This document shows positions 1-64,000 of a stretch of DNA of 64,000 nucleotides, piece by piece. A program made the translations under genes and the position numbers. The notes beneath the pieces are model-generated. The model did no database searches. It was given only the letters and a program-made list of their open reading frames with translations, and had not been told where the DNA came from. The first letter of the stretch is position 1; every line of letters begins with the position of its first letter. Source of the stretch: an uncultured Gammaproteobacteria bacterium (lineage in GTDB: Bacteria; Patescibacteriota; Microgenomatia; Levybacterales; GWA1-39-11); the NCBI GenBank assembly GCA_964406795.1, contig CAYOTA010000004.1, positions 46,877 through 110,876 of the forward strand. The letters are read 5' to 3'.

Positions 1-293
1 CCCCCGTCCGCCTTCCGATTCAGCCCACGCCCGGCTGCGGAAGCTGCGGCGATCCGGCCGGGAACCCGCCAGGTGCTTGGCCACGAGCAAGGCCAGAAGC
101 ATGTAGAGGTTGGGATCCGTCACCGCCGGAGACACGGTGCGCCCCGGCATCACGACGGCATGCCTGCGCAGGCGCCCGCCCTTGAGGAAGAAGATCAACC
201 CGGACTCGATGGTGGCATCGGCGAATTCCGGCGTCGGGCCGTGGTCTCCCAACAGAAATCGCACGGGCTCCAACCAATCCGAGATGTTTGCGA
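1..293 (-). CDS. hypothetical protein, truncated by window start (N-term MDPIANISDWLEPVRFLLGDHGPTPEF...)
   Basis: Minus-strand ORF with ATG at ~293 that runs off the window; lies just downstream of the terminator hairpin. Confidence 0.35.
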
Positions 294-314
294 TGGGGTC
301 CATGCGCTGGCCTT

Positions 315-358
315 AAAAAAATCCCCTCGGGCGGCGCTGACCAACGCCTCCCGAGGGG
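315..358 (-). terminator. rho-independent terminator
   Basis: GC-rich inverted repeat cccctcgggcggcg / cgcctcccgagggg with 8-nt loop, followed on the minus strand by a run of 7 U (A-run 315-321 on plus strand). Confidence 0.7.
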
Positions 359-401
359 TCCGGGCGACCCATGACCAAACGGGGAATCGAGGGAGCGGCT
401 A

Positions 402-1219
402 GTTGGCCCAGAAATTGGCGAAGAACCCCATGATCCCTTCGGCCTGCTGGGTGACCACATCGCTTCCGGAGCCCACCTCCGCGTTGACGCTGAAGATGCA
501 GTTGCCGGCCACCCACCGCTCCACGAGCAACACGCCGTTGGCCTTGCGGATGGCATAGACGGTGGCATTTCGCCCGGAGATCCGGGCCAATCCATCCGCG
601 AGACTGAAGTGGCTGGTGGTGATGCGCAGGCTGTTGGGTTCGCTGCGACCCGGGAGGACAAACCGCGAACCATCCATGCCGCACGGCACGGGCACCGGCG
701 TGGTGGGGCTGACGCTGGGCACGAAGCCATCGAGGCAGCCCACGAAGGAGAAGCTGGATTCAACCGGAAGCCGCCACAAGGCCAACCGACTGCCCGCATT
801 GCCGTTCGCGTTGACGGTCATGTTGGTGACCGTCTTGAACTTGGCCGCGCCCGGGGTCACCACATCCACCGCGGCGCCCTTGGGGAAATTGGGCGTCTGG
901 TTTCGCGCGTAGGCCGGCGGCGTGAAGGTCGCGGTCCCGGTCAACGCCTCGTCGGAGGCGTTGGTGCCGATCACGTTCACCACCACCGGGGCCGCGGCCT
1001 CCAGGAAGCCCTCCACCACCACCTGCAAATCGGTGGGCACTGCCGAGAAATCCACCCCGCCCAGACCCTCGTAAGTGCCCGTCGCGGTCGCCGTGTATTC
1101 GAAGTTGCCCACCTTCTCGCAGGCCTCGGAGCTGATATACAGCTCGAAGTGCCCGGCGAGCGCTGGCATTTGGGCGACGGGCCGATTGTTGGCGGCCACG
1201 GCAGCGGGTTTGTAGAGCA
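402..1219 (-). CDS. hypothetical phage structural protein (272 aa, T/G/V-rich)
   Basis: C-terminal 272 codons of track ORF 399..2156 from MLYKPAAV; upstream part overlaps the capsid-like gene in another frame and is rejected. Confidence 0.5.
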
Positions 1220-1282
1220 TGTGCTGTGCGTCTGAGGGTTGGCGGTGAGGAAGTGGTGCTGGAACGACAGGGAACCCAGCGA

Positions 1283-2425
1283 CTAGTGGCTGGTGTTGAA
1301 CTCCACGCGAACGAGATTGGGCCGCCAGTGCCCGGGAGCCATCGCGGCCATCACCATCTCGTCCCACCGGATTTCCACGTTTTCGTGGAGGCGGGTTTCG
1401 AGGTGCGACTGGTTCCACTCGTTCTTCAGCCACACCTGGACCGCCGGCTTGTTGAGGCGCGGCCAGGCGTACCCGGTCGGGATGGTGTTGGACGGGATCA
1501 GGTTGTAGTCCCGCCCCAGGTGCCGCACCGTGGCAAACCCATTCTGATCCATGCCCGCCAGCGCGTCGCCCTGTTGCTCGCTGCGGTTCAGATCCGCGGT
1601 GATTTGGATCACCTGATCCGCCGGGACCACCACATCCCCGGTGGGGGTCGGGTCCCCGTCGCTGTAGGCCCCCACCCAGCGCGCCGCGTAGTCCGCCAGC
1701 GCATCGAAGGTGCTGAACCCAAACTTCGTGGCGCCGCCCACGCTGGGAATGGCCAGCGCGTTGGTCGTGGGCAGCACCCCGCTGCGAATCGACGGATGGG
1801 GGACATAGGTCCGATCCACCCGCGCGCCCGTGAGCGTAAAGGCGCCGATCGACCCGCTGATAAGCGCGTACAACCTCTGGTCGAACTTCAGGCGGAGATC
1901 GCGCGCGATGTCGAACTGCTTCTGCGCCAAGCTCCCGATGTTGCCGCGCTGGTAGTCGCGCAGCGGGTATTTCACCGCATCGGTCTGGAGCCCGAAGAAC
2001 TCGGGGAAGACCCGGCTGCCGTCCTTGACGGCGCTCCGCGTGGTCTTGCCGCCATCCTGGGAGGCCTGGCGCACCTCGACGGTGTGACCCGTCTCGTTGA
2101 TCCACTCCACCTGCGTATCGGCGGGGACGTTCTCGATCTGGCAGAACATCGCCCACACGCTGGTGGCGAGCACGAAGTTGTTGGTGGTCTTCACCCGCAT
2201 CTCCAAGAGCTGCCGCCGCGAGTCCCGGTCCCCGTCGCGGGAGCGCTGAAGCAATTCGTAGCGCTCCGTGTCGGGCGTTTCGTCGGCCAGGATGCCGGCG
2301 AGGAACTGGGCCACCGCCGGGGATGTGACCGCGCGCTGCGAGCGATCATGCAGGAGAATGCGCTCCATGCGTTTCTCCATGCCCTTGAGGGTGGCGCGCT
2401 GGGCGGAATTGAGTGAATGCTTCAT
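1283..2425 (-). CDS. phage structural protein, possible major capsid protein (380 aa)
   Basis: Long ORF downstream of scaffold-like and decoration-like genes and upstream of terminator; family assignment not certain. Confidence 0.4.
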   Translation of the reverse strand: MKHSLNSAQRATLKGMEKRMERILLHDRSQRAVTSPAVAQFLAGILADETPDTERYELLQRSRDGDRDSRRQLLEMRVKTTNNFVLATSVWAMFCQIENVPADTQVEWINETGHTVEVRQASQDGGKTTRSAVKDGSRVFPEFFGLQTDAVKYPLRDYQRGNIGSLAQKQFDIARDLRLKFDQRLYALISGSIGAFTLTGARVDRTYVPHPSIRSGVLPTTNALAIPSVGGATKFGFSTFDALADYAARWVGAYSDGDPTPTGDVVVPADQVIQITADLNRSEQQGDALAGMDQNGFATVRHLGRDYNLIPSNTIPTGYAWPRLNKPAVQVWLKNEWNQSHLETRLHENVEIRWDEMVMAAMAPGHWRPNLVRVEFNTSH

Positions 2426-2487
2426 GGCGAAGTAGGGGTGGCAGACTCTGGATCAGCGATGGAGAACGATTGGGGGCGCAGGGTGAA

Positions 2488-3006
2488 TCACGCGGCGGGC
2501 ACGATGACCGCAGAACCGAGCGCCTCGAAGCGGATGCGGACCGCATCCGCAGTCACCGGGGTGGGCTTGGCGGTCAGGCGGAAGAAGGCCACGTCGCCCT
2601 CCTGCGCCACGCGCAGCTTGCCACCGAAGATGCCGAGTTCGGTTCCCACCGCGGTGCCGGACGAGATCAGTCCGGTACCGGAAAGCACGAGATGATCGGC
2701 GCCCTCGGCCTCGCCTTCGAGCACGCGCACGAGCGAGACCATGCCCCCGTCACCGGTGGACCCAACGCGAGCCACGACGGGCAGCTCCAGCCCGAGCGGT
2801 TGCAGCAGATCCAACGGGTCACGACTGGTCACCACCGCGCGCGTGTTCACGCCCAGGTAGTGGTCGGTGGCGGCCACTCCCAAGGTCGGGTCCGCATCGC
2901 TGCGGGTGAGAAAAGTGCCGCGCGGCAAGGCCGCCTCGGAGGCGACGGCGACGGGTTCTTCCGGCCCTTGCCGGAGGATTTCAAAATTGCGCGTTCCGGT
3001 TGCCAT
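2488..3006 (-). CDS. hypothetical protein, head-decoration-like (172 aa)
   Basis: Position between scaffold-like and capsid-like genes; G/V/A-rich beta-type composition. Confidence 0.3.
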   Translation of the reverse strand: MATGTRNFEILRQGPEEPVAVASEAALPRGTFLTRSDADPTLGVAATDHYLGVNTRAVVTSRDPLDLLQPLGLELPVVARVGSTGDGGMVSLVRVLEGEAEGADHLVLSGTGLISSGTAVGTELGIFGGKLRVAQEGDVAFFRLTAKPTPVTADAVRIRFEALGSAVIVPAA

Positions 3007-3056
3007 ATGTGTTTCGCGTTGCTGTCGTGGATCTGTCGTACCGGCGTGGTTCTAGG

Positions 3057-3760
3057 TCACGCCCAAGTCATCTTGCTCTCCGCCGGCTGGTCCGGCGGGG
3101 TTTTGCCCAGCAGGGGTTCGGGCTTCTTCGGATCGGTGGGCGACGCCTTGGGCAGGACGTCCCGCAGCACGTCGAACACCTCGCCCGTCCCGTAAAACAA
3201 GGCCACCCGGGCTTCCTCCTTCTCCGGAAGGCAACGACCAGACACCTCGCCCAGGCGCCGCTGGGCCTCCTTGCTGGTCAAGGCGAAGACTTCGTCACTG
3301 CCCAGCAACACGTGCATGGGCGGCGTCGGCAGGCCCAACTTCACCAACTCCGCCCGCCGCCCGTCCAGGCGCGCGATCCCCACCTGCACGCGGCGCTCCA
3401 CCTCGGCGACCTCGAGCAGATCACCACGGTCCACCCGCCCCTTCAATTCGTTGAGCGCCAGGCTCTGCGGTTCCAGCTTTTGAGCCATGGCGCGCAATTG
3501 GCTCATGGTGCTCTCCGCAAACTCCGTGACCCGCCGCAGCGTGTGCGCCAGCGAGTTCAGGGCATAGGAGGCATCGAGCGCCGCCGGCACGGCATCGGTG
3601 GGAGCCAGCTTCGCCAGGGAGGCGTCGAGGGCGTCCTTCATCTCCTTGACCTGCGCCGCCAGCGGCGCCGGGATGCCGGTGAGATCGAGCCCCTGAAGGG
3701 ACGTGCGCAGCTCGCCGAGCGACGCCACCGCTGCCGTGATGAGAATGGTTTTTGGGTCCA
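3057..3760 (-). CDS. coiled-coil protein, scaffold-like (start MDPKTILITAAV)
   Basis: Alpha-helical A/L/E/K-rich sequence; internal ATG with upstream purine tract chosen over the longer track ORF. Confidence 0.35.
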
Positions 3761-3842
3761 TGGCCTTTGTGGGCTTCAACGTTCTACACACCGTGACAGG
3801 TCAGCTTTCCGCTGGAGAGTCAAGAGGAGAATGTAAAATACT

Positions 3843-4706
3843 TCAGCCCATCTTTTCGACGGCGTCACGCAACTGCGCGGCGGCGGTGCGCAAGGCCTGC
3901 TCCAGCCGTGTCTCGGCAGGGTGCGCGGCGACCAAGTGCTGAATCTCCGCGGTCGGCTCCGCGCCGTGGGGCACCAAGCCGACTCCATGGTAGTCGAGGC
4001 GGCCACCCAGGCCGCCAAGGAGCAGGACGGCGGGCAGGTCACCAAACGTGCTTTTGACCATCCGCTGCTCGTCATCCCAACACGCCCGCAGATCCTCGGG
4101 CGCCGTGGCCCACGGCACGATCATGACCCCCTTGCGGCGCCACGGTTCCGGAGTGGCAGCTTCGCCCACCGCCCGGGCGGTGCCAGCGGCGGCGATAGTT
4201 TCCTCCCAATCTCCGCCCGGACGCCCCACCGCCCACACCGTCTCGTCGCGGCGATAGGCCACCTCCATGGATACCGTCCAGCGATGACGCCCGCCCAGGT
4301 GCTGGCCCACCACCGTTTGCATCGTGTGCGCGAGCTTCGCGTAGCTCGCGATCCCATCGATGGCATGGCCGGCCTCATCCGAAACCAGCTTGACCTCCAG
4401 CACGCTGCCAAGGATGGAGTCGCCCTTCATCTTGGGGCCATCCGGGTGATAGGCCTTCATGCGGTGGCCCAGATTGAAGACCTGGTGCCGCAGCGCCGCG
4501 AAGTTGCGCTGCACGGTCTCGGGCGCGATGGCGGTGCCGTAGGCGCTGACCACCGGAAAATTCCGGGACAGGCGAAACCGCACGTAGCCCTTGTACTCGT
4601 CCGGCTGGTAGCGCTGCCCACCAAACTCCACCTCCGTGCTACCGCACAACTGGACTTCGTCCCCGGCTCCGCACAGCAGTTCGGCGATCTCCTGATCCGT
4701 ATTCAT
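3843..4706 (-). CDS. hypothetical protein (288 aa, start MNTDQEIAELL)
   Basis: C-terminal part of track ORF 3843..5513; its start forms an ATGA overlap with the stop of the upstream HxH-repeat gene. Confidence 0.5.
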   Translation of the reverse strand: MNTDQEIAELLCGAGDEVQLCGSTEVEFGGQRYQPDEYKGYVRFRLSRNFPVVSAYGTAIAPETVQRNFAALRHQVFNLGHRMKAYHPDGPKMKGDSILGSVLEVKLVSDEAGHAIDGIASYAKLAHTMQTVVGQHLGGRHRWTVSMEVAYRRDETVWAVGRPGGDWEETIAAAGTARAVGEAATPEPWRRKGVMIVPWATAPEDLRACWDDEQRMVKSTFGDLPAVLLLGGLGGRLDYHGVGLVPHGAEPTAEIQHLVAAHPAETRLEQALRTAAAQLRDAVEKMG

Positions 4707-6352
4707 GGCAAGACCTCCACCGCGCTGAGGAACACATTCTGGGTGGCCCCGTGCGGCGCGAGACTCAGCAGGATCTCGCCCGCCGCGTCCGGGCGCAGCG
4801 TCAACTCCCGCACGCACGCCCGGAACGTGCCCGGAGCCACCGCAAACACGTCCAGCGAGGCGATGGTCGCCACCGTCGCGCCCGTGGCTGATACCGCCAT
4901 CACGCACACCCCGGCGGCGCCGCCCGTCCCCAAGTCCGCCCAGTGCAGCCGGAGGGTGTATTCGTGCTCCGGTGCGAGACCCGTGAGCACCAGAGTGAAG
5001 ACCCCGCCATCCGTGCGCGCCCGCGCTGTTTGGTAGATCGCCTCCGGCGCCGCCTCCGCCACGCCGCTGCGGTCGATGGCCTCCGCGGTGATGAGGTTGC
5101 TGCCCGCCGCCAGGAGTTGGTGCGCCAGGTAGGGATACAGCGCCGGCCCACCCAGATTGATCCGCCACCCCGGGTGCGGGCTCATGCGGTAGTGCAGGGC
5201 CACATCCAGCGCCGTGTGCCGCAGTCCTGAGGTGGCGCTGTGGGAAACCACCCGCCACGCCAACCTCGCGCCCGGAGGAACCACCAACTCCGACAGGGTA
5301 ACCGACGCCTCCACAGATACGCCCATAGCTCCCGCCGGCAAAGTCAGGGTAATCCCCGTGGCGACACCCGCCCAGAGCAACTCGAGCACCGTCGGCTCCG
5401 GCGCGCCCATCGCCAAGGCCTGCGCGCGGACGACCGTGGCCTGAATGGCGGCACCCCACTGGCGCCAGCCGGGCAGCAGCCCCTCGGCCTCCGGTTGCAC
5501 CCCGGCACTCCAACCCACCACGAATTCGGTGGCCGGCACCGATCCCAAGCCCAACGCGGAGAGCTGTCGCAGCAGGCTGTAATCCGCCGCAGCCAGAAAG
5601 CCGGGTGCCTCCTCGGTGGCCAGCGAATGCGAGTGGTTGCCCCTGGCCGCCTGCTCGGCCCCAGTGCCCGCCGGCACCGAGAGCCCGTCCTCACCGGCAG
5701 CAATCGGGATGCCCGAGGCCGGCGCCGCATCCAGCCTGACGCTGGCCCGCACCACCCCCGCTTCGATGTTGACCGCAGCGGTGGGCGTGTCCCCGCCCTC
5801 CAAGACTTCCGCGGCGGGTCCATGCTCATGATCCCCGCGCGCCGCTTGCCCGTGGGCGTCGCCGAAGTCGAGCGCCAGCCCAGCCTCGCCCACCACCAGT
5901 CCACCGCCGGGAGCCAGCCGCACGGCGCCGGTCAATTGCTGCCCGCTGAGCTGCAGCTCCACCGTGGTCGTAGCGGCCACGCTCAGTGGATCGTGCAACT
6001 GGTCATGGGAATGATCGCCAGGGGCGGCTTGTTGCGCACCGGCGCCCAACTGCACCGCCAAACCCGCCTCGGTCACCGCGAGCGGCCCCTCCGGCGCGAC
6101 CCGCACCACCAGCGTGCGCGTGCCGTCTCCGGCCACGAATTCCACTCCACCACCAGCCACGAGCCACGCCTCCGTGGCCGCCCGTACCGCCGCCGCCAAC
6201 CCCGTCACCTCGCCCGCAGCGTGGGCGTGCGCGGGCAACCCCAGGGACTCCAACAGGGTCAGCAGGTCCATCCGGCGCACGGGTTCCGTGCCGTCGGATG
6301 GGGCCTGCCCCACGAAAACCCGCCCCACCGTCAAGGCAACCAATTCATTCAT
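4703..6352 (-). CDS. HxH tail-fibre-repeat protein (549 aa)
   Basis: Three repeats G-x-x-Q-A-A-x-G-(D/N)-H-(S/E)-H (GDHSHDQLHD, GDHEHGP, GNHSHS) typical of phage tail-fibre HxH repeats; ATGA overlaps at both ends. Confidence 0.5.
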   Translation of the reverse strand: MNELVALTVGRVFVGQAPSDGTEPVRRMDLLTLLESLGLPAHAHAAGEVTGLAAAVRAATEAWLVAGGGVEFVAGDGTRTLVVRVAPEGPLAVTEAGLAVQLGAGAQQAAPGDHSHDQLHDPLSVAATTTVELQLSGQQLTGAVRLAPGGGLVVGEAGLALDFGDAHGQAARGDHEHGPAAEVLEGGDTPTAAVNIEAGVVRASVRLDAAPASGIPIAAGEDGLSVPAGTGAEQAARGNHSHSLATEEAPGFLAAADYSLLRQLSALGLGSVPATEFVVGWSAGVQPEAEGLLPGWRQWGAAIQATVVRAQALAMGAPEPTVLELLWAGVATGITLTLPAGAMGVSVEASVTLSELVVPPGARLAWRVVSHSATSGLRHTALDVALHYRMSPHPGWRINLGGPALYPYLAHQLLAAGSNLITAEAIDRSGVAEAAPEAIYQTARARTDGGVFTLVLTGLAPEHEYTLRLHWADLGTGGAAGVCVMAVSATGATVATIASLDVFAVAPGTFRACVRELTLRPDAAGEILLSLAPHGATQNVFLSAVEVLP

Positions 6353-7728
6353 TCGCGAGGCCCCCCATCCACCTGCCCCGGCGCGCGCCCGGGCAACTGC
6401 TTGGCGCCCGTTCCACGATTGAAGAGCGGGAGCACCCGCCCCGCGGTTTGCTGCTTTCCGGCCAACTGCGCCTCGGCCTCCTTGCGCTCCTGCTCTTCCT
6501 CCTGATCAAAGCCCTGATCCTCGAGGTAGGTGCGTTGGCTGATCGGGCCGGACTCCAGACCGTGCTTGAGAATATCCAGCGCCAGCCGAGCGTCCTGAAA
6601 GCACTGGGACCCCCACGCTGGCCGCACCGGCACCGGCGCCCCGAGCACCTCCGCGACCCGGCGGATAGCCCGCGCGACTTCCTGGCGCTGCTCCATCGCC
6701 TCGGTCCGGAAGAGGCTCCAGGCATTGAGCGCCGCCTGCGGGTCGTGCAAAATCTGACCGAGCGGCCCCAGAAACTCATACACCCGGCGGCGCAAACCAT
6801 CGTACCGGGTGCTGTCAAAAACCTCCGGGTCCGGGTGCGGGAACTCCAGCGTCCGGTCAAAATTGGTGACCATTTCCACGATCCCAAACCGCCCTTCGGT
6901 CATATTGCGGATCGCGGTCGCGTGTTCCTTTTTGCAGTGGTAGGTGGGCTTGCCAGCGGCGGGCCCGACGCGGATTTCATGCCCCACTTTCCACTGTGCG
7001 AAAACCCGGCGGTAGAGGAAGGCGTTGAGCTGATCCCCCACCTCCAGCGAGGCCTGCGCCTCGAGGGTTCGCAGCAGCCCTCGCAGGCGCGGCATCGCGA
7101 AGCCCAGGCCAGCTCGCTCGCGCTTGAGCACCAAAAACCTCTCGCCCACCCCTTCCCCCACCGTGATCTCTCCTTTCTGGTAGCGGGCGCGCTCCTTTGG
7201 TGGGAGCGCCTCGAGATCCTTGGCGTCCAAATGCACCTTCATCCGCAACTTCTCGACCCCCATGACGTCGCTGTACTCGCAGCGTTCCGGAGGGACCACG
7301 AGAACGCGCTCGACAGTTCCAGCACGAACTTCGCGCCAGAAGAGCACCACATTATCAAGCAGGAGCCAATCCCGCCACAAACAGCGCACCACCTCATGGA
7401 TGCTGTCCAGTGCGTCCGGATTGCCCTCGCACCAATCCTTCCACACCTGCCGGTCGCCGGTGCGCTGAGGCACCAGGCGCAGTCGGTAGTTGAGAAAACA
7501 GCCCTTGAGTTGCAGCAGAGCGCTCAGCGCATGGCTTTCCGACTCGAAGCGCCGAGCCTCCTTCATGATCCTGCCCTTATCCTCGTGCAGATCCTCGCCG
7601 CAGGATTCCCACGCCTTGCGATCCCGGGGCAACACGGGGCGTTCGGACAACTGAAAACCATATCCCCCGCCGCGGTTGGCGGTGGACTGCGCCCTTTTTC
7701 GTGCTGGCGTTCGGGCCATGTGCACCAC
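6349..7728 (-). CDS. hypothetical protein, possible portal (459 aa, acidic C-terminus DQEEEQERKEAEAQ)
   Basis: Large ORF heading the apparent head gene set; function inferred from position only. Confidence 0.3.
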   Translation of the reverse strand: MVHMARTPARKRAQSTANRGGGYGFQLSERPVLPRDRKAWESCGEDLHEDKGRIMKEARRFESESHALSALLQLKGCFLNYRLRLVPQRTGDRQVWKDWCEGNPDALDSIHEVVRCLWRDWLLLDNVVLFWREVRAGTVERVLVVPPERCEYSDVMGVEKLRMKVHLDAKDLEALPPKERARYQKGEITVGEGVGERFLVLKRERAGLGFAMPRLRGLLRTLEAQASLEVGDQLNAFLYRRVFAQWKVGHEIRVGPAAGKPTYHCKKEHATAIRNMTEGRFGIVEMVTNFDRTLEFPHPDPEVFDSTRYDGLRRRVYEFLGPLGQILHDPQAALNAWSLFRTEAMEQRQEVARAIRRVAEVLGAPVPVRPAWGSQCFQDARLALDILKHGLESGPISQRTYLEDQGFDQEEEQERKEAEAQLAGKQQTAGRVLPLFNRGTGAKQLPGRAPGQVDGGPRE

Positions 7729-7753
7729 CCAAATTCACAACTCCACCCCAATG

Positions 7754-8119
7754 TCAACCTCGGGTGCCGGCGTCCGTTATCACGACTTCAGTCGGATAAC
7801 GAGGGTTAGACGATTGAGCCTCACCGAGCATGTAGCGCAGCAGTGTCGGGCCGATTCCTTCGCCGCAAGCGCCATATTCCGCGATCCACACGTCCGTCCA
7901 TTCGTCCATCTTGTAGTCTCCGCCTTTGTAACCTTGGAAGGTTTTGCCGAGAGCGGATTTTGCATCAGCAAGCATCGCCCCGACAGTCACGTTTTCGCGT
8001 GGCTCGAACGCCAGTTGGTCATAGTAGCCGCGATAGCTGTGAGGATGTCTAAAGCCATGCGGCACGATTTTATCAGCCGGAGCTTTTTCGAGTGTTTCTA
8101 TCAGTTCTTTGAGTGTCAT
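7754..8119 (-). CDS. hypothetical protein (121 aa)
   Basis: Clean ORF in a locally lower-GC patch, MTLKELIETLEKAPADKIVPHGFRHPHSYRGYYD. Confidence 0.5.
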   Translation of the reverse strand: MTLKELIETLEKAPADKIVPHGFRHPHSYRGYYDQLAFEPRENVTVGAMLADAKSALGKTFQGYKGGDYKMDEWTDVWIAEYGACGEGIGPTLLRYMLGEAQSSNPRYPTEVVITDAGTRG

Positions 8120-8125
8120 AATCGT

Positions 8126-8436
8126 CTAACCAGTCGCTCCAACCAACGGCGGTTTCGCGTCACTCATGGCTACCCCCTCTCGCCGTGGCTGAGCGGTGGC
8201 GTTAGAACTCATCAGCACGTCCTCGGCCGTCCGCTGGGCCATGGCCGCGATCTGGACCAGCTCGGCCACCATCAGGTCTGTGCTCCGTTCGCTGCGCTTC
8301 TTCTTCACCTCTTCCCAGAACTCATCAACCTCCTCCAACAGCACCGCGTAGCCCTCGTGGACCGATGCCTGTTTTCCGTGCTTGGCGCGGGCGGATTCCA
8401 GCTCCCGCCTTTGGAGCTCGACGAACGTATTCACGG
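8126..8436 (-). CDS. hypothetical coiled-coil protein (GTG start)
   Basis: GTGA overlap with stop of the upstream gene at 8431-8436; the longer track ORF overlaps its neighbour out of frame. Confidence 0.4.
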
Positions 8437-8808
8437 CACCAAATTGATGAGCTTGGATTGCAGTTCGCCGGCCATGACGCTCGCCTTCGTCAGCATTTCG
8501 GACGCGCCGCAGCGTTCGATTTGATAGCACAACTCCAGCGCGGCCTGCCGGGCATCCGCAACGCCGTTGATTAGAGCGTCGAGGCGTTTCTCCACGCACG
8601 TCAGACAGACGTAGCCGCCAAGGTCGTCGCGTCGATACGGTAGCGGCTTCGATTCTCCGCAGCACGCACACAGCTTTCGGCTGACGTGGGCGTCAAGCAG
8701 CCGGCTGAGTGCGTCGCGCTCTTTTGAGATGGCAAGTTCTCTCGGGGTGGTTGCGGTCGCCACTTGCGAGAGTTCGAGGTAGAGGCGGTTGATTGTTTCG
8801 AGTTCCAT
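8431..8808 (-). CDS. Cys-rich putative zinc-binding protein (125 aa)
   Basis: CACCGESKP...CLTC motif pairs. Confidence 0.5.
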   Translation of the reverse strand: MELETINRLYLELSQVATATTPRELAISKERDALSRLLDAHVSRKLCACCGESKPLPYRRDDLGGYVCLTCVEKRLDALINGVADARQAALELCYQIERCGASEMLTKASVMAGELQSKLINLVP

Positions 8809-8826
8809 ACGTTCTAACCCATCAGT

Positions 8827-9248
8827 TCAGCGGTCCCGCCTGCCGCTGGGATTGTTGGTTTCGTCAGCGGGCGGGCCGCTGACTTCGGTGTTCGGTCCGA
8901 ATAGATGGTGGACCATCTTAAGCAGGTCCCCTTCGGCGCTGTTTGGGAACCGCATCGTTCCATCGGTTTGGCCGTAGAAGTGCAACATTCGTCGACGCAG
9001 CTCGTCGGCGATTTCCACCTTGGACCAGCCGGCCCAGCCGCCAGGCCGAACCATCCGCTCCATCGAACAATGGAAGGTGGTGGCGGTTGAGGGATCGGGC
9101 GCTCCGCTGCTCTCGTTGTCCCCGCCTTCACGCGGCGAATACGGCGCGCCACAACCATCGCACCGATCTCTGGAAGGGAGCTGCCGCCCGCAATAGTCGC
9201 AGCGCAATTGGAATTTCTGAGGCGGAGGAGGTGGAGTAAGCATACCCA
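8827..9248 (-). CDS. zinc-ribbon protein (CDYCG...CDGCG) with C-terminal PNTEVSG tail
   Basis: Internal start MGMLTPPPPP; C-terminus carries the same GPNTEVSG motif as the gene array at 17.4-20.5 kb. Confidence 0.45.
8868..8900 (-). repeat. isolated copy of the GGTGTTCGG / PNTEVSG junction motif
   Basis: gacttcggtgttcgg inside the 3' end of gene 8827..9248. Confidence 0.5.
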
Positions 9249-9250
9249 TT

Positions 9251-9782
9251 TTATACCCTTCTCGCTTCCATTGCACCGCTCCCTTCTGTACCGGAGATGG
9301 GAGGATCCGCGGCGCTATTGGCACCCGGAGGCGTTACCCGCTTGGGTCCACCTTTCCACGACATCTCCCACGAAGTGGAGCAATGGGCGACCAAGGTCTG
9401 GACGATCCGGCGAATCTGGTCCGGCGTGCGCGCAGATTTAAGTCCCGACCCTGGAATCAGGTTGATTTCCGGGATTCCGTCCAGACACGTGTTGAACCCC
9501 ACGAGCCAGGACCTTTGGTTCTCCAATCTTCTGGAGAGCATCTGAAAGACCGTTTCCGCGACGCTTTTCGGATAATGGCGAACATCGGCTCCACACCACG
9601 GACACCAATTGATGCCCACAGAGTCCACGCCGTCAGGCCGTTTAAGCCGCAACCAAATTCCGTGCGAACCCGCAGGCAGAGCAGTTTCCATTCGCAGGGC
9701 AGCAGAAAGCCTATCGCAACAAAAGCTCGACGGAGATTGCCCCGTGCTATCCCGCGGTGTTGTTGGCACGATAGGATTCATG
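9251..9782 (-). CDS. hypothetical protein
   Basis: Track ORF trimmed to internal Met (MNPIVPTTPRD); C-terminal composition is odd. Confidence 0.3.
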
Positions 9783-9804
9783 GGATAACGCAAACGGTTG
9801 GATT

Positions 9805-10134
9805 TTACTGCGCCCGGGCGGCCACGGCGGCCAGCAAAGTTGGATGCCATTCGTAAGTATCCTTGTCGGGATCAAATACATCATTCGTCATGGCAAGGTG
9901 GAATCCTCCAATCGTCCGCATGAGTCCACCTGGATGCCCTGCGAAGCATTCCGTCACGCGCTCATGGAATTTGCGGAGATGATCCACATTGTCCTTATCG
10001 AAGCAGTCCGCTCGGTCACCTTCATCCCAGGTACCATCGGGTTTACACGGGATCCCATCCTCCGCGGTGTTGAGAACGCGCATCAGTTTAAGGAGAGCAT
10101 CCACTTCCTGAGGTGTTGCCTTTGTCAGTTTCAC
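9805..10134 (-). CDS. hypothetical protein (109 aa)
   Basis: ATGA overlap with HNH gene stop at 10131-10134. Confidence 0.5.
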   Translation of the reverse strand: MKLTKATPQEVDALLKLMRVLNTAEDGIPCKPDGTWDEGDRADCFDKDNVDHLRKFHERVTECFAGHPGGLMRTIGGFHLAMTNDVFDPDKDTYEWHPTLLAAVAARAQ

Positions 10135-10486
10135 TTATCTTCTCCATTTCGATGTAACCAATCGGCATTCATCGACATGCTGTTGCCACGAGCCCGATTG
10201 CACTCCAAGCAGGCGAGGGCGAGGTTCTTGATGTTGTGTGTCCCACCCCTGCTGATGGGGCGCAGGTGCTCGATTGTGGCCGACTTCAGACCATTCTTGC
10301 CATCGAAGCAGAGTTGGCACTTGCACCAGATACACAACGAACCGTCCCGGGCACGGAGACGCCGGACCTTCTTGGCGCGACGGCGGGAGTCCCACCAGCG
10401 GAGCATTAATTTCTTATGCTCCCGAAGAGACCCAAGCAAATGGTCGGCAGGGGGCGAGATCGGCGCTGTGGATTCATTGCTCATCT
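10131..10486 (-). CDS. HNH endonuclease (~118 aa)
   Basis: CIWCKCQLC...HLRPISRGGTHNIKNLALACLECN: zinc-finger HNH motif. Confidence 0.7.
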
Positions 10487-11866
10487 TTATGCCGGTGAGG
10501 CCAAGATGCCCACGGTCGCGCGCTCTCCACTTTCCTCGACTACGGCTGAGCCCCGTTGGTTCTGCCAGCTTTGCCAGCAAGTCGAATCCTGCGATATCGC
10601 GCCAGCCACCAAGGCTCCCGAAAGCCCGCAGGGCACGGCATTGCCGATCTGTCGAACCACCTCGGTTTTGGTTCCGGTGAATCGATAACCGCGCGGGAAA
10701 CCCTGCGCGGCGGCGAGTTCGTGGGGCTGAAGCATCCGGAAGCGGATGTCGAGGAAGCATCGCTCGCCGCCGGAATCCACCTCGGGCATCGCCAGTCCGA
10801 AGCGGGACTTGGCGGTCACGGTACCGAGCGGTTCGGTGATTCTCCGGGCCCCGCCGGTGCCATAGTATTCAATCAGAAATGGCTCAACCAAGCCGTGGTG
10901 AATACCGCCCGCGGAGATAGTGGAGAGCGGTTCGGAAAGAGGGCGCGCGGAACCGCGCACCTGGGATGGCGAGGTGCCGCGCATTTGAATGATGAACGGT
11001 TCGGCCAGACCTATGGCACCACACCGAGCGGTCGTAATGGTGGGCAGCGGGGAATCCACCGAGACCACCCGCCCGCCGTGTTCCATGCAAACCAGGTGAG
11101 GCGCTCCACCGAACCGCCGCAATCCATCCAGAATGCGCTCCAGCGTGCGGGGCGCGAGGGGCTTCTTGCGCGCATAAATGCTGTCCGCCTGGATCGACCA
11201 ATCGATGATCTCGCGGGCCGCGCGCCACGGATGAAGCGGGCCAAATAGATCGGCGTCCGCATTCTTCCGGTGCGTCGGTTCCGGCCAGACGATTTTGCGC
11301 CGGCCAAGGACCGCTTGCACAAAGAGACGCTCGCGGCTCGTCGGATCGCCGTAGTCCGCGGCACAAAGCACCCGCCAGTCCACGCGGTAGCCGAGGGATT
11401 CGAGCATCCCGATCCACGCCCGGAAGGTGGCCCCCTTCCTGCTCCTCAAAGGGCGACCATCGACACCTAGAGGCCCCCACTCGGCAAATTCCTTCACGTT
11501 CTCCACGAGGATCACCGAAGGGCGCAACGTCTCTGCCCATCGGGTCACGCAATGCCCAGACGCGCGCGATTGGTCGGACATCGGTTTTCCGCCGCGGGCC
11601 CGAGAATGGTGGGTGCATTCCGGAGAGGCCCACAGCAGGTCCAACGTCCCGCTCGGGAAGAGATGCCTCGGGTTGATGCTGTCCACCGCGGCGCAGACAT
11701 GCCGGGAGGCCGGGTGGTTGGCCTCATGCGTCGCCACCGCCACCGGCCAGTGATTGACCGCGGTCAGTTCCGCTCGAAACCCCAGGCGGCGCAGGGCAAC
11801 CAAGGCCCCCGTGCTGGTCCCGCCCGCTCCGCAGAACAAATCGGCGATCTGGAACACTCGTGACAT
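10487..11866 (-). CDS. dcm: DNA (cytosine-5)-methyltransferase
   Basis: Motif I DLFCGAGG, PC motif ASPECTHHS, ENV, and QIGNAVP motif X. Confidence 0.85.
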   Translation of the reverse strand: MSRVFQIADLFCGAGGTSTGALVALRRLGFRAELTAVNHWPVAVATHEANHPASRHVCAAVDSINPRHLFPSGTLDLLWASPECTHHSRARGGKPMSDQSRASGHCVTRWAETLRPSVILVENVKEFAEWGPLGVDGRPLRSRKGATFRAWIGMLESLGYRVDWRVLCAADYGDPTSRERLFVQAVLGRRKIVWPEPTHRKNADADLFGPLHPWRAAREIIDWSIQADSIYARKKPLAPRTLERILDGLRRFGGAPHLVCMEHGGRVVSVDSPLPTITTARCGAIGLAEPFIIQMRGTSPSQVRGSARPLSEPLSTISAGGIHHGLVEPFLIEYYGTGGARRITEPLGTVTAKSRFGLAMPEVDSGGERCFLDIRFRMLQPHELAAAQGFPRGYRFTGTKTEVVRQIGNAVPCGLSGALVAGAISQDSTCWQSWQNQRGSAVVEESGERATVGILASPA

Positions 11867-11872
11867 GAGCGT

Positions 11873-13348
11873 TCAGGCGCGCGAAGGCGTGGGCACGACC
11901 CCGGATTGCATCGTGTCCGAGGAGAGATTCCCCATGAAGCGACAAGTCGCGCCATAGAGAAGATTGGCGCGGGCATCCTCGGGGAGACGACTCATCTGCA
12001 CGAGACCGCGAAATGTCGGCACGTCGGACGACACGGCGTAGAACGGCTTGGTGCCACCGGGCGGAACCCCGAAATGGCAATCCGTCACCACCCACCCGCC
12101 CATCACCGGGAAACCCGCCACCGGATCTCCGGAGTCATACCGCAGCCGAGCCCCGTCGATCCCGTCCCGCACGTGTCGCGGCGGCAGTGTCGCCGCCACT
12201 CCGATAAACGGGGTGCCGTTTGCGTCGATGTCGGCGAACTCAAAATGGCAACCTGAGGCGCGCACATTCCGCTTGGGCTGACTGATCGCCTGCAGCACGT
12301 GATTGATGGCCGCGTAGCTGATCAATCCACGCGATGACTCCAACTCCACGTCCTCAGTGATGTCCCAATCGTTGTAGAGGAAGGATCGGGCCCCAGCACC
12401 CACGATACTCCGGAACTTCGTTCGCCGGTTGGCCGCCAGACAGAACTGGTTGTCCGCCCCCAAATCCAAAACCCCGTCCTCTACCACGGACCACGCGCTT
12501 TGCTCGTCGGTGAAGCCGATGAAGCATCCACCCACGTAGCTGCCCGGCACCGCGCTGACCCACCAGTTCCTCCCGTGGGCGCCGCCCAAGCCGCGCTGAC
12601 AATTGATTCCGAAGACCTCCTTGCCCGCGTCCTCCGGCTTGGTCCGATCCGGCCAACGCCCTCTCACGGGGCCCACATGGAGATCCGACCACGCCGGTGC
12701 CGTACCGTAGAGCACCACGCCCCCCACAAGCACGGATGACGGGCAATCGTGGGTAAGCGTGAGCCCGTGCAGCTCGGGCGCCTTCCGGGCCGGATCACCC
12801 TGCCAGTGCCCGCCCCAGAGAATGTAGGTGTCGCGTTCATCCCGGGGCCGCCCGTCCGATTCCAGGACGGGATCGCGAACCACCAGCTCCGTCTGTCGCC
12901 GCCCGTACCTCCCATGAAGGTGCTGATCGTACCCGATCAGACACCAGCCGTTGTCCGGGTGCGCCCACGGCCCGCGGCTGAAATACCTGCCCGCCCCAAG
13001 GTCGAGTCGAAACGCGCGGGTGCGGTGCCGCCGCGCAAACGCATCCATGTCCCGGATACGGAAGGGATCTGCCAGGGTGCCACGCCCCCGGCCATCCTCC
13101 TGCTCGGAGCGCGCCTGCTCCGCGTGCCACAACCACTCGGTAGCGCCCACTTCGATACCGACAGGAGGCAAAGGATCCTCCTCGCCGGGACCTTCTTTCT
13201 CCGCCGGCACCGGCTCCGGTGGTGCCTCCACCACCACGGTGAAATTCATGGTCACCTTCCCGCCCGCCGGAATCGCCGAGGCCAGACTCACCGGAGCAGT
13301 CGTAGGATTATCGGGAGATCCATTTGCGGCAGGGGCGGGGTTGCTCAT
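11873..13348 (-). CDS. hypothetical protein (491 aa), possible beta-helix/tailspike-like
   Basis: ORF immediately downstream of a promoter-like element with almost no leader. Confidence 0.45.
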   Translation of the reverse strand: MSNPAPAANGSPDNPTTAPVSLASAIPAGGKVTMNFTVVVEAPPEPVPAEKEGPGEEDPLPPVGIEVGATEWLWHAEQARSEQEDGRGRGTLADPFRIRDMDAFARRHRTRAFRLDLGAGRYFSRGPWAHPDNGWCLIGYDQHLHGRYGRRQTELVVRDPVLESDGRPRDERDTYILWGGHWQGDPARKAPELHGLTLTHDCPSSVLVGGVVLYGTAPAWSDLHVGPVRGRWPDRTKPEDAGKEVFGINCQRGLGGAHGRNWWVSAVPGSYVGGCFIGFTDEQSAWSVVEDGVLDLGADNQFCLAANRRTKFRSIVGAGARSFLYNDWDITEDVELESSRGLISYAAINHVLQAISQPKRNVRASGCHFEFADIDANGTPFIGVAATLPPRHVRDGIDGARLRYDSGDPVAGFPVMGGWVVTDCHFGVPPGGTKPFYAVSSDVPTFRGLVQMSRLPEDARANLLYGATCRFMGNLSSDTMQSGVVPTPSRA

Positions 13349-13354
13349 GGGTTA

Positions 13355-13386
13355 CAGTGTAGCCACAGGCGGCCACACTGTGTCAA
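13355..13386 (-). promoter_or_regulatory. sigma70-like promoter (TTGACA-19nt-TACACT) overlapped by inverted repeat CAGTGTGGCC-N6-GGCTACACTG; -10 lies 7 nt from ATG
   Basis: Read directly on the minus strand in the 66-nt gap between 13349 and 13414. Confidence 0.45.
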
Positions 13387-13414
13387 GCGCGCCGCAAGCG
13401 GCAGGATGCGATTT

Positions 13415-14245
13415 CTACCAGCAACCCGCGTCGTCTTCGGGTTTCACATGGAATCCGCCTTCGGATTGCTCCTGCCACCAAATGCGGAAGGCCACATAGG
13501 CGTTGCGGCGGGAATCCACCAAATCGTCCCGTTCGGAGCTGAGGAAGCGCAACGCACCGTTTTTGGTCGTGTCCCACGCACCGTCCGCGCGGGTGGCCAC
13601 GGAGAACGCACCCATTTGCTGGAGCGCCTGCGAGCCCATGCGGCTCGCCCACTCCTTTTCCTCCGGCCAACCTTGCGCCAGAGGAGAACCATCGCTCGCG
13701 GTCATCTTCACCACCTCCTCGTGGCGGGCCGGGACCCCGATGGTCTCCTTGGTCCATGCCTCGCGAAACAGGGTGTGCATGTGGGTCTTGAGCACATCAT
13801 CACCCTGGGCGTGGGCCAGTTCGGTCGCCCACAGCGCCTGCATGCCACTGTCCCGCCGCAGCACGAAGGAGAGGATGGCGGCGGCGTCCAACTCCGCGTG
13901 GTCACGCGGCACAATCGGGCGGCAGTTGGTCTCCACCCCGCGAACCTTCTGCGCCCGATCTCCAAGTTTTTTCCACAACCACTGACCGCCGCCACCCCAA
14001 TCCAGCACGATGCAGGAGAAACCAAAGTCCATGTGTTTTTCGTGGATCAGCCCGCTCCACTGATCCAAGTCGTACCCACGCACCACGCGGTCGTAGACGA
14101 AGTCGGTCTGCCAATCGGACAACCCGGCAGGATCCTCCACGGAGGCCATGGCCCGGAGCACACTCAAGGCGCCATCGTCGCTGGATTTCTGCTGCGCCGG
14201 AGCGGGATCGATGCCCAGGAAAAAAAAGACGGGCTTGGCATTCAC
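13415..14245 (-). CDS. terminase large subunit-like nuclease (RNase H/RuvC-like) domain protein
   Basis: N-terminal FFFLGIDPAPAQQKSSDDGALSV plus LDWGGGG acidic motifs; GTG start in GTGA overlap with upstream ATPase ORF. Confidence 0.45.
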   Translation of the reverse strand: MNAKPVFFFLGIDPAPAQQKSSDDGALSVLRAMASVEDPAGLSDWQTDFVYDRVVRGYDLDQWSGLIHEKHMDFGFSCIVLDWGGGGQWLWKKLGDRAQKVRGVETNCRPIVPRDHAELDAAAILSFVLRRDSGMQALWATELAHAQGDDVLKTHMHTLFREAWTKETIGVPARHEEVVKMTASDGSPLAQGWPEEKEWASRMGSQALQQMGAFSVATRADGAWDTTKNGALRFLSSERDDLVDSRRNAYVAFRIWWQEQSEGGFHVKPEDDAGCW

Positions 14246-15273
14246 GCCACAGCCCCCCTTTGGCGCTCATCCTCCGCCCGGGAGACGGCCACCCGCACAT
14301 CCCTCTGCCGACCCAGTTCAAGCGCCGCATCAATGCTCTCGGTAGAGAACCATCCGAGCGCGGACGAACCCCACACGCCACAGCCCTCTCCCAGAAACGC
14401 CTCCGGGCTCAGCGAGTCGCGGAGTTCGCGGATCCCGCGGTCATTGCGGAAGAGGTCGCGAAAGGTCTTACCCTTCGTCGCGCTCGGCAACTGGGAGTAG
14501 TCCTTGTAGCAGAAGCCGAAGGTCCACACGTCCGGGCTGCCGCGCCGCTCCCGCTTCAACAGCGCCCGGTGGGTGCGAAGCGAGGGGTGCTGAGCACCTT
14601 CTGCAGTGGCCGTGCGGATCACCTTGTTGCCCCATATCGGGTGGTCCTGATTGCGGGATTCGCGGGTGCAACGTCCGATCAGTTGCTTGGCCACGTTGGC
14701 ATTGGCCTGTTCGGCCTTGGTCCACTCGTCCATCAGCAGCGTGTTGCACCGCAATGAAGCCAGCGTCCGGCTCTCCTGCGCCACCGAGGGCGCCGGCATG
14801 TTCACCAGGCTGCCGTTGCGATAGTACATCTTCCACGAGGACGGGTCCCGCAGCCCCGGGCGGGACTTCTCGTCCCCTTCCTCGGAGAAACGGCCCAACT
14901 GGGACCGGAAGAGCGGCGTGCCCAAGCTCGCGTAGTAGGACCAATACTGGTCCTTGCCGATCTGGAAGGTGGGGAAGATCACCAGCACCCGGTGATCCGG
15001 GATCAACATGGCCCGGAGTTGGGTGATGGCCCAATTCACGAAGGTCTTGCCCGTGGAAAACCCAGAGTGATCCTCCACGCTGCGGGTAAACCAGATCATG
15101 CGTGCCCGGGCGGCCTGGAAGGCATCCAACCGAACGCGGAAGAAGACGTGAATGGCCATCACCGGATCACACAACAGGTCTTCGACCATGTCGTCGGAGA
15201 TCCGGTTCCGGGCCGGGACGCTTGGGCTATGGATTTCCATCGTTCTCGGGAGTTGCAAGGTCCGGATACTCAT
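14242..15273 (-). CDS. terminase large subunit-like P-loop ATPase domain protein
   Basis: Walker A HSGFSTGKT and Walker B LLMDEWTKAE. Confidence 0.4.
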   Translation of the reverse strand: MSIRTLQLPRTMEIHSPSVPARNRISDDMVEDLLCDPVMAIHVFFRVRLDAFQAARARMIWFTRSVEDHSGFSTGKTFVNWAITQLRAMLIPDHRVLVIFPTFQIGKDQYWSYYASLGTPLFRSQLGRFSEEGDEKSRPGLRDPSSWKMYYRNGSLVNMPAPSVAQESRTLASLRCNTLLMDEWTKAEQANANVAKQLIGRCTRESRNQDHPIWGNKVIRTATAEGAQHPSLRTHRALLKRERRGSPDVWTFGFCYKDYSQLPSATKGKTFRDLFRNDRGIRELRDSLSPEAFLGEGCGVWGSSALGWFSTESIDAALELGRQRDVRVAVSRAEDERQRGAVA

Positions 15274-16480
15274 CCTCCTCCCGGGTCAGGTCGGGGACCG
15301 GTTCACCCGCATCCTGCACCGCTTCACGCACGGCGGCTTTGAATCCGGCATCCAGCTTCCCGAGCACGCCGGGCTTGAGTTGAGGCTGCCACGCCGCGTC
15401 CCACAGACCCTCCCGGGCCGCATTCACGTAGGCCACCCAACCCACGCGATACCTTGGCTCAGGGTTCTGCGTGCTGGTGCGCAGCATCACCTGCACTTCG
15501 GCCATGGTGAAAATCCCATCGACCAAGCGGGTGCTGCCGTCCCGCCGATACTCGGCGATGGCGTCCACGATCTCGGTGACGGCTCCCCGGAAGTCCATGG
15601 CCTGACCCGTGATGTTGAACCACGGGGCGCGCTCGGCGATCCGATCCACCACCTGATCGTACTCCCGAGTGCAGGCAGATAGGTCCTCCGAGTATTGCCT
15701 CCCGCGCTTCCGCTCGTTCACATCGAGAGCCGCCGGATCCACCTCGGCCACCGCCTCCTGAAGACGGTGCATGCGCACCTCCAGCAACAACGCGGCCCGG
15801 GCATGACCGGATACGATCTTGTCCTTGAGCAGCGGCTCCCATTCCCGCACTCGCGTCGCCAAGGACGCGGAGAGCCTGCCATCATCGTTCCACAAGGCCT
15901 GAGGAAACGAGTAGCGGGCGAGGATGTCGGCATCGCTCTCGGTCAAAGGAGGCGGGACGGGGCGTTCCGGCGGTCGTTCTGCGGGCAGAATCGGCAGCGG
16001 CACCCCGGCGGGTGGAGCGGTGGCCGCTTTCCAGGCGCGGCGCAGAATCTCCAGTTCGTCTCGGAGCTGCGCCGCGGTGACGCCCATCTCCTCCTGAACC
16101 AGACGCCTCGAGGTGGGGCGGCACCGGTCCGGGTCTGCCCCCACCGGAAGGATCACCGGGAACACGCCGTAGATCCGCGCCACCATGGCCCAACCTCGCT
16201 GGTGCGTGACCAGCACTCCATGCCAATCCGGCAGCATTTCCGCGCTTAAGCCATCAAACTCAGCGGATAACCCAGCGAAGTCCTCCACCCTCCAATCCTC
16301 ACCGCCGTAGTGGTACTCCGCAGCCTCGCCCACCACAGGCACCGCCCCGCGGCGGCGACGGCGCGTCTTCGGGGCGGGCAGCGCAGGCGGCTCCGGGGTG
16401 ATTGGCCCCGAGCAATCCACCGGCGGAACGGGCGGCAGCGCAGGGAAGAGCGGTAGCCCTGGCGGGCGGGGGCCACTCAT
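15227..16480 (-). CDS. hypothetical protein (417 aa, Pro-rich N-terminus)
   Basis: Start MSGPRPPG in ATGA overlap with upstream stop. Confidence 0.45.
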   Translation of the reverse strand: MSGPRPPGLPLFPALPPVPPVDCSGPITPEPPALPAPKTRRRRRGAVPVVGEAAEYHYGGEDWRVEDFAGLSAEFDGLSAEMLPDWHGVLVTHQRGWAMVARIYGVFPVILPVGADPDRCRPTSRRLVQEEMGVTAAQLRDELEILRRAWKAATAPPAGVPLPILPAERPPERPVPPPLTESDADILARYSFPQALWNDDGRLSASLATRVREWEPLLKDKIVSGHARAALLLEVRMHRLQEAVAEVDPAALDVNERKRGRQYSEDLSACTREYDQVVDRIAERAPWFNITGQAMDFRGAVTEIVDAIAEYRRDGSTRLVDGIFTMAEVQVMLRTSTQNPEPRYRVGWVAYVNAAREGLWDAAWQPQLKPGVLGKLDAGFKAAVREAVQDAGEPVPDLTREEDEYPDLATPENDGNP

Positions 16481-17157
16481 GGAACGCCGTTCCTTTCGGC
16501 CGCCGCGACCAGCTCGGGCCACTTCTCCAAAGCCGCTTCGGCGGAGGCCGGCAGTTCGCTGGCCCCGCTTTGGCGCAGAAACGAGAGCCACACGAGCACG
16601 CTTCGCACGCCCGCCTCAGCCGAGGAGACGGCCACCCGAGCCGCCGTGGCGAGCAAACCGGGAGGCAGGGTGTGCCCCGCGCGCACGACCCCACCCAGAA
16701 CCCGATCCAGATTGATGACCAAGGCTCGCGCATCACGCAAGGCGCTCGGCGGAATAGCGCGACCGGCTTCGTCTAGGATCCGGTCTACCGGAATCAGCGG
16801 GAGCTCCTTCATCGCTATATCCTGCGCGACGCGCATCTGGCGGTTGACGCCTGCTGTCATGCCGCCCTTGCCCTGCGGGTGCATGGAGCGAGCGTCCAGG
16901 TGCGGATTAAGCTCCGCGAAGAGCTGGCAGAAGAAGCCACCATCCACCGCCTTCAGCAGCGGCACGGCTCCGGAAGCTGCCGCCAAGACGTCCTTGCTAT
17001 GCAGCCCGAACTGGCACTCCAAATGTTCGGACGGGATGAAGCCGGCCCGGCGGGTGGATTGCGCCAAGGAGGCCAATTCCAACCACAGAATCAGCACCGC
17101 CCGGTGCGCGTCCTTCTCCACGGGCCGATTCCAAGCCCGCACCTCCACTCGGTGCAT
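16477..17157 (-). CDS. hypothetical protein
   Basis: Track ORF 16477..17265 trimmed to MHRVEVRAW to avoid overlap with the 80-aa gene. Confidence 0.4.
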   Translation of the reverse strand: MHRVEVRAWNRPVEKDAHRAVLILWLELASLAQSTRRAGFIPSEHLECQFGLHSKDVLAAASGAVPLLKAVDGGFFCQLFAELNPHLDARSMHPQGKGGMTAGVNRQMRVAQDIAMKELPLIPVDRILDEAGRAIPPSALRDARALVINLDRVLGGVVRAGHTLPPGLLATAARVAVSSAEAGVRSVLVWLSFLRQSGASELPASAEAALEKWPELVAAAERNGVP

Positions 17158-17188
17158 AATGTCCTTCGGCAGCACTACTTCGGATTCG

Positions 17189-17431
17189 TTATTCACGGCT
17201 TGCAGCACTCCTTTCGTGGTTGATTTCGAGCCACCGACGCAGCGTGGTAATTGCCTCCCTGACATCCTGCTCGAGATTCTTGTGTTTACGCCCGCGGCGC
17301 AGGAGCTTCTTCACCGCTTGGAAAAGGACCGGATCGAGCCCGTACTCGATGGCTATTCGGTAGGGGTCCAACAGCACCCCAGCGACGCGGATCTTGTAGG
17401 GGTCTCTATTGCGCACAATGTTCATTATCAC
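17189..17431 (-). CDS. hypothetical protein (80 aa), low-GC patch
   Basis: Clean ORF MIMNIVRNRDPYKI. Confidence 0.45.
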   Translation of the reverse strand: MIMNIVRNRDPYKIRVAGVLLDPYRIAIEYGLDPVLFQAVKKLLRRGRKHKNLEQDVREAITTLRRWLEINHERSAASRE

Positions 17432-17443
17432 GACTATTGTCGT

Positions 17444-18094
17444 CTAATCAGTGTTCGGAGGTGGTACAGGGCGCCAGGCGGTCACGAGCTCGCTGCTCCC
17501 TTCCCACGAAACGAATCCGGCACCGCGGTAGTATCGCGCTTCGTAGATACCTCCAGCGGTTCGCACTTGGACGACTTGCCCGTCAAGTGGTCGGCGAGCA
17601 TCGATGCCAAACCATCCATACAAATCAGCGGTCTCTGTGTTCGGGGATTGAAAGCCGACTGGTCCCGGTGGACCTGCTGGAGCATCGATTATTCCAGTCT
17701 CGCCGGTCGGCGCGGCGCTTGGTTTGTTGTATTGGCCACGACTTTCCATACCTTCCCGGGCCGCGCAGGAGATGGCCTGCTCTGGCTGGTATCCGGTACC
17801 CGTGGCCGTTGGAACGTCTGTGTTCGTTGGTGGTAGGACAGGCCGGCTCCATTCAACACCAGCGCTGGCGCTGACATCGTACTTCGGCCCCCATCCGCCC
17901 GATCCGTCGATGTACTCCCAACGGAGATCTCTCCTGTGTGGGTCAACCCACAGCGGCCTAAAAACCCTCACCAGCCGCCAGTGTCCTCTCGCTATAGACG
18001 TGCCGCGGAACCAGTAGTATCCCGGCTCTGTTGGGAGCCCCGAACCCACCACGTGAGCGGGCAGCGGGTCAGTTGTGGTCGTTGGGGTGCTCAT
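17444..18094 (-). CDS. array member E (216 aa): leader MSTPTTTTDPLPAHVVGSG, internal SPNTE and terminal PPNTD
   Basis: ATGA overlap with member D; shares a ~175-bp direct repeat with member C. Confidence 0.55.
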   Translation of the reverse strand: MSTPTTTTDPLPAHVVGSGLPTEPGYYWFRGTSIARGHWRLVRVFRPLWVDPHRRDLRWEYIDGSGGWGPKYDVSASAGVEWSRPVLPPTNTDVPTATGTGYQPEQAISCAAREGMESRGQYNKPSAAPTGETGIIDAPAGPPGPVGFQSPNTETADLYGWFGIDARRPLDGQVVQVRTAGGIYEARYYRGAGFVSWEGSSELVTAWRPVPPPNTD

Positions 18095-18890
18095 GATTCG
18101 CTGCCGCTCCGTTCGGTGTTCGGACTTTCGTCCGTCAGCAGCCGTTTCACCGCAAGCCCGATAACAAGAGCGAGACTGTCCCCGGTCTCACCATAACGCC
18201 GCCCCGCCTTGCTGGTGATCTCGACGCACGCCGATCCAGCCGACCCGCTCCCAATTCCCCACCGTTCCACGATCTGTCGCAGTCTCTCGAGCAGCCCGAT
18301 TGCGCAGTGGAGGTGCGATGAATATCCGGGGACAACTCGGGAGATTCTCCAGGAGACAAGCGGCCTGAAATCCGCGGCGGTCGCCGTGCTTGGCAGGCCG
18401 AATTGCTTGCAAATATCCGGCTTCCAGTTTTTCCACATCTCGGGCCATAGCGATTCCGCGGATCGATCGTTGAGTGATCTGATCAAACTCTCCCTGTCGG
18501 CGCGGTTCCGCGGGGTGTCGTATGGCGTCCCAAAACCTTCGAGTGGCACACCGTCAAGGCAGAGAGAGATAAAGTCGCTCGGCGCTTCACCAAGCAGGGC
18601 GCTCAATTCGAAATCGAGCGGCGATCCGGTGAGTATAACGTCCGAACCAGCCGCCTGAGCGGCCGTCGATTTCGGGTCGGGTGTAGTCATGGATTCGTTC
18701 CTCCGCCGCTCGGCTTGGTGTTCGGAGATTGAATGCCAACTGGTCCTGGTGGACCTGCTGGAGCTTCGATACTTCCAGTCTCGCCGGCCGGCGCGGCGCT
18801 TGGTTTGTTGTTTTGGCCACGGCTTTCCATACCTTCCAGGGCCGCGCAGGAAATGGCCTGCTCTGGCTGGCATCCGATACCCGTGGCCGT
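17635..18890 (-). repeat. ~175-bp direct repeat, copies ~17635-17810 and ~18716-18890
   Basis: Both copies encode TATG.G.QPEQAISCAA.EGMESRGQ.NKPSAAP.GETG.I.APAGPPGPVG.QSPNT at residues 96-153 of members E and C. Confidence 0.7.
18091..18690 (-). CDS. array member D (199 aa): leader MTTPDPKSTAAQAAGSD, tail SPNTERSGSES
   Basis: ATGA overlaps at both ends. Confidence 0.55.
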   Translation of the reverse strand: MTTPDPKSTAAQAAGSDVILTGSPLDFELSALLGEAPSDFISLCLDGVPLEGFGTPYDTPRNRADRESLIRSLNDRSAESLWPEMWKNWKPDICKQFGLPSTATAADFRPLVSWRISRVVPGYSSHLHCAIGLLERLRQIVERWGIGSGSAGSACVEITSKAGRRYGETGDSLALVIGLAVKRLLTDESPNTERSGSES

Positions 18891-19175
18891 TGGTAAGCGC
18901 TTCAGGATCTTCGCTCGGATCTGGCGCAGAAATCGCGCCGAATTCTCCAGCTTCTGGACCCGGACCTCGATTTCCGGATAGGCCCCATCCCAGACCCAGC
19001 CCCTGCCGCCATTGGCCGCGAACCCTTCGCACCAGGTGCGAGCCTCCGCGTCGAGTCGATCCGCGGCACGGCGGAGGTCGTCAAGGTCGCCGGAGCACAG
19101 TAGGGAACGAGGCTCCGAACCAGCCTCCGAACCCGCCGGCTCAACGACGTTCGGTTGTGTGGGGGTCGCGCTCAT
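18687..19175 (-). CDS. array member C (162 aa): leader MSATPTQPNVVEPAGSE, tail SPNTKPSGGGTNP
   Basis: ATGA overlaps at both ends. Confidence 0.55.
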   Translation of the reverse strand: MSATPTQPNVVEPAGSEAGSEPRSLLCSGDLDDLRRAADRLDAEARTWCEGFAANGGRGWVWDGAYPEIEVRVQKLENSARFLRQIRAKILKRLPTATGIGCQPEQAISCAALEGMESRGQNNKPSAAPAGETGSIEAPAGPPGPVGIQSPNTKPSGGGTNP

Positions 19176-19648
19176 GGCTTTTGGTCTCCGTCGTTGGCCT
19201 TGGTGTTCGGAGAATTAACCGGCCTCATGGTTACAGTCGTCCCCATTTCCAGGGCCGCCCGCGCATGCTCAAGGACGTATTCTAGATCCCCGGCAGCGCA
19301 GATGTCTGGGGCGATTGCCCCGGGTCTCATGGGGGACTTGATTTCGTATCGGTCCGAGTTCGGTGCCGTTGTTGCTTGATTCGTCGCCACCGGGTCAGCC
19401 TCGAATGCGTAGGTGCCGCGTGGAGTCATCTCGATCCTGAATAGGCGAACGCCGCCACGCCGCATCTTCTCGGCGAGCAAACTGGCATGTCTCGTCCACC
19501 ACTCTCCTGGGTTGCAGACCGGACATCTTGGATAAGATGGCTGTTCGTCCTTTTGCTCGTAACCGCAGATCGAGCATCGGCGCGTCATGGGGAAGTTTTC
19601 CGAACCCGCCGCCTGAGCGGTCGGGGTTGGGTTTTGTGGCGTGCTCAT
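19172..19648 (-). CDS. array member B (158 aa): leader MSTPQNPTPTAQAAGSE, zinc ribbon CSICG...CPVC, tail SPNTKANDGDQKP
   Basis: ATGA overlaps at both ends. Confidence 0.55.
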   Translation of the reverse strand: MSTPQNPTPTAQAAGSENFPMTRRCSICGYEQKDEQPSYPRCPVCNPGEWWTRHASLLAEKMRRGGVRLFRIEMTPRGTYAFEADPVATNQATTAPNSDRYEIKSPMRPGAIAPDICAAGDLEYVLEHARAALEMGTTVTMRPVNSPNTKANDGDQKP

Positions 19649-20050
19649 GCTTCAGGTCCTCCGCCGCTGACTTCGGTGTTCGGCAGATATTGGCGGTACC
19701 AATCCAACGTGTTCGGCGTCCACGGGCGGCGGCCTTTTTCTAAGTCCGAGACGTAGGGAGCGGAGCATCCCATCCGACGGGCCATCTCCCGGATCGACAG
19801 CCCTTGACGCTCTCTCTCCTCGCGCATACTGGCCCCAACGGCTTCATGGTCCCATTCGGATCGCTGGTTCCATGTATCGACTGCGTCCTCGCGGTCGAAA
19901 AATCCGTTCGTTTCGACTGGGCACACAGGGCATCTGGCGCGCCACACATTCGCGCATTCGTACACCTCCGCCAGACCCCCACAAAAAGGGCATGGGTACA
20001 GTTCCGAACCCGCCGCCTGAGCGGTCGGGGGTGTGGTCTGGGGTTCATTC
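19645..20050 (-). CDS. array member A (135 aa): leader MNEPQTTPPTAQAAGSE, zinc ribbon CPFCG...CPVC plus XRE-type HTH, tail LPNTEVSGGGPEA
   Basis: HTH segment GLSIREMARRMGCSAPYVSDLEKGRR. Confidence 0.55.
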
Positions 20051-20284
20051 ATAGTCTTCGCTCCAATCGAGGTCGTCTGCGCTGAAATCCGGATCGTGCC
20101 CCAACCTGTCACAGAGTCCTCCGGCCAGCACGCCAGCGCATGGACAGTCGTGGGGCGGACGGCAGGCGCAGTCCTTCGCGGATTCCTCAACGAATCGCAG
20201 GTACTCCACGGACTCGTACGGGTCCACACTGTCCGAACCCGGCACGTGAGCGGGCAGCGGTTCCGTTGGGGTGTCGGTCTTCAT
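20045..20284 (-). CDS. hypothetical Cys-rich protein (79 aa): leader MKTDTPTEPLPAHVPGSD
   Basis: Leader resembles member E; ATGA overlap. Confidence 0.5.
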   Translation of the reverse strand: MKTDTPTEPLPAHVPGSDSVDPYESVEYLRFVEESAKDCACRPPHDCPCAGVLAGGLCDRLGHDPDFSADDLDWSEDYE

Positions 20285-20556
20285 CTGGTGTCGCTGCCGC
20301 TCCGTTTGGTGTTCGGCGGCTGCGCGTCCGCAAGGGCGGTCAGCTCATTGGATAGAATTCGCACCTGGTCCTCCGTCACGCGCACGGAGTAAACCTCGTC
20401 GCACATCTCTCGGATCTCGATCTTCCCATCAGGCAGCCGACTGATCCGCATGATTCGAGAGCGATCCAGTCCCTCCAGAACCGATGCGAATTCTGTCAGC
20501 CCATCAAACGCCGACGAGTCGATTTCGAGCATCGTCGGCCAGAGTGCATTCGTCAT
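20281..20556 (-). CDS. hypothetical protein (91 aa), tail PPNTKRSGSDTR
   Basis: Carries the conserved C-terminal tail of the array. Confidence 0.5.
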   Translation of the reverse strand: MTNALWPTMLEIDSSAFDGLTEFASVLEGLDRSRIMRISRLPDGKIEIREMCDEVYSVRVTEDQVRILSNELTALADAQPPNTKRSGSDTR

Positions 20557-20665
20557 GGCATTCCATCAGCCCACAACAACACGGACAGTATAACTGATCC
20601 GTCAGCGATTTGATCATGCCTTCTCGGATCGTTTGAACTTCTTGTGCGCTCATGGCATTAACCGG

Positions 20666-21049
20666 TTATCTCGCAGGAACGTTCCACGATCCTTTGGCGC
20701 ACAACAACCCCTCGGACCGCGCCTGCTCCGGGTTTGCCGCAATCCAGTCGTGGCAGCTTCGGCAAACCGCGACCCAGAAGCGCGTGTCCATGAGCAGCGT
20801 CCCGACCCGTCCACGCGTGTGGTGAATGTCCGCCGTCAGCTTCGCGCATCCCGCCCGTTCGCAATGTCGATGCTCCCGCTTATACGCATCCGCCTTTACC
20901 CGGTATTCACGCATCCTCCGCGCCATTGATTTCGATCTGCGTGCGATCCTCTTCGGTTGAGCATTTGTCGACACAACGGCCCCCGAGACGGTCGTCCAGT
21001 TGGCCTTCGGACGTTTTGGCTTACGGTTTTTCATTGCCATAAAATCCAA
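20666..21049 (-). CDS. HNH endonuclease-like protein (127 aa)
   Basis: CERAGC...HH...CRSCHDWI motif arrangement. Confidence 0.55.
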   Translation of the reverse strand: MDFMAMKNRKPKRPKANWTTVSGAVVSTNAQPKRIARRSKSMARRMREYRVKADAYKREHRHCERAGCAKLTADIHHTRGRVGTLLMDTRFWVAVCRSCHDWIAANPEQARSEGLLCAKGSWNVPAR

Positions 21050-21233
21050 CTGCCTTCGATATCGCCTCGACTTGTTCAGGCTTTAGCTCCGCCTTCCGCT
21101 TGTCCATCATTGCAACGAAGTGCCTTCCTGTATCGCTATCAAAGATATAATATCCAGCCGGGGCATGGCGCCATATCTTAAGAAGCTCAAAGTATGACGC
21201 TTGATCGATCCATTCCTTATCTTTTGCCTTCAT
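21021..21233 (-). CDS. hypothetical protein (70 aa, MKAKDKEWIDQ), low-GC patch
   Basis: Internal start of track ORF 21021..21488. Confidence 0.4.
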   Translation of the reverse strand: MKAKDKEWIDQASYFELLKIWRHAPAGYYIFDSDTGRHFVAMMDKRKAELKPEQVEAISKAVGFYGNEKP

Positions 21234-21431
21234 TGCATTTCCTTTCTTCTGCGATTCTTGGCCATAACTCGACCGCCGAATAATGCCTTGCCGCGTGAAG
21301 GTGACGGCACTCCAACAACACCGATGGTCGAGCCCCGTTCTCCAGGTGCGGTCGAATCCGAATTTCAAACCACTCGCACCCGCACGCGCCATTACCGCCG
21401 TACTCCAACAAATCCACCCGATGCCGCATGT
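21217..21431 (-). CDS. hypothetical Cys-rich protein (~71 aa)
   Basis: Track ORF 21217..21537 trimmed to MRHRVDLLEYGG. Confidence 0.35.
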
Positions 21432-21484
21432 TGAGCCTCGACCTCGACTGCACCCAGTAACAGCCAAGCTCGCCATCCACCGGC

Positions 21485-22054
21485 TCAACGCGGGGCAACT
21501 GAACTGGCCGCTTTGTACCAGTCTTCGGCATGGGCATAGACTTTCATCCCGACGTTGGTCCCGATCACCGTGAACAGCCCGTTGACCGTTTTGTCATACA
21601 GCCCAAGCAACTGGCTTCCGCTCAAGTCTCCTTGAATCGTCGCATACATTTTGACCGAGTACGGATTCTTCACCTCGGTCCTCATCTGCGCCGGAAGTTC
21701 GAACACCGCCTCCGTCACGTCCTTCAACAGATTTTCAACCATGAACCGCGGCCAATCATGACGGGCAACAAACGGCAGAAACGGCGGCTCAGGATTGCTG
21801 TTCGGGATCAGGTAGCACAGCCCGACCTTTACGCCGCACCCGTGAGCAAGCATCCGAAACAGCGCCTCCAACTGGCGCAAGGTCTCCCGCTGACGCCCGA
21901 CAAGGCGCTTAGTGTCCGCCGGGTTCGCCGTGATTGTGACCTCGCACGTCCCAGCCGTCTGCTCAACCGCGAAGTCGAGTTCATCCGGTCGCTTGGCCAT
22001 CAAGGTCACCACGCGCCCCAACAGCTCCAGCGCCTTGTCGAGCCGGTCGTTCAT
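21485..22054 (-). CDS. hypothetical protein (189 aa)
   Basis: ATGA overlap with upstream gene. Confidence 0.55.
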   Translation of the reverse strand: MNDRLDKALELLGRVVTLMAKRPDELDFAVEQTAGTCEVTITANPADTKRLVGRQRETLRQLEALFRMLAHGCGVKVGLCYLIPNSNPEPPFLPFVARHDWPRFMVENLLKDVTEAVFELPAQMRTEVKNPYSVKMYATIQGDLSGSQLLGLYDKTVNGLFTVIGTNVGMKVYAHAEDWYKAASSVAPR

Positions 22055-22416
22055 TCGGGTGCCTCCTCACCGGGCACCACCGTTGACGTGATCGACTTAC
22101 GCGGACGCCCGCGTCCCCTCGTTTCCTCCGGTTCAAACAACGTCGGTTGCGCCGGGTCTTCGAGGCTGTCAATCACCTCGTCGGTGACGGTTTCGCAGTA
22201 CCGAATGCGGGTCCTGACCTTCGGCGCCGAGTCCGAGCAATCGATCAGGATCGAGAACGTGACGCTCACCTTTTTCTCGTCCGAATCCGATTGCACCTTG
22301 TCGATTGCCGTCGCGTGCCGGCGATACAGCGTGTCCACGTTGGCCGTGATCGACTTCAAAACACCCGACTGAATCTCACCAAGCTCGCGCTCGGTCGTGA
22401 TCTTCTTTCGTGCCAT
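22051..22416 (-). CDS. hypothetical protein (121 aa, MARKKITTERELGEIQ)
   Basis: Internal Met with a 74-nt gap to the DnaC-like gene. Confidence 0.45.
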   Translation of the reverse strand: MARKKITTERELGEIQSGVLKSITANVDTLYRRHATAIDKVQSDSDEKKVSVTFSILIDCSDSAPKVRTRIRYCETVTDEVIDSLEDPAQPTLFEPEETRGRGRPRKSITSTVVPGEEAPE

Positions 22417-22490
22417 ACAGTTCCTTTCAGTATTGGTTTTCCTACCGACATCGCGACGATCCCATATCGTTAGCCGAATTGCTAGCGCAT

Positions 22491-23318
22491 TTATCGTCCG
22501 AGATAGTTGCCACGATTGCCCGCACGCTGAGACCCGCCCTTGATGGTATTCCACGCGAACGTCGCCTCCCGGAGCCGACTGGCCATGCGCGGTCCGAACA
22601 CGTCCCGGAACTCCGAAGGCGGGATGTTCATCGTCATCACCGTTCGCCGCTTCGCTCCGTACCGGTCGGCCAGAACCTCATGCAACGTCGGCAACTCGTC
22701 CCGGCCACCGACCGAAATCCCGATGTCGTCCAAGATCAGCAACGGCGTTGCCTTTGCTTGTTCCACCACGTCCGGCGCGTGCCGATCATCGTAGCGCCGC
22801 CGAATCCCACGCAAGAACTCCGCCTGGGTCCACATCCGCCCGCCCGATCCGGCGTCAATCCGGTGCCGTAGAATCGCCACCGCCAGGTGGGTCTTGCCGT
22901 TCCCGTACTCCGGACTTTCGAGCATCAGGAACCCGACAGCATTCGAACTCTGTGCGAACTCGCGGGCCTTCGCCAGCACCCGCTGATCGTCCGGATGTTC
23001 GACCCGCCAGTTGTCGAACGAGGCCGCCACGAGGTTCAGCGGCACCCCGACCGCCGTCAGCCGCTCTCGCATCCAGCATTCCCGGCAATCCTCCCATGCC
23101 AGCGCAAACGCCGTCTCCATCGTTCGGGCGGTCTCGGTGCGGTCCAAGCGTTGCACCCCGACTCCGCACGCCCCGCAAGTCCGCTCCCACTTGGCTTCAT
23201 CAGCCCCAAGCAACTCCGCGATCCGTGGTCGAACCGCCTCGCGCCGCGCTACCGCCTTGGCCAACAGTTCGTCCATCCGGTTCTGGATGTCGACTGGCTT
23301 GTCCGTCGTAACCGTCAT
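22491..23318 (-). CDS. DnaC/IstB-like AAA+ helicase-loader ATPase
   Basis: Walker A GNGKTHLAVAI and Walker B LLILDDIG. Confidence 0.8.
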   Translation of the reverse strand: MTVTTDKPVDIQNRMDELLAKAVARREAVRPRIAELLGADEAKWERTCGACGVGVQRLDRTETARTMETAFALAWEDCRECWMRERLTAVGVPLNLVAASFDNWRVEHPDDQRVLAKAREFAQSSNAVGFLMLESPEYGNGKTHLAVAILRHRIDAGSGGRMWTQAEFLRGIRRRYDDRHAPDVVEQAKATPLLILDDIGISVGGRDELPTLHEVLADRYGAKRRTVMTMNIPPSEFRDVFGPRMASRLREATFAWNTIKGGSQRAGNRGNYLGR

Positions 23319-24219
23319 CGGTCCCCCCTCATCGGTGTCGTCAAGTTCCGCAGTTCATCCGCCCACTCGTCCGCCGTCTGCCCGTTGTCGGAGCTTCGAT
23401 TGCCATTCGCGCCCTGGGCAATCTCAGCCCCCACCTCATTCCAGAACCGGGCCAGCATCGGGAGGGTCGTGGTCTTGCTCGCCCGCCAGCCCTTGCACCG
23501 GGTCGCCGCCTCGAACACCCGCCCCACCTCCTCGGCGGTCACGCCCGCCGCAACCAAACCCGCTGCCGCCGCCCCATCCTGCCTCGCGTCCGGCACGTAC
23601 ACCCGCCCGAACCGCTGGCCATAGATGCCAGCGAACACCCGGACCACCTCCTTCGCCTCGGGGCTTGGCGGAACCGCGAGCTTGCGACGACGGGAAGGGG
23701 CGTCCCCTGCCAAGGGGACTGTAGGGGTTCCCCTCTTTGGTTCTACTGACGGTTCTACTGACGGATCAAGGGGGGGTGTTTTCTGCCCCCCTAGGGGTAT
23801 GTTTCTTGCCCCCCCCCGGGGGGTGTTTTCTGACCCCCGGGGGATATGATTTTCGACCCCCCCATTTTCAGTTGCTTCAACGGCTTCTTCGGAGGTCTCT
23901 GCCGCTGCTTCTCGTGCCAGTTCAGTCCTCGACTTTCTCGTCTCGCGGTCCAGCCTCTGAACGTCCCAAACTAGGATGCTCGATGTCTGGGAACCGTTCG
24001 GGCGAAATCTCGGTGTCCTCGTAAACCACTTCTCCGATTCCAGCTCGGCCACCATCGCCTTGGCCGTGCCTTCCGAAATCCCGCACCGCACCGCAATTCG
24101 CGTGATCGATGGCCAGCACACCCCTCGTTCATCCGCCAAGTCCGCAAGGTAAAGCGCAACGAGCTTCTTCGATGCTGGGGTGAATGGTAGGACCCAAATA
24201 GGTGCCGATATGTGAACGC
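23315..24219 (-). CDS. replication initiator-like HTH protein (GTG start)
   Basis: Winged-helix segment KKLVALYLADLADERGVCWPSITRIAVRCGISEGTAKAMV; central peptide repeats [IT]P[RL]GG are encoded by the iteron-like DNA repeats; GTGA overlap with the 79-aa gene. Confidence 0.5.
23770..23863. repeat. four abutting iteron-like units G(5-7)-T-rich core (TGTTTTCTG-like)-C(5-9), 21-25 bp each
   Basis: gggggggtgttttctgcccccc / ggggtatgtttcttgccccccccc / ggggggtgttttctgaccccc / gggggatatgattttcgaccccccc. Confidence 0.6.
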
Positions 24220-24459
24220 TCACGCCGCTCCTCCGATCCTCAGGTTTCTCCCCTGCTCGAACCGCTCGTCGCAGTACCAGCCGCCCGCACCATCGATCAG
24301 GATCGGGAACCAGCGAATGCCCATCTCGTCCCGGACGAATACATGGCCATGCGCGTTGGCCCGAAGCCTGATCCTCGCCCGCCCAGGCGGCAGTCCACGA
24401 ATCGGTTGAACCGGCTGAACCCCAACCACGCACGGCTGCCCATACATCACCGTCGCCAT
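24220..24459 (-). CDS. hypothetical protein (79 aa)
   Basis: Good RBS GGGAGGTAAGCG before ATG; first gene after a 214-nt intergenic gap. Confidence 0.5.
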   Translation of the reverse strand: MATVMYGQPCVVGVQPVQPIRGLPPGRARIRLRANAHGHVFVRDEMGIRWFPILIDGAGGWYCDERFEQGRNLRIGGAA

Positions 24460-24659
24460 CGCTTACCTCCCAACGAAAAACGGACCATCGAAAGGGAGGC
24501 GGGTGGTGGTAGAACCCCGCAGACGAAGGCTCCCAGCCGAAGCCGGTCACCGCGCCGCCCTTCCAATGGTCCAGTCGTTTTCAACATCTGCTCTTTCCGT
24601 CACCGGCTCGGGTACCACGCCTTGCCGATGCCCCACATTTAGGTCGCCGCAGGTCCGTT

Positions 24660-24935
24660 GTCTAGCCTGTTCGCTACCCCGACCCCGACCGCGACCACGA
24701 CCACGACCCCGACCGCGACCACGACCGCGACCCCGACCGCGACCACGACCGCGACCCCGACCGCGACCCCGACCGCGACCCCGACCCCGACCGCGACCAC
24801 GACCACGACCACGACCCCGACCACGACCCCGACCCCGACCCCGACCGCGACCGCGACCCCGACCACGACCCCGACCGCGACCGCGACCCCGACCACGACC
24901 ACGACCACGACCCCGACCACGACAAGTCGATTCCC
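24660..24935. repeat. hexanucleotide microsatellite (CGACCN), about 45 units
   Basis: cgaccc / cgaccg / cgacca units repeated without interruption. Confidence 0.9.
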
Positions 24936-24958
24936 GTCCTTGCGACCGCCGCGTTCAT
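24674..24958 (-). CDS. low-complexity [S][W/G/R] dipeptide-repeat protein (94 aa)
   Basis: Minus-strand frame of the microsatellite; its ATG forms an ATGA overlap with the upstream stop. The plus-strand PRPRPR frame is rejected. Confidence 0.45.
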   Translation of the reverse strand: MNAAVARTGIDLSWSGSWSWSWSGSRSRSGSWSGSRSRSGSGSGSWSGSWSWSWSRSGSGSRSGSRSGSRSWSRSGSRSWSRSGSWSWSRSGSG

Positions 24959-25284
24959 TTCTGGCTCCGGTTGAATTTCTTGATCCGTGCCGCCTCGATG
25001 ATCGCGCCACGCCCGACCAGCACGCGTCCGTCCGGGTATGGCTCGACCTCATTGAACAACGACGGGTCTTTCAGCGAGTCGCTGAAGCGTCCGGTGTCGG
25101 CAATCCACGCCGCATCCTCCAGCACGATCTCATGCGGTGTAACCGCCACCACGCGCCCGGTGTCGATCATCGTGACCGTCCGAATCAGGTAATGCTCGCC
25201 GATCTCCCACGGGCAGTCCGCCGTATTGGTTTCGGTCGGGCGCACCGACATCAGTTCTTTCAAGTCTGCGAGTGTGATTTCCAT
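24955..25284 (-). CDS. hypothetical protein (~109 aa, MEITLADLKEL)
   Basis: Internal Met of track ORF 24955..25344. Confidence 0.4.
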   Translation of the reverse strand: MEITLADLKELMSVRPTETNTADCPWEIGEHYLIRTVTMIDTGRVVAVTPHEIVLEDAAWIADTGRFSDSLKDPSLFNEVEPYPDGRVLVGRGAIIEAARIKKFNRSQK

Positions 25285-25354
25285 TTGCTTTCCGTTCTCC
25301 GGTGTTGTCCCGGGGGCCGGACTACCGAGTCCCGCACCCGTCACATGCGCCGGT

Positions 25355-25561
25355 TCATTCCAATTCCCACTGCGATTCGAGCTTGCCTGTTATCATCGCC
25401 TTTGCGCCACAGCATGTCGCAAATTTCTCCGCCCACACGATGCCATCCTGGTTCGTCACGCTCCACCATCCATCTGGCAAACGTGTCAGCAAGTAGCTTC
25501 GACCGCCGTGCTTGAACGTGGTTCGATACGCCCGATTTTTCACAGAACGATCATCGTGCAT
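25355..25561 (-). CDS. hypothetical protein (68 aa)
   Basis: ORF immediately downstream of the SbcC-like gene. Confidence 0.4.
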   Translation of the reverse strand: MHDDRSVKNRAYRTTFKHGGRSYLLTRLPDGWWSVTNQDGIVWAEKFATCCGAKAMITGKLESQWELE

Positions 25562-27433
25562 CGGTTGCCATACACGTCCAGTACATCACGTCCGTCGATC
25601 ATCCGGACCGTCCCGGGCACCGTCGCGTCGATCATGATCGCTTGATCGATCTTCCCATCCCGAATCAGTTCCTCCATCCGGATCGCCACATCCTGACGGC
25701 GGGAAAGCGACAGCCGTCCCATCTCGTCCAGCACGACCAACCGGAAGTTGGCGGTCCGCGCCAGAGCCACGCTGAACCCCGCGTAGGCCAGCAGTTGCTC
25801 GGTCCCGCTGAAACTCGTGTGCGGCACCCATCCTCCGTCCTCGGTCCTCCCAAGCTCACCGTCCCGGAACTCGAGCTTCGACCGAAGCAGCCCTGAAGTG
25901 AAGTCGTCCGAAAGCTTCAGCACCTCCGCAAACGCCCTTTCCGACACGTCCTTGACCACCTGATTGATGGCCTTCACCGCCTCGGCATAACAGGTGGCCG
26001 TGCACTCCTCGCGCAACACCTCAGATTCCTTCGCCTCACGTGCCTCCAGCAGGCGGTCGTAGTTGTCGGACTCGGTCTTCGCCTGCTCAGCCTGCGTCAC
26101 CGCCAGCGTGGCCTCGGGCAATGCCTCCACCTCCTTCGTCAGCTCGGCGATGCGCCCCGACTGATCGGTCTCGGCCTCCGCCAGTTGCGTACGGTAGCCC
26201 ATAAGTCGCTTCGTCTGTGCCTCCAGTTCGTTCGACCACTTCGCTCGCTGCGCCTGCGCCTGATTCCATGCCTCCAACTCCTGCTCGTACTGACCGGCAA
26301 TCGAAGCGATGTCCTCAAATTCATCATTCAACGCCTGCAACTGATCGTCGGTCCGTGCCAACCCAGATTCCAACTCAACCACGCTCGCCCGCTCGCGCTC
26401 GATCAGCTTCGAGTTGTCCGCGTGTTGTCCACAGGTCGGACAGATTGTGACGCCCGCCAGCCGTTCGATTATGGACCTGGCCATGGCCACTCGCTCGGCA
26501 ATGTTTTCGTGCGCCTCCCTGATCTCTTCGATCTCCGATATCGCCGCATCGTAGTCGGTCAGGATCTTCGGCTTGATCGGCTCTTCGCCAGGGTCCTTCG
26601 CGCCCTCCAAGGATTTGCTCGCGATCGCCACCACCGCCTCAGCCATCGAAATCTTCACCTTTAACGACGCGACCAACGCATTGCCGTCCAGAATGGTCCT
26701 CAGCTCGCCCCGCTTTGCCACCAGCGCGTCACGCTTGGCCTTCAGCTCCTCCATGTTCTCCGGTCGCTTAGGAAGCGAGAGCGGCAACGTCATGCCGGCG
26801 AACGCGCCAGCCGCCACCTTGTGCCTGACCTTCGCGTCCTTCGCCTCGGACGACCACGATGTCACCAGTTTCTCCACCGCCGCCTGGGCGGTCGTGCCAG
26901 CCTCGGCGAAGCCATCCGTGACCTCCGCCCCGAGCTTGCGCAATACCGCGTCCCGGACCTTCGCCGGACTCGCCTTGATCTTGCCAAGCTCAGCCTCAAT
27001 CGTCGCCGGCTCGATCTTGACGTTGCCCGCCGCGGCGAAGATCGCATCGATCCGTTCGGCTCCAGTCATCGCGAAGAACTGCCGGACATCCACCAACATC
27101 GGGTTGAGCATCAGATCGAACGGCACCGCGCTTTCGGTGCTTACCTTTCCCTTTGCGTTGCGCGTGAACCGAAGTCCGGACGTGCGCCCGGTGTCGAACG
27201 TCGCCTCGACCTCCATCAGGCCCGGGTCGTCCGGATGTCCGGCCAACGCGCCGTAAAGCGCACCCGGGAGCTTGCCAATCGCCGGCAGATAGCCCGTGAG
27301 CGCCAGCCGGAGCGCGTCGGGAATCGTACTCTTGCCGGTGAAGTTGTCGCCGCAGACCAACGTCAGCGATCCAAGCTCATGCTCGAACATCTGACCCTTG
27401 AAGTTGTTCCCTACGAGTTTCGTGACGTGCATG
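25540..27433 (-). CDS. SbcC/Rad50-like SMC-family ATPase
   Basis: Walker A GDNFTGKST, central coiled coil with zinc hook CPTC, D-loop/Walker B VVLDEMG. Confidence 0.7.
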
Positions 27434-27472
27434 TCGTTTTCTTTCCTTTTGGTTTCAAACTGACCGCCAATC

Positions 27473-28261
27473 TCAGAATCCACTCGGATGGTCGAAGTCA
27501 GGGACGGTGATCATCAGCGCATTCATGTTGCACTGGATGAACAGGCTGGTGGCCAACGCCTGAACGCTGGTGTCTCCAAGCTGGATTCCATTCGCCGCCG
27601 CCTCCGCATGAATCACCGCCGCGGTCTTCACGCACTCCCCATACATCCGCCGCATCTTGGTCAGCGCCGTGTCCACCTTCTCCCACGACTGACCAACCTT
27701 CGCCGGGGACGCCGCTGGTGCCCGTGACGCCACAGTCACCGTTCGCTCCGGAGGTGTGGGCGTCGCCGCCTCGAACGGAATCTCGTCCGGCTCGGGCGCG
27801 TAGTCGTGTCTGGCCCTGGGCGCCGCCTGCCGAGTCGGAATGACGCTCGCCGGTAATGCCGGTTGAACCGCCTGAGGCGCCGCGGGCCTCGAGTGCTGGC
27901 CCGTCCGCGTCGGGTCGTTGAACTCAACCGAGCAATTGTCCCCCGCCTGAATCTGCAAGGTCGTCACCCCCTCATGAGTGTTCAACATCGTCTTCAGTCC
28001 GACGGTCTTCCCCATCTTGCCCGCCCCGGCGATCACGTACAGCCGGTGGCCCTTCGCGTCAGGCTTGATCGCGTCCCACTTGAAAAGGACCTTGATCTTC
28101 GCCCCGTCGTCGTCGCCCAGAACCACGTTCTGAAGCGTCCACGGCCCGTAGTTTCCTTGGCCGCTTTTCGCCGGCCACACTTCAAGGACCGTCCCAGCAA
28201 TGCACTCCAACGCCGTGTTGGTCTCCATCGCCAACGCCTGTCCGACCGTAGTTACGTTCAT
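27473..28261 (-). CDS. hypothetical protein (262 aa), possible OB-fold N-terminal domain
   Basis: First gene after an AT-rich gap; RBS AGGAAAAAA before ATG. Confidence 0.45.
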   Translation of the reverse strand: MNVTTVGQALAMETNTALECIAGTVLEVWPAKSGQGNYGPWTLQNVVLGDDDGAKIKVLFKWDAIKPDAKGHRLYVIAGAGKMGKTVGLKTMLNTHEGVTTLQIQAGDNCSVEFNDPTRTGQHSRPAAPQAVQPALPASVIPTRQAAPRARHDYAPEPDEIPFEAATPTPPERTVTVASRAPAASPAKVGQSWEKVDTALTKMRRMYGECVKTAAVIHAEAAANGIQLGDTSVQALATSLFIQCNMNALMITVPDFDHPSGF

Positions 28262-28331
28262 AGTTTTTTCCTATCGTTTGTCGTTCGTTGTTCGCACGAC
28301 GGTTTATCTATTCAGTTTGCATTCCGAAAGT
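28262..28331 (-). promoter_or_regulatory. AT-rich intergenic region, candidate promoter
   Basis: Local GC drop in a 70-nt gap. Confidence 0.3.
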
Positions 28332-28622
28332 CTAGCTTTTATTACGCCTCGCGTATTTCGCCATTGCCATCACCGACTCAAGTCTTCCGTATGCTCTGGC
28401 GATCATTTGTTCGGCATCACTCGCTTCCGGCCAAATCTTTGTCGCGCACTTCACGACCGTCGTTGCGGCCCGCAAGCCGTCGCGGATGACCAGAAGATCG
28501 GCACGGGTTACGTCGTACAGCTTGGCCTTCGTCAGCTTCCGTTTTAGCCTCGTCCCGCACACCGGACATAGGCCGTCATGTCCAGATCCAAGATCAAACC
28601 CATGGCCGTTTTGGCAGATCAC
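28332..28622 (-). CDS. zinc-ribbon protein (96 aa, C..H...CPVC)
   Basis: GTG start in GTGA overlap. Confidence 0.45.
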   Translation of the reverse strand: MICQNGHGFDLGSGHDGLCPVCGTRLKRKLTKAKLYDVTRADLLVIRDGLRAATTVVKCATKIWPEASDAEQMIARAYGRLESVMAMAKYARRNKS

Positions 28623-28993
28623 AGTTCCTCCACCGTCGTCTCAATGCAGTCGTCCTCGGACCACGTGACCGGCCAATGGCGGCACCGCATAAACTCGATT
28701 ACCGCCTTCTCCGACCGCTGCATGAGCCGTCGCTTCATCTCGGACTCACACCCCGCGGGCGTAACCTTGTCCATCGCCGCTTGGTCGATGTTCGTCCGGA
28801 TCGTCAGGCTCGCTCCGGTCGCCCTCACCACCGCGTGACCCAACCGCGTCTCGTCGCCTCCGAAAGCCGAAGTGCGATAGACGAGCGACACTTTGAACTC
28901 GCGGAACCCATTGGTTTGGGCTTCCGGTTCACGTCTGCCGCGCCCGCCGCGCATCCAACTTCCGAATCCAGTTCGCTTCGAGTAGGTCTTCAT
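28619..28993 (-). CDS. hypothetical protein (~124 aa, MKTYSKRTGFGSW)
   Basis: RBS GGAAGGAAACGAA before ATG. Confidence 0.5.
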   Translation of the reverse strand: MKTYSKRTGFGSWMRGGRGRREPEAQTNGFREFKVSLVYRTSAFGGDETRLGHAVVRATGASLTIRTNIDQAAMDKVTPAGCESEMKRRLMQRSEKAVIEFMRCRHWPVTWSEDDCIETTVEEL

Positions 28994-29012
28994 TTCGTTT
29001 CCTTCCTTCAAT

Positions 29013-29230
29013 TCATGGTGTGGGACACCTGCGGACCGCATGCGTGTCGTTCAAGTACTCGGTGAAGCTTGCCGCTCGCGTCTTGCTTCTTGCCGCATCA
29101 CGGAATGCCTCAGTCTCAGCTTCCGTTTTCGGACGGAACATCACTTTGGACTCCACCCTGGCCTTGATGCGAGCTTCGGCGGCAAGCGCGGCGTGGCGCA
29201 TCTCCAACGCTTGATCTCGGTGCTTCATCG
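29013..29230 (-). CDS. hypothetical protein (72 aa, MKHRDQALEMRH)
   Basis: ATGA overlap. Confidence 0.4.
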
Positions 29231-29449
29231 GTTGCGATCCTGGTTGTCCCAAAGATCCTGGCACCATCGGCCAGCCTCCCGGTACCGACCGTTGACGTTG
29301 ATCCGTCGTTCCATCCCGCACCGGCAACTTTCGGTGATCGTCACTCCTCCGTGCGCTGCCGGGTTCGGTCCTCGGACAGAATTGTGAACCGGACCCATGA
29401 ACGGACGTTCGCGGGTCAATTCTCTAACCGGTGCATGTCGGTGCTTCAT
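29225..29449 (-). CDS. small Cys-containing protein (74 aa, MKHRHAPVREL)
   Basis: ATGA overlap. Confidence 0.4.
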   Translation of the reverse strand: MKHRHAPVRELTRERPFMGPVHNSVRGPNPAAHGGVTITESCRCGMERRINVNGRYREAGRWCQDLWDNQDRNR

Positions 29450-29739
29450 CGTGTTCCTTCAGCTTTGGCAATGACGTTACGGATTTTCTCCATCTCGTCC
29501 CGGGTCAGCACCACCACGGTTGCCGCCACATTCCCAGCAATCGCCTTGAGCACCTCCAGCAGCTCTGGCGCCGCGGCAATCAGGCGGGTGTTCGCCTCAT
29601 CTTCGGGCGATCCCTCGTGATGCACGGCGGCCACGCGCACCGAATCATCGGCTGTGTTGATGACGCGGGACGCGCCATCGAAATCTCTGTACGCCCCGCG
29701 CTCGCAGGCTTTCCACGGTCCAGGCGTGTGGGTGCTCAT
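29446..29739 (-). CDS. hypothetical protein (97 aa, MSTHTPGPWKACERG)
   Basis: ATGA overlap. Confidence 0.5.
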   Translation of the reverse strand: MSTHTPGPWKACERGAYRDFDGASRVINTADDSVRVAAVHHEGSPEDEANTRLIAAAPELLEVLKAIAGNVAATVVVLTRDEMEKIRNVIAKAEGTR

Positions 29740-30070
29740 CGCGCATCTCCATCGATAAGGATGTCGGTGAGCGCGATTCCATCGGTCGCCACCTGCTCAG
29801 GCTCCCCGAGAATATCGCCGCAGCCCAGACCGAACAGAACCGCCTCGGTCCGCGACAGGAACCACGCCGGCTCCTGACCAGAGTTGGCCTCGCGCCAGCC
29901 CCAGAGCGAACTGATGGCCATCCCGCTCCCGTTGTCGAACAAGTACAGCTCGCCCGAACTGTACCGGACGAGGCTGATCCCGGAGTCGCCCTCGCCGATC
30001 TCGCGGGACTCGGTGATCGTCAGGCCAGACTCAAGCTGGCGTCGGTGGGTGATCGATGATTCGAATTGCA
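29736..30070 (-). CDS. hypothetical protein (~111 aa, MQFESSITHRRQ)
   Basis: Internal Met of track ORF 29736..30128. Confidence 0.4.
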
Positions 30071-30242
30071 TGCGTTTCCTTCCTGAAATTGTCCCGCTCT
30101 CAGTTATTCGGTCGGCGCCGTCACGCACCGTTTGCCCTACTCAGGCACCGAGTCTGGAGCGGGTCCCCGCAAATCTCACGTAAGGATTCAGCGGGGGAAA
30201 GTTCGGTTTTCTGCCGGGATGTTCCACGTGGAACATTTCCGA

Positions 30243-30458
30243 CTATTCTCCATCCTCCGTGGTGATCAGCGCCATCGCTCGAGCCCCAGTCTCGTCGGCG
30301 CGCATTGCCGACACCGACGGATAGCAGTAGATGCCGTTCGGCGCCTCTAAGGATCGGACGCGAGCGACCCCGCATTCTCGGCGGACGATCCGGTATGCCT
30401 CCGCAATGCTGTCGGCGCGAAGGGCAGAGCGGCTCTGGAATCTGATCTGGTATTTCAT
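30243..30458 (-). CDS. hypothetical protein (71 aa, MKYQIRFQSRS)
   Basis: RBS CAGGAAACGAAT before ATG. Confidence 0.45.
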   Translation of the reverse strand: MKYQIRFQSRSALRADSIAEAYRIVRRECGVARVRSLEAPNGIYCYPSVSAMRADETGARAMALITTEDGE

Positions 30459-30826
30459 ATTCGTTTCCTGTCTGTCGCCATCCCAGTCCCGGGGTCCTGA
30501 CGACGGAAAAACCATAGCCGATGGACCCGGAGTTGTCTACAGAATTCGTCATCGATTCGGCGCCCATCGCCCATCCGGACAGCCCGGGAGTCCGCGCCAC
30601 GGCCAGCGCCGGCCCGGCGACCGCCAGCAACCTGCCTTCGGGTGGCAGCACCGGGTCGCGCCATCCGCGAACCACTGGCAGCCCGCACGGCAAGCCGCCT
30701 CCCTGCCCGCCAGCAACGCCGTAATCGCCTCCCGGCTCAATCCACCCGGACCCGGTGCCATCGGCGCGCCTGAGGCCGCCCTAGGGCCGCCCTTGGGCCT
30801 GATAATGCGGGCATCGACGCGGAAGT

Positions 30827-33800
30827 TCACGCGAAGGGGACGGTCAGGGTCGGGGTGTCGAACGCGAGGATGTCGGCAGTAACGCCCCGGCTCTGCCCGT
30901 TACCGTCGCAGATCGTGATGTCCCATCCGTGCCACGTGTCGTGCACGGTCAACCCCGGCGATTCCAAACGTCCCGTGAATGATTGACAGGTCACGGTCTC
31001 GACCGTGGTCGGGCGCCAGCCAAGCCAAGGACCTCCGGGAGCGATCTGCCACGTATCGCCGTTGCATTCCTCGCGTTCACCAATGTCCATCGTCGAAAAT
31101 CTGGTCCAAGTGACGTCCCTCCTCGTCATTCGCATCATGAACGATGGGGAGTCATTGAACAGGCTACGCCACGTCTCCGGAAACGCCTCGGTGATGTCCG
31201 AGTTTTCAAGATTCCACCGGAACTCAACAGCCTCACGATAGGTGTAGAGCACCCAATTCGATCCGTCGCAATCGCCATTCAGCCACGACGATGACTCAAC
31301 ACCTTCCCCTACCGTGTCCATCCACGTGCCAAGGCTTGGGTCAGGCGCCACCGAACCGCTGCCGGCAGTCAGCCACACCTCGGAAGTTCCATCGCACGGC
31401 ACGCCGCCTCCAGTTGCATCCACCGCACCGACTGGATCATATCGCTCCCCTCGGTTCCGGCGCATCTGCGGAATCGCCGGGACCATCACGCGCACGGTCG
31501 TAAGGAGGTTTACAGCCGATGACAGTTCATTGAACTGGCTGGCCATCGCGTCCGTGTTTGGCAACGGACCAAATCCTTGCTGGTTCTCGCCACCAGAAAC
31601 GTCCTGAGGAATGGTCGTCATCCACCGGTTGCCGAACGCTTGGAGACAGAGGTTTTCGAAGCTGAAGTCAAAGGTCGAACTCGTGCTGTGCTCGCATGCG
31701 TAGCTCGCCGTCGTCTCCCCATCGACGTACCCCTCGCACATCGCACGGAGGTAAAGTTCCATAACTCGGAAAGCATCGTGCTCAAATCTCGTGTCATGAA
31801 CATTCTGCGCATCGTTTCCATCGTCGTATGGTTCAGGAATCAGTTTCGTCAACCGCAATGTAGGGTAGCATGACCCAAACGGATTGTCGGGTAATCCTGA
31901 CGCAACACCGTTGATCGCCTCATCGCCGATGCGGACCTGGCAATGCGTGCCGTTTGTCTGGTGGACGAGGTAATCTCTAATTCCGTTCTCGGCAGTTCGG
32001 TATTCCTCGTTTCCAAGCGTAATAAGGTCCCATGACGCGACATCGCGAGGAATCACAGAATCCGCCGAATCACAATGGTGCAAGCGTCCAGTCAACGTCA
32101 CCCTAAGCACCTCGTCGTGCGTTGTCCCGCTGTCCCATTCCACGCTCTCGATCTCAATGTCCGGCTCATAGATGCGACAGGAGCGGTAGAAGTTGGCGCG
32201 ATACGCCTCGCACGTCGGGTCTCCAAAGCAAAGGGTCGTGTTCGCGTTGGAAATTCCACCGACCGTGACGCCCATTTCCGCGTAATTGTAGCCGCTTGGT
32301 GACTCCGGAGTGATGACGTATCCGCCGGCATGATTTCCGAATGCCATGTGGTTCAGAAGCATCCGGTCCCCGCCAACTTCCGGGCCATAGAAATGGCATC
32401 GGTTGAGCGTGCTCCAGTAGTCGGTGAACGCCCCCGGCTTCCAAATCGAGCTCTCGCTCGGGTGGTATGGACGAGTCTCCACCCCAAGCACCCAGCGGTT
32501 GCTGTAGTCCTGAGGTGGTGCGACCAACCGAATTCCGTCCGCGTCGTAAAGCTCGGTGCCGCCCTCGTAGGTGGTGGCTCCAAGGACCCCAACGAACTCC
32601 TCGCCCGCCTGGTATACCCGATCCTGATACCGGATGTTCCCCGTGCGTACCAGATAGCGCCGCCCACGCCGGATCTCGCCCGACGGAATCCTATCACGGT
32701 CAGGGCCAATGCCTCCCCAAGCGTCTGCAGGCGCCGAGCCAGCCAAGCCCATGACGTGCCGGCGAAAGTACAAGATCGACTTCCCGCCGCTCACCTCATA
32801 GCCAACCATCTCCTCGCGCCGGATCACCCGCACCACCTGGGAGAGCCGGCGGAACACGTCGAACACCGCGTTTTGATTCACCTCCGCCCACGCCGGCTGA
32901 GTCTCGGGCTGCCCGCTGATGTTCCAGATGCAACCCTTTGCGAAGTACGAGTCCGACAATTCAGTCGCCTGCGTTTCGTACAGACCAACTCCATCCGGAG
33001 CCCCTTGGCTGGCAAACGCCGCCCGGCAAAGCACAAACGCATCATGTATGCCCGGCTTGTACGCATACAACTCGGTGAACTCGATCAGCAGTTGCGCATT
33101 ACCGGTGTCGCGAAGCGTCAAGCTGGTTCCGAGCACCACCTTCATCTTCGGTCGCCATGCGGGCGTCGTCATCATCCAGATTTGTCGCACCGATCCGTTC
33201 TCGTCGGGCGTGATGATCTTCGACTCCACCATCGTCCCGTCGTCCCAGAGTTCGATGGTGACCGCCGAGGCCAAGTCATCGGCGACAATCAAGGCCGAGG
33301 CGCAGACGAATCCTTCCGCCCATTCGTGCACATTTCCATCTCCAGTGAACGGCACCACTGCTCCCGAAGGAGCGTTGTCACGCAATTGGACCGTCGGATA
33401 GCTCGGCTGGATCGATCCAGCCGTCTCGGTACCGATGCTCGGAGATAGGTGATATTGCGACGCGAAGAACCTTTGGAAATCGAAGGCGTTCCCAAGATGG
33501 TAGCTCTGATTGCGCCGGTCTTCAGCGGTGCCCCTAAACTCCGAGACGAACGCATTGAGCACTCGTGGGATTCCCTGGCTCGCGGTCTTGCGCAGGTACG
33601 CCTCGCCCGTGTACGGCCCTTCGATCCACTCGGTGAACGGCAAGATCGTCGCTGTCCCATCGTATTGGAACACGATGTACGCCCACGGTAGGTACGCGAT
33701 GCCTCCAACGTGGGTCGGTTCCTCGGGACAAGACCCGCTGAATGTCGCGGTCGATCCGTCCACCAAGCTCGTGAAGAACGGCTGGTAGTTCGTGATCTCC

Positions 33801-34390
33801 GGATCGACGCACGACGATGAATCGACTGGTGGTGTTGGCAAATAACCACCGTAGGCGTTCCCGTGCGGCGACGTGAGTGATGCCCTGATCTTCCAGTGCT
33901 CCCGTGCCAGAGTGAAGGCCGGGCTCGCCAGTCCTCTGGTGTTCGGATCGTAGGCTCCCCTCTGAAGTTTCGCGAGCGTCCACGCCGTCTCGTCATCAGG
34001 CTCTTCGATCAGCCACGGCAGATCATAGAACCTCGTGTTCTCGTCGTTCAGATTGATGGCCGATGCTCCAAACACGTAGGCGTTGATGAACGCCGCCACG
34101 TTCGCCCCTTCGAAGTCACCAGGACCGCTAAGCGGCCATTGGACGTCCTCGGGCTTGAGGTGCTGATAGATGGTGAAAAACTCGTGGTTCGGAGGGAACG
34201 CAAAAAATCCCTCACCCGGATTGCGAATCTGACGGCAGAGCGACAGAAGGTAGAAGAAAAGGCGGAACGTCGGATCGCCCAAGCCCGACTTGAGGCGGTC
34301 ATTGAACGCCGCGGCAAGCTGCGCGAACTGCGATGACGTGATTCGGTCACCGGTTGCAACGGTTGGCGCCCGAGTGAACGTGACGGCCAT
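30827..34390 (-). CDS. giant virion/tail-associated protein (1187 aa)
   Basis: Largest ORF of the tail module, downstream of TMP and Dit-like genes. Confidence 0.6.
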   Translation of the reverse strand: MAVTFTRAPTVATGDRITSSQFAQLAAAFNDRLKSGLGDPTFRLFFYLLSLCRQIRNPGEGFFAFPPNHEFFTIYQHLKPEDVQWPLSGPGDFEGANVAAFINAYVFGASAINLNDENTRFYDLPWLIEEPDDETAWTLAKLQRGAYDPNTRGLASPAFTLAREHWKIRASLTSPHGNAYGGYLPTPPVDSSSCVDPEITNYQPFFTSLVDGSTATFSGSCPEEPTHVGGIAYLPWAYIVFQYDGTATILPFTEWIEGPYTGEAYLRKTASQGIPRVLNAFVSEFRGTAEDRRNQSYHLGNAFDFQRFFASQYHLSPSIGTETAGSIQPSYPTVQLRDNAPSGAVVPFTGDGNVHEWAEGFVCASALIVADDLASAVTIELWDDGTMVESKIITPDENGSVRQIWMMTTPAWRPKMKVVLGTSLTLRDTGNAQLLIEFTELYAYKPGIHDAFVLCRAAFASQGAPDGVGLYETQATELSDSYFAKGCIWNISGQPETQPAWAEVNQNAVFDVFRRLSQVVRVIRREEMVGYEVSGGKSILYFRRHVMGLAGSAPADAWGGIGPDRDRIPSGEIRRGRRYLVRTGNIRYQDRVYQAGEEFVGVLGATTYEGGTELYDADGIRLVAPPQDYSNRWVLGVETRPYHPSESSIWKPGAFTDYWSTLNRCHFYGPEVGGDRMLLNHMAFGNHAGGYVITPESPSGYNYAEMGVTVGGISNANTTLCFGDPTCEAYRANFYRSCRIYEPDIEIESVEWDSGTTHDEVLRVTLTGRLHHCDSADSVIPRDVASWDLITLGNEEYRTAENGIRDYLVHQTNGTHCQVRIGDEAINGVASGLPDNPFGSCYPTLRLTKLIPEPYDDGNDAQNVHDTRFEHDAFRVMELYLRAMCEGYVDGETTASYACEHSTSSTFDFSFENLCLQAFGNRWMTTIPQDVSGGENQQGFGPLPNTDAMASQFNELSSAVNLLTTVRVMVPAIPQMRRNRGERYDPVGAVDATGGGVPCDGTSEVWLTAGSGSVAPDPSLGTWMDTVGEGVESSSWLNGDCDGSNWVLYTYREAVEFRWNLENSDITEAFPETWRSLFNDSPSFMMRMTRRDVTWTRFSTMDIGEREECNGDTWQIAPGGPWLGWRPTTVETVTCQSFTGRLESPGLTVHDTWHGWDITICDGNGQSRGVTADILAFDTPTLTVPFA

Positions 34391-34393
34391 GCT

Positions 34394-34789
34394 CTACACC
34401 TCGCAAATCCACCATTGGACGAGCGCAGTTCCCGCAGATGTGGCGACCATGAAAATCTTGTCGCAATCGATTCCACGAAAACTGGCGGCCTCTCCGGGTC
34501 CAAGAACCGACAATACCGAGTCCGCATCGAAAGTGGCCAGCGTGGACACCTTCACCGACAGCGCGGCATCCAGATTCTTCACCACGAAATGCACGGAACC
34601 ATTGATGTCCGTGCCGTTGAACGCAAGAGCCTCAGCCGTGCTGGCATGATACTCGATGCTCTGCGTTCCGGTCTGCATATCCGTTCCGGTCATATCGACC
34701 GTGTCGGAGAGCGTTCCTGAGTTGATTGCAGCTCCTCCGTTCGAAACGGATAGCGAGACGGCGTATGTGATTGCGTTGGCGGTTGGCAT
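34394..34789 (-). CDS. hypothetical structural protein (131 aa)
   Basis: ORF directly upstream of the giant gene. Confidence 0.45.
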   Translation of the reverse strand: MPTANAITYAVSLSVSNGGAAINSGTLSDTVDMTGTDMQTGTQSIEYHASTAEALAFNGTDINGSVHFVVKNLDAALSVKVSTLATFDADSVLSVLGPGEAASFRGIDCDKIFMVATSAGTALVQWWICEV

Positions 34790-34819
34790 GTTGATTGCGT
34801 GTTGAGTGTTTGACCTGCA

Positions 34820-35019
34820 TCAGCCCCAGCGCGGGACGTTCGATCCTGTTCCGCTTCCGGTCTGAGATTCCTTGGACTTCACGCGAATGGTCGTCCCTTC
34901 GCTGGTGGTGCTTATGCTGATACCCGACCCACCCTTGATCGTCGCAGTCCGGATCGCACGATCCTGTTTCCTCAGGTAATCGCCGGCTTTCGTTTGTCTT
35001 GGAGTTGTGCCGTTCATAG
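34820..35019 (-). CDS. small protein (66 aa, MNGTTPRQTKAGDY)
   Basis: ATGA overlap with the Dit-like gene stop. Confidence 0.4.
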
Positions 35020-35934
35020 AATCAATCCGTATCGCACCTCGTCGAATGCCTGCCATCCCCAGTATTCTTGGGTCAGGACCCGTTTTCCGTCGGAGCTGAT
35101 GTCCACCGACGGGAACCGCTTCTGCCACACCCAAGAATCATCGCCGTTCATCGTCTCCAGCGTATCAATGCCAATGACAAGAGCGGTGTCCAGAGTTGGC
35201 TCAGCCGCCTTCAGCGACGGCCAACTGTAGGCCCGTCCGGTGCTCGCGAACGATGCTTGTGTCGCCGAATTCGAACGCAGCACCGTGACCTTCCGAATCA
35301 CCGGTTGCGCGAATTCCCACTCGTCCCGCTCCAACGCCAATTCCTTGAACAACCAGCGCCGACGCCACAAGCGGTCAGCCGATGTGTCTCCGAATGCCCC
35401 CGCGAAGTATGGGTCTTGACCAGGAATCGCTAGGACATTCGCATTCGTGAACGTCTCCAGGTCCTCCACACCGCCGTATTCCTCGCTATCAGCCATTCGC
35501 TTCCGGTATATCCTCAAGATGTAGAGAAGCTCGCCGACCGCCATCTGACCAAGGCTATAGGGATTCCGAATCGTCGGTTCAACCGAACTGTACTTCGGAT
35601 GCGTCAGCAACGGAAGGTTGTGAATGTTCCCTCCGATGGACCATGCGTCCAAGATCGGGTCCTTGGCCGTGATCGATCCGATGTCCTCGTCGTTCGTTCC
35701 GGAATTGCTGGCATAGAGAATCGCAACGACCGCAACCGGCCCTTCGTAGGTAATGGTGATCTCGGTCACCGCCGGGTGTACGGTCGTCAGGAACCCAGAG
35801 AGATTTTCCTTCGGCCCTCGAAACGTACGGCCTCGCGTCCATCCGGTGTCCTGTCGGTATCGCGGGTCCTCCGCGCCCTCAACGAATCCGTAGGCATCAG
35901 CCGCTCCCGCCGCATAGAAGAAGGTGCCGCTCAT
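35014..35934 (-). CDS. distal-tail (Dit)-like protein (306 aa)
   Basis: Position immediately after the tape-measure gene; ATGA overlap. Confidence 0.4.
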   Translation of the reverse strand: MSGTFFYAAGAADAYGFVEGAEDPRYRQDTGWTRGRTFRGPKENLSGFLTTVHPAVTEITITYEGPVAVVAILYASNSGTNDEDIGSITAKDPILDAWSIGGNIHNLPLLTHPKYSSVEPTIRNPYSLGQMAVGELLYILRIYRKRMADSEEYGGVEDLETFTNANVLAIPGQDPYFAGAFGDTSADRLWRRRWLFKELALERDEWEFAQPVIRKVTVLRSNSATQASFASTGRAYSWPSLKAAEPTLDTALVIGIDTLETMNGDDSWVWQKRFPSVDISSDGKRVLTQEYWGWQAFDEVRYGLIL

Positions 35935-37178
35935 ATTCCACCACCATTCTCCCGTACGGCTTCGATCAACCGATTGGTCGCCGACACCTCGCGCTTCAAC
36001 TCGTCCAGCATCCGGCTTTGAATGGTCAGGAGCTTGGCGTTCAGATCGCGTTCACCGGCTGCCACGTACATCCCGGACGACGAACCGGAGCGAAGCGTCG
36101 AGAACATGGAGTTGACCCCGGAAATGTCGGACCGAAGTCCCTGCGCCCGATCTTGTAGCGCCCCCCTGAATCGCGTCACCTCCGCACGTTCGCGGTCGCG
36201 TCGTGCCTTGTCCGCTTCCTTCTCGGATTTGTCCGCCGCCTTCTCCTTGCGCTTCGCCGTATCGGAGTCGAGTTCGGCCCGCCTCTTGTCGGCCATCGCC
36301 CCGGCCTGAGCATCGACGCCGCCCATGCCACCCAGCCACTTCGGACGGTTGCCGACCGACTCCCACGACATGCGTTCCCCATGACTTGACAGCCACTCTC
36401 CGGCCTTCGTCAAACCAACTCCCTTAGCGGCATTCCCGAGCGCACTCGCGCCAAGCCCGATAGCGCCCTGGGCGACGTTTGCGGTCGCGCCCCAGATCTC
36501 GCCAAGGACCTTCTTCACACCCGCCCACAGTGTCGCGATGGCAACGCCCAACGAAGCCAGCCCCTCGGTCGCGCCCTCGCTGACCTCCATCAGCTTCTTC
36601 CGCTCTTCGACCGCCGCCTGTGCTGCCTGTGACCGCTCGTACGCCTCGGAGAACACCGCATGGATCGTTCGCCCGATGGCCATCACCATCGCCACCACTC
36701 CGCCAAGGCCACCGGCCCCCATGTCCTGTCCACCGAGTCCACCTAGGCCAAGGCTCGCCATTCCAGCGCCGGCCATGCGCATCACCGGCGACCCTGATTT
36801 TCTCTCCCTCCCGCCTCTCCCCGCGCTTCCACCGCCGGCACCGATCCCGGCGGCCATCGCGTCGATCCCGGACAAGCGGTTTCGAATGATCGCCGCCTGC
36901 CGCGACGACCCACGCTCTTCCGCGTAAGCCAATTGCTTCGCCAAGTTCAAGCGACGCTCCTCCAGCACCACGAGCTTCTGGGTTTCGCTGAGGCGATTGA
37001 ATCGTCGAAGGCGCTCCTCAGCCGCCGCCTGGGCCTTCAGACTGTTCAGCCGTGCCCGGTCCAGCTTCGCCGCCTCAGCACCGAGCTTCCGCAGGTCGTC
37101 CTGCGCTTTCTTGGTGCCAGCCCCAAATTGCTGCTCCTCGGCCACCAGCTCAACGATGTACCGGCTTCGGTCTTCCAT
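35931..37178 (-). CDS. tail tape measure-like protein (415 aa)
   Basis: Coiled-coil N- and C-terminal regions flanking a Gly-rich hydrophobic core. Confidence 0.55.
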   Translation of the reverse strand: MEDRSRYIVELVAEEQQFGAGTKKAQDDLRKLGAEAAKLDRARLNSLKAQAAAEERLRRFNRLSETQKLVVLEERRLNLAKQLAYAEERGSSRQAAIIRNRLSGIDAMAAGIGAGGGSAGRGGRERKSGSPVMRMAGAGMASLGLGGLGGQDMGAGGLGGVVAMVMAIGRTIHAVFSEAYERSQAAQAAVEERKKLMEVSEGATEGLASLGVAIATLWAGVKKVLGEIWGATANVAQGAIGLGASALGNAAKGVGLTKAGEWLSSHGERMSWESVGNRPKWLGGMGGVDAQAGAMADKRRAELDSDTAKRKEKAADKSEKEADKARRDRERAEVTRFRGALQDRAQGLRSDISGVNSMFSTLRSGSSSGMYVAAGERDLNAKLLTIQSRMLDELKREVSATNRLIEAVRENGGGI

Positions 37179-37187
37179 GCGTGTGCC

Positions 37188-37829
37188 TCAGACGTACTTC
37201 CGTTTCCAGTCGGTCGGTAGCCCAGCCTCGGCCCTGCCTTGTTCCTCGTCCTCGGCCATCACACGCCGGGTAAACTCGTCAAAGCTCTCGGTGGGTTCGC
37301 CACGAATCGTCAGCGCCCCGTCCATCGCCTGTTGATGATCTATGTTCCACAGCAACCGTCGCAGCGGTTCATCCATCGCCTCATCACAGGTCTGACCGCG
37401 CTCCATACACCACGCGACCCAGAACGCGAGGCTCGATCCCTTTAGGCTCACCGACCGCTTCTGATCTCGCTTCGTGTTCGGACGTTCCAGGCTCAGGTTG
37501 ATATACCGGACCACCCTGGCCCGCATCACCAACCGTTGTTCGGAGGTGTACCCGCGACGCCAGATCCAATCCATGATGCGCAACCCGAGTCCAGATGCCC
37601 GACCACTCAACATCCGCTCTGCCTTACGCCAGCCACGCGAGCAAACCCGGATGACTTGAAGAACGTCGATATCGTCCGGGGCATCTTCGCTCCACCATAA
37701 GAGCCGGCAGTTGATTGATGGCGTGCTCAACAGCACGGCATGCCCAAGCGTCATCGGAAGCAGACTTCGCCCGAAGACGTGAATCGTCGCCGGATGACAG
37801 ACCTCCGCATATTGAGCGTCGATGTTCAC
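37188..37829 (-). CDS. hypothetical protein (213 aa), possible tail assembly chaperone
   Basis: Position between tube-like and tape-measure genes. Confidence 0.35.
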   Translation of the reverse strand: MNIDAQYAEVCHPATIHVFGRSLLPMTLGHAVLLSTPSINCRLLWWSEDAPDDIDVLQVIRVCSRGWRKAERMLSGRASGLGLRIMDWIWRRGYTSEQRLVMRARVVRYINLSLERPNTKRDQKRSVSLKGSSLAFWVAWCMERGQTCDEAMDEPLRRLLWNIDHQQAMDGALTIRGEPTESFDEFTRRVMAEDEEQGRAEAGLPTDWKRKYV

Positions 37830-38287
37830 GTCGCGGCTGTCATTGCTGCGCCTCCGTACTGAACCAGAGGCATCGTGTAAGAGATGAAGCCTTCGCTGGT
37901 CAGCCCCATCGTTGCTCCACCAAAGTAGTTGTAGTCTCCATCGATGTCGCCTCCGAATCCCGCCAATGTAACCTTATAGGTTGCGGGTGTAGCGGCAGAG
38001 AACCCGGGGAAGATCGCGCTGGTCTTGGCGGCTGTTTCGCTTTGCGCGGCACCGCTTGGTGCGGTCGGAACCCATTCGAGAGTCAGACGCTTGCGTCGAT
38101 TCTCCGTCGCGGCTCCCACCACAGCTCCCGTCTTGTTCGGAAGCTCGACCATGTCCATTTCGTCCGTCAGACCAACGGAACGGCTGACCATGTCGTCATC
38201 TCCGATGGCCACAGATCCGGTCCCAGTAAACGCAATGGTTCCAGGAATCCCTCGCACCGCAACACGTCCAAAGTATGTTACGCTCAT
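37826..38287 (-). CDS. major tail/tube-like protein (153 aa)
   Basis: Size, composition and position upstream of chaperone and TMP. Confidence 0.4.
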   Translation of the reverse strand: MSVTYFGRVAVRGIPGTIAFTGTGSVAIGDDDMVSRSVGLTDEMDMVELPNKTGAVVGAATENRRKRLTLEWVPTAPSGAAQSETAAKTSAIFPGFSAATPATYKVTLAGFGGDIDGDYNYFGGATMGLTSEGFISYTMPLVQYGGAAMTAAT

Positions 38288-38297
38288 AGTCTGCCTT

Positions 38298-38804
38298 TCA
38301 TTCTGTCGTTGCTTCTCTCAAGTCAAGTACCACATCCGCATTGGCTCGAACCCTCCAGATCAACCTTGGCTGTTGAACCTGCATCGCGATTTCTTGCACA
38401 TCAATCTTGCTCCATCCTTGGGACTCTAATGCCTGTTGATCGATTGCCGCCGCGCATAGCTCAGCCAGTTGCATCGCCGTGACCGGCGATGGGTTCCGGT
38501 CGTTGCGGTTCAACCGCAGTTCCTCACCAACCAAAATCTCAATCGCCACCCGCCATGTACGATTCCTTAGAAACGTGCGGCTTGGGGTTTGCACGAAGAC
38601 CGCCAATGGATCGTTCGCCCCTTCCCATACCTGAATCGCGGCCTCCAATGGTCCAACGTTCTCGCTGAATACCTTCACCGCCTGACTGTGAATCAACTCA
38701 TGATTCTCGATCAGCTTTACGACAAACGCTTGGAACGCGCCCATCGGACTGCGATAGACCGTCCGCAAGATGTCGCTGGCGAATTTGTTGTCGAGATGCC
38801 TCAC
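38298..38804 (-). CDS. hypothetical protein (168 aa)
   Basis: Clean ORF. Confidence 0.45.
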   Translation of the reverse strand: MRHLDNKFASDILRTVYRSPMGAFQAFVVKLIENHELIHSQAVKVFSENVGPLEAAIQVWEGANDPLAVFVQTPSRTFLRNRTWRVAIEILVGEELRLNRNDRNPSPVTAMQLAELCAAAIDQQALESQGWSKIDVQEIAMQVQQPRLIWRVRANADVVLDLREATTE

Positions 38805-39028
38805 GGCTTAGGACCTTTCTGACCGAAGTAAAACCCAAGCGCAAGAAGTCCCATGGAATACAGAGGCTCGGTCACCTCAATGCGAAGCACCGACATTGCG
38901 CAGATCGTCCAGACAAGAAACAGGGACAGCCAAGCACGGATCGAGATTCCGAAGGCAACGCTGGTAGTGCCTTCGGATTCCGAAGCTGTCGCGATCTCCT
39001 GAACTTCAACCTTCGGATCTTCGGTCAT
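38801..39028 (-). CDS. small two-TM membrane protein (75 aa), holin-like
   Basis: Hydrophobic segments FGISIRAWLSLFLVWTICAM and LYSMGLLALGFYF. Confidence 0.4.
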   Translation of the reverse strand: MTEDPKVEVQEIATASESEGTTSVAFGISIRAWLSLFLVWTICAMSVLRIEVTEPLYSMGLLALGFYFGQKGPKP

Positions 39029-39416
39029 GTTTCCTCCGTAGTTTCAGAAGTCGATCCACGCTTTCGTCGACTTCGGTCTGCATCTGCGGTTTGACCTCCC
39101 CGTCCAATAAATCGCACAGCCGTTGTAGGCTGCGTGCAGTTTCAACAGCCGCCACCTGCGACTCGTGCGCCATGATGTCCTTGGCCCGGCTCTGCCACCA
39201 CGCGAACGCCATCGCGCAGAAGCTAAACACAACCGCAAGGTAGGTGACACCGCTGCTCTCTGCCTTCTCGGCAACCGTCAGCGCAGCCTTGGTGGCCATC
39301 TCGACCTGAGCCACGACCGCCGCACCGGTGAGCACCAGTGCGATTGCCCAGAGGACAAACGACGCGGCTGGTCTGATCTTGCCTTGCATGGCCCACCTTG
39401 CCTCGTTGTTGCTCAT
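39006..39416 (-). CDS. membrane protein (136 aa) with two TM segments and C-terminal coiled coil
   Basis: AASFVLWAIALVLTGAAVVA and YLAVVFSFCAMAFAWW segments. Confidence 0.4.
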   Translation of the reverse strand: MSNNEARWAMQGKIRPAASFVLWAIALVLTGAAVVAQVEMATKAALTVAEKAESSGVTYLAVVFSFCAMAFAWWQSRAKDIMAHESQVAAVETARSLQRLCDLLDGEVKPQMQTEVDESVDRLLKLRRKHDRRSEG

Positions 39417-39884
39417 TTCGCCTCAACCTCCGGTTGCGGTTTCGACGGATCGTCCACCGGGGCCAGCGTCCACTTCATGCCCGCGGGAGGCTCCATCTGG
39501 TTCGGCGGAATCTGGATGCCCTTGGATGCGGCCATTCCGCGCATTCCCGTCTCAGCCAGCCTCAAAGCGCCAAGGCCGACCACAGCTTGGGATTCAGCCT
39601 GCGCACGGGAAGCCTCGACGGCAGCGGCGGAGACGGTGCTCTGGTACCCCTCCAACACCAGACCCTCCCATTGCAGGCGCTTGATCGTCGTGTCCTTCGG
39701 GTTCGCGATGCGCACCACGTTCGTCCCGCGCTGAATCACGATGTCCGTGACAACAACCGGCTTCGGGCTGGCGCACCCCGTCGCCATGGCGAGCAAGGAG
39801 AAGAGGAGCGCCAGGGCGAAGATGCCCACAATGACGCGGAACAGGTTCCGGGGATGGTTGGGGAGTTGAATGGATGCGTTCATG
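39413..39884 (-). CDS. lipoprotein (157 aa)
   Basis: Signal peptide ending in lipobox LAMATGC; ATGA overlaps. Confidence 0.55.
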
Positions 39885-40919
39885 CGTTGGAGCAGTTGAG
39901 GATTGAACCCTTGCCGCTGATGAGCGCGCCCTCCGGCAACCGGCTGTTGGCGACGATCAGCGGCGCGTTGCTGCTCGTCGCTCCGGACACCGCCCACACC
40001 CGCGTCGCGGTCGAGCGGAAGTCGCAATCGAAGGCGAGGACGGCCCCGGTCTTGCCGCTGCCGACTTGGTCCCAGATTTCGACGATGCGCGCATCTCCGG
40101 CGCTGTCCGCAAGCACATCGGTCTCGACACCGCTCATGGTGACGTTGCCCTTGAACGTGTCGTCCCCGGGCTTCACTACGAGCGACAACACGCGCTCCAC
40201 GCCGCCGGTCACGGTCACGTACTCGATCTCGATCCCGTCAGTGCGTCGGGTGTCGTTGTAGATCAGATTCCGCAGCTTGCCATTCACCTTGGCGTTGCTG
40301 ATCCGAACCCGCTCGTTCACGCCGAACGCGAACCAGTTCCCATCCCCGATGTCCACGAGCACGTCTTCGCACGTCGTGGTACCCGTCCCGCCGATGTGCC
40401 CGAAGTTGACGGCAGACACGTACGATTCGGGAGCGCAGTCGATGAACTTGATGTCCTTCAACTTCGACGCCCCGGCACCGATTAGGGACAGCGGGAACGC
40501 CTCGACTTGGTTCGCATAACCGCCGCGGCAGCCGCCGAACTTCATCTCCTCGAGTTCACAGCAATACCCTCGTAGGGCGGCCTTCACCACGGAATCCATC
40601 CAATTCCGGTAATCGCCGTTGATAAACCCTCCGACCCACTTGGCGCCCTCGCCGTGCGTCATCACCCACACGTCTTTGCCTTCCCGAGGCTGACCGTCGA
40701 GCGACCGGGTAGCGTCCGGGTGCAGTCGAATCTCCCACGGACCGTCATTTGGGCGAACGACGCAGCCAGGGGCCAGCACGCGCTCCCAGTTCGCTCCGTG
40801 CCACCACACGCCACGGGTCCAGTGCACGCCGGATTGCAGCACGAACTCCGTGCCCGGGCGCCGGTTGTCGAACAGGGCCGCGTCGAGGTCGTCGGACGTG
40901 GAAAGATGGATCTTCACGG
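39880..40919 (-). CDS. right-handed beta-helix-like protein (346 aa, GTG start)
   Basis: Repetitive NxxVxxS / TDGIEIEYVTVTGG-type rungs; GTGA overlap. Confidence 0.4.
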
Positions 40920-41372
40920 GCGACGAAGCAGGAAGTCCACGCGGTTGGTTCCCAGCATGGCCTGGAAGGCGGGGATGGCGGCGGTGACGCGGGAGTTGGT
41001 GGGGTCCAACGCTTCCTGGTAGCTGGCGCGGAGCAGGAAACGGGCAAGCGGCACGTTGGCGCCCGGGAACGCCACCTGGATCAGGGTAGCCCACTCCTCG
41101 TCGGTGAGCTCGGCGAACACGCGGGCCACCGGAATCGTGTAGGGCGGCGGCACGACGATGGAGCCGCCGCGCAGCCAGTTGGTGCCGTCCTGGACATCGC
41201 CGGACCGGACCCAGACGGGGAGCTCCACCGCGCCCTCCGCGCGCTCGGCGTACGGGCGAGGAACGCCCACGATGCCGTTGGTGAGCTGGGCCCAGTGGGT
41301 CTGCCCGAGAGCCAGCCCAGTGACGAGAGCAGAAGCAACGAGACCGAACAGAAGTTCACGTTTCACCATCAC
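40914..41372 (-). CDS. secreted protein (152 aa) with N-terminal signal peptide
   Basis: MMVKRELLFGLVASALVTGLALGQT signal peptide. Confidence 0.5.
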   Translation of the reverse strand: MMVKRELLFGLVASALVTGLALGQTHWAQLTNGIVGVPRPYAERAEGAVELPVWVRSGDVQDGTNWLRGGSIVVPPPYTIPVARVFAELTDEEWATLIQVAFPGANVPLARFLLRASYQEALDPTNSRVTAAIPAFQAMLGTNRVDFLLRRP

Positions 41373-44300
41373 TTGAATCCTCCGTGTTGGGTGGTTGCGA
41401 CGATGTTCGTGGACGCGGTGTCGAAGGCTAGGCGGACCACGATCAGGTTGTTCGTCGAAAGATCGATCGTGGTTTCAACCCCCACGACGTTGCGGCTGGT
41501 GACCGTAGCTGCACTTGCCCACGCGCCAAACCCCACCGTTGGCGCGCTGGCGTTCCCTCCGGTGAACGTCGCCGACGTTTGCACCTTGTCCGAGGCAGTC
41601 CGGGCGATACTCACCGCAAAGGTCAGCGGTCTGGGCGTGAAGGCGCTGGCGATCGATGGCACCCCCACTTGGAGGTTTGTCTCGGTATTGACCAGCACCC
41701 CGAAGTTGCCCGTGACGGCGGACGCGGAGTTGTCCAACCGGACCACGATGTCTCCCGAGACCACGTCGCCGACGTTCGGCAAGTTGACATCGCTGATATT
41801 GAAACTCGTGATGGTTCCCCAGGAGGTGGAATTGGTGATGATCACCGTGGGCGTGATGCCGCCAATCGTGGGGGCTACGGGCACGTACGCGCTGGCATTG
41901 GTGCCGCTCTTCTGCCACCTCACGTTCATTGCCCCAGACGGTGCGGCTGGAGTCGAGTCGTTGAGGTTGTACCGCCGCCCGTCCTCCGTGCCGTCATTGT
42001 TCACGTACAATGGCGGCGTGATCTCTGAAACCTGAATCACGGCGTTGGAGCCAACTCCGGTGACCTGCCACAGCCAGGTGGGAAATAGATCGACCGACTG
42101 GATCTTGAGCCGGGTGACGTTGGTCACCTCCGCGGCGAAATCGTCGGTGATGGTCAGCGGCGATCCGCCACCGCCGCCGCCCAACTCCGCGGCCCACGAC
42201 CCGTTCTTCCGCACATAGCCCGTGCCGTCGCTTGGGGCGTCCGCGACCTCGGCCATGGCGGCGAGACCGAGGCTGGAGCGCTGAGCGGCCGCATTGGCGG
42301 CGGTGAGCAGGGCGCGACCCGCGGAAGTGCTGTCGGAGACCTCGCTGGCGGGGTGCGTGTGGCTGGCAGGAGTGCGGGCATCGCTCAGCCGGGTGTCGGT
42401 GCCCAGCACCACCTCGTTGGTCGCGGCGTTGCCGCTGGCCGGCACGTTGCGCGCAGCGGCGGTGCCGGCATCGGAAATCGTGCTGAGCGCCTGGGTGCCG
42501 GTATGGTTGGCCCGGGCCCGGTCGGCGGAATGATAATGCAGGCTGGTGTCGCCTCCGCCCACGAGATCAGAGGCCCCGCTCGCCGCGGCGATGGCGGCGA
42601 GATCGGAGTCCGCCGGCTGAAAATCGAACGAAGTCCACGCACCGTTCTGACGGGCGTAGTAGGACGAGTTCGTGGGCGCGTCGTCCTTGCGCGCCATGGT
42701 GCCCAACGCGGGGTCGGTCCCGGTGTAGAGTAGTCCGTACGACGCGCTGCGCATGATGCGGGCCCGGGTGCCGGAATCGTACAGGTAGAGCAGCACGCCC
42801 GACTCACCGGTCGCCGAAGGCGGGCTGGCAGAGAGAAGGGTTGTCCCCGAGACGCCGACGTCGACGGTGGCGTTGGTCCGCGCGGCGTGGACGGTGACGC
42901 CGTCGGTGTCGGAGTTGTCGTTGAGGACCATGCGGCCCGCAAACTGGCCGGTGTAGTCGCGCGAGAAGACGGCGATCTGGCCGGAGGCGCTGTTGGTCGT
43001 CCCGACGTTGATTTGGACGGTAGCAAGTGCCGCCGGCCCCCCGCTTTTGTTCCAGACCTGAAACCCTCGCTGGGCATTGGTCTCCACGGTCATGGCCCAC
43101 GGGTAGGTCGCAGATTGCGACGCGAGGGCTGTCCGGATCGCCTCGGTGGTGAGTTGGGTGGAGTCGATCCTCGTTTCGCTCAGACCCACGACCGGTTCCA
43201 CCTGCACGACGGAGGCCCGAATGTTGTTCACCAACACCACGTTGGTGCCGCCGACGCACCGGATCTGGCCATCGTAGAGGACGCGATTGATGTCGCCCCG
43301 AACATCGGAGGCCCCGACCAGAACGATGCCCAGCACGCTGGCCGGATTGATCACGCGGTTGAGCTGGAGATCGAGCCCGGTGATGTCGGTCGCCTGAATG
43401 CCGGCCTCGAAATTCTGCGTGCCGACGATGGTCACGTCGGTGACGGAGAAGTCCCGCCAGCCCAGATCGGTCTCGGCTTGGCCGCCAAAGAGAATGCCGA
43501 ACGAGGAGGAGGTGCCGCGACATCCCGAGATGGTGCCGCCGGAGATCCGCATTGAATCACCGCTCAGTCGGATTCCGACGTCGTTCGCGCTGCTCCCGTA
43601 CTCGCTGATCGTGTTCCCGCTGATCGAGGTTTCGGAGTTCCAGAAGGTGTTGGGGGAGATGCGAGTGTACCCGGCATCGATGCCATGCCGGCCCGCAAAA
43701 CGGATCGTGTTGCCGCTAACTACGGTGCCGAGGCCGGTGATCCAGTTGGTCGTGCCCGACCCCCATTTATTGGTGCTGAGGTGATATTCCCGCGTGCCCA
43801 CGGCAGGCACGGCGTGGATCGGGAAAGCGGCAATCCCAAGGCCAACGTTGGTCATGACGTTGCCGCTGATGATGTGATCCGAACCGTGCGCCTTGATGCC
43901 GGTGCCGCGCGTCGAGAAGACCCGGTTGCCCTTGATGGTGGAGGGGCCGGCGGCCACGAGGTAAACCCCGTTGTCGCCGCACTCCTGGATCAGGTTCTGT
44001 TCGACGTTGAGGGTGGGCCAGTCGTTGGTCTTGTTGAGCGCGCAGACCCCCTGGCCGGTGCCGAAGATCTCGTTGTCGATCGCCTTGCCCGAGCTATCGC
44101 GGGTGACGATTCCGGCCCCGTTGTTGATGCCGCTGACGTAGTTGGTGTGGCGCCAGAAGCCGGTGATCTGGCTCCGGCGGACGGCCCACGTCTCTCCCCC
44201 GTCGATGGAAATGCCGGTGGATTTCCCGAGGACCGCGACGCGCTCCGCCGAAAAGTTGGTGACGTTTTGGGCGAAGAGGGCGATGCGATCGAAGCCGACG

Positions 44301-44886
44301 TCGCTCACGAAGGTATCCGCCGTTTCGGAGCCGAGCAGGCGCAGGCCTTCGATGCGGACATTGTCCGCGGCGACGCGGACGAGGTTTGTGAGGATGGACA
44401 GCTCCGCGATGGTCCCCTTGCCCTGGAGCGTCTGCCCCGCGCGGGTGACGACCAGGGGGGAGCCGATCCAGTGAGTGCCTTCGGGGATCTCCAGCGTGGC
44501 GGGGCCGGCATCCAGCGCAGCCTGGAGGAGGGCGGCCTGGTCATTCGTGGCGTTGGGCCGCACCCGATACCACCGGGTGTCATGCACCAGGTTGGATCGG
44601 TCGGGGAAGATCCACCGGCCCGTCCAGCTTCCGGACCCGAAAACGAACAGGTTGGTGCTCTCGGCGGAGGCGCGGTCGAAGGCGAGCAGGCGGAGGGGAA
44701 ACTCGTTGCGCTGGGAAAGGCCCGAGACCCAGATCTCGGCGCGGCCACCTTTCGAGACCGCCGCGGGTTCCAGGGCCAGGACCTCGTCCACGGTGTCCAT
44801 GGCCCGGACGGTGCGGACGTCCGGTGCGGCGAAGGCGCTGGCCAAGAGGGCGAGCCATAGCCCGAGAATGGAAGCGATGGTCTTCA
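41369..44886 (-). CDS. tail fibre/tailspike-like protein (1172 aa) with N-terminal signal peptide, parallel beta-helix region and HxH fibre repeats
   Basis: MKTIASILGLWLALLASAFAAPD; beta-helix rungs such as GNRVFSTRGTGIKAHGSDHIISGNV; HYHSADRARANHTG and ASHTHPASE repeats. Confidence 0.6.
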
Positions 44887-44888
44887 TG

Positions 44889-45389
44889 TCATCCCGATAT
44901 CCAGGTTCGAACCGCGTAGGCATCGCCGTCATCCGTTTCCAACACGCTGTCCCCGTTGTCCGACAGACTGCTGGCGGCGGGATCGGTTTTCAAGATCAGT
45001 TGCCATCCGCTGATAATCCCGTCGCTGCCATAGCTGTTGATCGTTCCGGCTTGCGTCCAATCACCGCTACTTTCCGCCAACAAAGCGGCAATGTTGGCAT
45101 ACCAGAATGATCCGATCTGCGCTTCGCTGCCCCCCACGCGAATCTCGTCCAACGTGACGGTTCCTGATCCTGGCAGCAGTATCAGGTAAGGACGATTCTT
45201 TCCGACTTCCACTTGGTAATACGATGGCCCTCTAAGACTGGTGCTCAACGCTCCTGCCGTGACAGTGACGGTTACCGGTGCATGATCGTCACCAGTCAAA
45301 CCTCCGATTCTTCCCCATGCCGTGAAACGGATCGAACCGCTCCAGTTGGCACCGGAGTCGTCTTTCATCGTCTGAGCAATGGTTGTCAT
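44889..45389 (-). CDS. hypothetical structural protein (166 aa)
   Basis: ATGA overlap upstream. Confidence 0.45.
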   Translation of the reverse strand: MTTIAQTMKDDSGANWSGSIRFTAWGRIGGLTGDDHAPVTVTVTAGALSTSLRGPSYYQVEVGKNRPYLILLPGSGTVTLDEIRVGGSEAQIGSFWYANIAALLAESSGDWTQAGTINSYGSDGIISGWQLILKTDPAASSLSDNGDSVLETDDGDAYAVRTWISG

Positions 45390-45958
45390 TGTGATGCTGC
45401 GGTTGCTCCTCGAATGAACGCTCCTTTAATCTGCCGATCCGTTGGCATCGTTCCCGGCCAAGGACCTTGCGTTACGCTGTACTTGAGAAGGTAATACCTC
45501 ACAAGCACCTTGTTCTTCTTGCCGGCAAGAAAAGCGTGTCCGGATTTGCTTCTCATCACGAACAGCTTCACGCCCTCGACCAAAGCGAGGAACGATGCGC
45601 GAACAGCGTAGGCCGCTGGATGAATCGGAATCGTCAGCGCCTTCGCACTCTTCGGACGGATCGTTCCTCCGCTGATCTTGTGCCCGAGTCGATAGTCGTG
45701 ATTGGCAATCTCGACACGACCCTCGGATCGAAATGACCTCACCGACTCCAAGCTTTCGGCGATGGTTCGCCAGAAATGCGTTCGTCGCGCACCTCCAGTC
45801 AACTTGTTCGGCTCCCGTCGGTCTTTCGTCATCCAGTGATCAACCAGAAGACGCCTCACATTCACGCTTCCATGACGCAGCATGTTCGCGCCAAAGCCTT
45901 CCAGACGCTCGCGCTGTTTCTTCGTCCCGTCCGAAATCTTGAACTTCAGTCTGATCAT
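45386..45958 (-). CDS. hypothetical protein (190 aa), possibly virion-morphogenesis-like
   Basis: Position in the Mu-like head module. Confidence 0.35.
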   Translation of the reverse strand: MIRLKFKISDGTKKQRERLEGFGANMLRHGSVNVRRLLVDHWMTKDRREPNKLTGGARRTHFWRTIAESLESVRSFRSEGRVEIANHDYRLGHKISGGTIRPKSAKALTIPIHPAAYAVRASFLALVEGVKLFVMRSKSGHAFLAGKKNKVLVRYYLLKYSVTQGPWPGTMPTDRQIKGAFIRGATAASQ

Positions 45959-46737
45959 CGCTGGGTGAGAATTCCGGCTCTCGTGATGCGATAGCCTCGT
46001 GGATCGTCCTGATTTAAACTGTCGAGCAGGGCCTTGCGAAGGTCCGGTTGATCGACCAACAGCGCCGCACGCCGGACTGGAACGAATTCGCTCGGCGCCT
46101 GTCGCTCCTGCTTCGGGCGCTTCAACCCGACCGCCGCGCCTTCGGTCGTGGTGAGGCTGCGCACGCCCATCCCGGAGTTGAAATCAAACGGCGGATACGG
46201 CAGTTCGAACCGACTGATGGCCGTCCAGATTCCGTCGTTGATCGGCGCGACAAACCTTCGTCCGCGCACTCGGCCACCAGCGGACCTCCATCGGCTGATC
46301 CAATCCCGAGGCTCTTTCCGTGGCGATTGTCGGTACATCTCCCAAAACGGACGCCGCCCGAGGTTCTCTTGGGCCGCCACTCGCTTTCCATACCCTCGCG
46401 CCATCCCAACGTTCGTCCGAATGATCAGGTCCGTCCGCGCCTCACTCGCGAGATCTTCGATGGTCCCTTCCTTGCCTTCCGGTGCCTTGTACCCCGTACC
46501 CTTGACGTACTTCTCCAAGGCCAGCCTCGCGTCCTCAGGCTTCTTCTTTCCGGTCACGACATCCAGGGCCAGCCTACGAATTCGCCCAAGCACCTCGGTC
46601 TTGACCACCTTGGCCGAGAACACAGCTTGCTGCCGGATGTTCGACGAAATGCCTTGAAGCTCATCCGACGAGAGCGTGGCCGGGATCGTCCGCGATCCAC
46701 GCAGCTTCTTGAGCGACGCTTCCAAGGACGTTTTCAT
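45955..46737 (-). CDS. hypothetical head-module protein (260 aa)
   Basis: ATGA overlaps. Confidence 0.4.
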   Translation of the reverse strand: MKTSLEASLKKLRGSRTIPATLSSDELQGISSNIRQQAVFSAKVVKTEVLGRIRRLALDVVTGKKKPEDARLALEKYVKGTGYKAPEGKEGTIEDLASEARTDLIIRTNVGMARGYGKRVAAQENLGRRPFWEMYRQSPRKEPRDWISRWRSAGGRVRGRRFVAPINDGIWTAISRFELPYPPFDFNSGMGVRSLTTTEGAAVGLKRPKQERQAPSEFVPVRRAALLVDQPDLRKALLDSLNQDDPRGYRITRAGILTQR

Positions 46738-47198
46738 GAGCCTTCCTGCGATTCACGGTCCCACTTGTCGGTCGTGAAATAGTCGTAGACCACCGGCACA
46801 TCCGGAAGCGTTGAAGCGATGGCACCGGAATCCGGCGCAATGACCTTCAACTTTCCTTCGGCGATCCGCTCCATCAGGCGCATCGCGTCCTTGTACCCAT
46901 CCCGCCTGGGATTGGCCTCACCGTCAATCACCTGACCACCGGAGCGCGCCATCAGCCTCCAGACGATGATCGCCACCGTCGGGTCCACCAGAGTCTCCGG
47001 AACCGTGCTGACCGCCCCAAGGATGTTTGGTCGATGGGAAGCGATGGCACCCCGCACGAAGTCCACCACCGACGTGATGATACCGGTTGTCGGATCGGTG
47101 TCCCCCGGCTCCGTGCCGTTCTGATAGACCGCCGTGAACTCCCGAGCCGAAAGCTGGCCCTTGATGTCGGCGACCGTGATTGCTCTCCAGTTCGGCAT
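46734..47198 (-). CDS. DUF1320 (Mu gp36-like) head-tail connector-like protein
   Basis: Size and position; weak motif similarity. Confidence 0.35.
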   Translation of the reverse strand: MPNWRAITVADIKGQLSAREFTAVYQNGTEPGDTDPTTGIITSVVDFVRGAIASHRPNILGAVSTVPETLVDPTVAIIVWRLMARSGGQVIDGEANPRRDGYKDAMRLMERIAEGKLKVIAPDSGAIASTLPDVPVVYDYFTTDKWDRESQEGS

Positions 47199-47305
47199 GG
47201 AAGTCAGTCCTGAAAATCAAACCGGGGGGCTGCCCACCTCTGAAGGCAACCCCCCGGCCCCATACGATGCGACTCGCTTTGTCCAGAATCAGGGCCGGTC
47301 GTGCA

Positions 47306-47839
47306 TCACCTGGTGCCAGCGGCGGTCGTCGCAAGACCGCCCCCGAACGGCACACGGATCGGCTGTTTGCCGGCGATGGTGAACGCACTGAGCGTCGCGA
47401 TGTTCGTCGCCGAATTGACGTACTGATTGAACTTCAGATACCCGGCCCCTCCGAGGTTCATGTTCGTCGCCCACGTGATGATATTCGTCCCGCTGTAGGT
47501 CAGAAGCAGGGTTGTGGTTGCCGTGGTCTCGAAGGTCGTTCCATCGAACGATCTGTGCACCGGGATCGAGAGCGTCGCCGTGTTGACGTTCGTGTTGGCC
47601 AACGTTGCCGTGATCTGAAGGTATGCGACATCGAAATCGCGCACGTCGATCACCGCCGTATTGGTCGCGGTCGTGCTCGCCGCGATAGTCGCCGGCTTGT
47701 TCGGCACCGCCGGGGATTGGTAACCGAACCCAAGGGCGAGATTGGTGGTCGTCGCCGTGGCCGTAGGCGCCACTCCGAAAGCGATGGCGATCATGGCCAT
47801 CGCCAGCACGCCGAACAAACTGAAGGTCTTGTTTTTCAT
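47306..47839 (-). CDS. secreted Thr-rich protein (177 aa) with signal peptide
   Basis: MKNKTFSLFGVLAMAMIAIAFGVAP followed by T/A/N-rich sequence. Confidence 0.5.
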   Translation of the reverse strand: MKNKTFSLFGVLAMAMIAIAFGVAPTATATTTNLALGFGYQSPAVPNKPATIAASTTATNTAVIDVRDFDVAYLQITATLANTNVNTATLSIPVHRSFDGTTFETTATTTLLLTYSGTNIITWATNMNLGGAGYLKFNQYVNSATNIATLSAFTIAGKQPIRVPFGGGLATTAAGTR

Positions 47840-47885
47840 TGTCGTATGCGTTTGCGATTTGCGGTTGCTGTTCGTCGTTCGCCGC

Positions 47886-48815
47886 TTAGCTCGCGCTGAA
47901 GTTCAGCCGCAGGATGGCCCCGGAGTTGACGGCCTTGATGTCGCGACTCCAGTCAAACCCGAACACCTCGCCACGACCGTCGGTGGTCGTGTACGCCCGC
48001 GGCCCGAGCCAGCGTCCCATCTGCCGAAACGTCTTGAGCGCGCTCGAATCCGTCCGCGTCGGCTGACTGGATGCCCGAAACACCAGCACCGCCGAATCGA
48101 GAAGGAAGGCGTAGCTGGCCGTCTGCCCTTCGTCCGCCGTGTCGTAGATCATCTCCGACTCCATGATCTCCGGGGATCCGACGAACAGGCTGCGAGCCAT
48201 CTCAATGCTGACGTTCGGAACCGCCTTGCTTCCCGCGGCGACAAAGCGCGAACGCACGAACGCGCAGTTCTTGAACAGCCGCCACGCGGTCGGTCCAAAC
48301 AAGATGCGGTTGACCATCCCGGACCCACCCGGAGCCGCCTTGCGCACGTTGTTGATCAGCGTGTCGATCTGGTCCACGGGATCGACGGCGTTGACGTTGA
48401 CGCCCGTCCCGGCACCAGCAGTCGAAAGCGCCAGATCGATGGTCGATTTCTCGTGCTCCATCGATGCCACCTCAGCCGCCAAGTCCGCTGCCTCCATCGC
48501 GGCGTTCATACCGACTTCGCCGGCCTCGGCGATCTCCTGCTGATCGAGCGGCACGTCGATCGCATGCGGCTGGCAGTTGTAGGTCCCGTCTTCGGCGCTG
48601 AAGCCGATGCGAGCGGCGGTACCTCCGGGAGTGCGGCGGGTGTCCGGAAGCTTGAACCGATTCTTGGCAGTGAACACCTTGTAACGTCCCGTGACAGAAG
48701 CCACAGGCACAGTCGGTGCGAGGAAGTTGCCCACCGGCTGAAGGTGGCGTTGACTGGCATTCTGCGCGTATTCGAGCAGAACCGGATTGGCGGCGAGACC
48801 GGAAAGAAGACTCAT
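47886..48815 (-). CDS. major head protein, Mu gpT-like (309 aa)
   Basis: Size and position after the I-like protease/scaffold and small Z-like gene. Confidence 0.55.
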   Translation of the reverse strand: MSLLSGLAANPVLLEYAQNASQRHLQPVGNFLAPTVPVASVTGRYKVFTAKNRFKLPDTRRTPGGTAARIGFSAEDGTYNCQPHAIDVPLDQQEIAEAGEVGMNAAMEAADLAAEVASMEHEKSTIDLALSTAGAGTGVNVNAVDPVDQIDTLINNVRKAAPGGSGMVNRILFGPTAWRLFKNCAFVRSRFVAAGSKAVPNVSIEMARSLFVGSPEIMESEMIYDTADEGQTASYAFLLDSAVLVFRASSQPTRTDSSALKTFRQMGRWLGPRAYTTTDGRGEVFGFDWSRDIKAVNSGAILRLNFSAS

Positions 48816-48867
48816 GGTGTTTCGGTGTTGCTGACGTTGTGGTTTCTGGTTTCGTCGTGGTCTCGGA

Positions 48868-49281
48868 TTACGTCACGACGACGAGTTGCGACATCACGCG
48901 CACGCGCACATATCCGCCCGCCGTCGCGTCCGTCTCGGCAATTCCCGGACTGAAGTACGTGTCGGCAGCCGCTCCGGTGGCCGTCACGACCTTGCCGAAC
49001 GTCCCCGACAGGTACACCCGAGTCCCTCCGGCAATGGTTCCAGCGGCAATCAGACGGACACTCTGGCCCGGTGTAAGCGGGCGCAGGTCCACCGGAGCGT
49101 TGTCGGCGGCGGTGGCAAGAGCCACGAACGGACATTCATCGGCCACGTCGGTCGGAAGAATGACTCGGGTCTGACCGTTTTCGACGGTCGAAAGCTTCAC
49201 GAGGTAACCTTCGGTCACCGCGCCGTCGGCAATCAGGCTCAGATCGCCGTCATGCGTGTTGGATTGAATGATGCTGGTCAT
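48868..49281 (-). CDS. small head protein (137 aa), Z/decoration-like
   Basis: Position between protease/scaffold and major head genes. Confidence 0.35.
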   Translation of the reverse strand: MTSIIQSNTHDGDLSLIADGAVTEGYLVKLSTVENGQTRVILPTDVADECPFVALATAADNAPVDLRPLTPGQSVRLIAAGTIAGGTRVYLSGTFGKVVTATGAAADTYFSPGIAETDATAGGYVRVRVMSQLVVVT

Positions 49282-49320
49282 ACTGATTTTGGTTGATCGG
49301 TTGCGGTTGACTTGCTTCGG

Positions 49321-50445
49321 CTACTTCTGATTCGCCATCAGTTCCCGGTTGGCGGCGATATACGCCTCGGAAGGCGTCATCCGGTTCTTCGCCATCAGTT
49401 CGTTCGCCCTGGCCGAGACCCGCGTCGCATGCTCTTCGGTGACGGTGTTCTCGTCCGCATCGGGATTTCCGGGATTCTTGCCGGACCGATTGTGCACCGG
49501 CTTCGGCACCGTCTTGGTCTCGACACCAGCATCCTTCAGAAGCGCCAGCGTTCCATCGCGGTCGGCGATCAGCCGCGCCTTGATGGCGTCGCGATTCTTG
49601 ATCGCCGGCCCCAGGTTGGCGAGGTCCTGTTCAGCCACGGCCTCCCGGAGCTTTCCGACTTCGGTTTTCAGCGCGTCACGTTCGCTCTTGAGCGCGTCAC
49701 CGGCAGCAGTAGCGACGGTCAGGCGGTTCTTCACCTCGGCGACCTCGGCGGGCAGTGCCGCGAGCTTCGGCTTGGATTCGACGTACTTGTTGGCCGCCGC
49801 CTCGATTTCGGCGTCAGGCGTGGTATCAGGGATGTCGAGCATCCGGCAGAGCGCTTTCTTGTAGTCCATAGTGGTGATTTCGGTGTGTTGGTTGTCGCGA
49901 TTCGTGACCGGCTTCATCCCCCTCATGTTCGGCGCGTTGGTCAGGGCGATGCGCGTAAAGCGCCGGGGTCGCTTGCGTCCACCGCCAAGATCCTCGAAAT
50001 CTTCCAGCACCGGGCTGACCAATCGAAACGCCCCGCCCTCCACCGCCTGTTGACCCGGAACGGACCATCGGACCTTCGCCCACAGACCGTCGTCCCGGAC
50101 CTGAACGTCATCGATCCATCCCATCGCCTCAGACGTCAACTTCGGGTCGTGGCTGAAATGATCGCGATCCACCAGCATCCCCGGCCAGTCCTCACCAGCA
50201 TCCTCCTTCGACTTCAGGAACGACGCCTGAATGGCTCGCACTGTCACGGGGTCAATGACCTGGGTGCCGACCTCGGGATGCTCGAACTCGCCGAGCTTGA
50301 GCACCTGAATCCATCCGTCGTCAGGTAGCGCGAAGGCTGCGCGGTTCAGCGCCGTGCCTGTCCCATTTCGGACAGGCAAAGCAACTGGTGTTCCGTAGGC
50401 CGTCATCTCAACGGCCTTGTGCGACCGTTCGACGGCATCCGTCAA
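49321..50445 (-). CDS. Mu I-like head maturation protease/scaffold
   Basis: N-terminal domain with IQVLKLGEF-type motif followed by a long coiled coil. Confidence 0.6.
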   Translation of the reverse strand: MTDAVERSHKAVEMTAYGTPVALPVRNGTGTALNRAAFALPDDGWIQVLKLGEFEHPEVGTQVIDPVTVRAIQASFLKSKEDAGEDWPGMLVDRDHFSHDPKLTSEAMGWIDDVQVRDDGLWAKVRWSVPGQQAVEGGAFRLVSPVLEDFEDLGGGRKRPRRFTRIALTNAPNMRGMKPVTNRDNQHTEITTMDYKKALCRMLDIPDTTPDAEIEAAANKYVESKPKLAALPAEVAEVKNRLTVATAAGDALKSERDALKTEVGKLREAVAEQDLANLGPAIKNRDAIKARLIADRDGTLALLKDAGVETKTVPKPVHNRSGKNPGNPDADENTVTEEHATRVSARANELMAKNRMTPSEAYIAANRELMANQK

Positions 50446-50463
50446 TAGTGTAATTTTGGCGAC

Positions 50464-52032
50464 CTACTCGTCCCCACCAGCGAAGCCATCCAGAAGCAGC
50501 GTCTCGATTGCAGCCGTCAGGTCATCCGATTTGTCGATTTCCTTCGGAATGCGCTCAATCACCTTGAGGATTGCCGCGCCGCGTTCGTGCGGGTCCTGAA
50601 TCTCCAGCGCCGCCTCGAACTCCTGCACCACCTCTTCGCCCTCCTTGCGCAGGACCTCCATGACGGTCTGCATTCCTTCGGACGACCGATTCTTGGCCAC
50701 ATTGTCGATGTCCTGATCCTCCGTCTGATCCTTGACCTTGCTCCAATCCTTCGCCGGCTCTTCGCGCTTGGCCAGCGGCATGTCCACCAGCTTCTCGGCA
50801 TCCGCCTCTTCGACATCCCACCCTGCCGACTTCAAGCCGGTCAGGACCTTGACCCCCTCCTCCTTTGACACCGGGCGGTTTCGTCGAATCGCCAGACGGA
50901 CCAACACCGGCTCCCCCGGGAACTGGCGTTGCAACGCCGGACGTCCGTGTTGCTCGTCCAACACCTCCGCGATCTCCATCCCCTCGGCATCCGCGATTTC
51001 ATCGAACGCATCCTGGTGCGCGCCGGTCGACCCCTGACCGATGCCGGTTGCATCCGTCAACATCGTCAACTTGCCGCCCGTTCCGGCCAACACCAAAGCC
51101 GTGTCCAAGTATTTGATAAGCGTTTCGAACGGAATGTTGTCCGACGCTTCGGGTCCGGTCACCAGCTTGCAGTGCGGTGGCAGAATGTACCTGCCGTTGC
51201 TGACGAAATTGTTGAGGATAGTTGTCCGCAACAGTTCGAACGTCCCTTGATCGGCTGCCGCATCAGGTCCGATCTCAACTCCCATGTTTGGAATTCCGAA
51301 CGTCGCTGCGTACGTTGCCCAATCCTTGATCCCCATGTTTTTGACGATGTACCGCGTGCAAGCCAATTCTCCGATGCTACCTTCCTGTTCACGAACGATC
51401 CAGTTATCCGATTCGATCTTGTCTCCCCTGTTGGTTTGAGTAGCGTTTGCGTTGTACCGCCACGACAGATCAGGCATTTCACGGCACAAGAACCATTGCT
51501 GTACCGGCTCAAGATGCTTCACGATCATCTTGCCATCTCGCATAGCCCAATGCTTCTCAAGATGCGCAAACGCCCGAAACGTCGCCATCCCAAGCCAGCA
51601 CCACGCTTGCCGTAAGTTGTCGATACTCCCGTACTCTGACTTCAGGAAGTCCCTTTGACGGTGAGCCATCGCCTTCGCCTCCGGATCTTGACTGACCTCG
51701 GGCGTCAGTTCGACCGACCACTCGCAGGCTCGCAAGGCCGAGATGCGGCGCGTCTTCAGCGCCAGCACCACGTCATCCCGTCGCTCGATGAAGCTGTAGA
51801 GCCACGTCAAATCCGCGTAGTAGCCCTGCATCGCCAGGTCGAGCAACGTGACCGCCCTAGCAATCGTCAGGCTTCGCAGCGGGTTCAGCGATTGCCGGTA
51901 CAGGCTGGCGGTCATGCTCTCATGCATGCCCAACTTGTCTGCCCACCGCCGCCGAAGGTCAATCCAAACGAAACCGGCGCCACCCCGAGCAATGAGGTGG
52001 CGCCGTGCAATGCAGGGTGCGACTTTTTCCAA
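50464..52032 (-). CDS. portal protein, DUF935 (Mu gp29-like)
   Basis: YADLTWLYSFIERRDDVV-type motif; probable true start is a downstream Met (MHESMTASLY). Confidence 0.65.
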   Translation of the reverse strand: MEKVAPCIARRHLIARGGAGFVWIDLRRRWADKLGMHESMTASLYRQSLNPLRSLTIARAVTLLDLAMQGYYADLTWLYSFIERRDDVVLALKTRRISALRACEWSVELTPEVSQDPEAKAMAHRQRDFLKSEYGSIDNLRQAWCWLGMATFRAFAHLEKHWAMRDGKMIVKHLEPVQQWFLCREMPDLSWRYNANATQTNRGDKIESDNWIVREQEGSIGELACTRYIVKNMGIKDWATYAATFGIPNMGVEIGPDAAADQGTFELLRTTILNNFVSNGRYILPPHCKLVTGPEASDNIPFETLIKYLDTALVLAGTGGKLTMLTDATGIGQGSTGAHQDAFDEIADAEGMEIAEVLDEQHGRPALQRQFPGEPVLVRLAIRRNRPVSKEEGVKVLTGLKSAGWDVEEADAEKLVDMPLAKREEPAKDWSKVKDQTEDQDIDNVAKNRSSEGMQTVMEVLRKEGEEVVQEFEAALEIQDPHERGAAILKVIERIPKEIDKSDDLTAAIETLLLDGFAGGDE

Positions 52033-52050
52033 TGCCTTTCGGCGAAATCT

Positions 52051-52127
52051 TGGGGGCGGGAGCCGGATTTGAACCGGCGGCCTGAACGTTATGAGCGTTC
52101 CGATCTACCAGGCTGATCTATCCCGCC
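52051..52127 (-). tRNA. tRNA-Met (anticodon CAT)
   Basis: Cloverleaf folded by hand: acceptor GGCGGGA/TCCCGCC, D stem GATC, anticodon stem GAACG/CGTTC with loop CTCATAA, T arm GCCGG-TTCAAAT-CCGGC, encoded CCA. Confidence 0.85.
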
Positions 52128-52136
52128 ACGAGCTTC

Positions 52137-52388
52137 CTACGCCTCCAACGTAGTCCCGTCAACACGCTTCCAACCGCGACGGTCGTATTCCCAACCCGCC
52201 AGCTTCTTGGCCATGAACGGAACGATGAACCAGCTCAAGCCTCCGGTGACCAGACCAAGCAACGCCACGAAAGCGGCGCATCTCCACAGGTCCCACTTCG
52301 CGAAGTAGAACGGGCCGAAGAAGAGCGTCCAACAGCCCGCCGATTCAAGTCGGTCGGTCTTTCCGGTTATCGGATTTTTCCATTCCAT
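52137..52388 (-). CDS. small membrane protein (83 aa, MEWKNPITGKTD)
   Basis: Hydrophobic segments WTLFFGPFYFAKW and AAFVALLGLVTGGLSWFIVPF. Confidence 0.45.
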   Translation of the reverse strand: MEWKNPITGKTDRLESAGCWTLFFGPFYFAKWDLWRCAAFVALLGLVTGGLSWFIVPFMAKKLAGWEYDRRGWKRVDGTTLEA

Positions 52389-52508
52389 GATTCGGTTCCT
52401 TCGTTCGCGGGATGAATCGGACGGCCTGACGGTTTTTTGTCTGAACCGACACCGGCACGAACCCGTTTCTCCACGCATGCTTAGGACTCGGAACGCTGGT
52501 GCTGTGTT

Positions 52509-53954
52509 TCATCCTTCGAGCGCCCTTTCCGGCGCTGTACTTCCAGACGATGCACCATCGGCGCTCCACGTCCAACCCTTTGCCATCACCCCGAACGCCC
52601 CCGAGAGCGTGTCCACCTGATCATCGTGCGCGCCTTGAGGGAAGGCATCGCACTCCCCGATGAACGCATCATTCCATTCGCCGCGCACCAGACGGACGCT
52701 CCCATGCTCCACCTGAGGCGAGACGAACTGCGCCCGTTCGACCTTGCCCGTCCTCGGCACCGGGTTGAACCTGAGTCCTAGATGCGGGAACGTGCGGAGG
52801 TAGTGCGATACCTCGACCTTCCCTGCCTGCCCAGGGTCGGTTTCCAGCCACGTCTCTACCTTCGACCCGTCCAGCTTTGCCGTCGCTTCAATCGTCGCCT
52901 CGACCTGCGCGGGTGTTCCGCGCATCCGTCGAACGTCCATTACCCACCACTGGCCGTTCTTGCCCTTCCCAAGCTTCAGCCCCGTCGTCCAATCGGGGTC
53001 GGTGTTCTTCTTCGTCACGTCCGAGGCTGCCCGGTCCCAATACCTCACCACCCTGACGAGACCTGCCGGCGCCGCGTCGTCGATCCGCCACCAGTCGCGC
53101 TTCAGGATCATGCCAGCCGTTGCCCTGACCGACCAATCTCCAAGCTCAAGCTGTTGCCGAAGCACGTGCCCCAGTCCGCGGAGCCTCGTCAGATACGTTG
53201 GATCGGTCTTCAGCAGCGGCGCGTTGTCGGTCAGCAGCGCCGGAATGAACGTCACGCTCGTTGCCGAGTTTGGCCCGTGATTCCGTTCCGCCTCATCCTT
53301 CGTCGCGTACCACAGAAACTCATCTCGCTCGCGCACCATCCACCGGAGCACACCGGCCTTTGACCGGTCCGGAAATCGTCCTTCGTCATCCAGCCACCAG
53401 CGGATAAAGCCCTTCACCCAGCTCTCGCTGTCGGCATTACAGGTCGCCCGCATCGTCCCCGGGATGCCAGTCGTCGAACGGTTGCGGGAGAGCATGTACA
53501 GGAATTGCTCCCGCGTGAAGTGCGTCAGCTCATCGAACGCAATAAGCGGCACCTGACTGCCCTGCAACGCCCCGAGCGCCGCGTCGTCCTCCAAGTGCCG
53601 AAAGGATACCGTGAACCCGTTCGGCCAGCGCCAGATTTTCTTCCCCGGGTAACCGGTCCCGCCCGCCCACGGATAGAGCTTCACCGACGAATCCCAAAGC
53701 CCACCCGGGAGCGTTATCTGCGCCCCCACCCGTCGAAAGATCAGGCAATCGAAGTTCGGAACGTTCCTTCGCTTCAGCGGATCTAGAAGCAGTCCGAAAG
53801 TTTTTCCTCCACCGGCGCTTCCTCCATAGATCGCGATATCAGCGGCGGTCCGTAGAAACTCGTACTGCGGTCCGGGGTTCGGCTGGATCTTGATCGGGTT
53901 CGGCATTGATCGGCTCGATAATGAACTTCTGGATGTTTCGATAGGCTTCCGCAT
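52509..53954 (-). CDS. terL: terminase large subunit
   Basis: Walker A GGSAGGGKT, Walker B IAFDELTHF, C-terminal nuclease motif AHDDQVD. Confidence 0.85.
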   Translation of the reverse strand: MRKPIETSRSSLSSRSMPNPIKIQPNPGPQYEFLRTAADIAIYGGSAGGGKTFGLLLDPLKRRNVPNFDCLIFRRVGAQITLPGGLWDSSVKLYPWAGGTGYPGKKIWRWPNGFTVSFRHLEDDAALGALQGSQVPLIAFDELTHFTREQFLYMLSRNRSTTGIPGTMRATCNADSESWVKGFIRWWLDDEGRFPDRSKAGVLRWMVRERDEFLWYATKDEAERNHGPNSATSVTFIPALLTDNAPLLKTDPTYLTRLRGLGHVLRQQLELGDWSVRATAGMILKRDWWRIDDAAPAGLVRVVRYWDRAASDVTKKNTDPDWTTGLKLGKGKNGQWWVMDVRRMRGTPAQVEATIEATAKLDGSKVETWLETDPGQAGKVEVSHYLRTFPHLGLRFNPVPRTGKVERAQFVSPQVEHGSVRLVRGEWNDAFIGECDAFPQGAHDDQVDTLSGAFGVMAKGWTWSADGASSGSTAPERALEG

Positions 53955-54074
53955 GCACCGCGCACACCGGCATCTTGTGGCGCCCAGGTAAGCTTACCAA
54001 ATTCGTTGCCTCACGCCGACACGGCGATTGTCCAGAGTGATGCCACTCGCACGATGCTCCGTTTGTTATCACGA
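53839..54074 (-). CDS. HNH endonuclease C-terminal fragment (GTG start)
   Basis: CEWHHSGQSPCRREATNLVSLPGRHKMPVCAVH fits HH...N...C..H; surrounded by frame-shifted ORFs. Confidence 0.35.
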
Positions 54075-54558
54075 CAATGGTCGGCTATTGAGGGTTCGGC
54101 TGCTGGTACGACCAGCAGGCTCGGGCCGTGGTCGGAATGAACGTCGCAAGACGACCAACGCGCATTCCGTCCCCGTCTCCCAATTGCACCCATTCGCCAC
54201 GGAATCGCCAGTACACGGTACCCGAGCCTCGGTGGCGCCGCGCTGCACAACATCCGGAATCTCCGTGGAAGACCACGGAGCCGGGCTGGTAGAACAGCCA
54301 ATCCAACAGCATGCACAGGTACCATCGCGGGCGTCAGCCACTCGCGAAGGTCCTCGGGGTTGTCCGCGACCGTAGTGCCATACTTGGCAATGCCCTTCTG
54401 CTGCCGCGCGGCAATGTCAGCGCAGACTTGGGCTTCAATGCCGGTCGGTGCTGGTGTGGTGCTCATGGCGCCTCCTCCTTCCTGACCGCGAACATACTCG
54501 GGTTTCCGTGTCCGCCGCCTTCGTGGACGATCTCCAACAGTCCACGCTCAACCATGCG

Positions 54559-54780
54559 TCACATGACCGTGTTGGCGGTGTGCGGCAGGATTCCGAGAGC
54601 GCGGGCGACGCTGCGGTAGTTCGCCGCGCCGTGAGACGTGAGCCAAGCGAGGATGCGGCGGGAGGTGCCTTTGCAGGACGCGAACGTGCGGGGTGCCTTC
54701 GGTTCCGGCGGCTTCGGCGCCGCGGGTGGGCAGAACTTCACGGCCATGGCGCGAACTCGGTCGGGGTTGATTGGACTCAT
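54559..54780 (-). CDS. small winged-helix-like protein (73 aa)
   Basis: RRILAWLTSHGAANYRSVARALGI; ATGA overlap. Confidence 0.4.
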   Translation of the reverse strand: MSPINPDRVRAMAVKFCPPAAPKPPEPKAPRTFASCKGTSRRILAWLTSHGAANYRSVARALGILPHTANTVM

Positions 54781-54965
54781 CGAATACCCTCCATCTTCGC
54801 CATCGCCAATCGCGCTCCATGATTGTTGTGCTCGCGAAAGGTCTTCGGCTTCCCATCCTTGAACCGACCGGCACGCTCAAGCTCCTGAATTCGCATTCGA
54901 ATCAATTGCGCCTCCCTGGGTTTCCTTGGCGCTCGCGTTTTCACCACCTTTGCCTTGGCGCTCAC
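54777..54965 (-). CDS. small basic protein (62 aa)
   Basis: ATGA overlap with terS stop. Confidence 0.4.
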   Translation of the reverse strand: MSAKAKVVKTRAPRKPREAQLIRMRIQELERAGRFKDGKPKTFREHNNHGARLAMAKMEGIR

Positions 54966-55444
54966 TTTTTTTCCTCCCCGGTCTTCGCCTCGGGCGTCCC
55001 ATACTTCTCCGCCAGCTCGAAAAACCGATCTTGCGGAAGGAGGATCACCGCCCCCTGGGCCGCCACCGCCGGCACAATCGGCGCCCCGTCGGCCCCCGTG
55101 TGCTCCAGCCGGTAGTTGTCCCGGAACTTCGCCGGTCGCCTGCCCTTCAGCAGGAAGATCAAGAGCGTATCGCTAGGGTCGGCCTCCCGTGTCGCCCTCT
55201 GGACCGCCACCGCCTCCAGATAGTCCGCCGCCTCTTCGCCAGCCGCATCCACCTCTGCTTTGAAATCAGGGTTTCGCAGTATCGCCATGTTGACCGTCTG
55301 CCGATTCACACCCGCCGCTTTCGCCGAGACGGTTACGATACCGGTCTTGCGAAACGCCTCCAGAAACGCCGCTCGCCACGGTTTTGCTCGATGCCTTCTT
55401 TTAGTGGCCACCTTTGGCACCTCTTCGCTCGCATTCTTCTCCAT
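54962..55444 (-). CDS. terS: terminase small subunit
   Basis: N-terminal HTH FLEAFRKTGIVTVSAKAAGVNRQTVN, typical of TerS. Confidence 0.6.
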   Translation of the reverse strand: MEKNASEEVPKVATKRRHRAKPWRAAFLEAFRKTGIVTVSAKAAGVNRQTVNMAILRNPDFKAEVDAAGEEAADYLEAVAVQRATREADPSDTLLIFLLKGRRPAKFRDNYRLEHTGADGAPIVPAVAAQGAVILLPQDRFFELAEKYGTPEAKTGEEKK

Positions 55445-55447
55445 AAG

Positions 55448-56110
55448 CTACGCCTTTCGCATGTTCTTCGGCAGTTCGTCGCCCACAATCGTCTTTTTGA
55501 ATCCAACGTTGGCGGCGACGTGAAACACAACAATTCCTTCCGGATTTTGGTAACCGGGTGCAGCTCGACTGCCATTCTTCCACAACTCGTCCAACGCCAG
55601 GTCGCATGCGGCGGTCGTGAACGGTCCACGGTACAGCACCGGAACCACGCCGCAGCATCGCGGACATCGCTCCTGATACTTTTCCACCCGTAGATCGACC
55701 GATTGGATGCGCTGCGGTTCTTCGCCATGCCCGCACCATCTGGCGACGTTGAACAGGCTCCATCGCTTCTCGCCATTCATCAGTCCATAGCCCCTTTGAA
55801 TTCCGCTGCCCCACCACTCGCCGAAGTGTCGTCCCTCTCCGAGCGCCATCAGTTCATCGCCGTGCCGTTCCGCCCAAGCGGCAAATCCGAAGTTATCCTG
55901 CTCCTTGGTCAACCACCTGTTCCGACTTCCGGCCCACAACGCCAATCCGTTTGCTCTGAACAACGCGCCATCCGCAGGCTTGTCCTCCATCGATTGGATC
56001 AATACATGCGCGTTCGTGCCGTCGATCTTCTCGGTGATTATCACGTCCCGCGATAGTCGCGGCATTTTCGGGAACTCTTTGAACTCCGGTAGTATTGCTT
56101 TCGTTTCCAT
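55448..56110 (-). CDS. RNA ligase, Rnl2-like nucleotidyltransferase
   Basis: Motif I EKIDGTN matches the T4 Rnl2 EKIHGTN lysine-adenylate motif. Confidence 0.6.
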   Translation of the reverse strand: METKAILPEFKEFPKMPRLSRDVIITEKIDGTNAHVLIQSMEDKPADGALFRANGLALWAGSRNRWLTKEQDNFGFAAWAERHGDELMALGEGRHFGEWWGSGIQRGYGLMNGEKRWSLFNVARWCGHGEEPQRIQSVDLRVEKYQERCPRCCGVVPVLYRGPFTTAACDLALDELWKNGSRAAPGYQNPEGIVVFHVAANVGFKKTIVGDELPKNMRKA

Positions 56111-56129
56111 TTCGTCTTCGATTGTTTGC

Positions 56130-56522
56130 TCAGCTTCCGTGTTTGGCAACCTCTGCATCGTCGTACAGGTTGAACGCCGTCGCGCCGTCCCGCAACAACT
56201 TGGTCCGTTCGAACACGCCTTGAACCGCCGACTCGCCGAGGATGCGCTCGACCCCCATGCTCACCGCCCGATAGCCGAAGCCTTGTAGCCTCCGATATTC
56301 GTTGGGCGTGAACCACCGTTGCAGTTGCGCGACCGTCCGGCATCCGCACCCAAGACTCATTTCGTAGCGGTGCCGGCTCAGCACGTCCGGGAACTCCTCG
56401 AACATCGGACGCAGGTTTTCGTGGTCTGGCCGTTCATCGATCCACAGCAATCCCATGCCCGGGCGCCATGGGCCGCGTCCTTCGGCATCCTGCACGCGGT
56501 AAATGATGACCGGCTCGCTCAT
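56130..56522 (-). CDS. hypothetical protein (130 aa)
   Basis: ATGA overlap. Confidence 0.45.
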   Translation of the reverse strand: MSEPVIIYRVQDAEGRGPWRPGMGLLWIDERPDHENLRPMFEEFPDVLSRHRYEMSLGCGCRTVAQLQRWFTPNEYRRLQGFGYRAVSMGVERILGESAVQGVFERTKLLRDGATAFNLYDDAEVAKHGS

Positions 56523-57322
56523 GCGAACAGCGTTTCCCGCGGCTGGCCAGCGACCTTCCGCGGGGTCGGGAACTTACGCACCGTCTGCCCGTCCAGGGTC
56601 GTCCCCATCTCGGTCCGGATCGCCGCCGATTGCTTGAAGAAATAGGCCACACCCTGCGCCTCGCACGCCCGCCGCATCGACCGTGCCCACTCAAGATCCA
56701 TCGGACGATAGCCACGCCCGCTCTCCCCTCCCTGGATCACCCAATCGATTCCGCGAAGGGCGAGCGTGTCGTGGATCGGTCCCAGGGCCGGCTCGTAGCT
56801 GATGAACCGCACAACCGCCGGGATGGTTCGGAGTTCGTCCGCCCGCCAGCATCCCTTCTCCTCCGCGATGCTCACCCCAAGCCAGACATTCGGGTAGCCC
56901 TTTCCCCAGTCCTCCGGAAGGCATCGCGCTATCCGATCCGCCCGCTTGGTCAGGATCTGCCAGTGAAGGTTCGGGGTCGCCCTGATCAACGGCCAAAGCT
57001 TGGCCCGTTCCTCATCGATGGTCGGGTGATCCTCGAACACGTCGCACATCGAAGAGGTGAACACCAGCGGCGGATGGCCGTCGCCCATCACAGACACGGT
57101 CTTGCCCGCCGCCGCGTCCCGGTCCCACTTCAGCGGTTCCGCCCAGTGCTTCTCGCCGAATACACGCCGCCGCTTGTTCTTCCCCCAGATGTCCAACCCT
57201 TGCCGCCCGGTCGCGAAGGCTTCGGCGTAGCAGTTCGCACACCCAGGATCGATCTTCGTGCAGCCCCACGCAATGTTGTGCGTGTGGTTTGTCCAAGCGA
57301 TGATGGTCTTGTCTCCCATGGT
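56519..57322 (-). CDS. phage Gp37/Gp68 family protein
   Basis: N-terminus IAWTNHTHNIAWGCTKIDPGCANCYAEA. Confidence 0.75.
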   Translation of the reverse strand, partial: TMGDKTIIAWTNHTHNIAWGCTKIDPGCANCYAEAFATGRQGLDIWGKNKRRRVFGEKHWAEPLKWDRDAAAGKTVSVMGDGHPPLVFTSSMCDVFEDHPTIDEERAKLWPLIRATPNLHWQILTKRADRIARCLPEDWGKGYPNVWLGVSIAEEKGCWRADELRTIPAVVRFISYEPALGPIHDTLALRGIDWVIQGGESGRGYRPMDLEWARSMRRACEAQGVAYFFKQSAAIRTEMGTTLDGQTVRKFPTPRKVAGQPRETLFA

Positions 57323-57382
57323 ATTGATTCGATGATGGTTTGAAAAAGTGGCCCCACCTGGGGCCACCGTTTGTTCACTTGT

Positions 57383-58351
57383 TCAGTTCGCCGCCTTGGC
57401 GATATCGAGCGCCACCTCGAACGCCCGTTGCTTCAGCCTTGCCCCGCCTCCGTCCACGAGGTATCCAAGATCCGCCTTCGTTCGGTTGTGATCCACGTAC
57501 TCGGTCACCGCGTTGTAGGCTCCCAAAAGGGTACCGCGGACGCCCTTGATGTCGTGGCCAACCCCGGTCTCGTTCATCTTCTCCACCTCCGCCACGCGGT
57601 TACGGGTCACCGGGTGCAGATCCTCAAGCTTCGCACCAGCCTCGCGCTCCGGCGCCACCACGTCCAACACGTAGGACCGCAGAGTCGCCGCCTTGAGCTT
57701 CGTCGTCGCGAAGGCCCGGAAGTTCGCTGCCGCCTCGTCGAAGTACACGCCCGCCGCCTTGAGGAGTTTGCCAGCAATCTCGAGCTTGGCCGAGACGTTC
57801 CCAATGTGCTGCACCCTTACCTCCGACTGCGTTCCGGCCATCGCGAGGCTCAACGTGTTCTGGCACACCACGCGGACCGGCGTGAACCGGGCGCGAACCG
57901 GCTCGTTGGTGTCGAATCCGTTCGTCAACAGCAGGTACCGGTTGACGCTGTCGCCTTTCAACGCCTCGAATTCACCCGGTAGCTTTGCAAGCATCCAGAC
58001 CCGTTCCCCGGCCCCGAGCGCCCCGGCGACCTCGTATCGCGCCTTGTCCCGACCGAACACGCCATCGAAGAAACTGAACGCCTCACGGTTCTGCAAGGGC
58101 CGGTACATGCCGGCGCAGATTCCAAGGACTGCCCTGGTGTCGGTCCGGCGAAGCGCGTACCGGTCGTTGATGCTGTCGCCGTCAATGGTCTGGACTGCGA
58201 CCTTTTCCACCGTGTAGTCGAGTCCACCGTGCCGAAGAGCTTCCGCCGCCGTGAAGGCTTCAGGAAGAGCGGTGCCGAGGCGATGCCAAGGGGTTTGACC
58301 GGTCCAAACGATGGAGTCCTTGCCGCCCGTCCGATTGATGTTGTGTGCCAT
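57383..58351 (-). CDS. DUF932 (phage/plasmid-related) protein
   Basis: N-terminus MAHNINRTGGKDSIVWTGQTPWHRLGT. Confidence 0.5.
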   Translation of the reverse strand: MAHNINRTGGKDSIVWTGQTPWHRLGTALPEAFTAAEALRHGGLDYTVEKVAVQTIDGDSINDRYALRRTDTRAVLGICAGMYRPLQNREAFSFFDGVFGRDKARYEVAGALGAGERVWMLAKLPGEFEALKGDSVNRYLLLTNGFDTNEPVRARFTPVRVVCQNTLSLAMAGTQSEVRVQHIGNVSAKLEIAGKLLKAAGVYFDEAAANFRAFATTKLKAATLRSYVLDVVAPEREAGAKLEDLHPVTRNRVAEVEKMNETGVGHDIKGVRGTLLGAYNAVTEYVDHNRTKADLGYLVDGGGARLKQRAFEVALDIAKAAN

Positions 58352-58431
58352 ATTCGTTTCGTTTCCTGTCTGTCGCCGGGGTTCCGGTCGACGTGTTGAA
58401 TATGCCGAACAACATCCTCCAACGCAACACT

Positions 58432-59013
58432 TTATTTCGCAAATCGATTCATCCTGATCCCCAGGTATCGGGCATTCCGCTGCGGGAACGCCTCGACGAT
58501 TTCCGTTGCCGTCAAGCCGTTGGCCTGCGCCTCGCCGACCGCGAAATCGATTGCTCGTTCGCCGAGTTTGACGCCCAACGAATTCGGAATCTTGAGCGCG
58601 TGGAATTTGCAGCCAGCCATCTGCATCACAGCGCGATCATAATTTCCAACTCCGATGCGAACCATCCCGATGGTTACGAACACCGTCAGCGCCTCACCTC
58701 CGAACGTCCGAACCAGATGACACCAGTGCTTCCACGGCGAGCCGTAGGCGTCCAAATCCACCACGTCCGCCTTCCATCCACGTTGCTCAAGGATGCGCGC
58801 CGAATCAATCTTGAGCCGTCCCGCTTTCGGCTTCACGTCCACACCCCAGTATCCGGCCAGCCTAAACTCGGTGCGAAGCTGTCCCCACAACAGGCCAGAT
58901 CCCTGGAAGCAATCGAGCACCATCGGCGGTTGTTCCACGTGGAACATTTGTAGGAAGTGCCTCCGAAGCGCGAGTTTCACCTCCGGGTTGTGGTTGTCGG
59001 TCTTGGCGCTCAT
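58432..59013 (-). CDS. class I SAM-dependent methyltransferase-like protein
   Basis: Motif I VLDCFQGSGLL and degenerate motif IV DVVDLDAYGSPW. Confidence 0.4.
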   Translation of the reverse strand: MSAKTDNHNPEVKLALRRHFLQMFHVEQPPMVLDCFQGSGLLWGQLRTEFRLAGYWGVDVKPKAGRLKIDSARILEQRGWKADVVDLDAYGSPWKHWCHLVRTFGGEALTVFVTIGMVRIGVGNYDRAVMQMAGCKFHALKIPNSLGVKLGERAIDFAVGEAQANGLTATEIVEAFPQRNARYLGIRMNRFAK

Positions 59014-59693
59014 GCGCTGGTGATCGTCGTTTCGACCATTGCCCCGGGTAGCGCCGCGATCCGTTCGACCGCCTCATTAATCTCGCCAAACCGCACCGTC
59101 GGAATTCCGATCAACACCCATGCCATAGCCGGCGCCGCTTGTGGCTTGATCGCCTTCAACTCCACCTTGCCTTGCACCTCCTCCTGCAAGTCTCCCATCA
59201 GTTCGTCCAACTTCAGTCCAGCGAACAGCTCTCCCGTCTCGATCTTCATCGTCTCCAACATCGCAACCACACCGTCCGTCCAGTCGCCTTGGATCTCCGG
59301 GTTGTTGGCCGTCAGCATCGCCGCCTGATGTCGTTGCTCGTCCCAATCGACGAACCGCACGTTCCACGACCCGTTGAGCGTCACGATCCGACCGTTGCCG
59401 TCGTCGTCCCGGGTGATCTCAAGATCGTCCCCGTACTTCGTCTTGAGCGCCTCGACCCGCTGATGGCCGGCCACGAGGCAACCAAGCCTCAGGTTGTAGA
59501 CGATGCCGCTGATGTCGCCGAACTCGATCACCGATGCCGTCAGGCCACCCAGCGCATCAGCCGTGATCGTTCGCGGGTTGAACTCCGCGGCCTTCAAGTC
59601 GCCTATGGTCTTCAGTTCCGTTCCGGTCTTCGTTCGTCGCTTCACGTTCGTTCCTGTCCGAACCCGGCGCCAAGCCTCTTGGTCGCCGGGCAT
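59010..59693 (-). CDS. ParB-like nuclease domain protein
   Basis: NPRTITADALGGLTASVIEFGDISGIVYN...LVAGHQRVEAL. Confidence 0.6.
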   Translation of the reverse strand: MPGDQEAWRRVRTGTNVKRRTKTGTELKTIGDLKAAEFNPRTITADALGGLTASVIEFGDISGIVYNLRLGCLVAGHQRVEALKTKYGDDLEITRDDDGNGRIVTLNGSWNVRFVDWDEQRHQAAMLTANNPEIQGDWTDGVVAMLETMKIETGELFAGLKLDELMGDLQEEVQGKVELKAIKPQAAPAMAWVLIGIPTVRFGEINEAVERIAALPGAMVETTITSA

Positions 59694-59727
59694 GATTCAC
59701 CGCTGCCCGCGGGGTCAATGCCCCATC

Positions 59728-60024
59728 CTACTCCCGCCAGACGCCCACCATGTTCTCGCCCGCCTCCGGTGCCGGTCGCACGATGACCTTCACACCCAGC
59801 GCCTTGGCCGCGTGCCGGAATGCCTGGGCCTTTCGGACGGTCGTCACCACCGAATCGCCGCTAAACATCTTCGCCAGCGCCTCCTTGGCCTTGGACCGCC
59901 GATTGGCGCCCCGTGGGGGAATCGCGATTCCGGACCGAATCTCGAATCCTTGATCCGCCGAAGTGTCGGTCACCGGTTGCGAAGCCGATTGATCTTTGTT
60001 CTTTCGATTTGCTTTGGTTTTCAT
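59728..60024 (-). CDS. hypothetical protein (98 aa)
   Basis: Clean ORF. Confidence 0.45.
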   Translation of the reverse strand: MKTKANRKNKDQSASQPVTDTSADQGFEIRSGIAIPPRGANRRSKAKEALAKMFSGDSVVTTVRKAQAFRHAAKALGVKVIVRPAPEAGENMVGVWRE

Positions 60025-60070
60025 AGTGCGCTTTTCGCGTCTCGAACGTCTCGCTTTTTGTCGTTCGTGT

Positions 60071-60319
60071 CTAGCTCGTTTTCTTTCTGATTTTGCGAAT
60101 CCACTCCCGGCGATAAGCCAATCGATGAAGCCTCTGTAACGACCTCGCCTGCTCCGTATCGGCCCAACGTCGTCCCCTTCCTTGCAGCTCAGTGCAACAC
60201 CTCAGCTCCAGTGCCTTGGCCAAAATCTCGTCGGCGGTCATGATACTCGTCACCGTCGGATTGGCCGTCGCCTTTGCCTTGCCGCGCATCGCCTTCTTCA
60301 TATCAATTTCCTGTTTCAT
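60071..60319 (-). CDS. hypothetical protein (82 aa)
   Basis: ATGA overlap. Confidence 0.45.
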   Translation of the reverse strand: MKQEIDMKKAMRGKAKATANPTVTSIMTADEILAKALELRCCTELQGRGRRWADTEQARSLQRLHRLAYRREWIRKIRKKTS

Positions 60320-60648
60320 GCTTTGCCTTTCGTTCCTTTGGTCAACGCGCTGATGTCACCTGCGGTCGCCCACATACGCACTCGCGTCGGTTGAACATCG
60401 TTGTAGCCGCATTCGATGTACACCACCAAGACGTTACCGCTCCGAAGAGTCTTCATTGCCTCACGGCAGACCGTGCAGTATCCGTCTTCGGTCAGCGTGT
60501 GGGCCATCAATCGGGCCAGCCTTTCCATCACGCCGTTGTGCCACGGCTCAGGGTCTTTGTTCTTCTTCTTCGGCTTAAGCTTGCCGTTCGTCCACTTGCC
60601 AGACTTCAGACCGCCCGCGCCTTCCCCTGGGTTCGATTCGCTGATCAT
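60316..60648 (-). CDS. hypothetical basic protein (110 aa, MISESNPGEG)
   Basis: C-terminal part of track ORF 60316..61269; ATGA overlaps both ends. Confidence 0.45.
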   Translation of the reverse strand: MISESNPGEGAGGLKSGKWTNGKLKPKKKNKDPEPWHNGVMERLARLMAHTLTEDGYCTVCREAMKTLRSGNVLVVYIECGYNDVQPTRVRMWATAGDISALTKGTKGKA

Positions 60649-61377
60649 TGACGTTCCTTCAGATCGACCGTTCGCCCAACCAACTTCTCCGCCGCCTCGA
60701 CCGCTTCGAGGTAGCCTGGTGTCCAGCATTCCCGCGGAAGCTCCGACCCAGTCTCTGGATTGTCCGGATGGAACTTCAGCAACGCCCGCAACGCCTCCTC
60801 CGCCGTCGCTGGCGCATCCTCGCCTTCGTTCGACGGCACGGGTGGCAGTCCTTCCATCTCCGACATCAGCGTATGCAAACGGTAATACAGGACGCTCCGC
60901 GCATGTGCCTCCACCTTGGGGTCGCTCCTTTGCCGATGCAGCCTCGGCGCCACGATTGACTGGCGCTCGTGCATCCGAAGTGGGCGCGTCATCGGGTCCA
61001 TCCGCATCTCGATCAGCCCCGCCCAATCCGGAACCTGCTCCAGAGGAATAACCCCCATTGGCGCGACGAACCAGAATTGGGTTGGCCCCGACGGATCTCC
61101 CCGAGCTATCCGCTGGTGCTTCGTCTCTTTGTCGGTCGGCAATCCAATCCGGCGCCATCGATCTTCCTTCCGCTTTTCCGCGTCGGCCCGAAAGTCCGCG
61201 AGCGTCAGCTTGATCTCGTACTCGCGAAAGTACCTGGATGCCGTCAGTTCGAACACATCGGCCTCCCACCAGTTGCGCGGGGTGTAGCGCGGGAGCACGA
61301 ACGACCGACGATAACGGGCGTACATCAGGTTGCGCGCCACATCGCCCTCCGTGATTTGAATCGGTTCACTCATCGCT
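60645..61377 (-). CDS. PD-(D/E)XK nuclease-family protein
   Basis: WWEADVFEL...REYEIKLT motif pair. Confidence 0.45.
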
Positions 61378-61568
61378 TTGCCTCTCCCATCATCTTGACC
61401 GCATTCAGGATCGCTTGCCTTGGTGTTCTCCCTGGCGTCCAAGCCGTCTCCTCGGTGTGGCACCACCATCCTTGAACACGCCCCGCATCGTCCGTCAGGC
61501 ACGCGAGGCTCGCCCGGTTCGCCTCCAACCAGTGCAGGAGTTCGCTGTCGGTCTTGGGCGTCACATCA
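61370..61568 (-). CDS. small protein (66 aa, MTPKTDSELLHWLEANR)
   Basis: ATGA overlaps. Confidence 0.4.
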
Positions 61569-61784
61569 TGCCCCCGTGTCAGTCGTGTGCTCGGCCACCA
61601 GACGGCGCAGCTTCTCCGGTCGGTCATGCTCGTCCGGCCACGCCAGCCTGATCTGCTCAACCCGCAATCGCCGCAAGTCCCGCGTCATCTGTTCGACCTT
61701 GGCGCTGGTCTCACGCATCAGGTCCTCCTGCGGATGCTTCACATCCGGCATCATCGCTCGTTGTTCTGGGGTCATGTTGTTCAT
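61566..61784 (-). CDS. small protein (72 aa, MNNMTPEQRAMMPD)
   Basis: ATGA overlap. Confidence 0.4.
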   Translation of the reverse strand: MNNMTPEQRAMMPDVKHPQEDLMRETSAKVEQMTRDLRRLRVEQIRLAWPDEHDRPEKLRRLVAEHTTDTGA

Positions 61785-61785
61785 T

Positions 61786-61909
61786 CGATCAGAAAGCAGA
61801 GTGTGACGAACGCGAATGCCAGCACGGACGCTACAATAGCGACAATGACATATTTCGCTACCTCCGACATGCTTACTTGTTCGCGTTCGCGTTTCCAATT
61901 TTGTTTCAT
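61786..61909 (-). CDS. single-TM miniprotein (~42 aa, MKQNWKRERE...VIVAIVASVLAFAFVTLCFLIE)
   Basis: Start overlaps helicase stop (ATGA); too short for the ORF track. Confidence 0.35.
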
Positions 61910-63576
61910 TCAGTTCCTTTCTCTCGTTTGTCAGGCATCAGTCCTCGCGCTCGTTCAACCAGTTCGCTCGGTAGCTGACGCTGGTAGCGAATGACCAAGC
62001 GCGCACCCAGCACAACCTGTTTGTCGGTCAGCCACGCCCGATCTGCCAAGCTCTTCCCAATTGCAACGTCCATCTTGCTGAACCCCGCGCCATCAATCCG
62101 TCGCGCACCATCGCAATACGCGGCAAGCGTCTGAAGTCCGGCCAGAACCGCCTTCCTCTGGTCTTCGTTCACCAGCAACGCGCTGCTCTCCATATCGCGC
62201 TTGGTCGTCAGCGGCTTCCACTCCGGAACAACCGTCACCTCCTCGACCGCCTGACGCTTCGTCATCTCGTCCAGCGCCTTGTCCGCCAGATCCGCCTTCT
62301 CCACGCAAGTCTTCGCCATCTTCGCGTCAATCGTTCCGGCGACCAGACAGACCTCGACCGTCACGTTGTCCTTTTGGCCAATTCGATGTGCGCGATCCTC
62401 CGCCTGTACCATCTTCGACGGCACCCAATCCATCTCGTGAAAGATCACGTGCGTCGCCGCCGTCAGCGTCAGTCCCTCGCCACAGGCCCTGATCGATCCG
62501 AAGAAATTCAGGCACGTTGGGTCGGTCATGAACCGGTGAACGCGCTCGTCCCGCTGGCCCTGGTTGTGCTGGCCGTGAACCACCACGCTCTCGCCCGGGA
62601 ATGCCGCGTGCAGCCTTTCAAGGACCTCCGTGTGATGGGCGAACACCAGCATCTTGCCCACCTCGTCCATGCGCTCCCGGATGTGCTCGATCATGCGCGG
62701 GATCTTCGCCACCGCCGTTTCCTTCCGGACCAACGCCATCTCGGTGAAGGCAATGCCTTGGACGGTCCGCAGGTTCTCGACCGCCCGCTTGTACTCGTCC
62801 GGGTTGTCGCTCGCCCGGGCAATCTCCACCGCCGCCTGAGCGTTCACCCGCGCTTCCTCGCTCCCGTCCCACGTCGCCTGCTCGCGCCGCCGCAGCGCCT
62901 CGAACTCTTCGCCGTCGAACTCGATGACGGTCCGAGTCTTCGCCGGCAACTCGGGAAGCACATCCTTCTTCAGCCGACGAATCATCACGTTCTCGCGCAG
63001 ATACGTCTGAAGCCGCTCCAGCCCAGGCTCTGTCGGCTCCGTCATCCCAACGCCTTGGACGTACTTCGCGCCAGCCATGTCCAGCAGCTTCCACTTGCTT
63101 GGGAACCGCTCCCGGTCCAACCACCACAGGACCGTCCAGAGTTCTTCCAGCCGGTTCTCGATTGGGGTCCCGGTCAGCGCCAGCTTGATCTTCCCCGGGA
63201 TGCCAGATGACGCGAGCTTCGAGTCCTCCGTCTTCTTCGGCTTGTACCCGAATATCGCCTTGGTCCTTTTGGCCGTTGGGTTCTTCGCCGTGTGGCACTC
63301 ATCGACGATCACCACATCCCAATCCCTATCTGTCAGTCGGCGCTCGAACTTGTGGCACAGGTCGTAATTGATGATCACCACATCCGAACTCGGGAACACC
63401 TTGCCCTCGACGATGCCGATGCTGAGCGCCCGATTGACCAGCCACTTCTTCGCCTCACGCCACCAGTTTAGCTTTAGGCTGGCCTTGGTGATGATCAGGA
63501 TATTGCTCGCCTCCGGGTGCGCGTTGCAGACTCCTAGAGCCTGGATGGTTTTTCCGAGTCCATTTAGCCCATCTCG
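61906..63576 (-). CDS. SNF2-family helicase; frame broken within motif I (possible pseudogene or sequencing error)
   Basis: GLGKTIQAL (motif I), DECH (motif II), LTGTPIENRLEELW (motif III), helicase-C QAEDRAHRIGQ; in-frame TGA six codons upstream of GLGKT. Confidence 0.7.
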   Translation of the reverse strand, partial: RDGLNGLGKTIQALGVCNAHPEASNILIITKASLKLNWWREAKKWLVNRALSIGIVEGKVFPSSDVVIINYDLCHKFERRLTDRDWDVVIVDECHTAKNPTAKRTKAIFGYKPKKTEDSKLASSGIPGKIKLALTGTPIENRLEELWTVLWWLDRERFPSKWKLLDMAGAKYVQGVGMTEPTEPGLERLQTYLRENVMIRRLKKDVLPELPAKTRTVIEFDGEEFEALRRREQATWDGSEEARVNAQAAVEIARASDNPDEYKRAVENLRTVQGIAFTEMALVRKETAVAKIPRMIEHIRERMDEVGKMLVFAHHTEVLERLHAAFPGESVVVHGQHNQGQRDERVHRFMTDPTCLNFFGSIRACGEGLTLTAATHVIFHEMDWVPSKMVQAEDRAHRIGQKDNVTVEVCLVAGTIDAKMAKTCVEKADLADKALDEMTKRQAVEEVTVVPEWKPLTTKRDMESSALLVNEDQRKAVLAGLQTLAAYCDGARRIDGAGFSKMDVAIGKSLADRAWLTDKQVVLGARLVIRYQRQLPSELVERARGLMPDKREKGTE

Positions 63577-63583
63577 TCAGCGA

Positions 63584-63979
63584 TTAAAACTCCGCAAGAA
63601 TCGCCGCGAGATGGGATGGGCATACCTCCTTTCCGTGCTTGATCCGAAACACTCTCCAGCCGAGCGCCGTCAGGACCGTTGTCTTTCGTAAATCCTCCAG
63701 TTGCTTCGCCCGTCCGTGGTGCGAAACCCCGTCCAGTTCTACCGCTATCCGGCGGGTCGGGTGGGCGAAGTCGGCCTTGTAGTTGAGGGGACACCGCAGC
63801 CCCGTCCCGTGTCCGGCCGTCCGAATTGCCACCTCCCGCTTGAACCCTATCGGTTCCAGAATTGCGGCAGCTTGCAGAACTTGCTTGGTCGGTGGCTGCC
63901 CGTTCCCTCCCCTGAAGTTCAGTCCCTCCCGCTTGGCCAACCCCGCAAGGTGCCGAGCCCGAACGCATGGGTCTCTCAT
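63584..63979 (-). CDS. DUF559 (Vsr-like endonuclease fold) protein
   Basis: ADFAHPTRRIAVELDGVSHH...DLRKTTVLTALGWRVFRI. Confidence 0.65.
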   Translation of the reverse strand: MRDPCVRARHLAGLAKREGLNFRGGNGQPPTKQVLQAAAILEPIGFKREVAIRTAGHGTGLRCPLNYKADFAHPTRRIAVELDGVSHHGRAKQLEDLRKTTVLTALGWRVFRIKHGKEVCPSHLAAILAEF

Positions 63980-64000
63980 CCGCTCCCTGGTTACGTCCGA

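Follow-up and report, generated by a model that had tools for sequence, protein, structure and literature searches.

Tailspike depolymerases such as those of P22, Sf6, HK620, CBA120 (TSP2), Acinetobacter phage Fri1 (gp49) and cyanophage Pam1 consist of a small N-domain followed by a right-handed beta-helix; to our knowledge, these tailspikes carry no signal peptide and are assembled onto particles in the cytoplasm. We know of no signal peptide on a decoration protein either, and of no tailed phage that adds periplasm-matured proteins to its particles; a literature search found none. T5 Llp and Cor (T1, phi80, N15) are receptor-blocking lipoproteins encoded beside receptor-binding or tail-fibre genes, and in the lambda spanins Rz/Rz1 the TM gene precedes the lipoprotein gene. 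Lambda Lom and Bor are exported morons encoded inside the late/structural region.

WceF, AmsF and WcaM are bacterial exported tailspike-like EPS depolymerases; WceF, a trimer with a tailspike-like beta-helix and N-terminal domains of tailspike type, is periplasmic through an N-terminal signal and has been proposed to trim polysaccharide in periplasmic transfer (PMC7949094). Porphyromonas gingivalis phages encode functionally uncharacterised proteins whose Sec signals, once cleaved, leave Gln at the new N-terminus, following the Bacteroidetes Q-rule (PMC10367356; PMC5837995).

The locus described here lies in the window, the whole 64,000-nt stretch of DNA that was analysed, and four signal-bearing genes in it belong to the late genes of a tailed phage that is uncultured and has a portal and a protease of Mu-like type (Table 1). 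The earlier note had called signals at these positions atypical, and 50,697 deposited phage records contained no counterpart of the proteins of this set. An arrangement with secretion signals on a tailspike-like fibre, its neighbours and a capsid-coupled protein has not been described. Such proteins usually remain in the cytoplasm, where the virus is built; here they would instead reach the cell envelope.

Table 1. Features of the locus (window coordinates in nt; residues where given; a slash marks the predicted cleavage site)
Feature	Position	Strand	Basis or remark
75-aa protein, two TM, holin-like	38801..39028	-	hydrophobicity scan and sequence
136-aa protein, two TM, charged C-terminal tail, holin-like topology	39006..39416	-	hydrophobicity scan and sequence
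156-aa lipoprotein precursor	39413..39883	-	ATGA start/stop overlap with upstream gene
Lipoprotein signal	residues 1-36, 39776-39883	-	...LLAMATG/C
Predicted lipidated Cys37	39773-39775	-	lipobox A-T-G/C
345-aa protein, without signal	39880..40917	-	GTG 40917, GTGA overlap with upstream stop
151/152-aa protein	40914..41372	-	Sec signal MVKRELLFGLVASALVTGLALG/QT; directly after fibre gene
1172-aa tailspike-fibre	41369..44887	-	start 1 nt past stop of upstream gene
Fibre Sec signal	residues 1-20, 44828-44887	-	MKTIASILGLWLALLASAFA/APD
Fibre conserved N-domain	residues about 21-110		
Fibre right-handed beta-helix	residues about 120-560		
Fibre region with HYH/HTH motifs and foldon-like GYVRKNGSW	residues about 740-900		
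Fibre C-terminal domain			beta-rich
166-aa partner, without signal	44889..45389	-	gene directly upstream of fibre gene
Intrinsic-terminator-like element	47213..47257	-	GC-rich 13-bp hairpin then TTTGATTTT, directly 3' of Thr-rich gene
Thr-rich 177-aa protein	47306..47839	-	translation; gene directly after major capsid gene
Thr-rich protein Sec-type signal	residues 1-29, 47753-47839	-	MKNKTFSLFGVLAMAMIAIAFGVAPTATA/TT
Major capsid protein, without signal	47886..48815	-	phrog_1005 major head protein, E = 1.2e-30

Predicted export signals

Signals were judged by sequence heuristics (hydrophobicity, n/h/c layout, -3/-1 sites, lipobox) and by conservation in homologues. All four minus-strand proteins are present with the N-termini that the earlier note had read as export signals, and homologues conserve them; its coordinates needed small corrections, the fibre starting at 44887 (not 44886), the lipoprotein gene spanning 39413-39883 (not 39413-39884) and the 152-aa protein starting at GTG 41372 or ATG 41369, both of which overlap the fibre stop. 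A basic n-region, a hydrophobic core and small -3/-1 residues or a lipobox occur in each of the four, with a Kyte-Doolittle mean over the best 12 residues of 2.3-3.1. An N-terminal 12-residue hydrophobicity of at least 2.0 was reached by only 5 of the 56 minus-strand candidate genes of the window, namely the four named proteins and the 136-aa holin-like protein, all in 39.0-47.8 kb; the runner-up scored 1.71. The signals keep their character at near-zero sequence identity in all 15 Thr-rich proteins and all seven syntenic fibres, and about 50 proteins, drawn from at least five families unrelated to one another, show the same architecture. Because the N-termini are conserved in homologues, chance and mis-called starts are ruled out as their source. 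The four are very probably export signals, three predicted from sequence to be of the Sec/signal-peptidase-I type and one of the lipoprotein type.

Cleavage sites were predicted as clean A-x-A or G-before-Q, and an allowed -3/-1 site has Gln directly behind it in 12 of 22 signals of the fibre family and in 5 of 12 signals of other cassette proteins, as in the P. gingivalis phages. The proteins of those phages are small and have been described as potential outer-membrane modifiers, whereas here the signals belong to tailspike-fibres and capsid-linked proteins, and the G+C content of the present phage (about 60%) is high for Bacteroidota.

The tailspike-fibre and its partner

The earlier note's pectate-lyase-like beta-helix is borne out: the fibre matches Pfam Beta_helix (9.4e-9) and NosD (1.4e-9), each passing its cut-off, as well as Fibritin_C-like and head-fibre PHROG segments. 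Structure prediction, which had been suggested as a check, gave a tailspike-type beta-helix for residues 21-640 (AlphaFold2, AF2; pLDDT 75.9, pTM 0.76), whose top Foldseek matches were the tailspikes of Pam1, Fri1, CBA120, Det7, Sf6 and HK620. The N-terminal half of the fibre thus almost certainly has the tailspike-type depolymerase fold. HxH motifs are present as well, but 'repeats' overstated them, since there are only two (HYH at residue 784, HTH at residue 843). A longer open reading frame from ATG 44932 was rejected, as it would overlap the upstream gene by 44 nt.

The fibre shares with tailspike depolymerases the small N-domain ahead of the helix and a gene in the structural region; it differs in having a cleavable Sec signal in place of any additional particle-binding N-terminus, and in the long fibre/foldon region behind the helix. 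Likeness to WceF lies in fold and export; WceF is chromosomal, belongs to an EPS biosynthesis cluster and has a Tat signal, whereas the fibre gene is part of the late operon of a phage, is coupled to the gene of a structural partner and encodes a short Sec-type signal. A signal was found in about 20 of 22 proteins with the fibre N-domain and in about 16 of 20 matches of an exhaustive search with the mature N-domain, the domain beginning at residue 20-35 in signal-bearing matches.

The partner gene always abuts or overlaps the fibre gene, with start/stop overlaps in relatives. The C-terminal 70 aa of the partner align with the whole 84-aa protein upstream of the signal-bearing fibre of L013 (41% identity, E = 3e-12), and the partner also matches the protein upstream of a tailspike in the relative L021 (37% identity over 134 aa, E = 1e-23). 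The latter locus is syntenic with the window, the two having in common a MuF-like protein (E = 1.6e-47), a tube-like 142/153-aa protein (E = 3.5e-17) and 190-, 213- and 306-aa proteins. Its tailspike, homologous to the fibre and in matching position, opens directly with the N-domain; an upstream ATG is possible and would extend it by a segment of weak hydrophobicity (best 12-residue mean 1.72), and the protein probably lacks a signal. The homologous partner together with a tailspike without convincing signal suggests that the exported fibre derives from, and is an orthologue of, a normal virion tailspike.

The cassette around the fibre gene

The start of the 152-aa protein is preceded by GGAGGA at 7-10 nt, and L008, L011 and L013 each have a homologue behind the fibre gene. 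A signal is present in three of the four family members; the L013 copy begins at the mature part, which counts against the explanation proposed below. The next gene had been read as a 404-aa open reading frame (39880-41094); the GTGA overlap moved its start to GTG 40917, giving 345 aa. It is coupled to the lipoprotein gene through an ATGA overlap, and in L008 and L018 the lipoprotein gene likewise comes after a homologue (335 and 353 aa, respectively). Searches of Pfam, PHROG and other family collections gave no match for the 152-aa or the 345-aa protein, and family searches gave none for either two-TM protein; the slot of the 136-aa protein is filled by TM proteins in L008, L011, L013 and L014.

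In the lipoprotein family (n = 13) the Cys is present in 13 of 13 and Gly at -1 in 12, with a hydrophobic stretch ahead; the mature protein has 120-145 aa and, to judge by its Ala-rich sequence, may be partly helical. In L008, L013 and L018 its gene has a fibre or tailspike-like gene as neighbour. Like T5 Llp and Cor it is a small phage lipoprotein encoded next to fibre genes; unlike them it is expressed within the late block, and searches of Pfam, PHROG, NCBIfam and PADLOC found no family similar to it. Co-inheritance with the 345-aa protein beside fibre genes resembles Llp/Cor more than a spanin.

A cassette of signal-less partner, signal-bearing fibre, small protein, lipoprotein and membrane proteins is found again and again beside unrelated head modules, of which there are at least three (those of the window lineage, of L013 and of L014/L020), and it moves between phage backbones. 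The earlier note's idea of independent morons does not hold for the fibre, the 152-aa protein and the lipoprotein, which share this conserved cassette with the partner and holin-like genes; in contrast to the autonomous Lom and Bor, the fibre and its neighbours are joined by overlapping or abutting codons, and the set is conserved across lineages. In L014 six consecutive proteins with export signals, one of them Tat (textbook motif NRRSFLK), are followed by a lipoprotein. In L001 and L011 the cassette slot holds GH5-like (motif read by eye in the translation) or GH10-like enzymes; LamG lectin-like proteins are also among the occupants of this slot, which carry Sec or Tat signals.

The Thr-rich protein beside the capsid gene

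Thr makes up 18.6% of this protein, for which 13 homologues were found among 5.8e9 proteins and 2 more in IMG/VR; in all 15 family members the N-terminus is hydrophobic but variable and the mature part is conserved. The AF2 model shows a helix (4-22), disorder (22-43) and an 8-strand sandwich (pLDDT 60.6), and we predict a signal, a flexible linker and a jelly-roll beta-sandwich. Foldseek gave weak matches to TNF-like, CBM and lectin folds and to phage receptor-binding knobs. A small beta-sandwich encoded directly after, and co-terminated with, the capsid gene recalls cement/decoration proteins (the BPP-1 Bbp16 jelly-roll, lambda gpD), but no cement/decoration homology was detectable (hhalign probability 0.3%; no Pfam match).

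The 46-nt gap between the capsid and Thr-rich genes holds no promoter-like site that we could find, which sets the gene apart from Lom and Bor, although a terminator follows it as in those morons. This terminator-like hairpin was missed by a simple scanner and found by sequence inspection and folding; a strong hairpin with T-run was obtained in all seven loci folded (window, L001, L002, L004, L008, L009, L011). Its conservation ties the Thr-rich gene to the capsid gene rather than leaving it free-standing, and proximity and shared terminator count for expression at capsid level. L014 and L020 have a non-homologous S/T/N-rich protein with signal after the capsid gene; in L021 this slot holds a Bbp16-like gene (Pfam, weak).

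Proposed mechanism and alternatives

The best explanation, which we offer as a plausible but tentative one, is that outward-facing accessory proteins are routed through the inner membrane and that the fibre joins the particles at lysis. The tailspike-fibre, the next small protein, the additional glycan-binding or -cleaving proteins of relatives and the capsid-coupled jelly-roll protein would take this route. Sec would translocate the unfolded fibre, which would lose its signal and then fold and trimerise in the periplasm, where it could cut host surface polysaccharide during the assembly and export of that polymer. Particles built in the cytoplasm would carry the signal-less partner as docking site and would meet the fibre only once the holin-like proteins and endolysin merge the compartments. 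The lipoprotein would most likely mask or block an outer-membrane receptor in the manner of Llp/Cor and is probably not a spanin. The docking step itself is possible but uncertain: the time for mixing would be limited to that between holin action and outer-membrane rupture, and the signal-bearing GH5-like/GH10-like proteins of L001 and L011 look like free enzymes, which counts against docking.

Alternatively, the exported proteins may never be on the virion and act as free late-expressed envelope effectors: tailspike-derived and GH-type enzymes would trim the capsule, EPS or O-antigen of the infected cell from the periplasmic side and after lysis, and the jelly-roll protein and the lipoprotein would mask receptors; together they would prevent superinfection, keep progeny from being lost on debris and ease release. 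We regard this as somewhat doubtful yet a serious candidate. Having a cleavable Sec signal keeps the proteins physically apart from assembly in the cytoplasm, and the signal directly precedes a module that in the canonical tailspike P0031 is internal, behind a 170-aa particle-binding-type N-terminus. The GH5-like, GH10-like and LamG lectin-like occupants of the same slot, the adjoining lipoprotein and holin-like genes and the existence of WceF (PMC7949094) fit as well; a second large tail protein in the window (30827-34390, 1187 aa), without signal, could be the receptor-binding protein, so the exported fibre need not be on the virion. Several observations speak against free effectors: every lineage has kept the signal-less partner, its gene abutting or overlapping that of the fibre; the same partner accompanies the L021 tailspike; the fibre retains about 550 residues of fibre/foldon/distal domains that a free enzyme would not need; signals occur on almost the whole fibre-like module of L014; and two unrelated head modules have a small signal-bearing protein behind the capsid gene.

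It is very unlikely that the N-termini are start-codon artefacts, cytoplasmic membrane tethers or propeptides cut by the prohead protease. The window fibre has an in-frame Met29, and a P. gingivalis phage study took signal-like N-termini of capsid proteins as protease-removed (PMC10367356); however, downstream in-frame starts are not conserved (none lies near the cleavage site in L008 or L002), and true starts beyond the hydrophobic segments, which the earlier note had considered, disagree with the homologues and with the coupling (1-4 nt) of signal-including starts to upstream stops. The architecture shared by some 50 proteins of unrelated families argues likewise, and the lipobox Cys, Tat motif, -3/-1 sites and frequent +1 Gln would be useless to a cytoplasmic tether. 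An enlarged lysis cassette, with the lipoprotein and a TM protein as spanin pair, the small TM proteins as holins and the signal-bearing proteins as exported or SAR-type lytic enzymes against extra envelope layers, is unlikely. As with Rz/Rz1 and holins, an outer-membrane lipoprotein gene here adjoins genes for inner-membrane proteins, with two holin-like two-TM proteins encoded directly behind it; TM proteins also follow the cassette in L011, L013 and L014, and a candidate endolysin, a permuted papain enzyme of YaeF-like type, is encoded two genes further on in L008. Yet family searches found no muralytic domain in any signal-bearing protein, the clean cleavage sites are not SAR-type anchors, and the length and possible partial helicity of the mature lipoprotein do not fit. 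The TM gene follows the lipoprotein gene, opposite to Rz/Rz1, with no embedded or overlapping i-spanin bearing a periplasmic coiled coil, and in L018 the lipoprotein gene is flanked by the gene of the 353-aa protein and by tail chaperone/tape-measure genes, far from any TM or lysis gene. In the TM proteins of relatives a basic stretch follows the TM; by the positive-inside rule this suggests a cytoplasmic location for their PAS-like domains, which would then not be periplasmic coiled coils.

Export signals at the four N-termini

The earlier note had described classical N-terminal export signals on a 1172-aa fibre, a 152-aa protein, a lipoprotein and a Thr-rich 177-aa protein; all were found as described, and the coordinates stood with small corrections, the fibre start being moved to 44887 (1 nt past the upstream stop) and the lipoprotein start to the ATG at 39883, where start and upstream stop share an ATGA. 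The 152-aa gene begins in overlap with the fibre stop and has GGAGGA ahead of it. The true start of the neighbouring 404-aa ORF is GTG 40917, so its product is 345 aa long and without a signal.

Each of 56 candidate genes was scored for N-terminal hydrophobicity by its highest 12-residue Kyte-Doolittle mean, taken over segments that begin no later than residue 20. Scores of 2.3–3.1 were reached by the four proteins and a two-TM protein, and no other gene exceeded 1.71; the three Sec-type signals alone reached 2.3–2.7, against ≤1.71 for non-membrane genes. Each of the four carries a basic n-region plus a −3/−1 site or a lipobox. Sec signals were judged on an h-region of 7–15 residues, a polar c-region and small uncharged residues at −3 and −1, and the heuristic scan indicated Sec/signal peptidase I signals (basic n-region, h-region, small −3/−1) with predicted cleavage at AFA↓AP in the fibre, ALG↓QT in the 152-aa protein and ATA↓TT in the Thr-rich protein. 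The lipoprotein N-terminus, ending ...LLAMATG↓C, has the features expected of a signal peptidase II substrate. Conservation across homologues served as a surrogate for a trained signal predictor: because the signals are conserved in their families, mis-called starts and chance are excluded. The observation is real and conserved; on these sequence features, export of the four proteins is very probable, and a reading in which the segments are not export signals is disfavoured as highly improbable. Dual starts giving signal-plus and signal-minus isoforms were rejected (the internal Met is not conserved), as was a SAR or secreted endolysin (none of the four contains a lysozyme, amidase or peptidase domain).

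Gene map of the phage

From about 17 to 64 kb the window (G+C 58–70%) is occupied by a tailed phage with all genes on the minus strand, which is very divergent, since most of its proteins lack a family match. A 137-aa protein is encoded between the 374-aa protein and the major capsid protein. Past the capsid gene follow the genes for the Thr-rich protein, a Mu gp36-like adaptor, a minor head protein, a 190-aa protein and a 166-aa protein (the signal-less partner of the fibre), then fibre, 152-aa protein, 345-aa protein, lipoprotein and two small membrane proteins, and finally tube-like, chaperone-like, tape-measure-like and distal tail genes including a second large protein of 1187 aa, a candidate central fibre or receptor-binding protein. 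Its ORF has by coincidence the length of the ATG-extended fibre ORF.

Window positions 1–18000 have a G+C of 0.64–0.70 (dip of 0.59 at 8–10 kb), against about 0.60 in the structural region, and hold long ORFs mostly without a Pfam match, which may belong to the phage or to flanking host DNA; the ORFs scanned included no integrase. An endolysin gene was not recognised in any part of the window. The portal (Portal_Mu) of close relatives is fused to bacterial-type topoisomerase IB domains (Top1B_N_bact, Topoisom_I); that of the window is unfused.

Coordinates of features in the window and in loci of related phages (L numbers)
Feature	Locus	Position	Strand	Remark
Large terminase	window	52509-53954	minus	
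tRNA-Met (CAT)	window	52051-52127	minus (same as phage genes)	between terminase and portal
Portal, 522 aa	window	50464-52032	minus	
374-aa protein	window	49321-50445	minus	relatives' counterparts match Mu-like_Pro_N
Major capsid protein	window	47886-48815	minus	phrog_1005, E = 1.2e-30
Thr-rich protein, 177 aa	window	47306-47839	minus	
Partner, 166 aa	window	44889-45389	minus	
Fibre, 1172 aa	window	41369-44887	minus	
152-aa protein	window	40914-41372	minus	
345-aa protein	window	39880-40917	minus	
Lipoprotein	window	39413-39883	minus	
136-aa membrane protein	window	39006-39416	minus	
75-aa membrane protein	window	38801-39028	minus	
1187-aa ORF	window	30827-34390	minus	end of tail module; no signal, no family match
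HTH_36 protein	window	23315-24550	minus	replication/regulation
IstB/DnaC-like ATPase	window	22491-23318	minus	replication/regulation
HTH/Lar-like protein	window	19645-20229	minus	replication/regulation
C-5 cytosine methylase	window	10487-11866		
Portal_Mu-topoisomerase IB fusion	L008	4782-6905		
Portal_Mu-topoisomerase IB fusion	L009	4704-6908		
Portal_Mu-topoisomerase IB fusion	L010	59-1381		
Single-pass membrane protein, PAS-like domain	L008	19426-20049		
Single-pass membrane protein, PAS-like domain	L011	16207-16860		
Single-pass membrane protein, PAS-like domain	L013	14095-14670		
Module of signal-bearing proteins	L014 (JGI 3300020036 contig)	9109-19510		behind 445-aa capsid-like gene: signal-bearing 167-aa protein, 106-aa partner
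345-aa-type + lipoprotein pair	L018 (GCA_964608505.1)	1438-3041		phage with phiJL001 gp84/BR0599-type distal tail

The fibre as a probable tailspike orthologue

The pectate-lyase-like beta-helix that the earlier note had read in the fibre was borne out by Pfam matches above threshold at residues 224–353 (Beta_helix 35.5 bits, cut-off 25.9; NosD 38.1 bits, cut-off 23.6), by an AlphaFold2 model of residues 21–640 (pLDDT 75.9, pTM 0.76), in which a small N-domain is predicted to precede a long right-handed beta-helix, and by Foldseek, whose top PDB matches were the tailspikes of Pam1, Fri1 (gp49), CBA120 (TSP2), Det7, Sf6 and HK620 (E = 3e-9 to 1e-6), with alginate epimerases and polysaccharide lyases ranking behind. 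Sequence and model together indicate the right-handed parallel beta-helix of tailspikes; a sequence match in PDB was not found. The HxH repeats also proposed came down to two HxH motifs with no repeat array. Fibre-type segments (head-fibre PHROG, fibritin-like) lie in the C-terminal half, and a foldon-like GYVRKNGSW is present in the protein.

Syntenic fibres of related phages (L001, L002, L004, L008, L009 and L011) range from 925 to 2481 aa, and a short signal stands at the start of every one (MRALLFLALCLPALG↓QT and MRNFLLLALFLMTGLAALG↓QG among them). A word-indexed protein search with a four-sequence alignment of the fibre N-terminus gave no match and an exhaustive search was needed: phmmer with the mature N-domain (residues 21–156) against 1.84 billion representatives returned 20 proteins, in about 16 of which the N-domain starts at residue 20–35 behind a typical signal. 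No separate particle-binding domain lies between signal and pre-helix N-domain. One homologue, P0031, is a canonical tailspike with the same N-domain behind a 170-residue phage-type N-terminus. Signal peptides are indeed atypical for tailed-phage fibres, as had been supposed: no description of any was found in the literature searched.

The signal-less partner gene always lies upstream of the fibre gene, abutting or overlapping it. The C-terminal 70 residues of the 166-aa partner are 41% identical to the entire 84-aa protein encoded upstream of the signal-bearing fibre in L013, whose head genes are unrelated to those of the window. That this C-terminal module is a copy of the fibre N-domain was not upheld, the hhalign alignment being in the expected register and not significant (probability 2.4%).

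Locus L021 is related to the window by its MuF-like protein (36% identity, 1.6e-47), a tube-like 142/153-aa protein (3.5e-17), homologues of the 190-, 213- and 306-aa proteins and a partner 37% identical over 134 residues (1e-23); an IMG/VR scan with the 306-aa tail protein gave no match. The L021 tailspike, 3′ of the partner gene, has its N-domain right at the start (MTQIVATGAVPVRTVR) and no convincing signal; use of an alternative upstream ATG would add only a stretch of weak hydrophobicity broken by Gln (best 12-residue mean 1.72). The post-capsid gene of L021 encodes a signal-less Bbp16-like protein (weak Pfam match), and the small-protein, lipoprotein and membrane-protein genes are absent. 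Because of these homologues and the tailspike with no convincing signal, the best reading of the exported fibre, from sequence, is that it is orthologous to an ordinary cytoplasmic tailspike with its partner and has gained a signal.

At least three head-module backgrounds share the cassette of partner, signal-bearing fibre, small protein, lipoprotein and membrane proteins: the window lineage, L013, and L014/L020. In the L014 module five to six consecutive proteins bear Sec or Tat signals, including a textbook Tat motif (MNRRSFLK) on a LamG-domain protein, and are followed by a 78-aa lipoprotein and two membrane proteins, so export is predicted for nearly all of the fibre-like module. Extra signal-bearing enzymes of about 1010 aa occupy the same slot in L001 (GH5-like NEP motif, read by eye) and L011 (weak Pfam Glyco_hydro_10 match). 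Homologues of the 152-aa protein lie 3′ of the fibre gene in L008, L011 and L013, and the signal is present in three of four. The 152-aa, 345-aa, Thr-rich, lipoprotein and TM proteins had no match in Pfam, PHROGs, NCBIfam or PADLOC.

The Thr-rich protein and the capsid unit

The Thr-rich protein (18.6% Thr) has a very small family, with 13 members in a search of 5.8 billion proteins and two more in IMG/VR. The N-terminus is hydrophobic in 15/15 members with freely variable sequence; the mature part has 44 invariant positions. A model of modest confidence (pLDDT 60.6) places a helix at the N-terminus, then a disordered linker and a sandwich of eight strands, with weak structural matches to TNF-like/jelly-roll lectins, carbohydrate-binding modules, the lambda gpJ receptor-binding domain and tail-needle knobs. 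The gene lies 46 nt downstream of the capsid gene, and because a 13–15 bp GC hairpin with a T-run stands 3′ of it in 7/7 loci examined, it is, by sequence, the last gene of the capsid transcription unit. Morons are autonomous units that sit between conserved genes and bring their own promoter and terminator. The Thr-rich gene has a terminator downstream and occurs in 15/15 relatives; no sigma-70-like promoter was seen upstream, a consensus that may not be of the host's type.

In L014 and L020 the post-capsid slot, behind an unrelated capsid gene, is taken by a signal-bearing S/T/N-rich protein of about 165 aa; homology of the L014 protein to the Thr-rich family was not supported. A Bbp16-like cement protein was rejected at the sequence level (hhalign gave a probability of 0.3% with the Bbp16-like L021 protein, and none of 13 members matched Pfam Bbp16 at E up to 10), the likeness to capsid cement or decoration proteins being confined to gene position and the general jelly-roll fold. 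Periplasmic O-glycosylation of the Bacteroidota type was dropped, since the Thr-rich protein lacks its motif D-[ST]-[AILVMT] and the fibre has it about as often as chance would give.

The lipoprotein and the lysis-type genes

In the lipoprotein family (n = 13) the Cys is invariant and preceded by a hydrophobic stretch, with Gly at −1 in 12 members. An H-P-R-N-L-x-R-V-I motif, unusual for a signal n-region, occurs in nine of the 13 (alignment A10; window 39836–39883). Both in the window and in L008 an ATGA couples the lipoprotein gene to that of the 345-aa protein, and the same pair stands ahead of tail chaperone and tape-measure genes in L018 (70% G+C, different tail module). As the pair also occurs in that phage, the two-gene unit is, to judge from sequence, mobile on its own.

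No membrane or lysis gene was found near the L018 pair, an arrangement that argues against a spanin. A two-component (Rz/Rz1-like) spanin was further rejected on gene order: Rz/Rz1 spanins have the i-spanin gene first, encoding a type II inner-membrane protein with a periplasmic coiled coil, whereas here the lipoprotein gene comes first and the proteins 3′ of it are two-TM and holin-like, unlike an i-spanin. That the exported proteins form purely a lysis cassette is disfavoured as improbable. The membrane proteins of relatives combine an N-terminal TM segment, a basic stretch and a PAS-like domain, which we infer to be cytoplasmic; they occupy the place at which one would look for a holin or lysis regulator and may be sensor-coupled lysis-timing proteins. 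A YaeF-like permuted papain enzyme, a candidate endolysin, is encoded 3′ of the one in L008.

In the Llp/Cor pattern a lipoprotein is encoded beside receptor-binding genes. The present lipoprotein fits this pattern by gene neighbourhood only; family membership was rejected, there being no Pfam, PHROG, NCBIfam or PADLOC match.

Possible roles of the exported proteins

Tailed-phage particles are held to assemble wholly in the cytoplasm, and the phage proteins so far known to be exported serve in lysis, act as exclusion lipoproteins or are morons. In the present phages, conserved export signals occur in several backbones on a tailspike orthologue, on the proteins encoded beside it and on a protein linked to the capsid; being exported, the tailspike orthologue and the capsid-linked protein would be kept apart from the cytoplasm where particles form. 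They might mature in the periplasm and, once holin and endolysin have joined the two compartments, dock on particles through the retained partner, perhaps with nascent surface glycan trimmed beforehand. Docking at lysis, a possibility we put at somewhat short of even, is suggested by the retention and gene coupling of the partner, the L021 orthology, distal domains of fibre type, expression of the jelly-roll protein with the capsid and the signals on nearly all fibre-like proteins of L014. The proteins may instead be free envelope effectors that destroy or mask receptors, which we consider slightly less likely; the topology itself, the lack of a precedent for post-lysis assembly in the literature searched, GH-type enzymes found in that slot and a further tail protein of 1187 aa without a signal point that way, and such effectors would resemble the bacterial exported tailspike-like depolymerase WceF (PMC7949094) and Llp/Cor.

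If docking at lysis is extended to the whole group of uncultured tailed phages, probably of one host clade, virion assembly would be split over two compartments, a generalization offered tentatively and with some doubt. Capsid, tail and docking partner would be built in the cytoplasm, while tailspike-fibres, lectin-like proteins and a capsid-decorating jelly-roll protein would be exported by Sec or Tat, mature in the periplasm (with the signal cleaved off and possibly with pyroglutamate N-termini, another periplasmic modification or pre-lysis glycan trimming) and join particles only after holin and endolysin had merged the compartments. The finding is a variant of exported phage accessory proteins and of tailspike depolymerases, with a substantial chance that it reflects an undescribed way of finishing virions. 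Either part of the virion is finished outside the cytoplasm or, with free periplasmic effectors, the tailspike-derived enzymes would be a new class of late auxiliary function; both readings affect the prediction of receptor-binding proteins from metagenomes, where signal peptides usually count against a virion role, as well as depolymerase mining and the modelling of host range and exclusion.

Host and the residue after the cleavage site

Scans of 185,579 species genomes with the capsid and fibre N-domain alignments gave no match in either, and no homologue of the Thr-rich protein or fibre N-domain was found among deposited phages. TerL matches in deposited phages were taxonomically scattered, and the closest capsid match with a known host was an Akkermansia phage (24% identity) in which the feature is absent. 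Gln follows an allowed −3/−1 site in 12/22 fibre-family, 5/12 other cassette and 2/15 Thr-rich signals. The fibre-family and other cassette frequencies recall the Q-rule of Bacteroidetes, where Gln at +1 of the signal peptidase I site averages 71% against <10% in most other groups studied (PMC5837995), a rule also noted for signal-bearing Porphyromonas phage proteins of unknown function (PMC10367356). The frequent Gln may offer a sequence-only clue to the host clade; contig G+C (52–67%) and the occasional GGAGG upstream of genes gave no clear pointer to Bacteroidota. GGAGG-type Shine-Dalgarno-like motifs precede the 152-aa, 136-aa and 75-aa genes (41372–41390, 39417–39440 and 39029–39045), and the leaders of the well-spaced capsid and Thr-rich genes are A/C-rich without such a motif, a mixed initiation signal that may help in assigning the host.

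Follow-up and report, generated by a model that had tools for sequence, protein, structure and literature searches.

A nuclease-gene cassette and a five-nucleotide coding gap in the Walker-A motif of a phage SNF2-type helicase gene: a candidate natural ribosome hop

How can a helicase be produced from a gene whose nucleotide-binding motif is interrupted by a stop codon? The question is raised by a locus close to the end of the window, by which we mean the whole stretch of 64,000 nucleotides that was analyzed. Everything at this locus is encoded on the minus strand. One frame reads ...SCGVLIADEMG and then meets TAA, the codons at the junction being ATG (63572-63570), GGC (63569-63567) and TAA (63566-63564), and GLGKTIQALGV... 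begins in another frame, offset by 8 nt, with GGA (63561-63559) and CTC (63558-63556). A sequence-only reading of this DNA had described a split at motif I, with LGKTIQ... continuing in another frame, and a TGA upstream in the resumed frame; both are real, the TGA being located at 63579-63577. The resumed frame is open for 556 codons up to the stop at 61908-61906, and its first ATG, GTG or TTG is the GTG at 63399. Five nucleotides (TAAAT, 63562-63566) form the coding gap, and their removal yields exactly DEMGLGKT; the empty-site allele described below has nothing at this position. There is no slippery sequence at the junction in the window. Initiation at the ATG within TAAATGG was considered and dropped, as this ATG is in the wrong frame.

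The C-terminal part of the helicase (61906-63558) extends from LGKTIQ... through motifs II-VI and the C-terminal domain to the TGA at 61908-61906. Pfam assigns to it SNF2-rel_dom (1.4e-22, from profile position 27) and Helicase_C (9.5e-16), and it is 76% identical to the corresponding part of the intact 679-aa homologue P0002. With an SNF2-related N-lobe, a Helicase_C domain and motifs I-VI, of which motif I is complete only when the gap is skipped, the host gene is a phage SNF2-type helicase. Its N-terminus had been suspected to lie beyond the window, and it was indeed found there, upstream of the nuclease gene and in the same frame as GVLIADEMG. This helicase frame stays free of stops across the nuclease gene (63564-64000 in the window), joining the outside N-terminal part to ...GVLIADEMG and the TAA; the probability of encountering no stop in it across the nuclease gene is 0.013 in the window and ≤0.0002-0.006 in relatives. 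As dN/dS in the helicase frame amounts to 2.6 across the nuclease gene, the amino acid sequence of this linker is unconstrained and only the openness of the frame is kept. Gene callers split or shorten gap-bearing helicases, and the protein-database entry for the window helicase begins at an internal GTG and lacks the P-loop. One gene call (P0106) begins with MRWGCNLGKT.

The open reading frame adjoining GLGKT had been recognized as a DUF559 endonuclease, an assignment that Pfam supports (3.2e-8, above the gathering score), and its stop (TAA, 63586-63584) lies about 22 nt before GGA. However, the full gene encodes 187 aa and not 131: the window holds the 3' 414 nt and the stop codon (63584-64000) of this DUF559/Vsr-like homing-endonuclease gene, and the ATG is found 147 nt past the window end in the identical public contig L001 (6993-7556). 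An exact look-up of the 131-aa in-window frame gave no match, because the real gene is longer, and a 20-mer from the cassette had 8 matches in genome contigs, all of them by chance. The nuclease gene is in the +1 frame relative to the helicase, located after the N-terminal region of the helicase and ahead of strand beta-1, and only about 50 nt of the insert are outside the nuclease frame. The recognizable nuclease domain is under purifying selection (dN/dS 0.096 against a 97%-identical relative), and residues E137, D139 and H143 do not vary among 39 sequences. An intein was rejected, as the nuclease is in a different frame, Pfam reports no Hint match and the helicase-frame peptide is unconstrained, and a group I or II intron was rejected after a search with Rfam of L001 (6100-8000) had returned no intron or other RNA family at E≤5. 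Inteins are present in homologues of the window helicase, at other motifs.

The sequence-only reading had also suggested the insertion of a selfish DUF559 nuclease, and the distribution of the cassette bears this out. An empty-site helicase (P0002, locus L230, site sequence GCCGACGAGATGGGCCTTGGAAAAACC) is 88% identical as protein to the occupied allele L002, and all seven viral-contig relatives of the nuclease whose contig continues past the nuclease gene are located just upstream of helicase motif I (L098, whose contig ends inside the nuclease gene, is outside this count). Other relatives carry HNH (HNH_3) or endonuclease-VII-like nuclease genes at the same site; in those with HNH the helicase is split into two open reading frames, with the gap about 20-27 codons into the second, and some alleles have lost the nuclease and retained the gap and a hairpin. 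The architecture of the window recurs in at least 10 other samples (L002/L003, L004, L226-L228, L094, L166, L188 and others), and a nested nuclease in a transparent frame is also found in cultured phages, among them Pseudomonas phage MR14 and Vibrio phages. One conserved site is sporadically occupied, with empty alleles in close relatives, as expected for homing endonucleases, and these sequences show a cassette of patchy distribution that is clearly mobile. The putative target of the nuclease would be the empty site ...GACGAGATGGGCCTTGGAAAAAC...

Gap alleles were collected with a pattern search without a stop-codon requirement, with 8 of 11 true junctions in viral contigs and 31 of 111 in metagenomes; with other loci added, about 35 distinct gap alleles were obtained in relatives from other samples, with gaps of 3-5 nt at exactly the same site. 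A single-query helicase search of the viral contigs gave no match, and an alignment-based one gave distant intact helicases only, as the pattern searched for was in itself the intact motif. In all of the about 35 alleles deletion of the gap restores exactly DEMGLGKT, and in all but one a stop directly follows the pre-gap Gly or Leu codon; this stop varies in identity (TGA, TAG, TAA) and is never changed to a sense codon. In about 30 of the 35, a synonymous codon stands directly ahead of the position at which coding resumes. The matched codons are of the form Gly...Gly in 8 lineages (type A), Leu-stop-Leu in about 21 (for example CTT TAG CTA, CTT TGA CTT or CTG TAG CTG) and CTT TGA C CTC in one, and these gaps are most likely of a form that ribosomes hop over. 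Six lineages misfit a cognate landing, with CTT TGA CCC (L115, L192), CTT TGA CC (L104/L217), CTT TGA AT (L151), CTG TAG TG (L229) and CTT CCGTT without a stop (L191). In the window the proposed take-off codon is GGC (63567-63569), the Gly of DEMG, with the stop directly after it as in all type-A relatives, and the proposed landing codon is GGA (63559-63561), after which decoding would restart at CTC (63558-63556). The two codons agree at two of three positions, and the landing codon of the seven other type-A lineages is GGC or GGT; a two-of-three pairing for the tRNA-Gly with GCC anticodon counts against a hop in the window. Gap and landing codon differ between the window (TAAAT+GGA) and its closest relative (TAAT+GGC, a 4-nt gap), although the nucleases are 97% identical.

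A hairpin accompanies the gap. In the window the predicted RNA fold occupies 63568-63615, with the 5' arm CCCAUCUCGCGGCGAUU and the 3' arm AAUCGCUGACGAGAUGGG, the latter consisting of the codons for I-A-D-E-M-G and ending at the take-off codon (-28 kcal/mol, z -3.3; 0 of 200 shuffles equally stable). Hairpins of 17-20 bp that end at the take-off codon are found in gap-bearing relatives, namely in 32 of 32 distinct gap alleles tested and in L226, L228 and L229, which were folded separately; they are absent from intact alleles (P=8e-16), and nuclease-bearing alleles without a gap have none. Within the last 15 nt before take-off, 11-15 are paired in all gap alleles versus a median of 6 in intact alleles. 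Compensatory changes occur at synonymous sites, the third-base pair being GC in 14, CG in 7 and UA in 4 cases for Gly and CG in 23 and UA in 6 cases for Glu. Cells changed on both sides numbered 20, compared to 7.3 ± 2.1 after shuffling (0 of 500 shuffles reached 20), and pairing amounted to 79.7% versus 37-53% in slid controls. The covariation test employed a gapless construct with 12 nt from each arm and is conservative, as bulges were ignored; MAFFT alignments of the hairpin were dropped, as they lost register through gaps placed in its 5' arm. Since lineages differ in the frame in which the 5' arm is read, its conservation is at the nucleotide level. An intrinsic terminator was discarded as an explanation for the hairpin, type A having no U-run. 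A few nucleotides 5' of the hairpin lies a Shine-Dalgarno-like AAGGAGG (63625-63631), and a purine-rich (A)AAGGAG(G) was seen by eye at this place in about 26 of 32 gap alleles, with any nuclease type. In linear sequence about 44 nt separate this element from the take-off codon, and any role, such as a putative one in positioning the landing, would need the hairpin to bring it close.

The locus is rather probably a homing-endonuclease cassette whose mini-insert shields the target site and is passed over by hopping ribosomes, analogous to T4 mobA/gene 60. The observations behind this are the anatomy of the locus, which is conserved and covaries, the purifying selection and a cassette that is patchily present or absent, and from them we infer the hop as well as its efficiency. 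The cassette would have three parts. First, because the helicase frame is stop-free across the nuclease gene, the helicase would be translated straight through it and gain an unconstrained linker of about 200 aa. Second, a replacement copy of the GVLIADEMG codons would pair with sequence upstream of them to form the long hairpin. Third, the 5-nt TAAAT separates the Gly codon from the Leu codon in the Walker-A motif (DEMG|LGKT). As DNA, this mini-insert would break the conserved target sequence and render the carrier genome immune to its own nuclease. During translation the ribosome would stall while GGC is paired with peptidyl-tRNA-Gly and its A site holds the TAA stop, the hairpin re-forming behind the ribosome might help to pull the mRNA through, and the tRNA would re-pair with GGA 8 nt downstream, so that decoding restarting at CTC would give the exact ...ADEMGLGKT... 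helicase.

Of the competing explanations, the one that survives best, although we consider it unlikely, is that the helicase is dead: the mini-insert would be an immunity scar only, no helicase would be made, and the flanks would appear conserved through recent repeated homing into functional alleles. The patchiness and mobility of the cassette would fit, as would the six lineages whose gaps misfit a cognate hop, and in L192 the upstream frame is closed as well. Selection, however, speaks for a functional protein. In the comparison of the window with its closest cassette-bearing relative L226, dN/dS was 0.089 for the C-terminal and 0.094 for the N-terminal part of the helicase; this argument assumes that the cassette is older than the split of the two, and a somewhat later transfer may also be possible, because pS is lower in the nuclease (0.22) than in the flanks (0.33). 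The downstream frame is intact over at least 391 codons at each of the 28 loci whose sequence is long enough, and no second lesion was found in the helicase core at these 28 loci. A recent pseudogene, as had been proposed for the window, should display relaxed selection and further lesions, and it is not supported on these grounds. Also counting against a dead gene are a stop kept through changes among TGA, TAG and TAA, a covarying hairpin tied to the gap, and a helicase frame that is kept stop-free across the nuclease gene, ahead of the gap, which would be pointless if translation ended there.

Even less probable is conventional recoding, with a -1/+2 frameshift in the window, a +1 frameshift in relatives with 4-nt gaps and readthrough in relatives with in-frame gaps, which would add 1-3 residues to the P-loop. 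In its favor, the CTT TGA C of many relatives is a classical prfB shifty stop, and by eye a +2 slip from CUU to UUG could read the 5-nt gaps of the Leu type. However, three mechanisms would be needed among close relatives, even where nucleases are 97% identical, the products would have a lengthened GxGKT loop, and the conservation of the second Gly or Leu codon would be left without a reason. The window has no sequence on which to slip, and a +1 shift at CTT TGA CTA meets TAG. A prfB-type +1 frameshift as such was rejected, as the window has GGC TAA A and needs +2/-1 and a +1 shift at the CTT TGA C of relatives reads GAC TAG. The programmed frameshift of the sequence-only reading came close but is not exact, since gaps of 3, 4 and 5 nt demand shifts of 0, +1 and -1 whereas one rule, a hop from the codon ahead of the stop to a matching one, would resolve them all.

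Slightly more doubtful still is a gene in pieces, in which termination would be followed by reinitiation just downstream via a hairpin-bridged Shine-Dalgarno sequence and the two chains would assemble like T4 gp39 and gp60. The strong AAGGAGG at the foot of the hairpin, the two helicase open reading frames of HNH-bearing relatives, the GTG directly before GKT in L229 and a Leu codon that is TTG in L094 and L188 could be understood in this way. Against it, the window and most relatives offer in frame only CTC, CTT, CTA or GGN, none of them a codon for initiation, and the split would be located inside the Walker-A loop. A sequencing or assembly error, the indel that had been suspected at first, is favored only by the prior expectation that an apparent frameshift in a metagenome assembly will often be erroneous and is rejected, given that a second public assembly (L001) agrees with the window over 12,095 nt without a mismatch, that the feature is conserved with diverged sequence across many independent samples and that no single-base repair is possible, five nucleotides (TAAAT) having to be removed.

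A ribosome hop over a cassette-borne gap would have one well-known precedent. For decades efficient programmed bypassing rested on T4 gene 60, and only recently has it been extended, to homologous topoisomerase cassettes only; a published survey places gene 60 cassettes in genes for the topoisomerase II large subunit (Topo2L) only. In T4, mobA and the gene 60 bypass constitute a mobile cassette whose gap protects against the nuclease, a stop follows the take-off codon, take-off and landing codons are matched, a stem-loop is located 5', and in some lineages the nuclease has been lost and the bypass retained (bioRxiv 10.1101/2022.08.31.505936). Like this system, the helicase cassette places a homing-endonuclease gene within the gene of a conserved enzyme and, close by, a short non-coding insert at a motif of high conservation. 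Also in common are the stop directly after the Gly take-off codon of the window, a landing codon that is matched in most alleles, a predicted hairpin analogous to the 5' stem-loop and an internal Shine-Dalgarno-like element, the relatives in which the nuclease is exchanged for other families (HNH, Vsr-like) or lost with the gap kept, and the splitting of the host gene into two open reading frames in HNH-bearing relatives. Compared by host gene and gap size, the two cassettes differ, and no homology is apparent: the host is the Walker-A motif of an SNF2 helicase and not the Toprim domain of Topo2L, and the gap has 3-5 nt instead of 50 nt, which makes a take-off stem-loop inside the gap impossible. 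The hairpin lies entirely upstream, with coding sequence as its 3' arm, and in the DUF559 version the host gene is unsplit and continues across the nuclease gene in a different frame. Unlike for gene 60, we infer bypassing here from sequence alone.

If true, this would be a second natural bypass system, independent of the first, in which gap length, stop identity, landing codon and hairpin all vary naturally. The chances are about even, judging from these comparisons, that these are the first natural short-range programmed ribosome hops (stop-hops) in phage or bacterial genes, that the mobile cassette is common to at least three unrelated nuclease families, and that the DUF559 version represents an undescribed strategy, in which the nuclease is overprinted inside the host frame and the other frame serves as a harmless linker with neither RNA nor protein splicing. 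Counting against a hop, the unstimulated stop-hops measured in E. coli are inefficient, at roughly 1% as reportedly found by Weiss et al. in 1987. In the synthetic E. coli stop-hops, matched codons around a stop allow 9 nt to be decoded as one amino acid (Weiss, Dunn, Atkins and Gesteland 1987); precisely this arrangement is found in relatives, and the window has an out-of-frame version of it, GGC TAA AT GGA. Stop-hops over sequences of the CUU-UAG-CUA type work in E. coli, and no natural in-frame stop-hop was known to the reviewers (PMC5009743). The main review of the field states that shorter-distance counterparts of bypassing have long been presumed to exist. Whereas the synthetic stop-hops were engineered or adventitious and of low efficiency, the sites described here are natural, conserved and equipped with a dedicated hairpin.

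Two further kinds of elements invite comparison. The Byp elements of Magnusiomyces capitatus mitochondria (27-55 nt) are likewise mobile short inserts in essential coding sequence that are tolerated by bypass; unlike the window they are organellar, depend on an A-site codon that is otherwise unused and on the relaxed decoding of mitochondria, lack a nuclease gene and are in another size range. Inteins and group I/II introns with homing endonucleases also accommodate a selfish nuclease gene inside a conserved gene without destroying that gene. If our reading is true, the cassette would join introns and inteins as a third means by which nuclease genes can reside in essential genes, by being transparent to the host frame: in contrast to both, there is no Hint domain and no Rfam match, nothing would be spliced, and the host would translate the nuclease gene in another frame as a linker.

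On the minus strand near the end of the window, the helicase reading ...SCGVLIADEMG passes through ATG (63572-63570) and GGC (63569-63567) into a TAA (63566-63564), and GGA CTC GGA AAA ACC (63561-63547), which begins 8 nt past the start of the GGC codon, opens the reading GLGKTIQALGV... in a second frame. The latter has a TGA upstream, stays open for 556 codons until the stop at 61908-61906 and was recognized by Pfam as SNF2-rel_dom (from profile position 27) and Helicase_C. The sequence-only reading had described a helicase split between frames at motif I (Walker-A, DEMGLGKT) and adjoined by a DUF559 gene, and both points are confirmed, the second by a Pfam match of the ORF ending with TAA 63586-63584 to DUF559, a Vsr-like PD-(D/E)XK nuclease. 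A single-base correction, which had been considered, would not mend the junction, as 5 nt (TAAAT) part DEMG from Gly-Leu-Gly-Lys-Thr. The helicase stop and the start codon of the following small ORF (61781-61909) share an ATGA, and genes downstream are linked by similar 4-nt overlaps in L001, a public contig identical to part of the window, as is usual among phage early genes with coupled translation. Flanked by genes for the terminase and the Mu-like portal in the same phage-like region is the only tRNA gene in the window, tRNA-Met (CAT; 52051-52127, minus strand); a suppressor tRNA was not found in the window.

The protein database entry for this helicase is a 497-aa gene call starting at an internal GTG, and it was located on L001, a Logan contig that agrees with the window at every one of 12,095 shared nt and runs 7.1 kb further. 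There the DUF559 gene encodes 187 aa in full, starting 147 nt outside the window, and upstream of it lies the helicase N-terminus, as had been supposed, aligning with residues 1-117 of an intact 679-aa homologue (P0002) at 71% identity. The N-terminal part and GVLIADEMG share one frame without a stop across the whole nuclease gene. When synonymous codons of the nuclease gene were permuted and helicase-frame stops counted, 3.4-4.1 stops were expected for the window (P = 0.013), 4.5-6.1 for L002 (P = 0-0.008), 6-9.5 for L094, L095, L097 and L100 (P ≤ 0.0002) and 4.3 for L166 (P = 0.006), and 0 were observed in each of these loci; the remaining alternative frame contains 10-19 stops. In the AT-rich viral contigs L095/96, L097 and L100 the helicase is a single ORF that continues through the nuclease gene and has an unbroken motif I. 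The nuclease is the constrained reading of the nested stretch, because, when the window is compared with its closest relative, dN/dS is 0.096 in the nuclease frame and 2.6 in the helicase frame of this DNA. The helicase would need this stretch only to stay open, as expected if about 200 aa served as a passive linker. At the nuclease stop, which overlaps the Leu codon of GVLIA, TTT TAA, TTC TGA and TTC TAA give TTA, CTG and CTA in the helicase frame, all Leu, so both readings are kept.

Similarly, in cultured phages a Vsr-like ORF (240-260 codons, N-terminus zinc-finger-like) is nested at +1 inside an annotated helicase CDS, as in Pseudomonas phage MR14 gp44 (L224, MT104474.1 32056-34629; 0 helicase-frame stops, 4.8 expected) and in about 37 Vibrio phages, among them 1.088.O (NVP1088O_73; L225, MG592463.1 44535-47237; 0 stops, 13.7 expected). 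These helicases are of a non-SNF2 type with GxGKT near the N-terminus, and the nested ORF lies downstream of it.

The nuclease family is small (38 proteins). All 8 of its IMG/VR relatives adjoin an SNF2-type helicase gene at only 30-44% identity, and the nuclease lies just upstream of motif I in 7/7 contigs extending past it. The occupied L002 helicase is 88% identical to the cassette-free P0002 and only 75% to that of the window, and alignment of L002 with L230, the DNA of the empty allele, supports the proposed insertion: about 30 nt have given way to a block of some 600 nt, and a 7-nt insert, TAATGGC, stands between ATGGGC and CTTGGAAAAAC. The same site is held in relatives by other nucleases, either a conserved HNH_3 endonuclease (E = 3e-12; 130-170 aa; motifs ...CHQ(I/V)GEGRKGG...VHH.D.N..NN...) between the helicase N-part and GVLIADEMG in L103, L106, L113, L115, L151, L168, L178, L186, L189 and L191, or an endonuclease-VII-like ORF in L139, always with a Leu-stop-Leu type gap and a truly split helicase whose ORF2 starts about 20-27 codons ahead of the gap. 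In L005, L102, L107 and L109 the nuclease is lost and the rest of the cassette retained, fused in frame. Degenerate MGLG(K/R) copies just upstream of the nuclease start, in the nuclease frame (L094 3440-3500; P0138, P0139, P0147, P0155), resemble leftovers of the original motif I, which the cassette would have displaced. Inteins occur in close homologues (P0015, P0025, P0024; L005 6001-8652) at other conserved motifs, one being a LAGLIDADG-type insert that follows ...CEDR of motif VI and another a Hint-domain insert that follows DEC of motif II. Selfish elements of several kinds have a hotspot in this helicase gene.

A stop within motif I might mark a dead helicase, a reading to which we give a small but real chance. 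Between the window and L226, its closest gap-bearing relative, dN/dS is 0.089 for the C-part (549 codons, dS 0.44) and 0.094 for the N-part, and it is 0.15-0.28 when gap-bearing relatives further off are compared; the arrival of the cassette is dated only approximately with respect to the divergence of the helicases. Downstream sequence is long enough in 28 junction loci, and in every one of them the resumed frame has at least 391 codons and spans the whole helicase core.

Junctions were searched for with the pattern ATGGGN-N(7-11)-GGNAARACNATHCARGC, in which a stop codon was not demanded, and others were added from protein look-ups; 8/11 matches in viral contigs and 31/111 in metagenomes are true helicase junctions. 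Removal of the gap leaves exactly DEMGLGKT in every junction found. In type A the proposed take-off codon preceding the gap is Gly: GGC TAA AT GGA CTC (window), GGC TAA T GGC CTT (L002, L226), GGC TAA T GGT CTT (L228), GGC TGA AT GGC CTT (L004), GGC TGA AT GGC TTG (L188), GGC TGA CC GGC TTG (L094) and GGC TGA AC GGC CTC (L166). In type B it is Leu: CTT or CTG is followed by TGA, TAG or TAA and then CTN in about 21 lineages, and L109 has CTT TGA C CTC. The stop directly follows the take-off codon in all alleles but one, and its identity drifts, never to a sense codon, which in the in-frame gap type would just add two residues. Spacer bases are free to vary (AT, T, CC, AC, C). The take-off codon and the landing codon just before coding resumes, which under a hop encodes nothing, specify the same amino acid in about 30/35 alleles; in the window the two are not identical (GGA, GGC). 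The matching rule is broken in six lineages, with CTT TGA CCC before GGN (L115, L192), CTT TGA CC (L104/L217), CTT TGA AT (L151/L160/L173) or CTG TAG TG (L229) before GGC, and CTT CCGTT before GGG (L191), and downstream frames are intact in all these variants. The TAGTG of L229 makes a GTG start right before GKT.

These junctions suggest that the helicase is probably expressed by a ribosome hop at the gap. Recoding of another kind would also join the two frames, and we think it unlikely: the window and L226 nucleases are 97% identical and the gaps measure 5 and 4 nt, so no single frameshift direction can serve both, whereas a hop fits both. Slightly less likely still is termination at the stop followed by reinitiation; the GLGKTIQ frame of the window has no ATG, GTG or TTG ahead of 63399. 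An artefact is practically negligible given such recurrence of the gap.

A hairpin of 17-20 bp lies immediately 5' of the take-off codon in 32/32 distinct gap alleles compared statistically and in three folded afterwards (window, 63615-63568, minus strand; -28 kcal/mol, z -3.3), its 3' arm being the codons for I-A-D-E-M-G; it was not found in alleles that have a nuclease but no gap. Each gap allele has 11-15 of the 15 nt before take-off paired, versus a median of 6 in 65 intact alleles (Mann-Whitney P = 8e-16), and mean folding energies are -27.6 versus -16.5 kcal/mol. Where the 3' arm has changed synonymously, the 5' arm carries compensating changes (Gly third-base pair GC 14, CG 7, UA 4; Glu third-base pair CG 23, UA 6, GC 1). 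With the arms set in a 12-bp register without gaps, 79.7% of cells are paired versus 74.2 ± 0.8 in shuffles and 37-53% in slid controls, and 20 cells are changed on both sides versus 7.3 ± 2.1 in shuffles, values reached by 0/500 shuffles. Constraint on the 5' arm acts at the nucleotide level, because lineages translate it in different frames (CCA TCT CGC in the window, ACC CAT CTT in L104). The 28-nt stretch CCCATCTCGCGGCGATTCTTGCGGAGTT (L001 7525-7552, window 63615-63588), identical in L001, L002 and L004 between flanks only 74-80% identical, serves at once as nuclease C-terminus, helicase-frame peptide, and hairpin 5' arm and loop. A Shine-Dalgarno-like (A)AAGGAG(G), read by eye, precedes the hairpin by 0-9 nt in about 26/32 alleles (63631-63625 in the window).

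The locus is explained most economically by a homing-endonuclease cassette bringing its own protection. The mini-insert in the presumed target of the nuclease would protect the carrier, and the host helicase gene would survive because ribosomes, on meeting the stop, would hop from the codon preceding it to a matching codon a few nucleotides on.

No description of such a helicase-gap system was found in the literature searched. The in-frame gap relatives have the arrangement of the synthetic stop-hops of Weiss et al., of which no natural cases are known according to a review (PMC5009743). The cassette is not a member of the T4 gene 60 family, as gene, gap length (5 versus 50 nt) and sequence all differ. 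T4 gene 60 likewise has a stop after a Gly take-off codon, an internal Shine-Dalgarno sequence and, 5' of take-off, a stem-loop believed to promote forward movement by re-forming behind the ribosome, and at mobA/gene 60, too, the nuclease is swapped for other families or lost with the gap kept (bioRxiv 10.1101/2022.08.31.505936; 10.1101/2024.12.09.627546). The likeness to T4 mobA/gene 60 is functional: a nuclease cassette with a presumably protective insert, the gap of which ribosomes would, as proposed here, hop.
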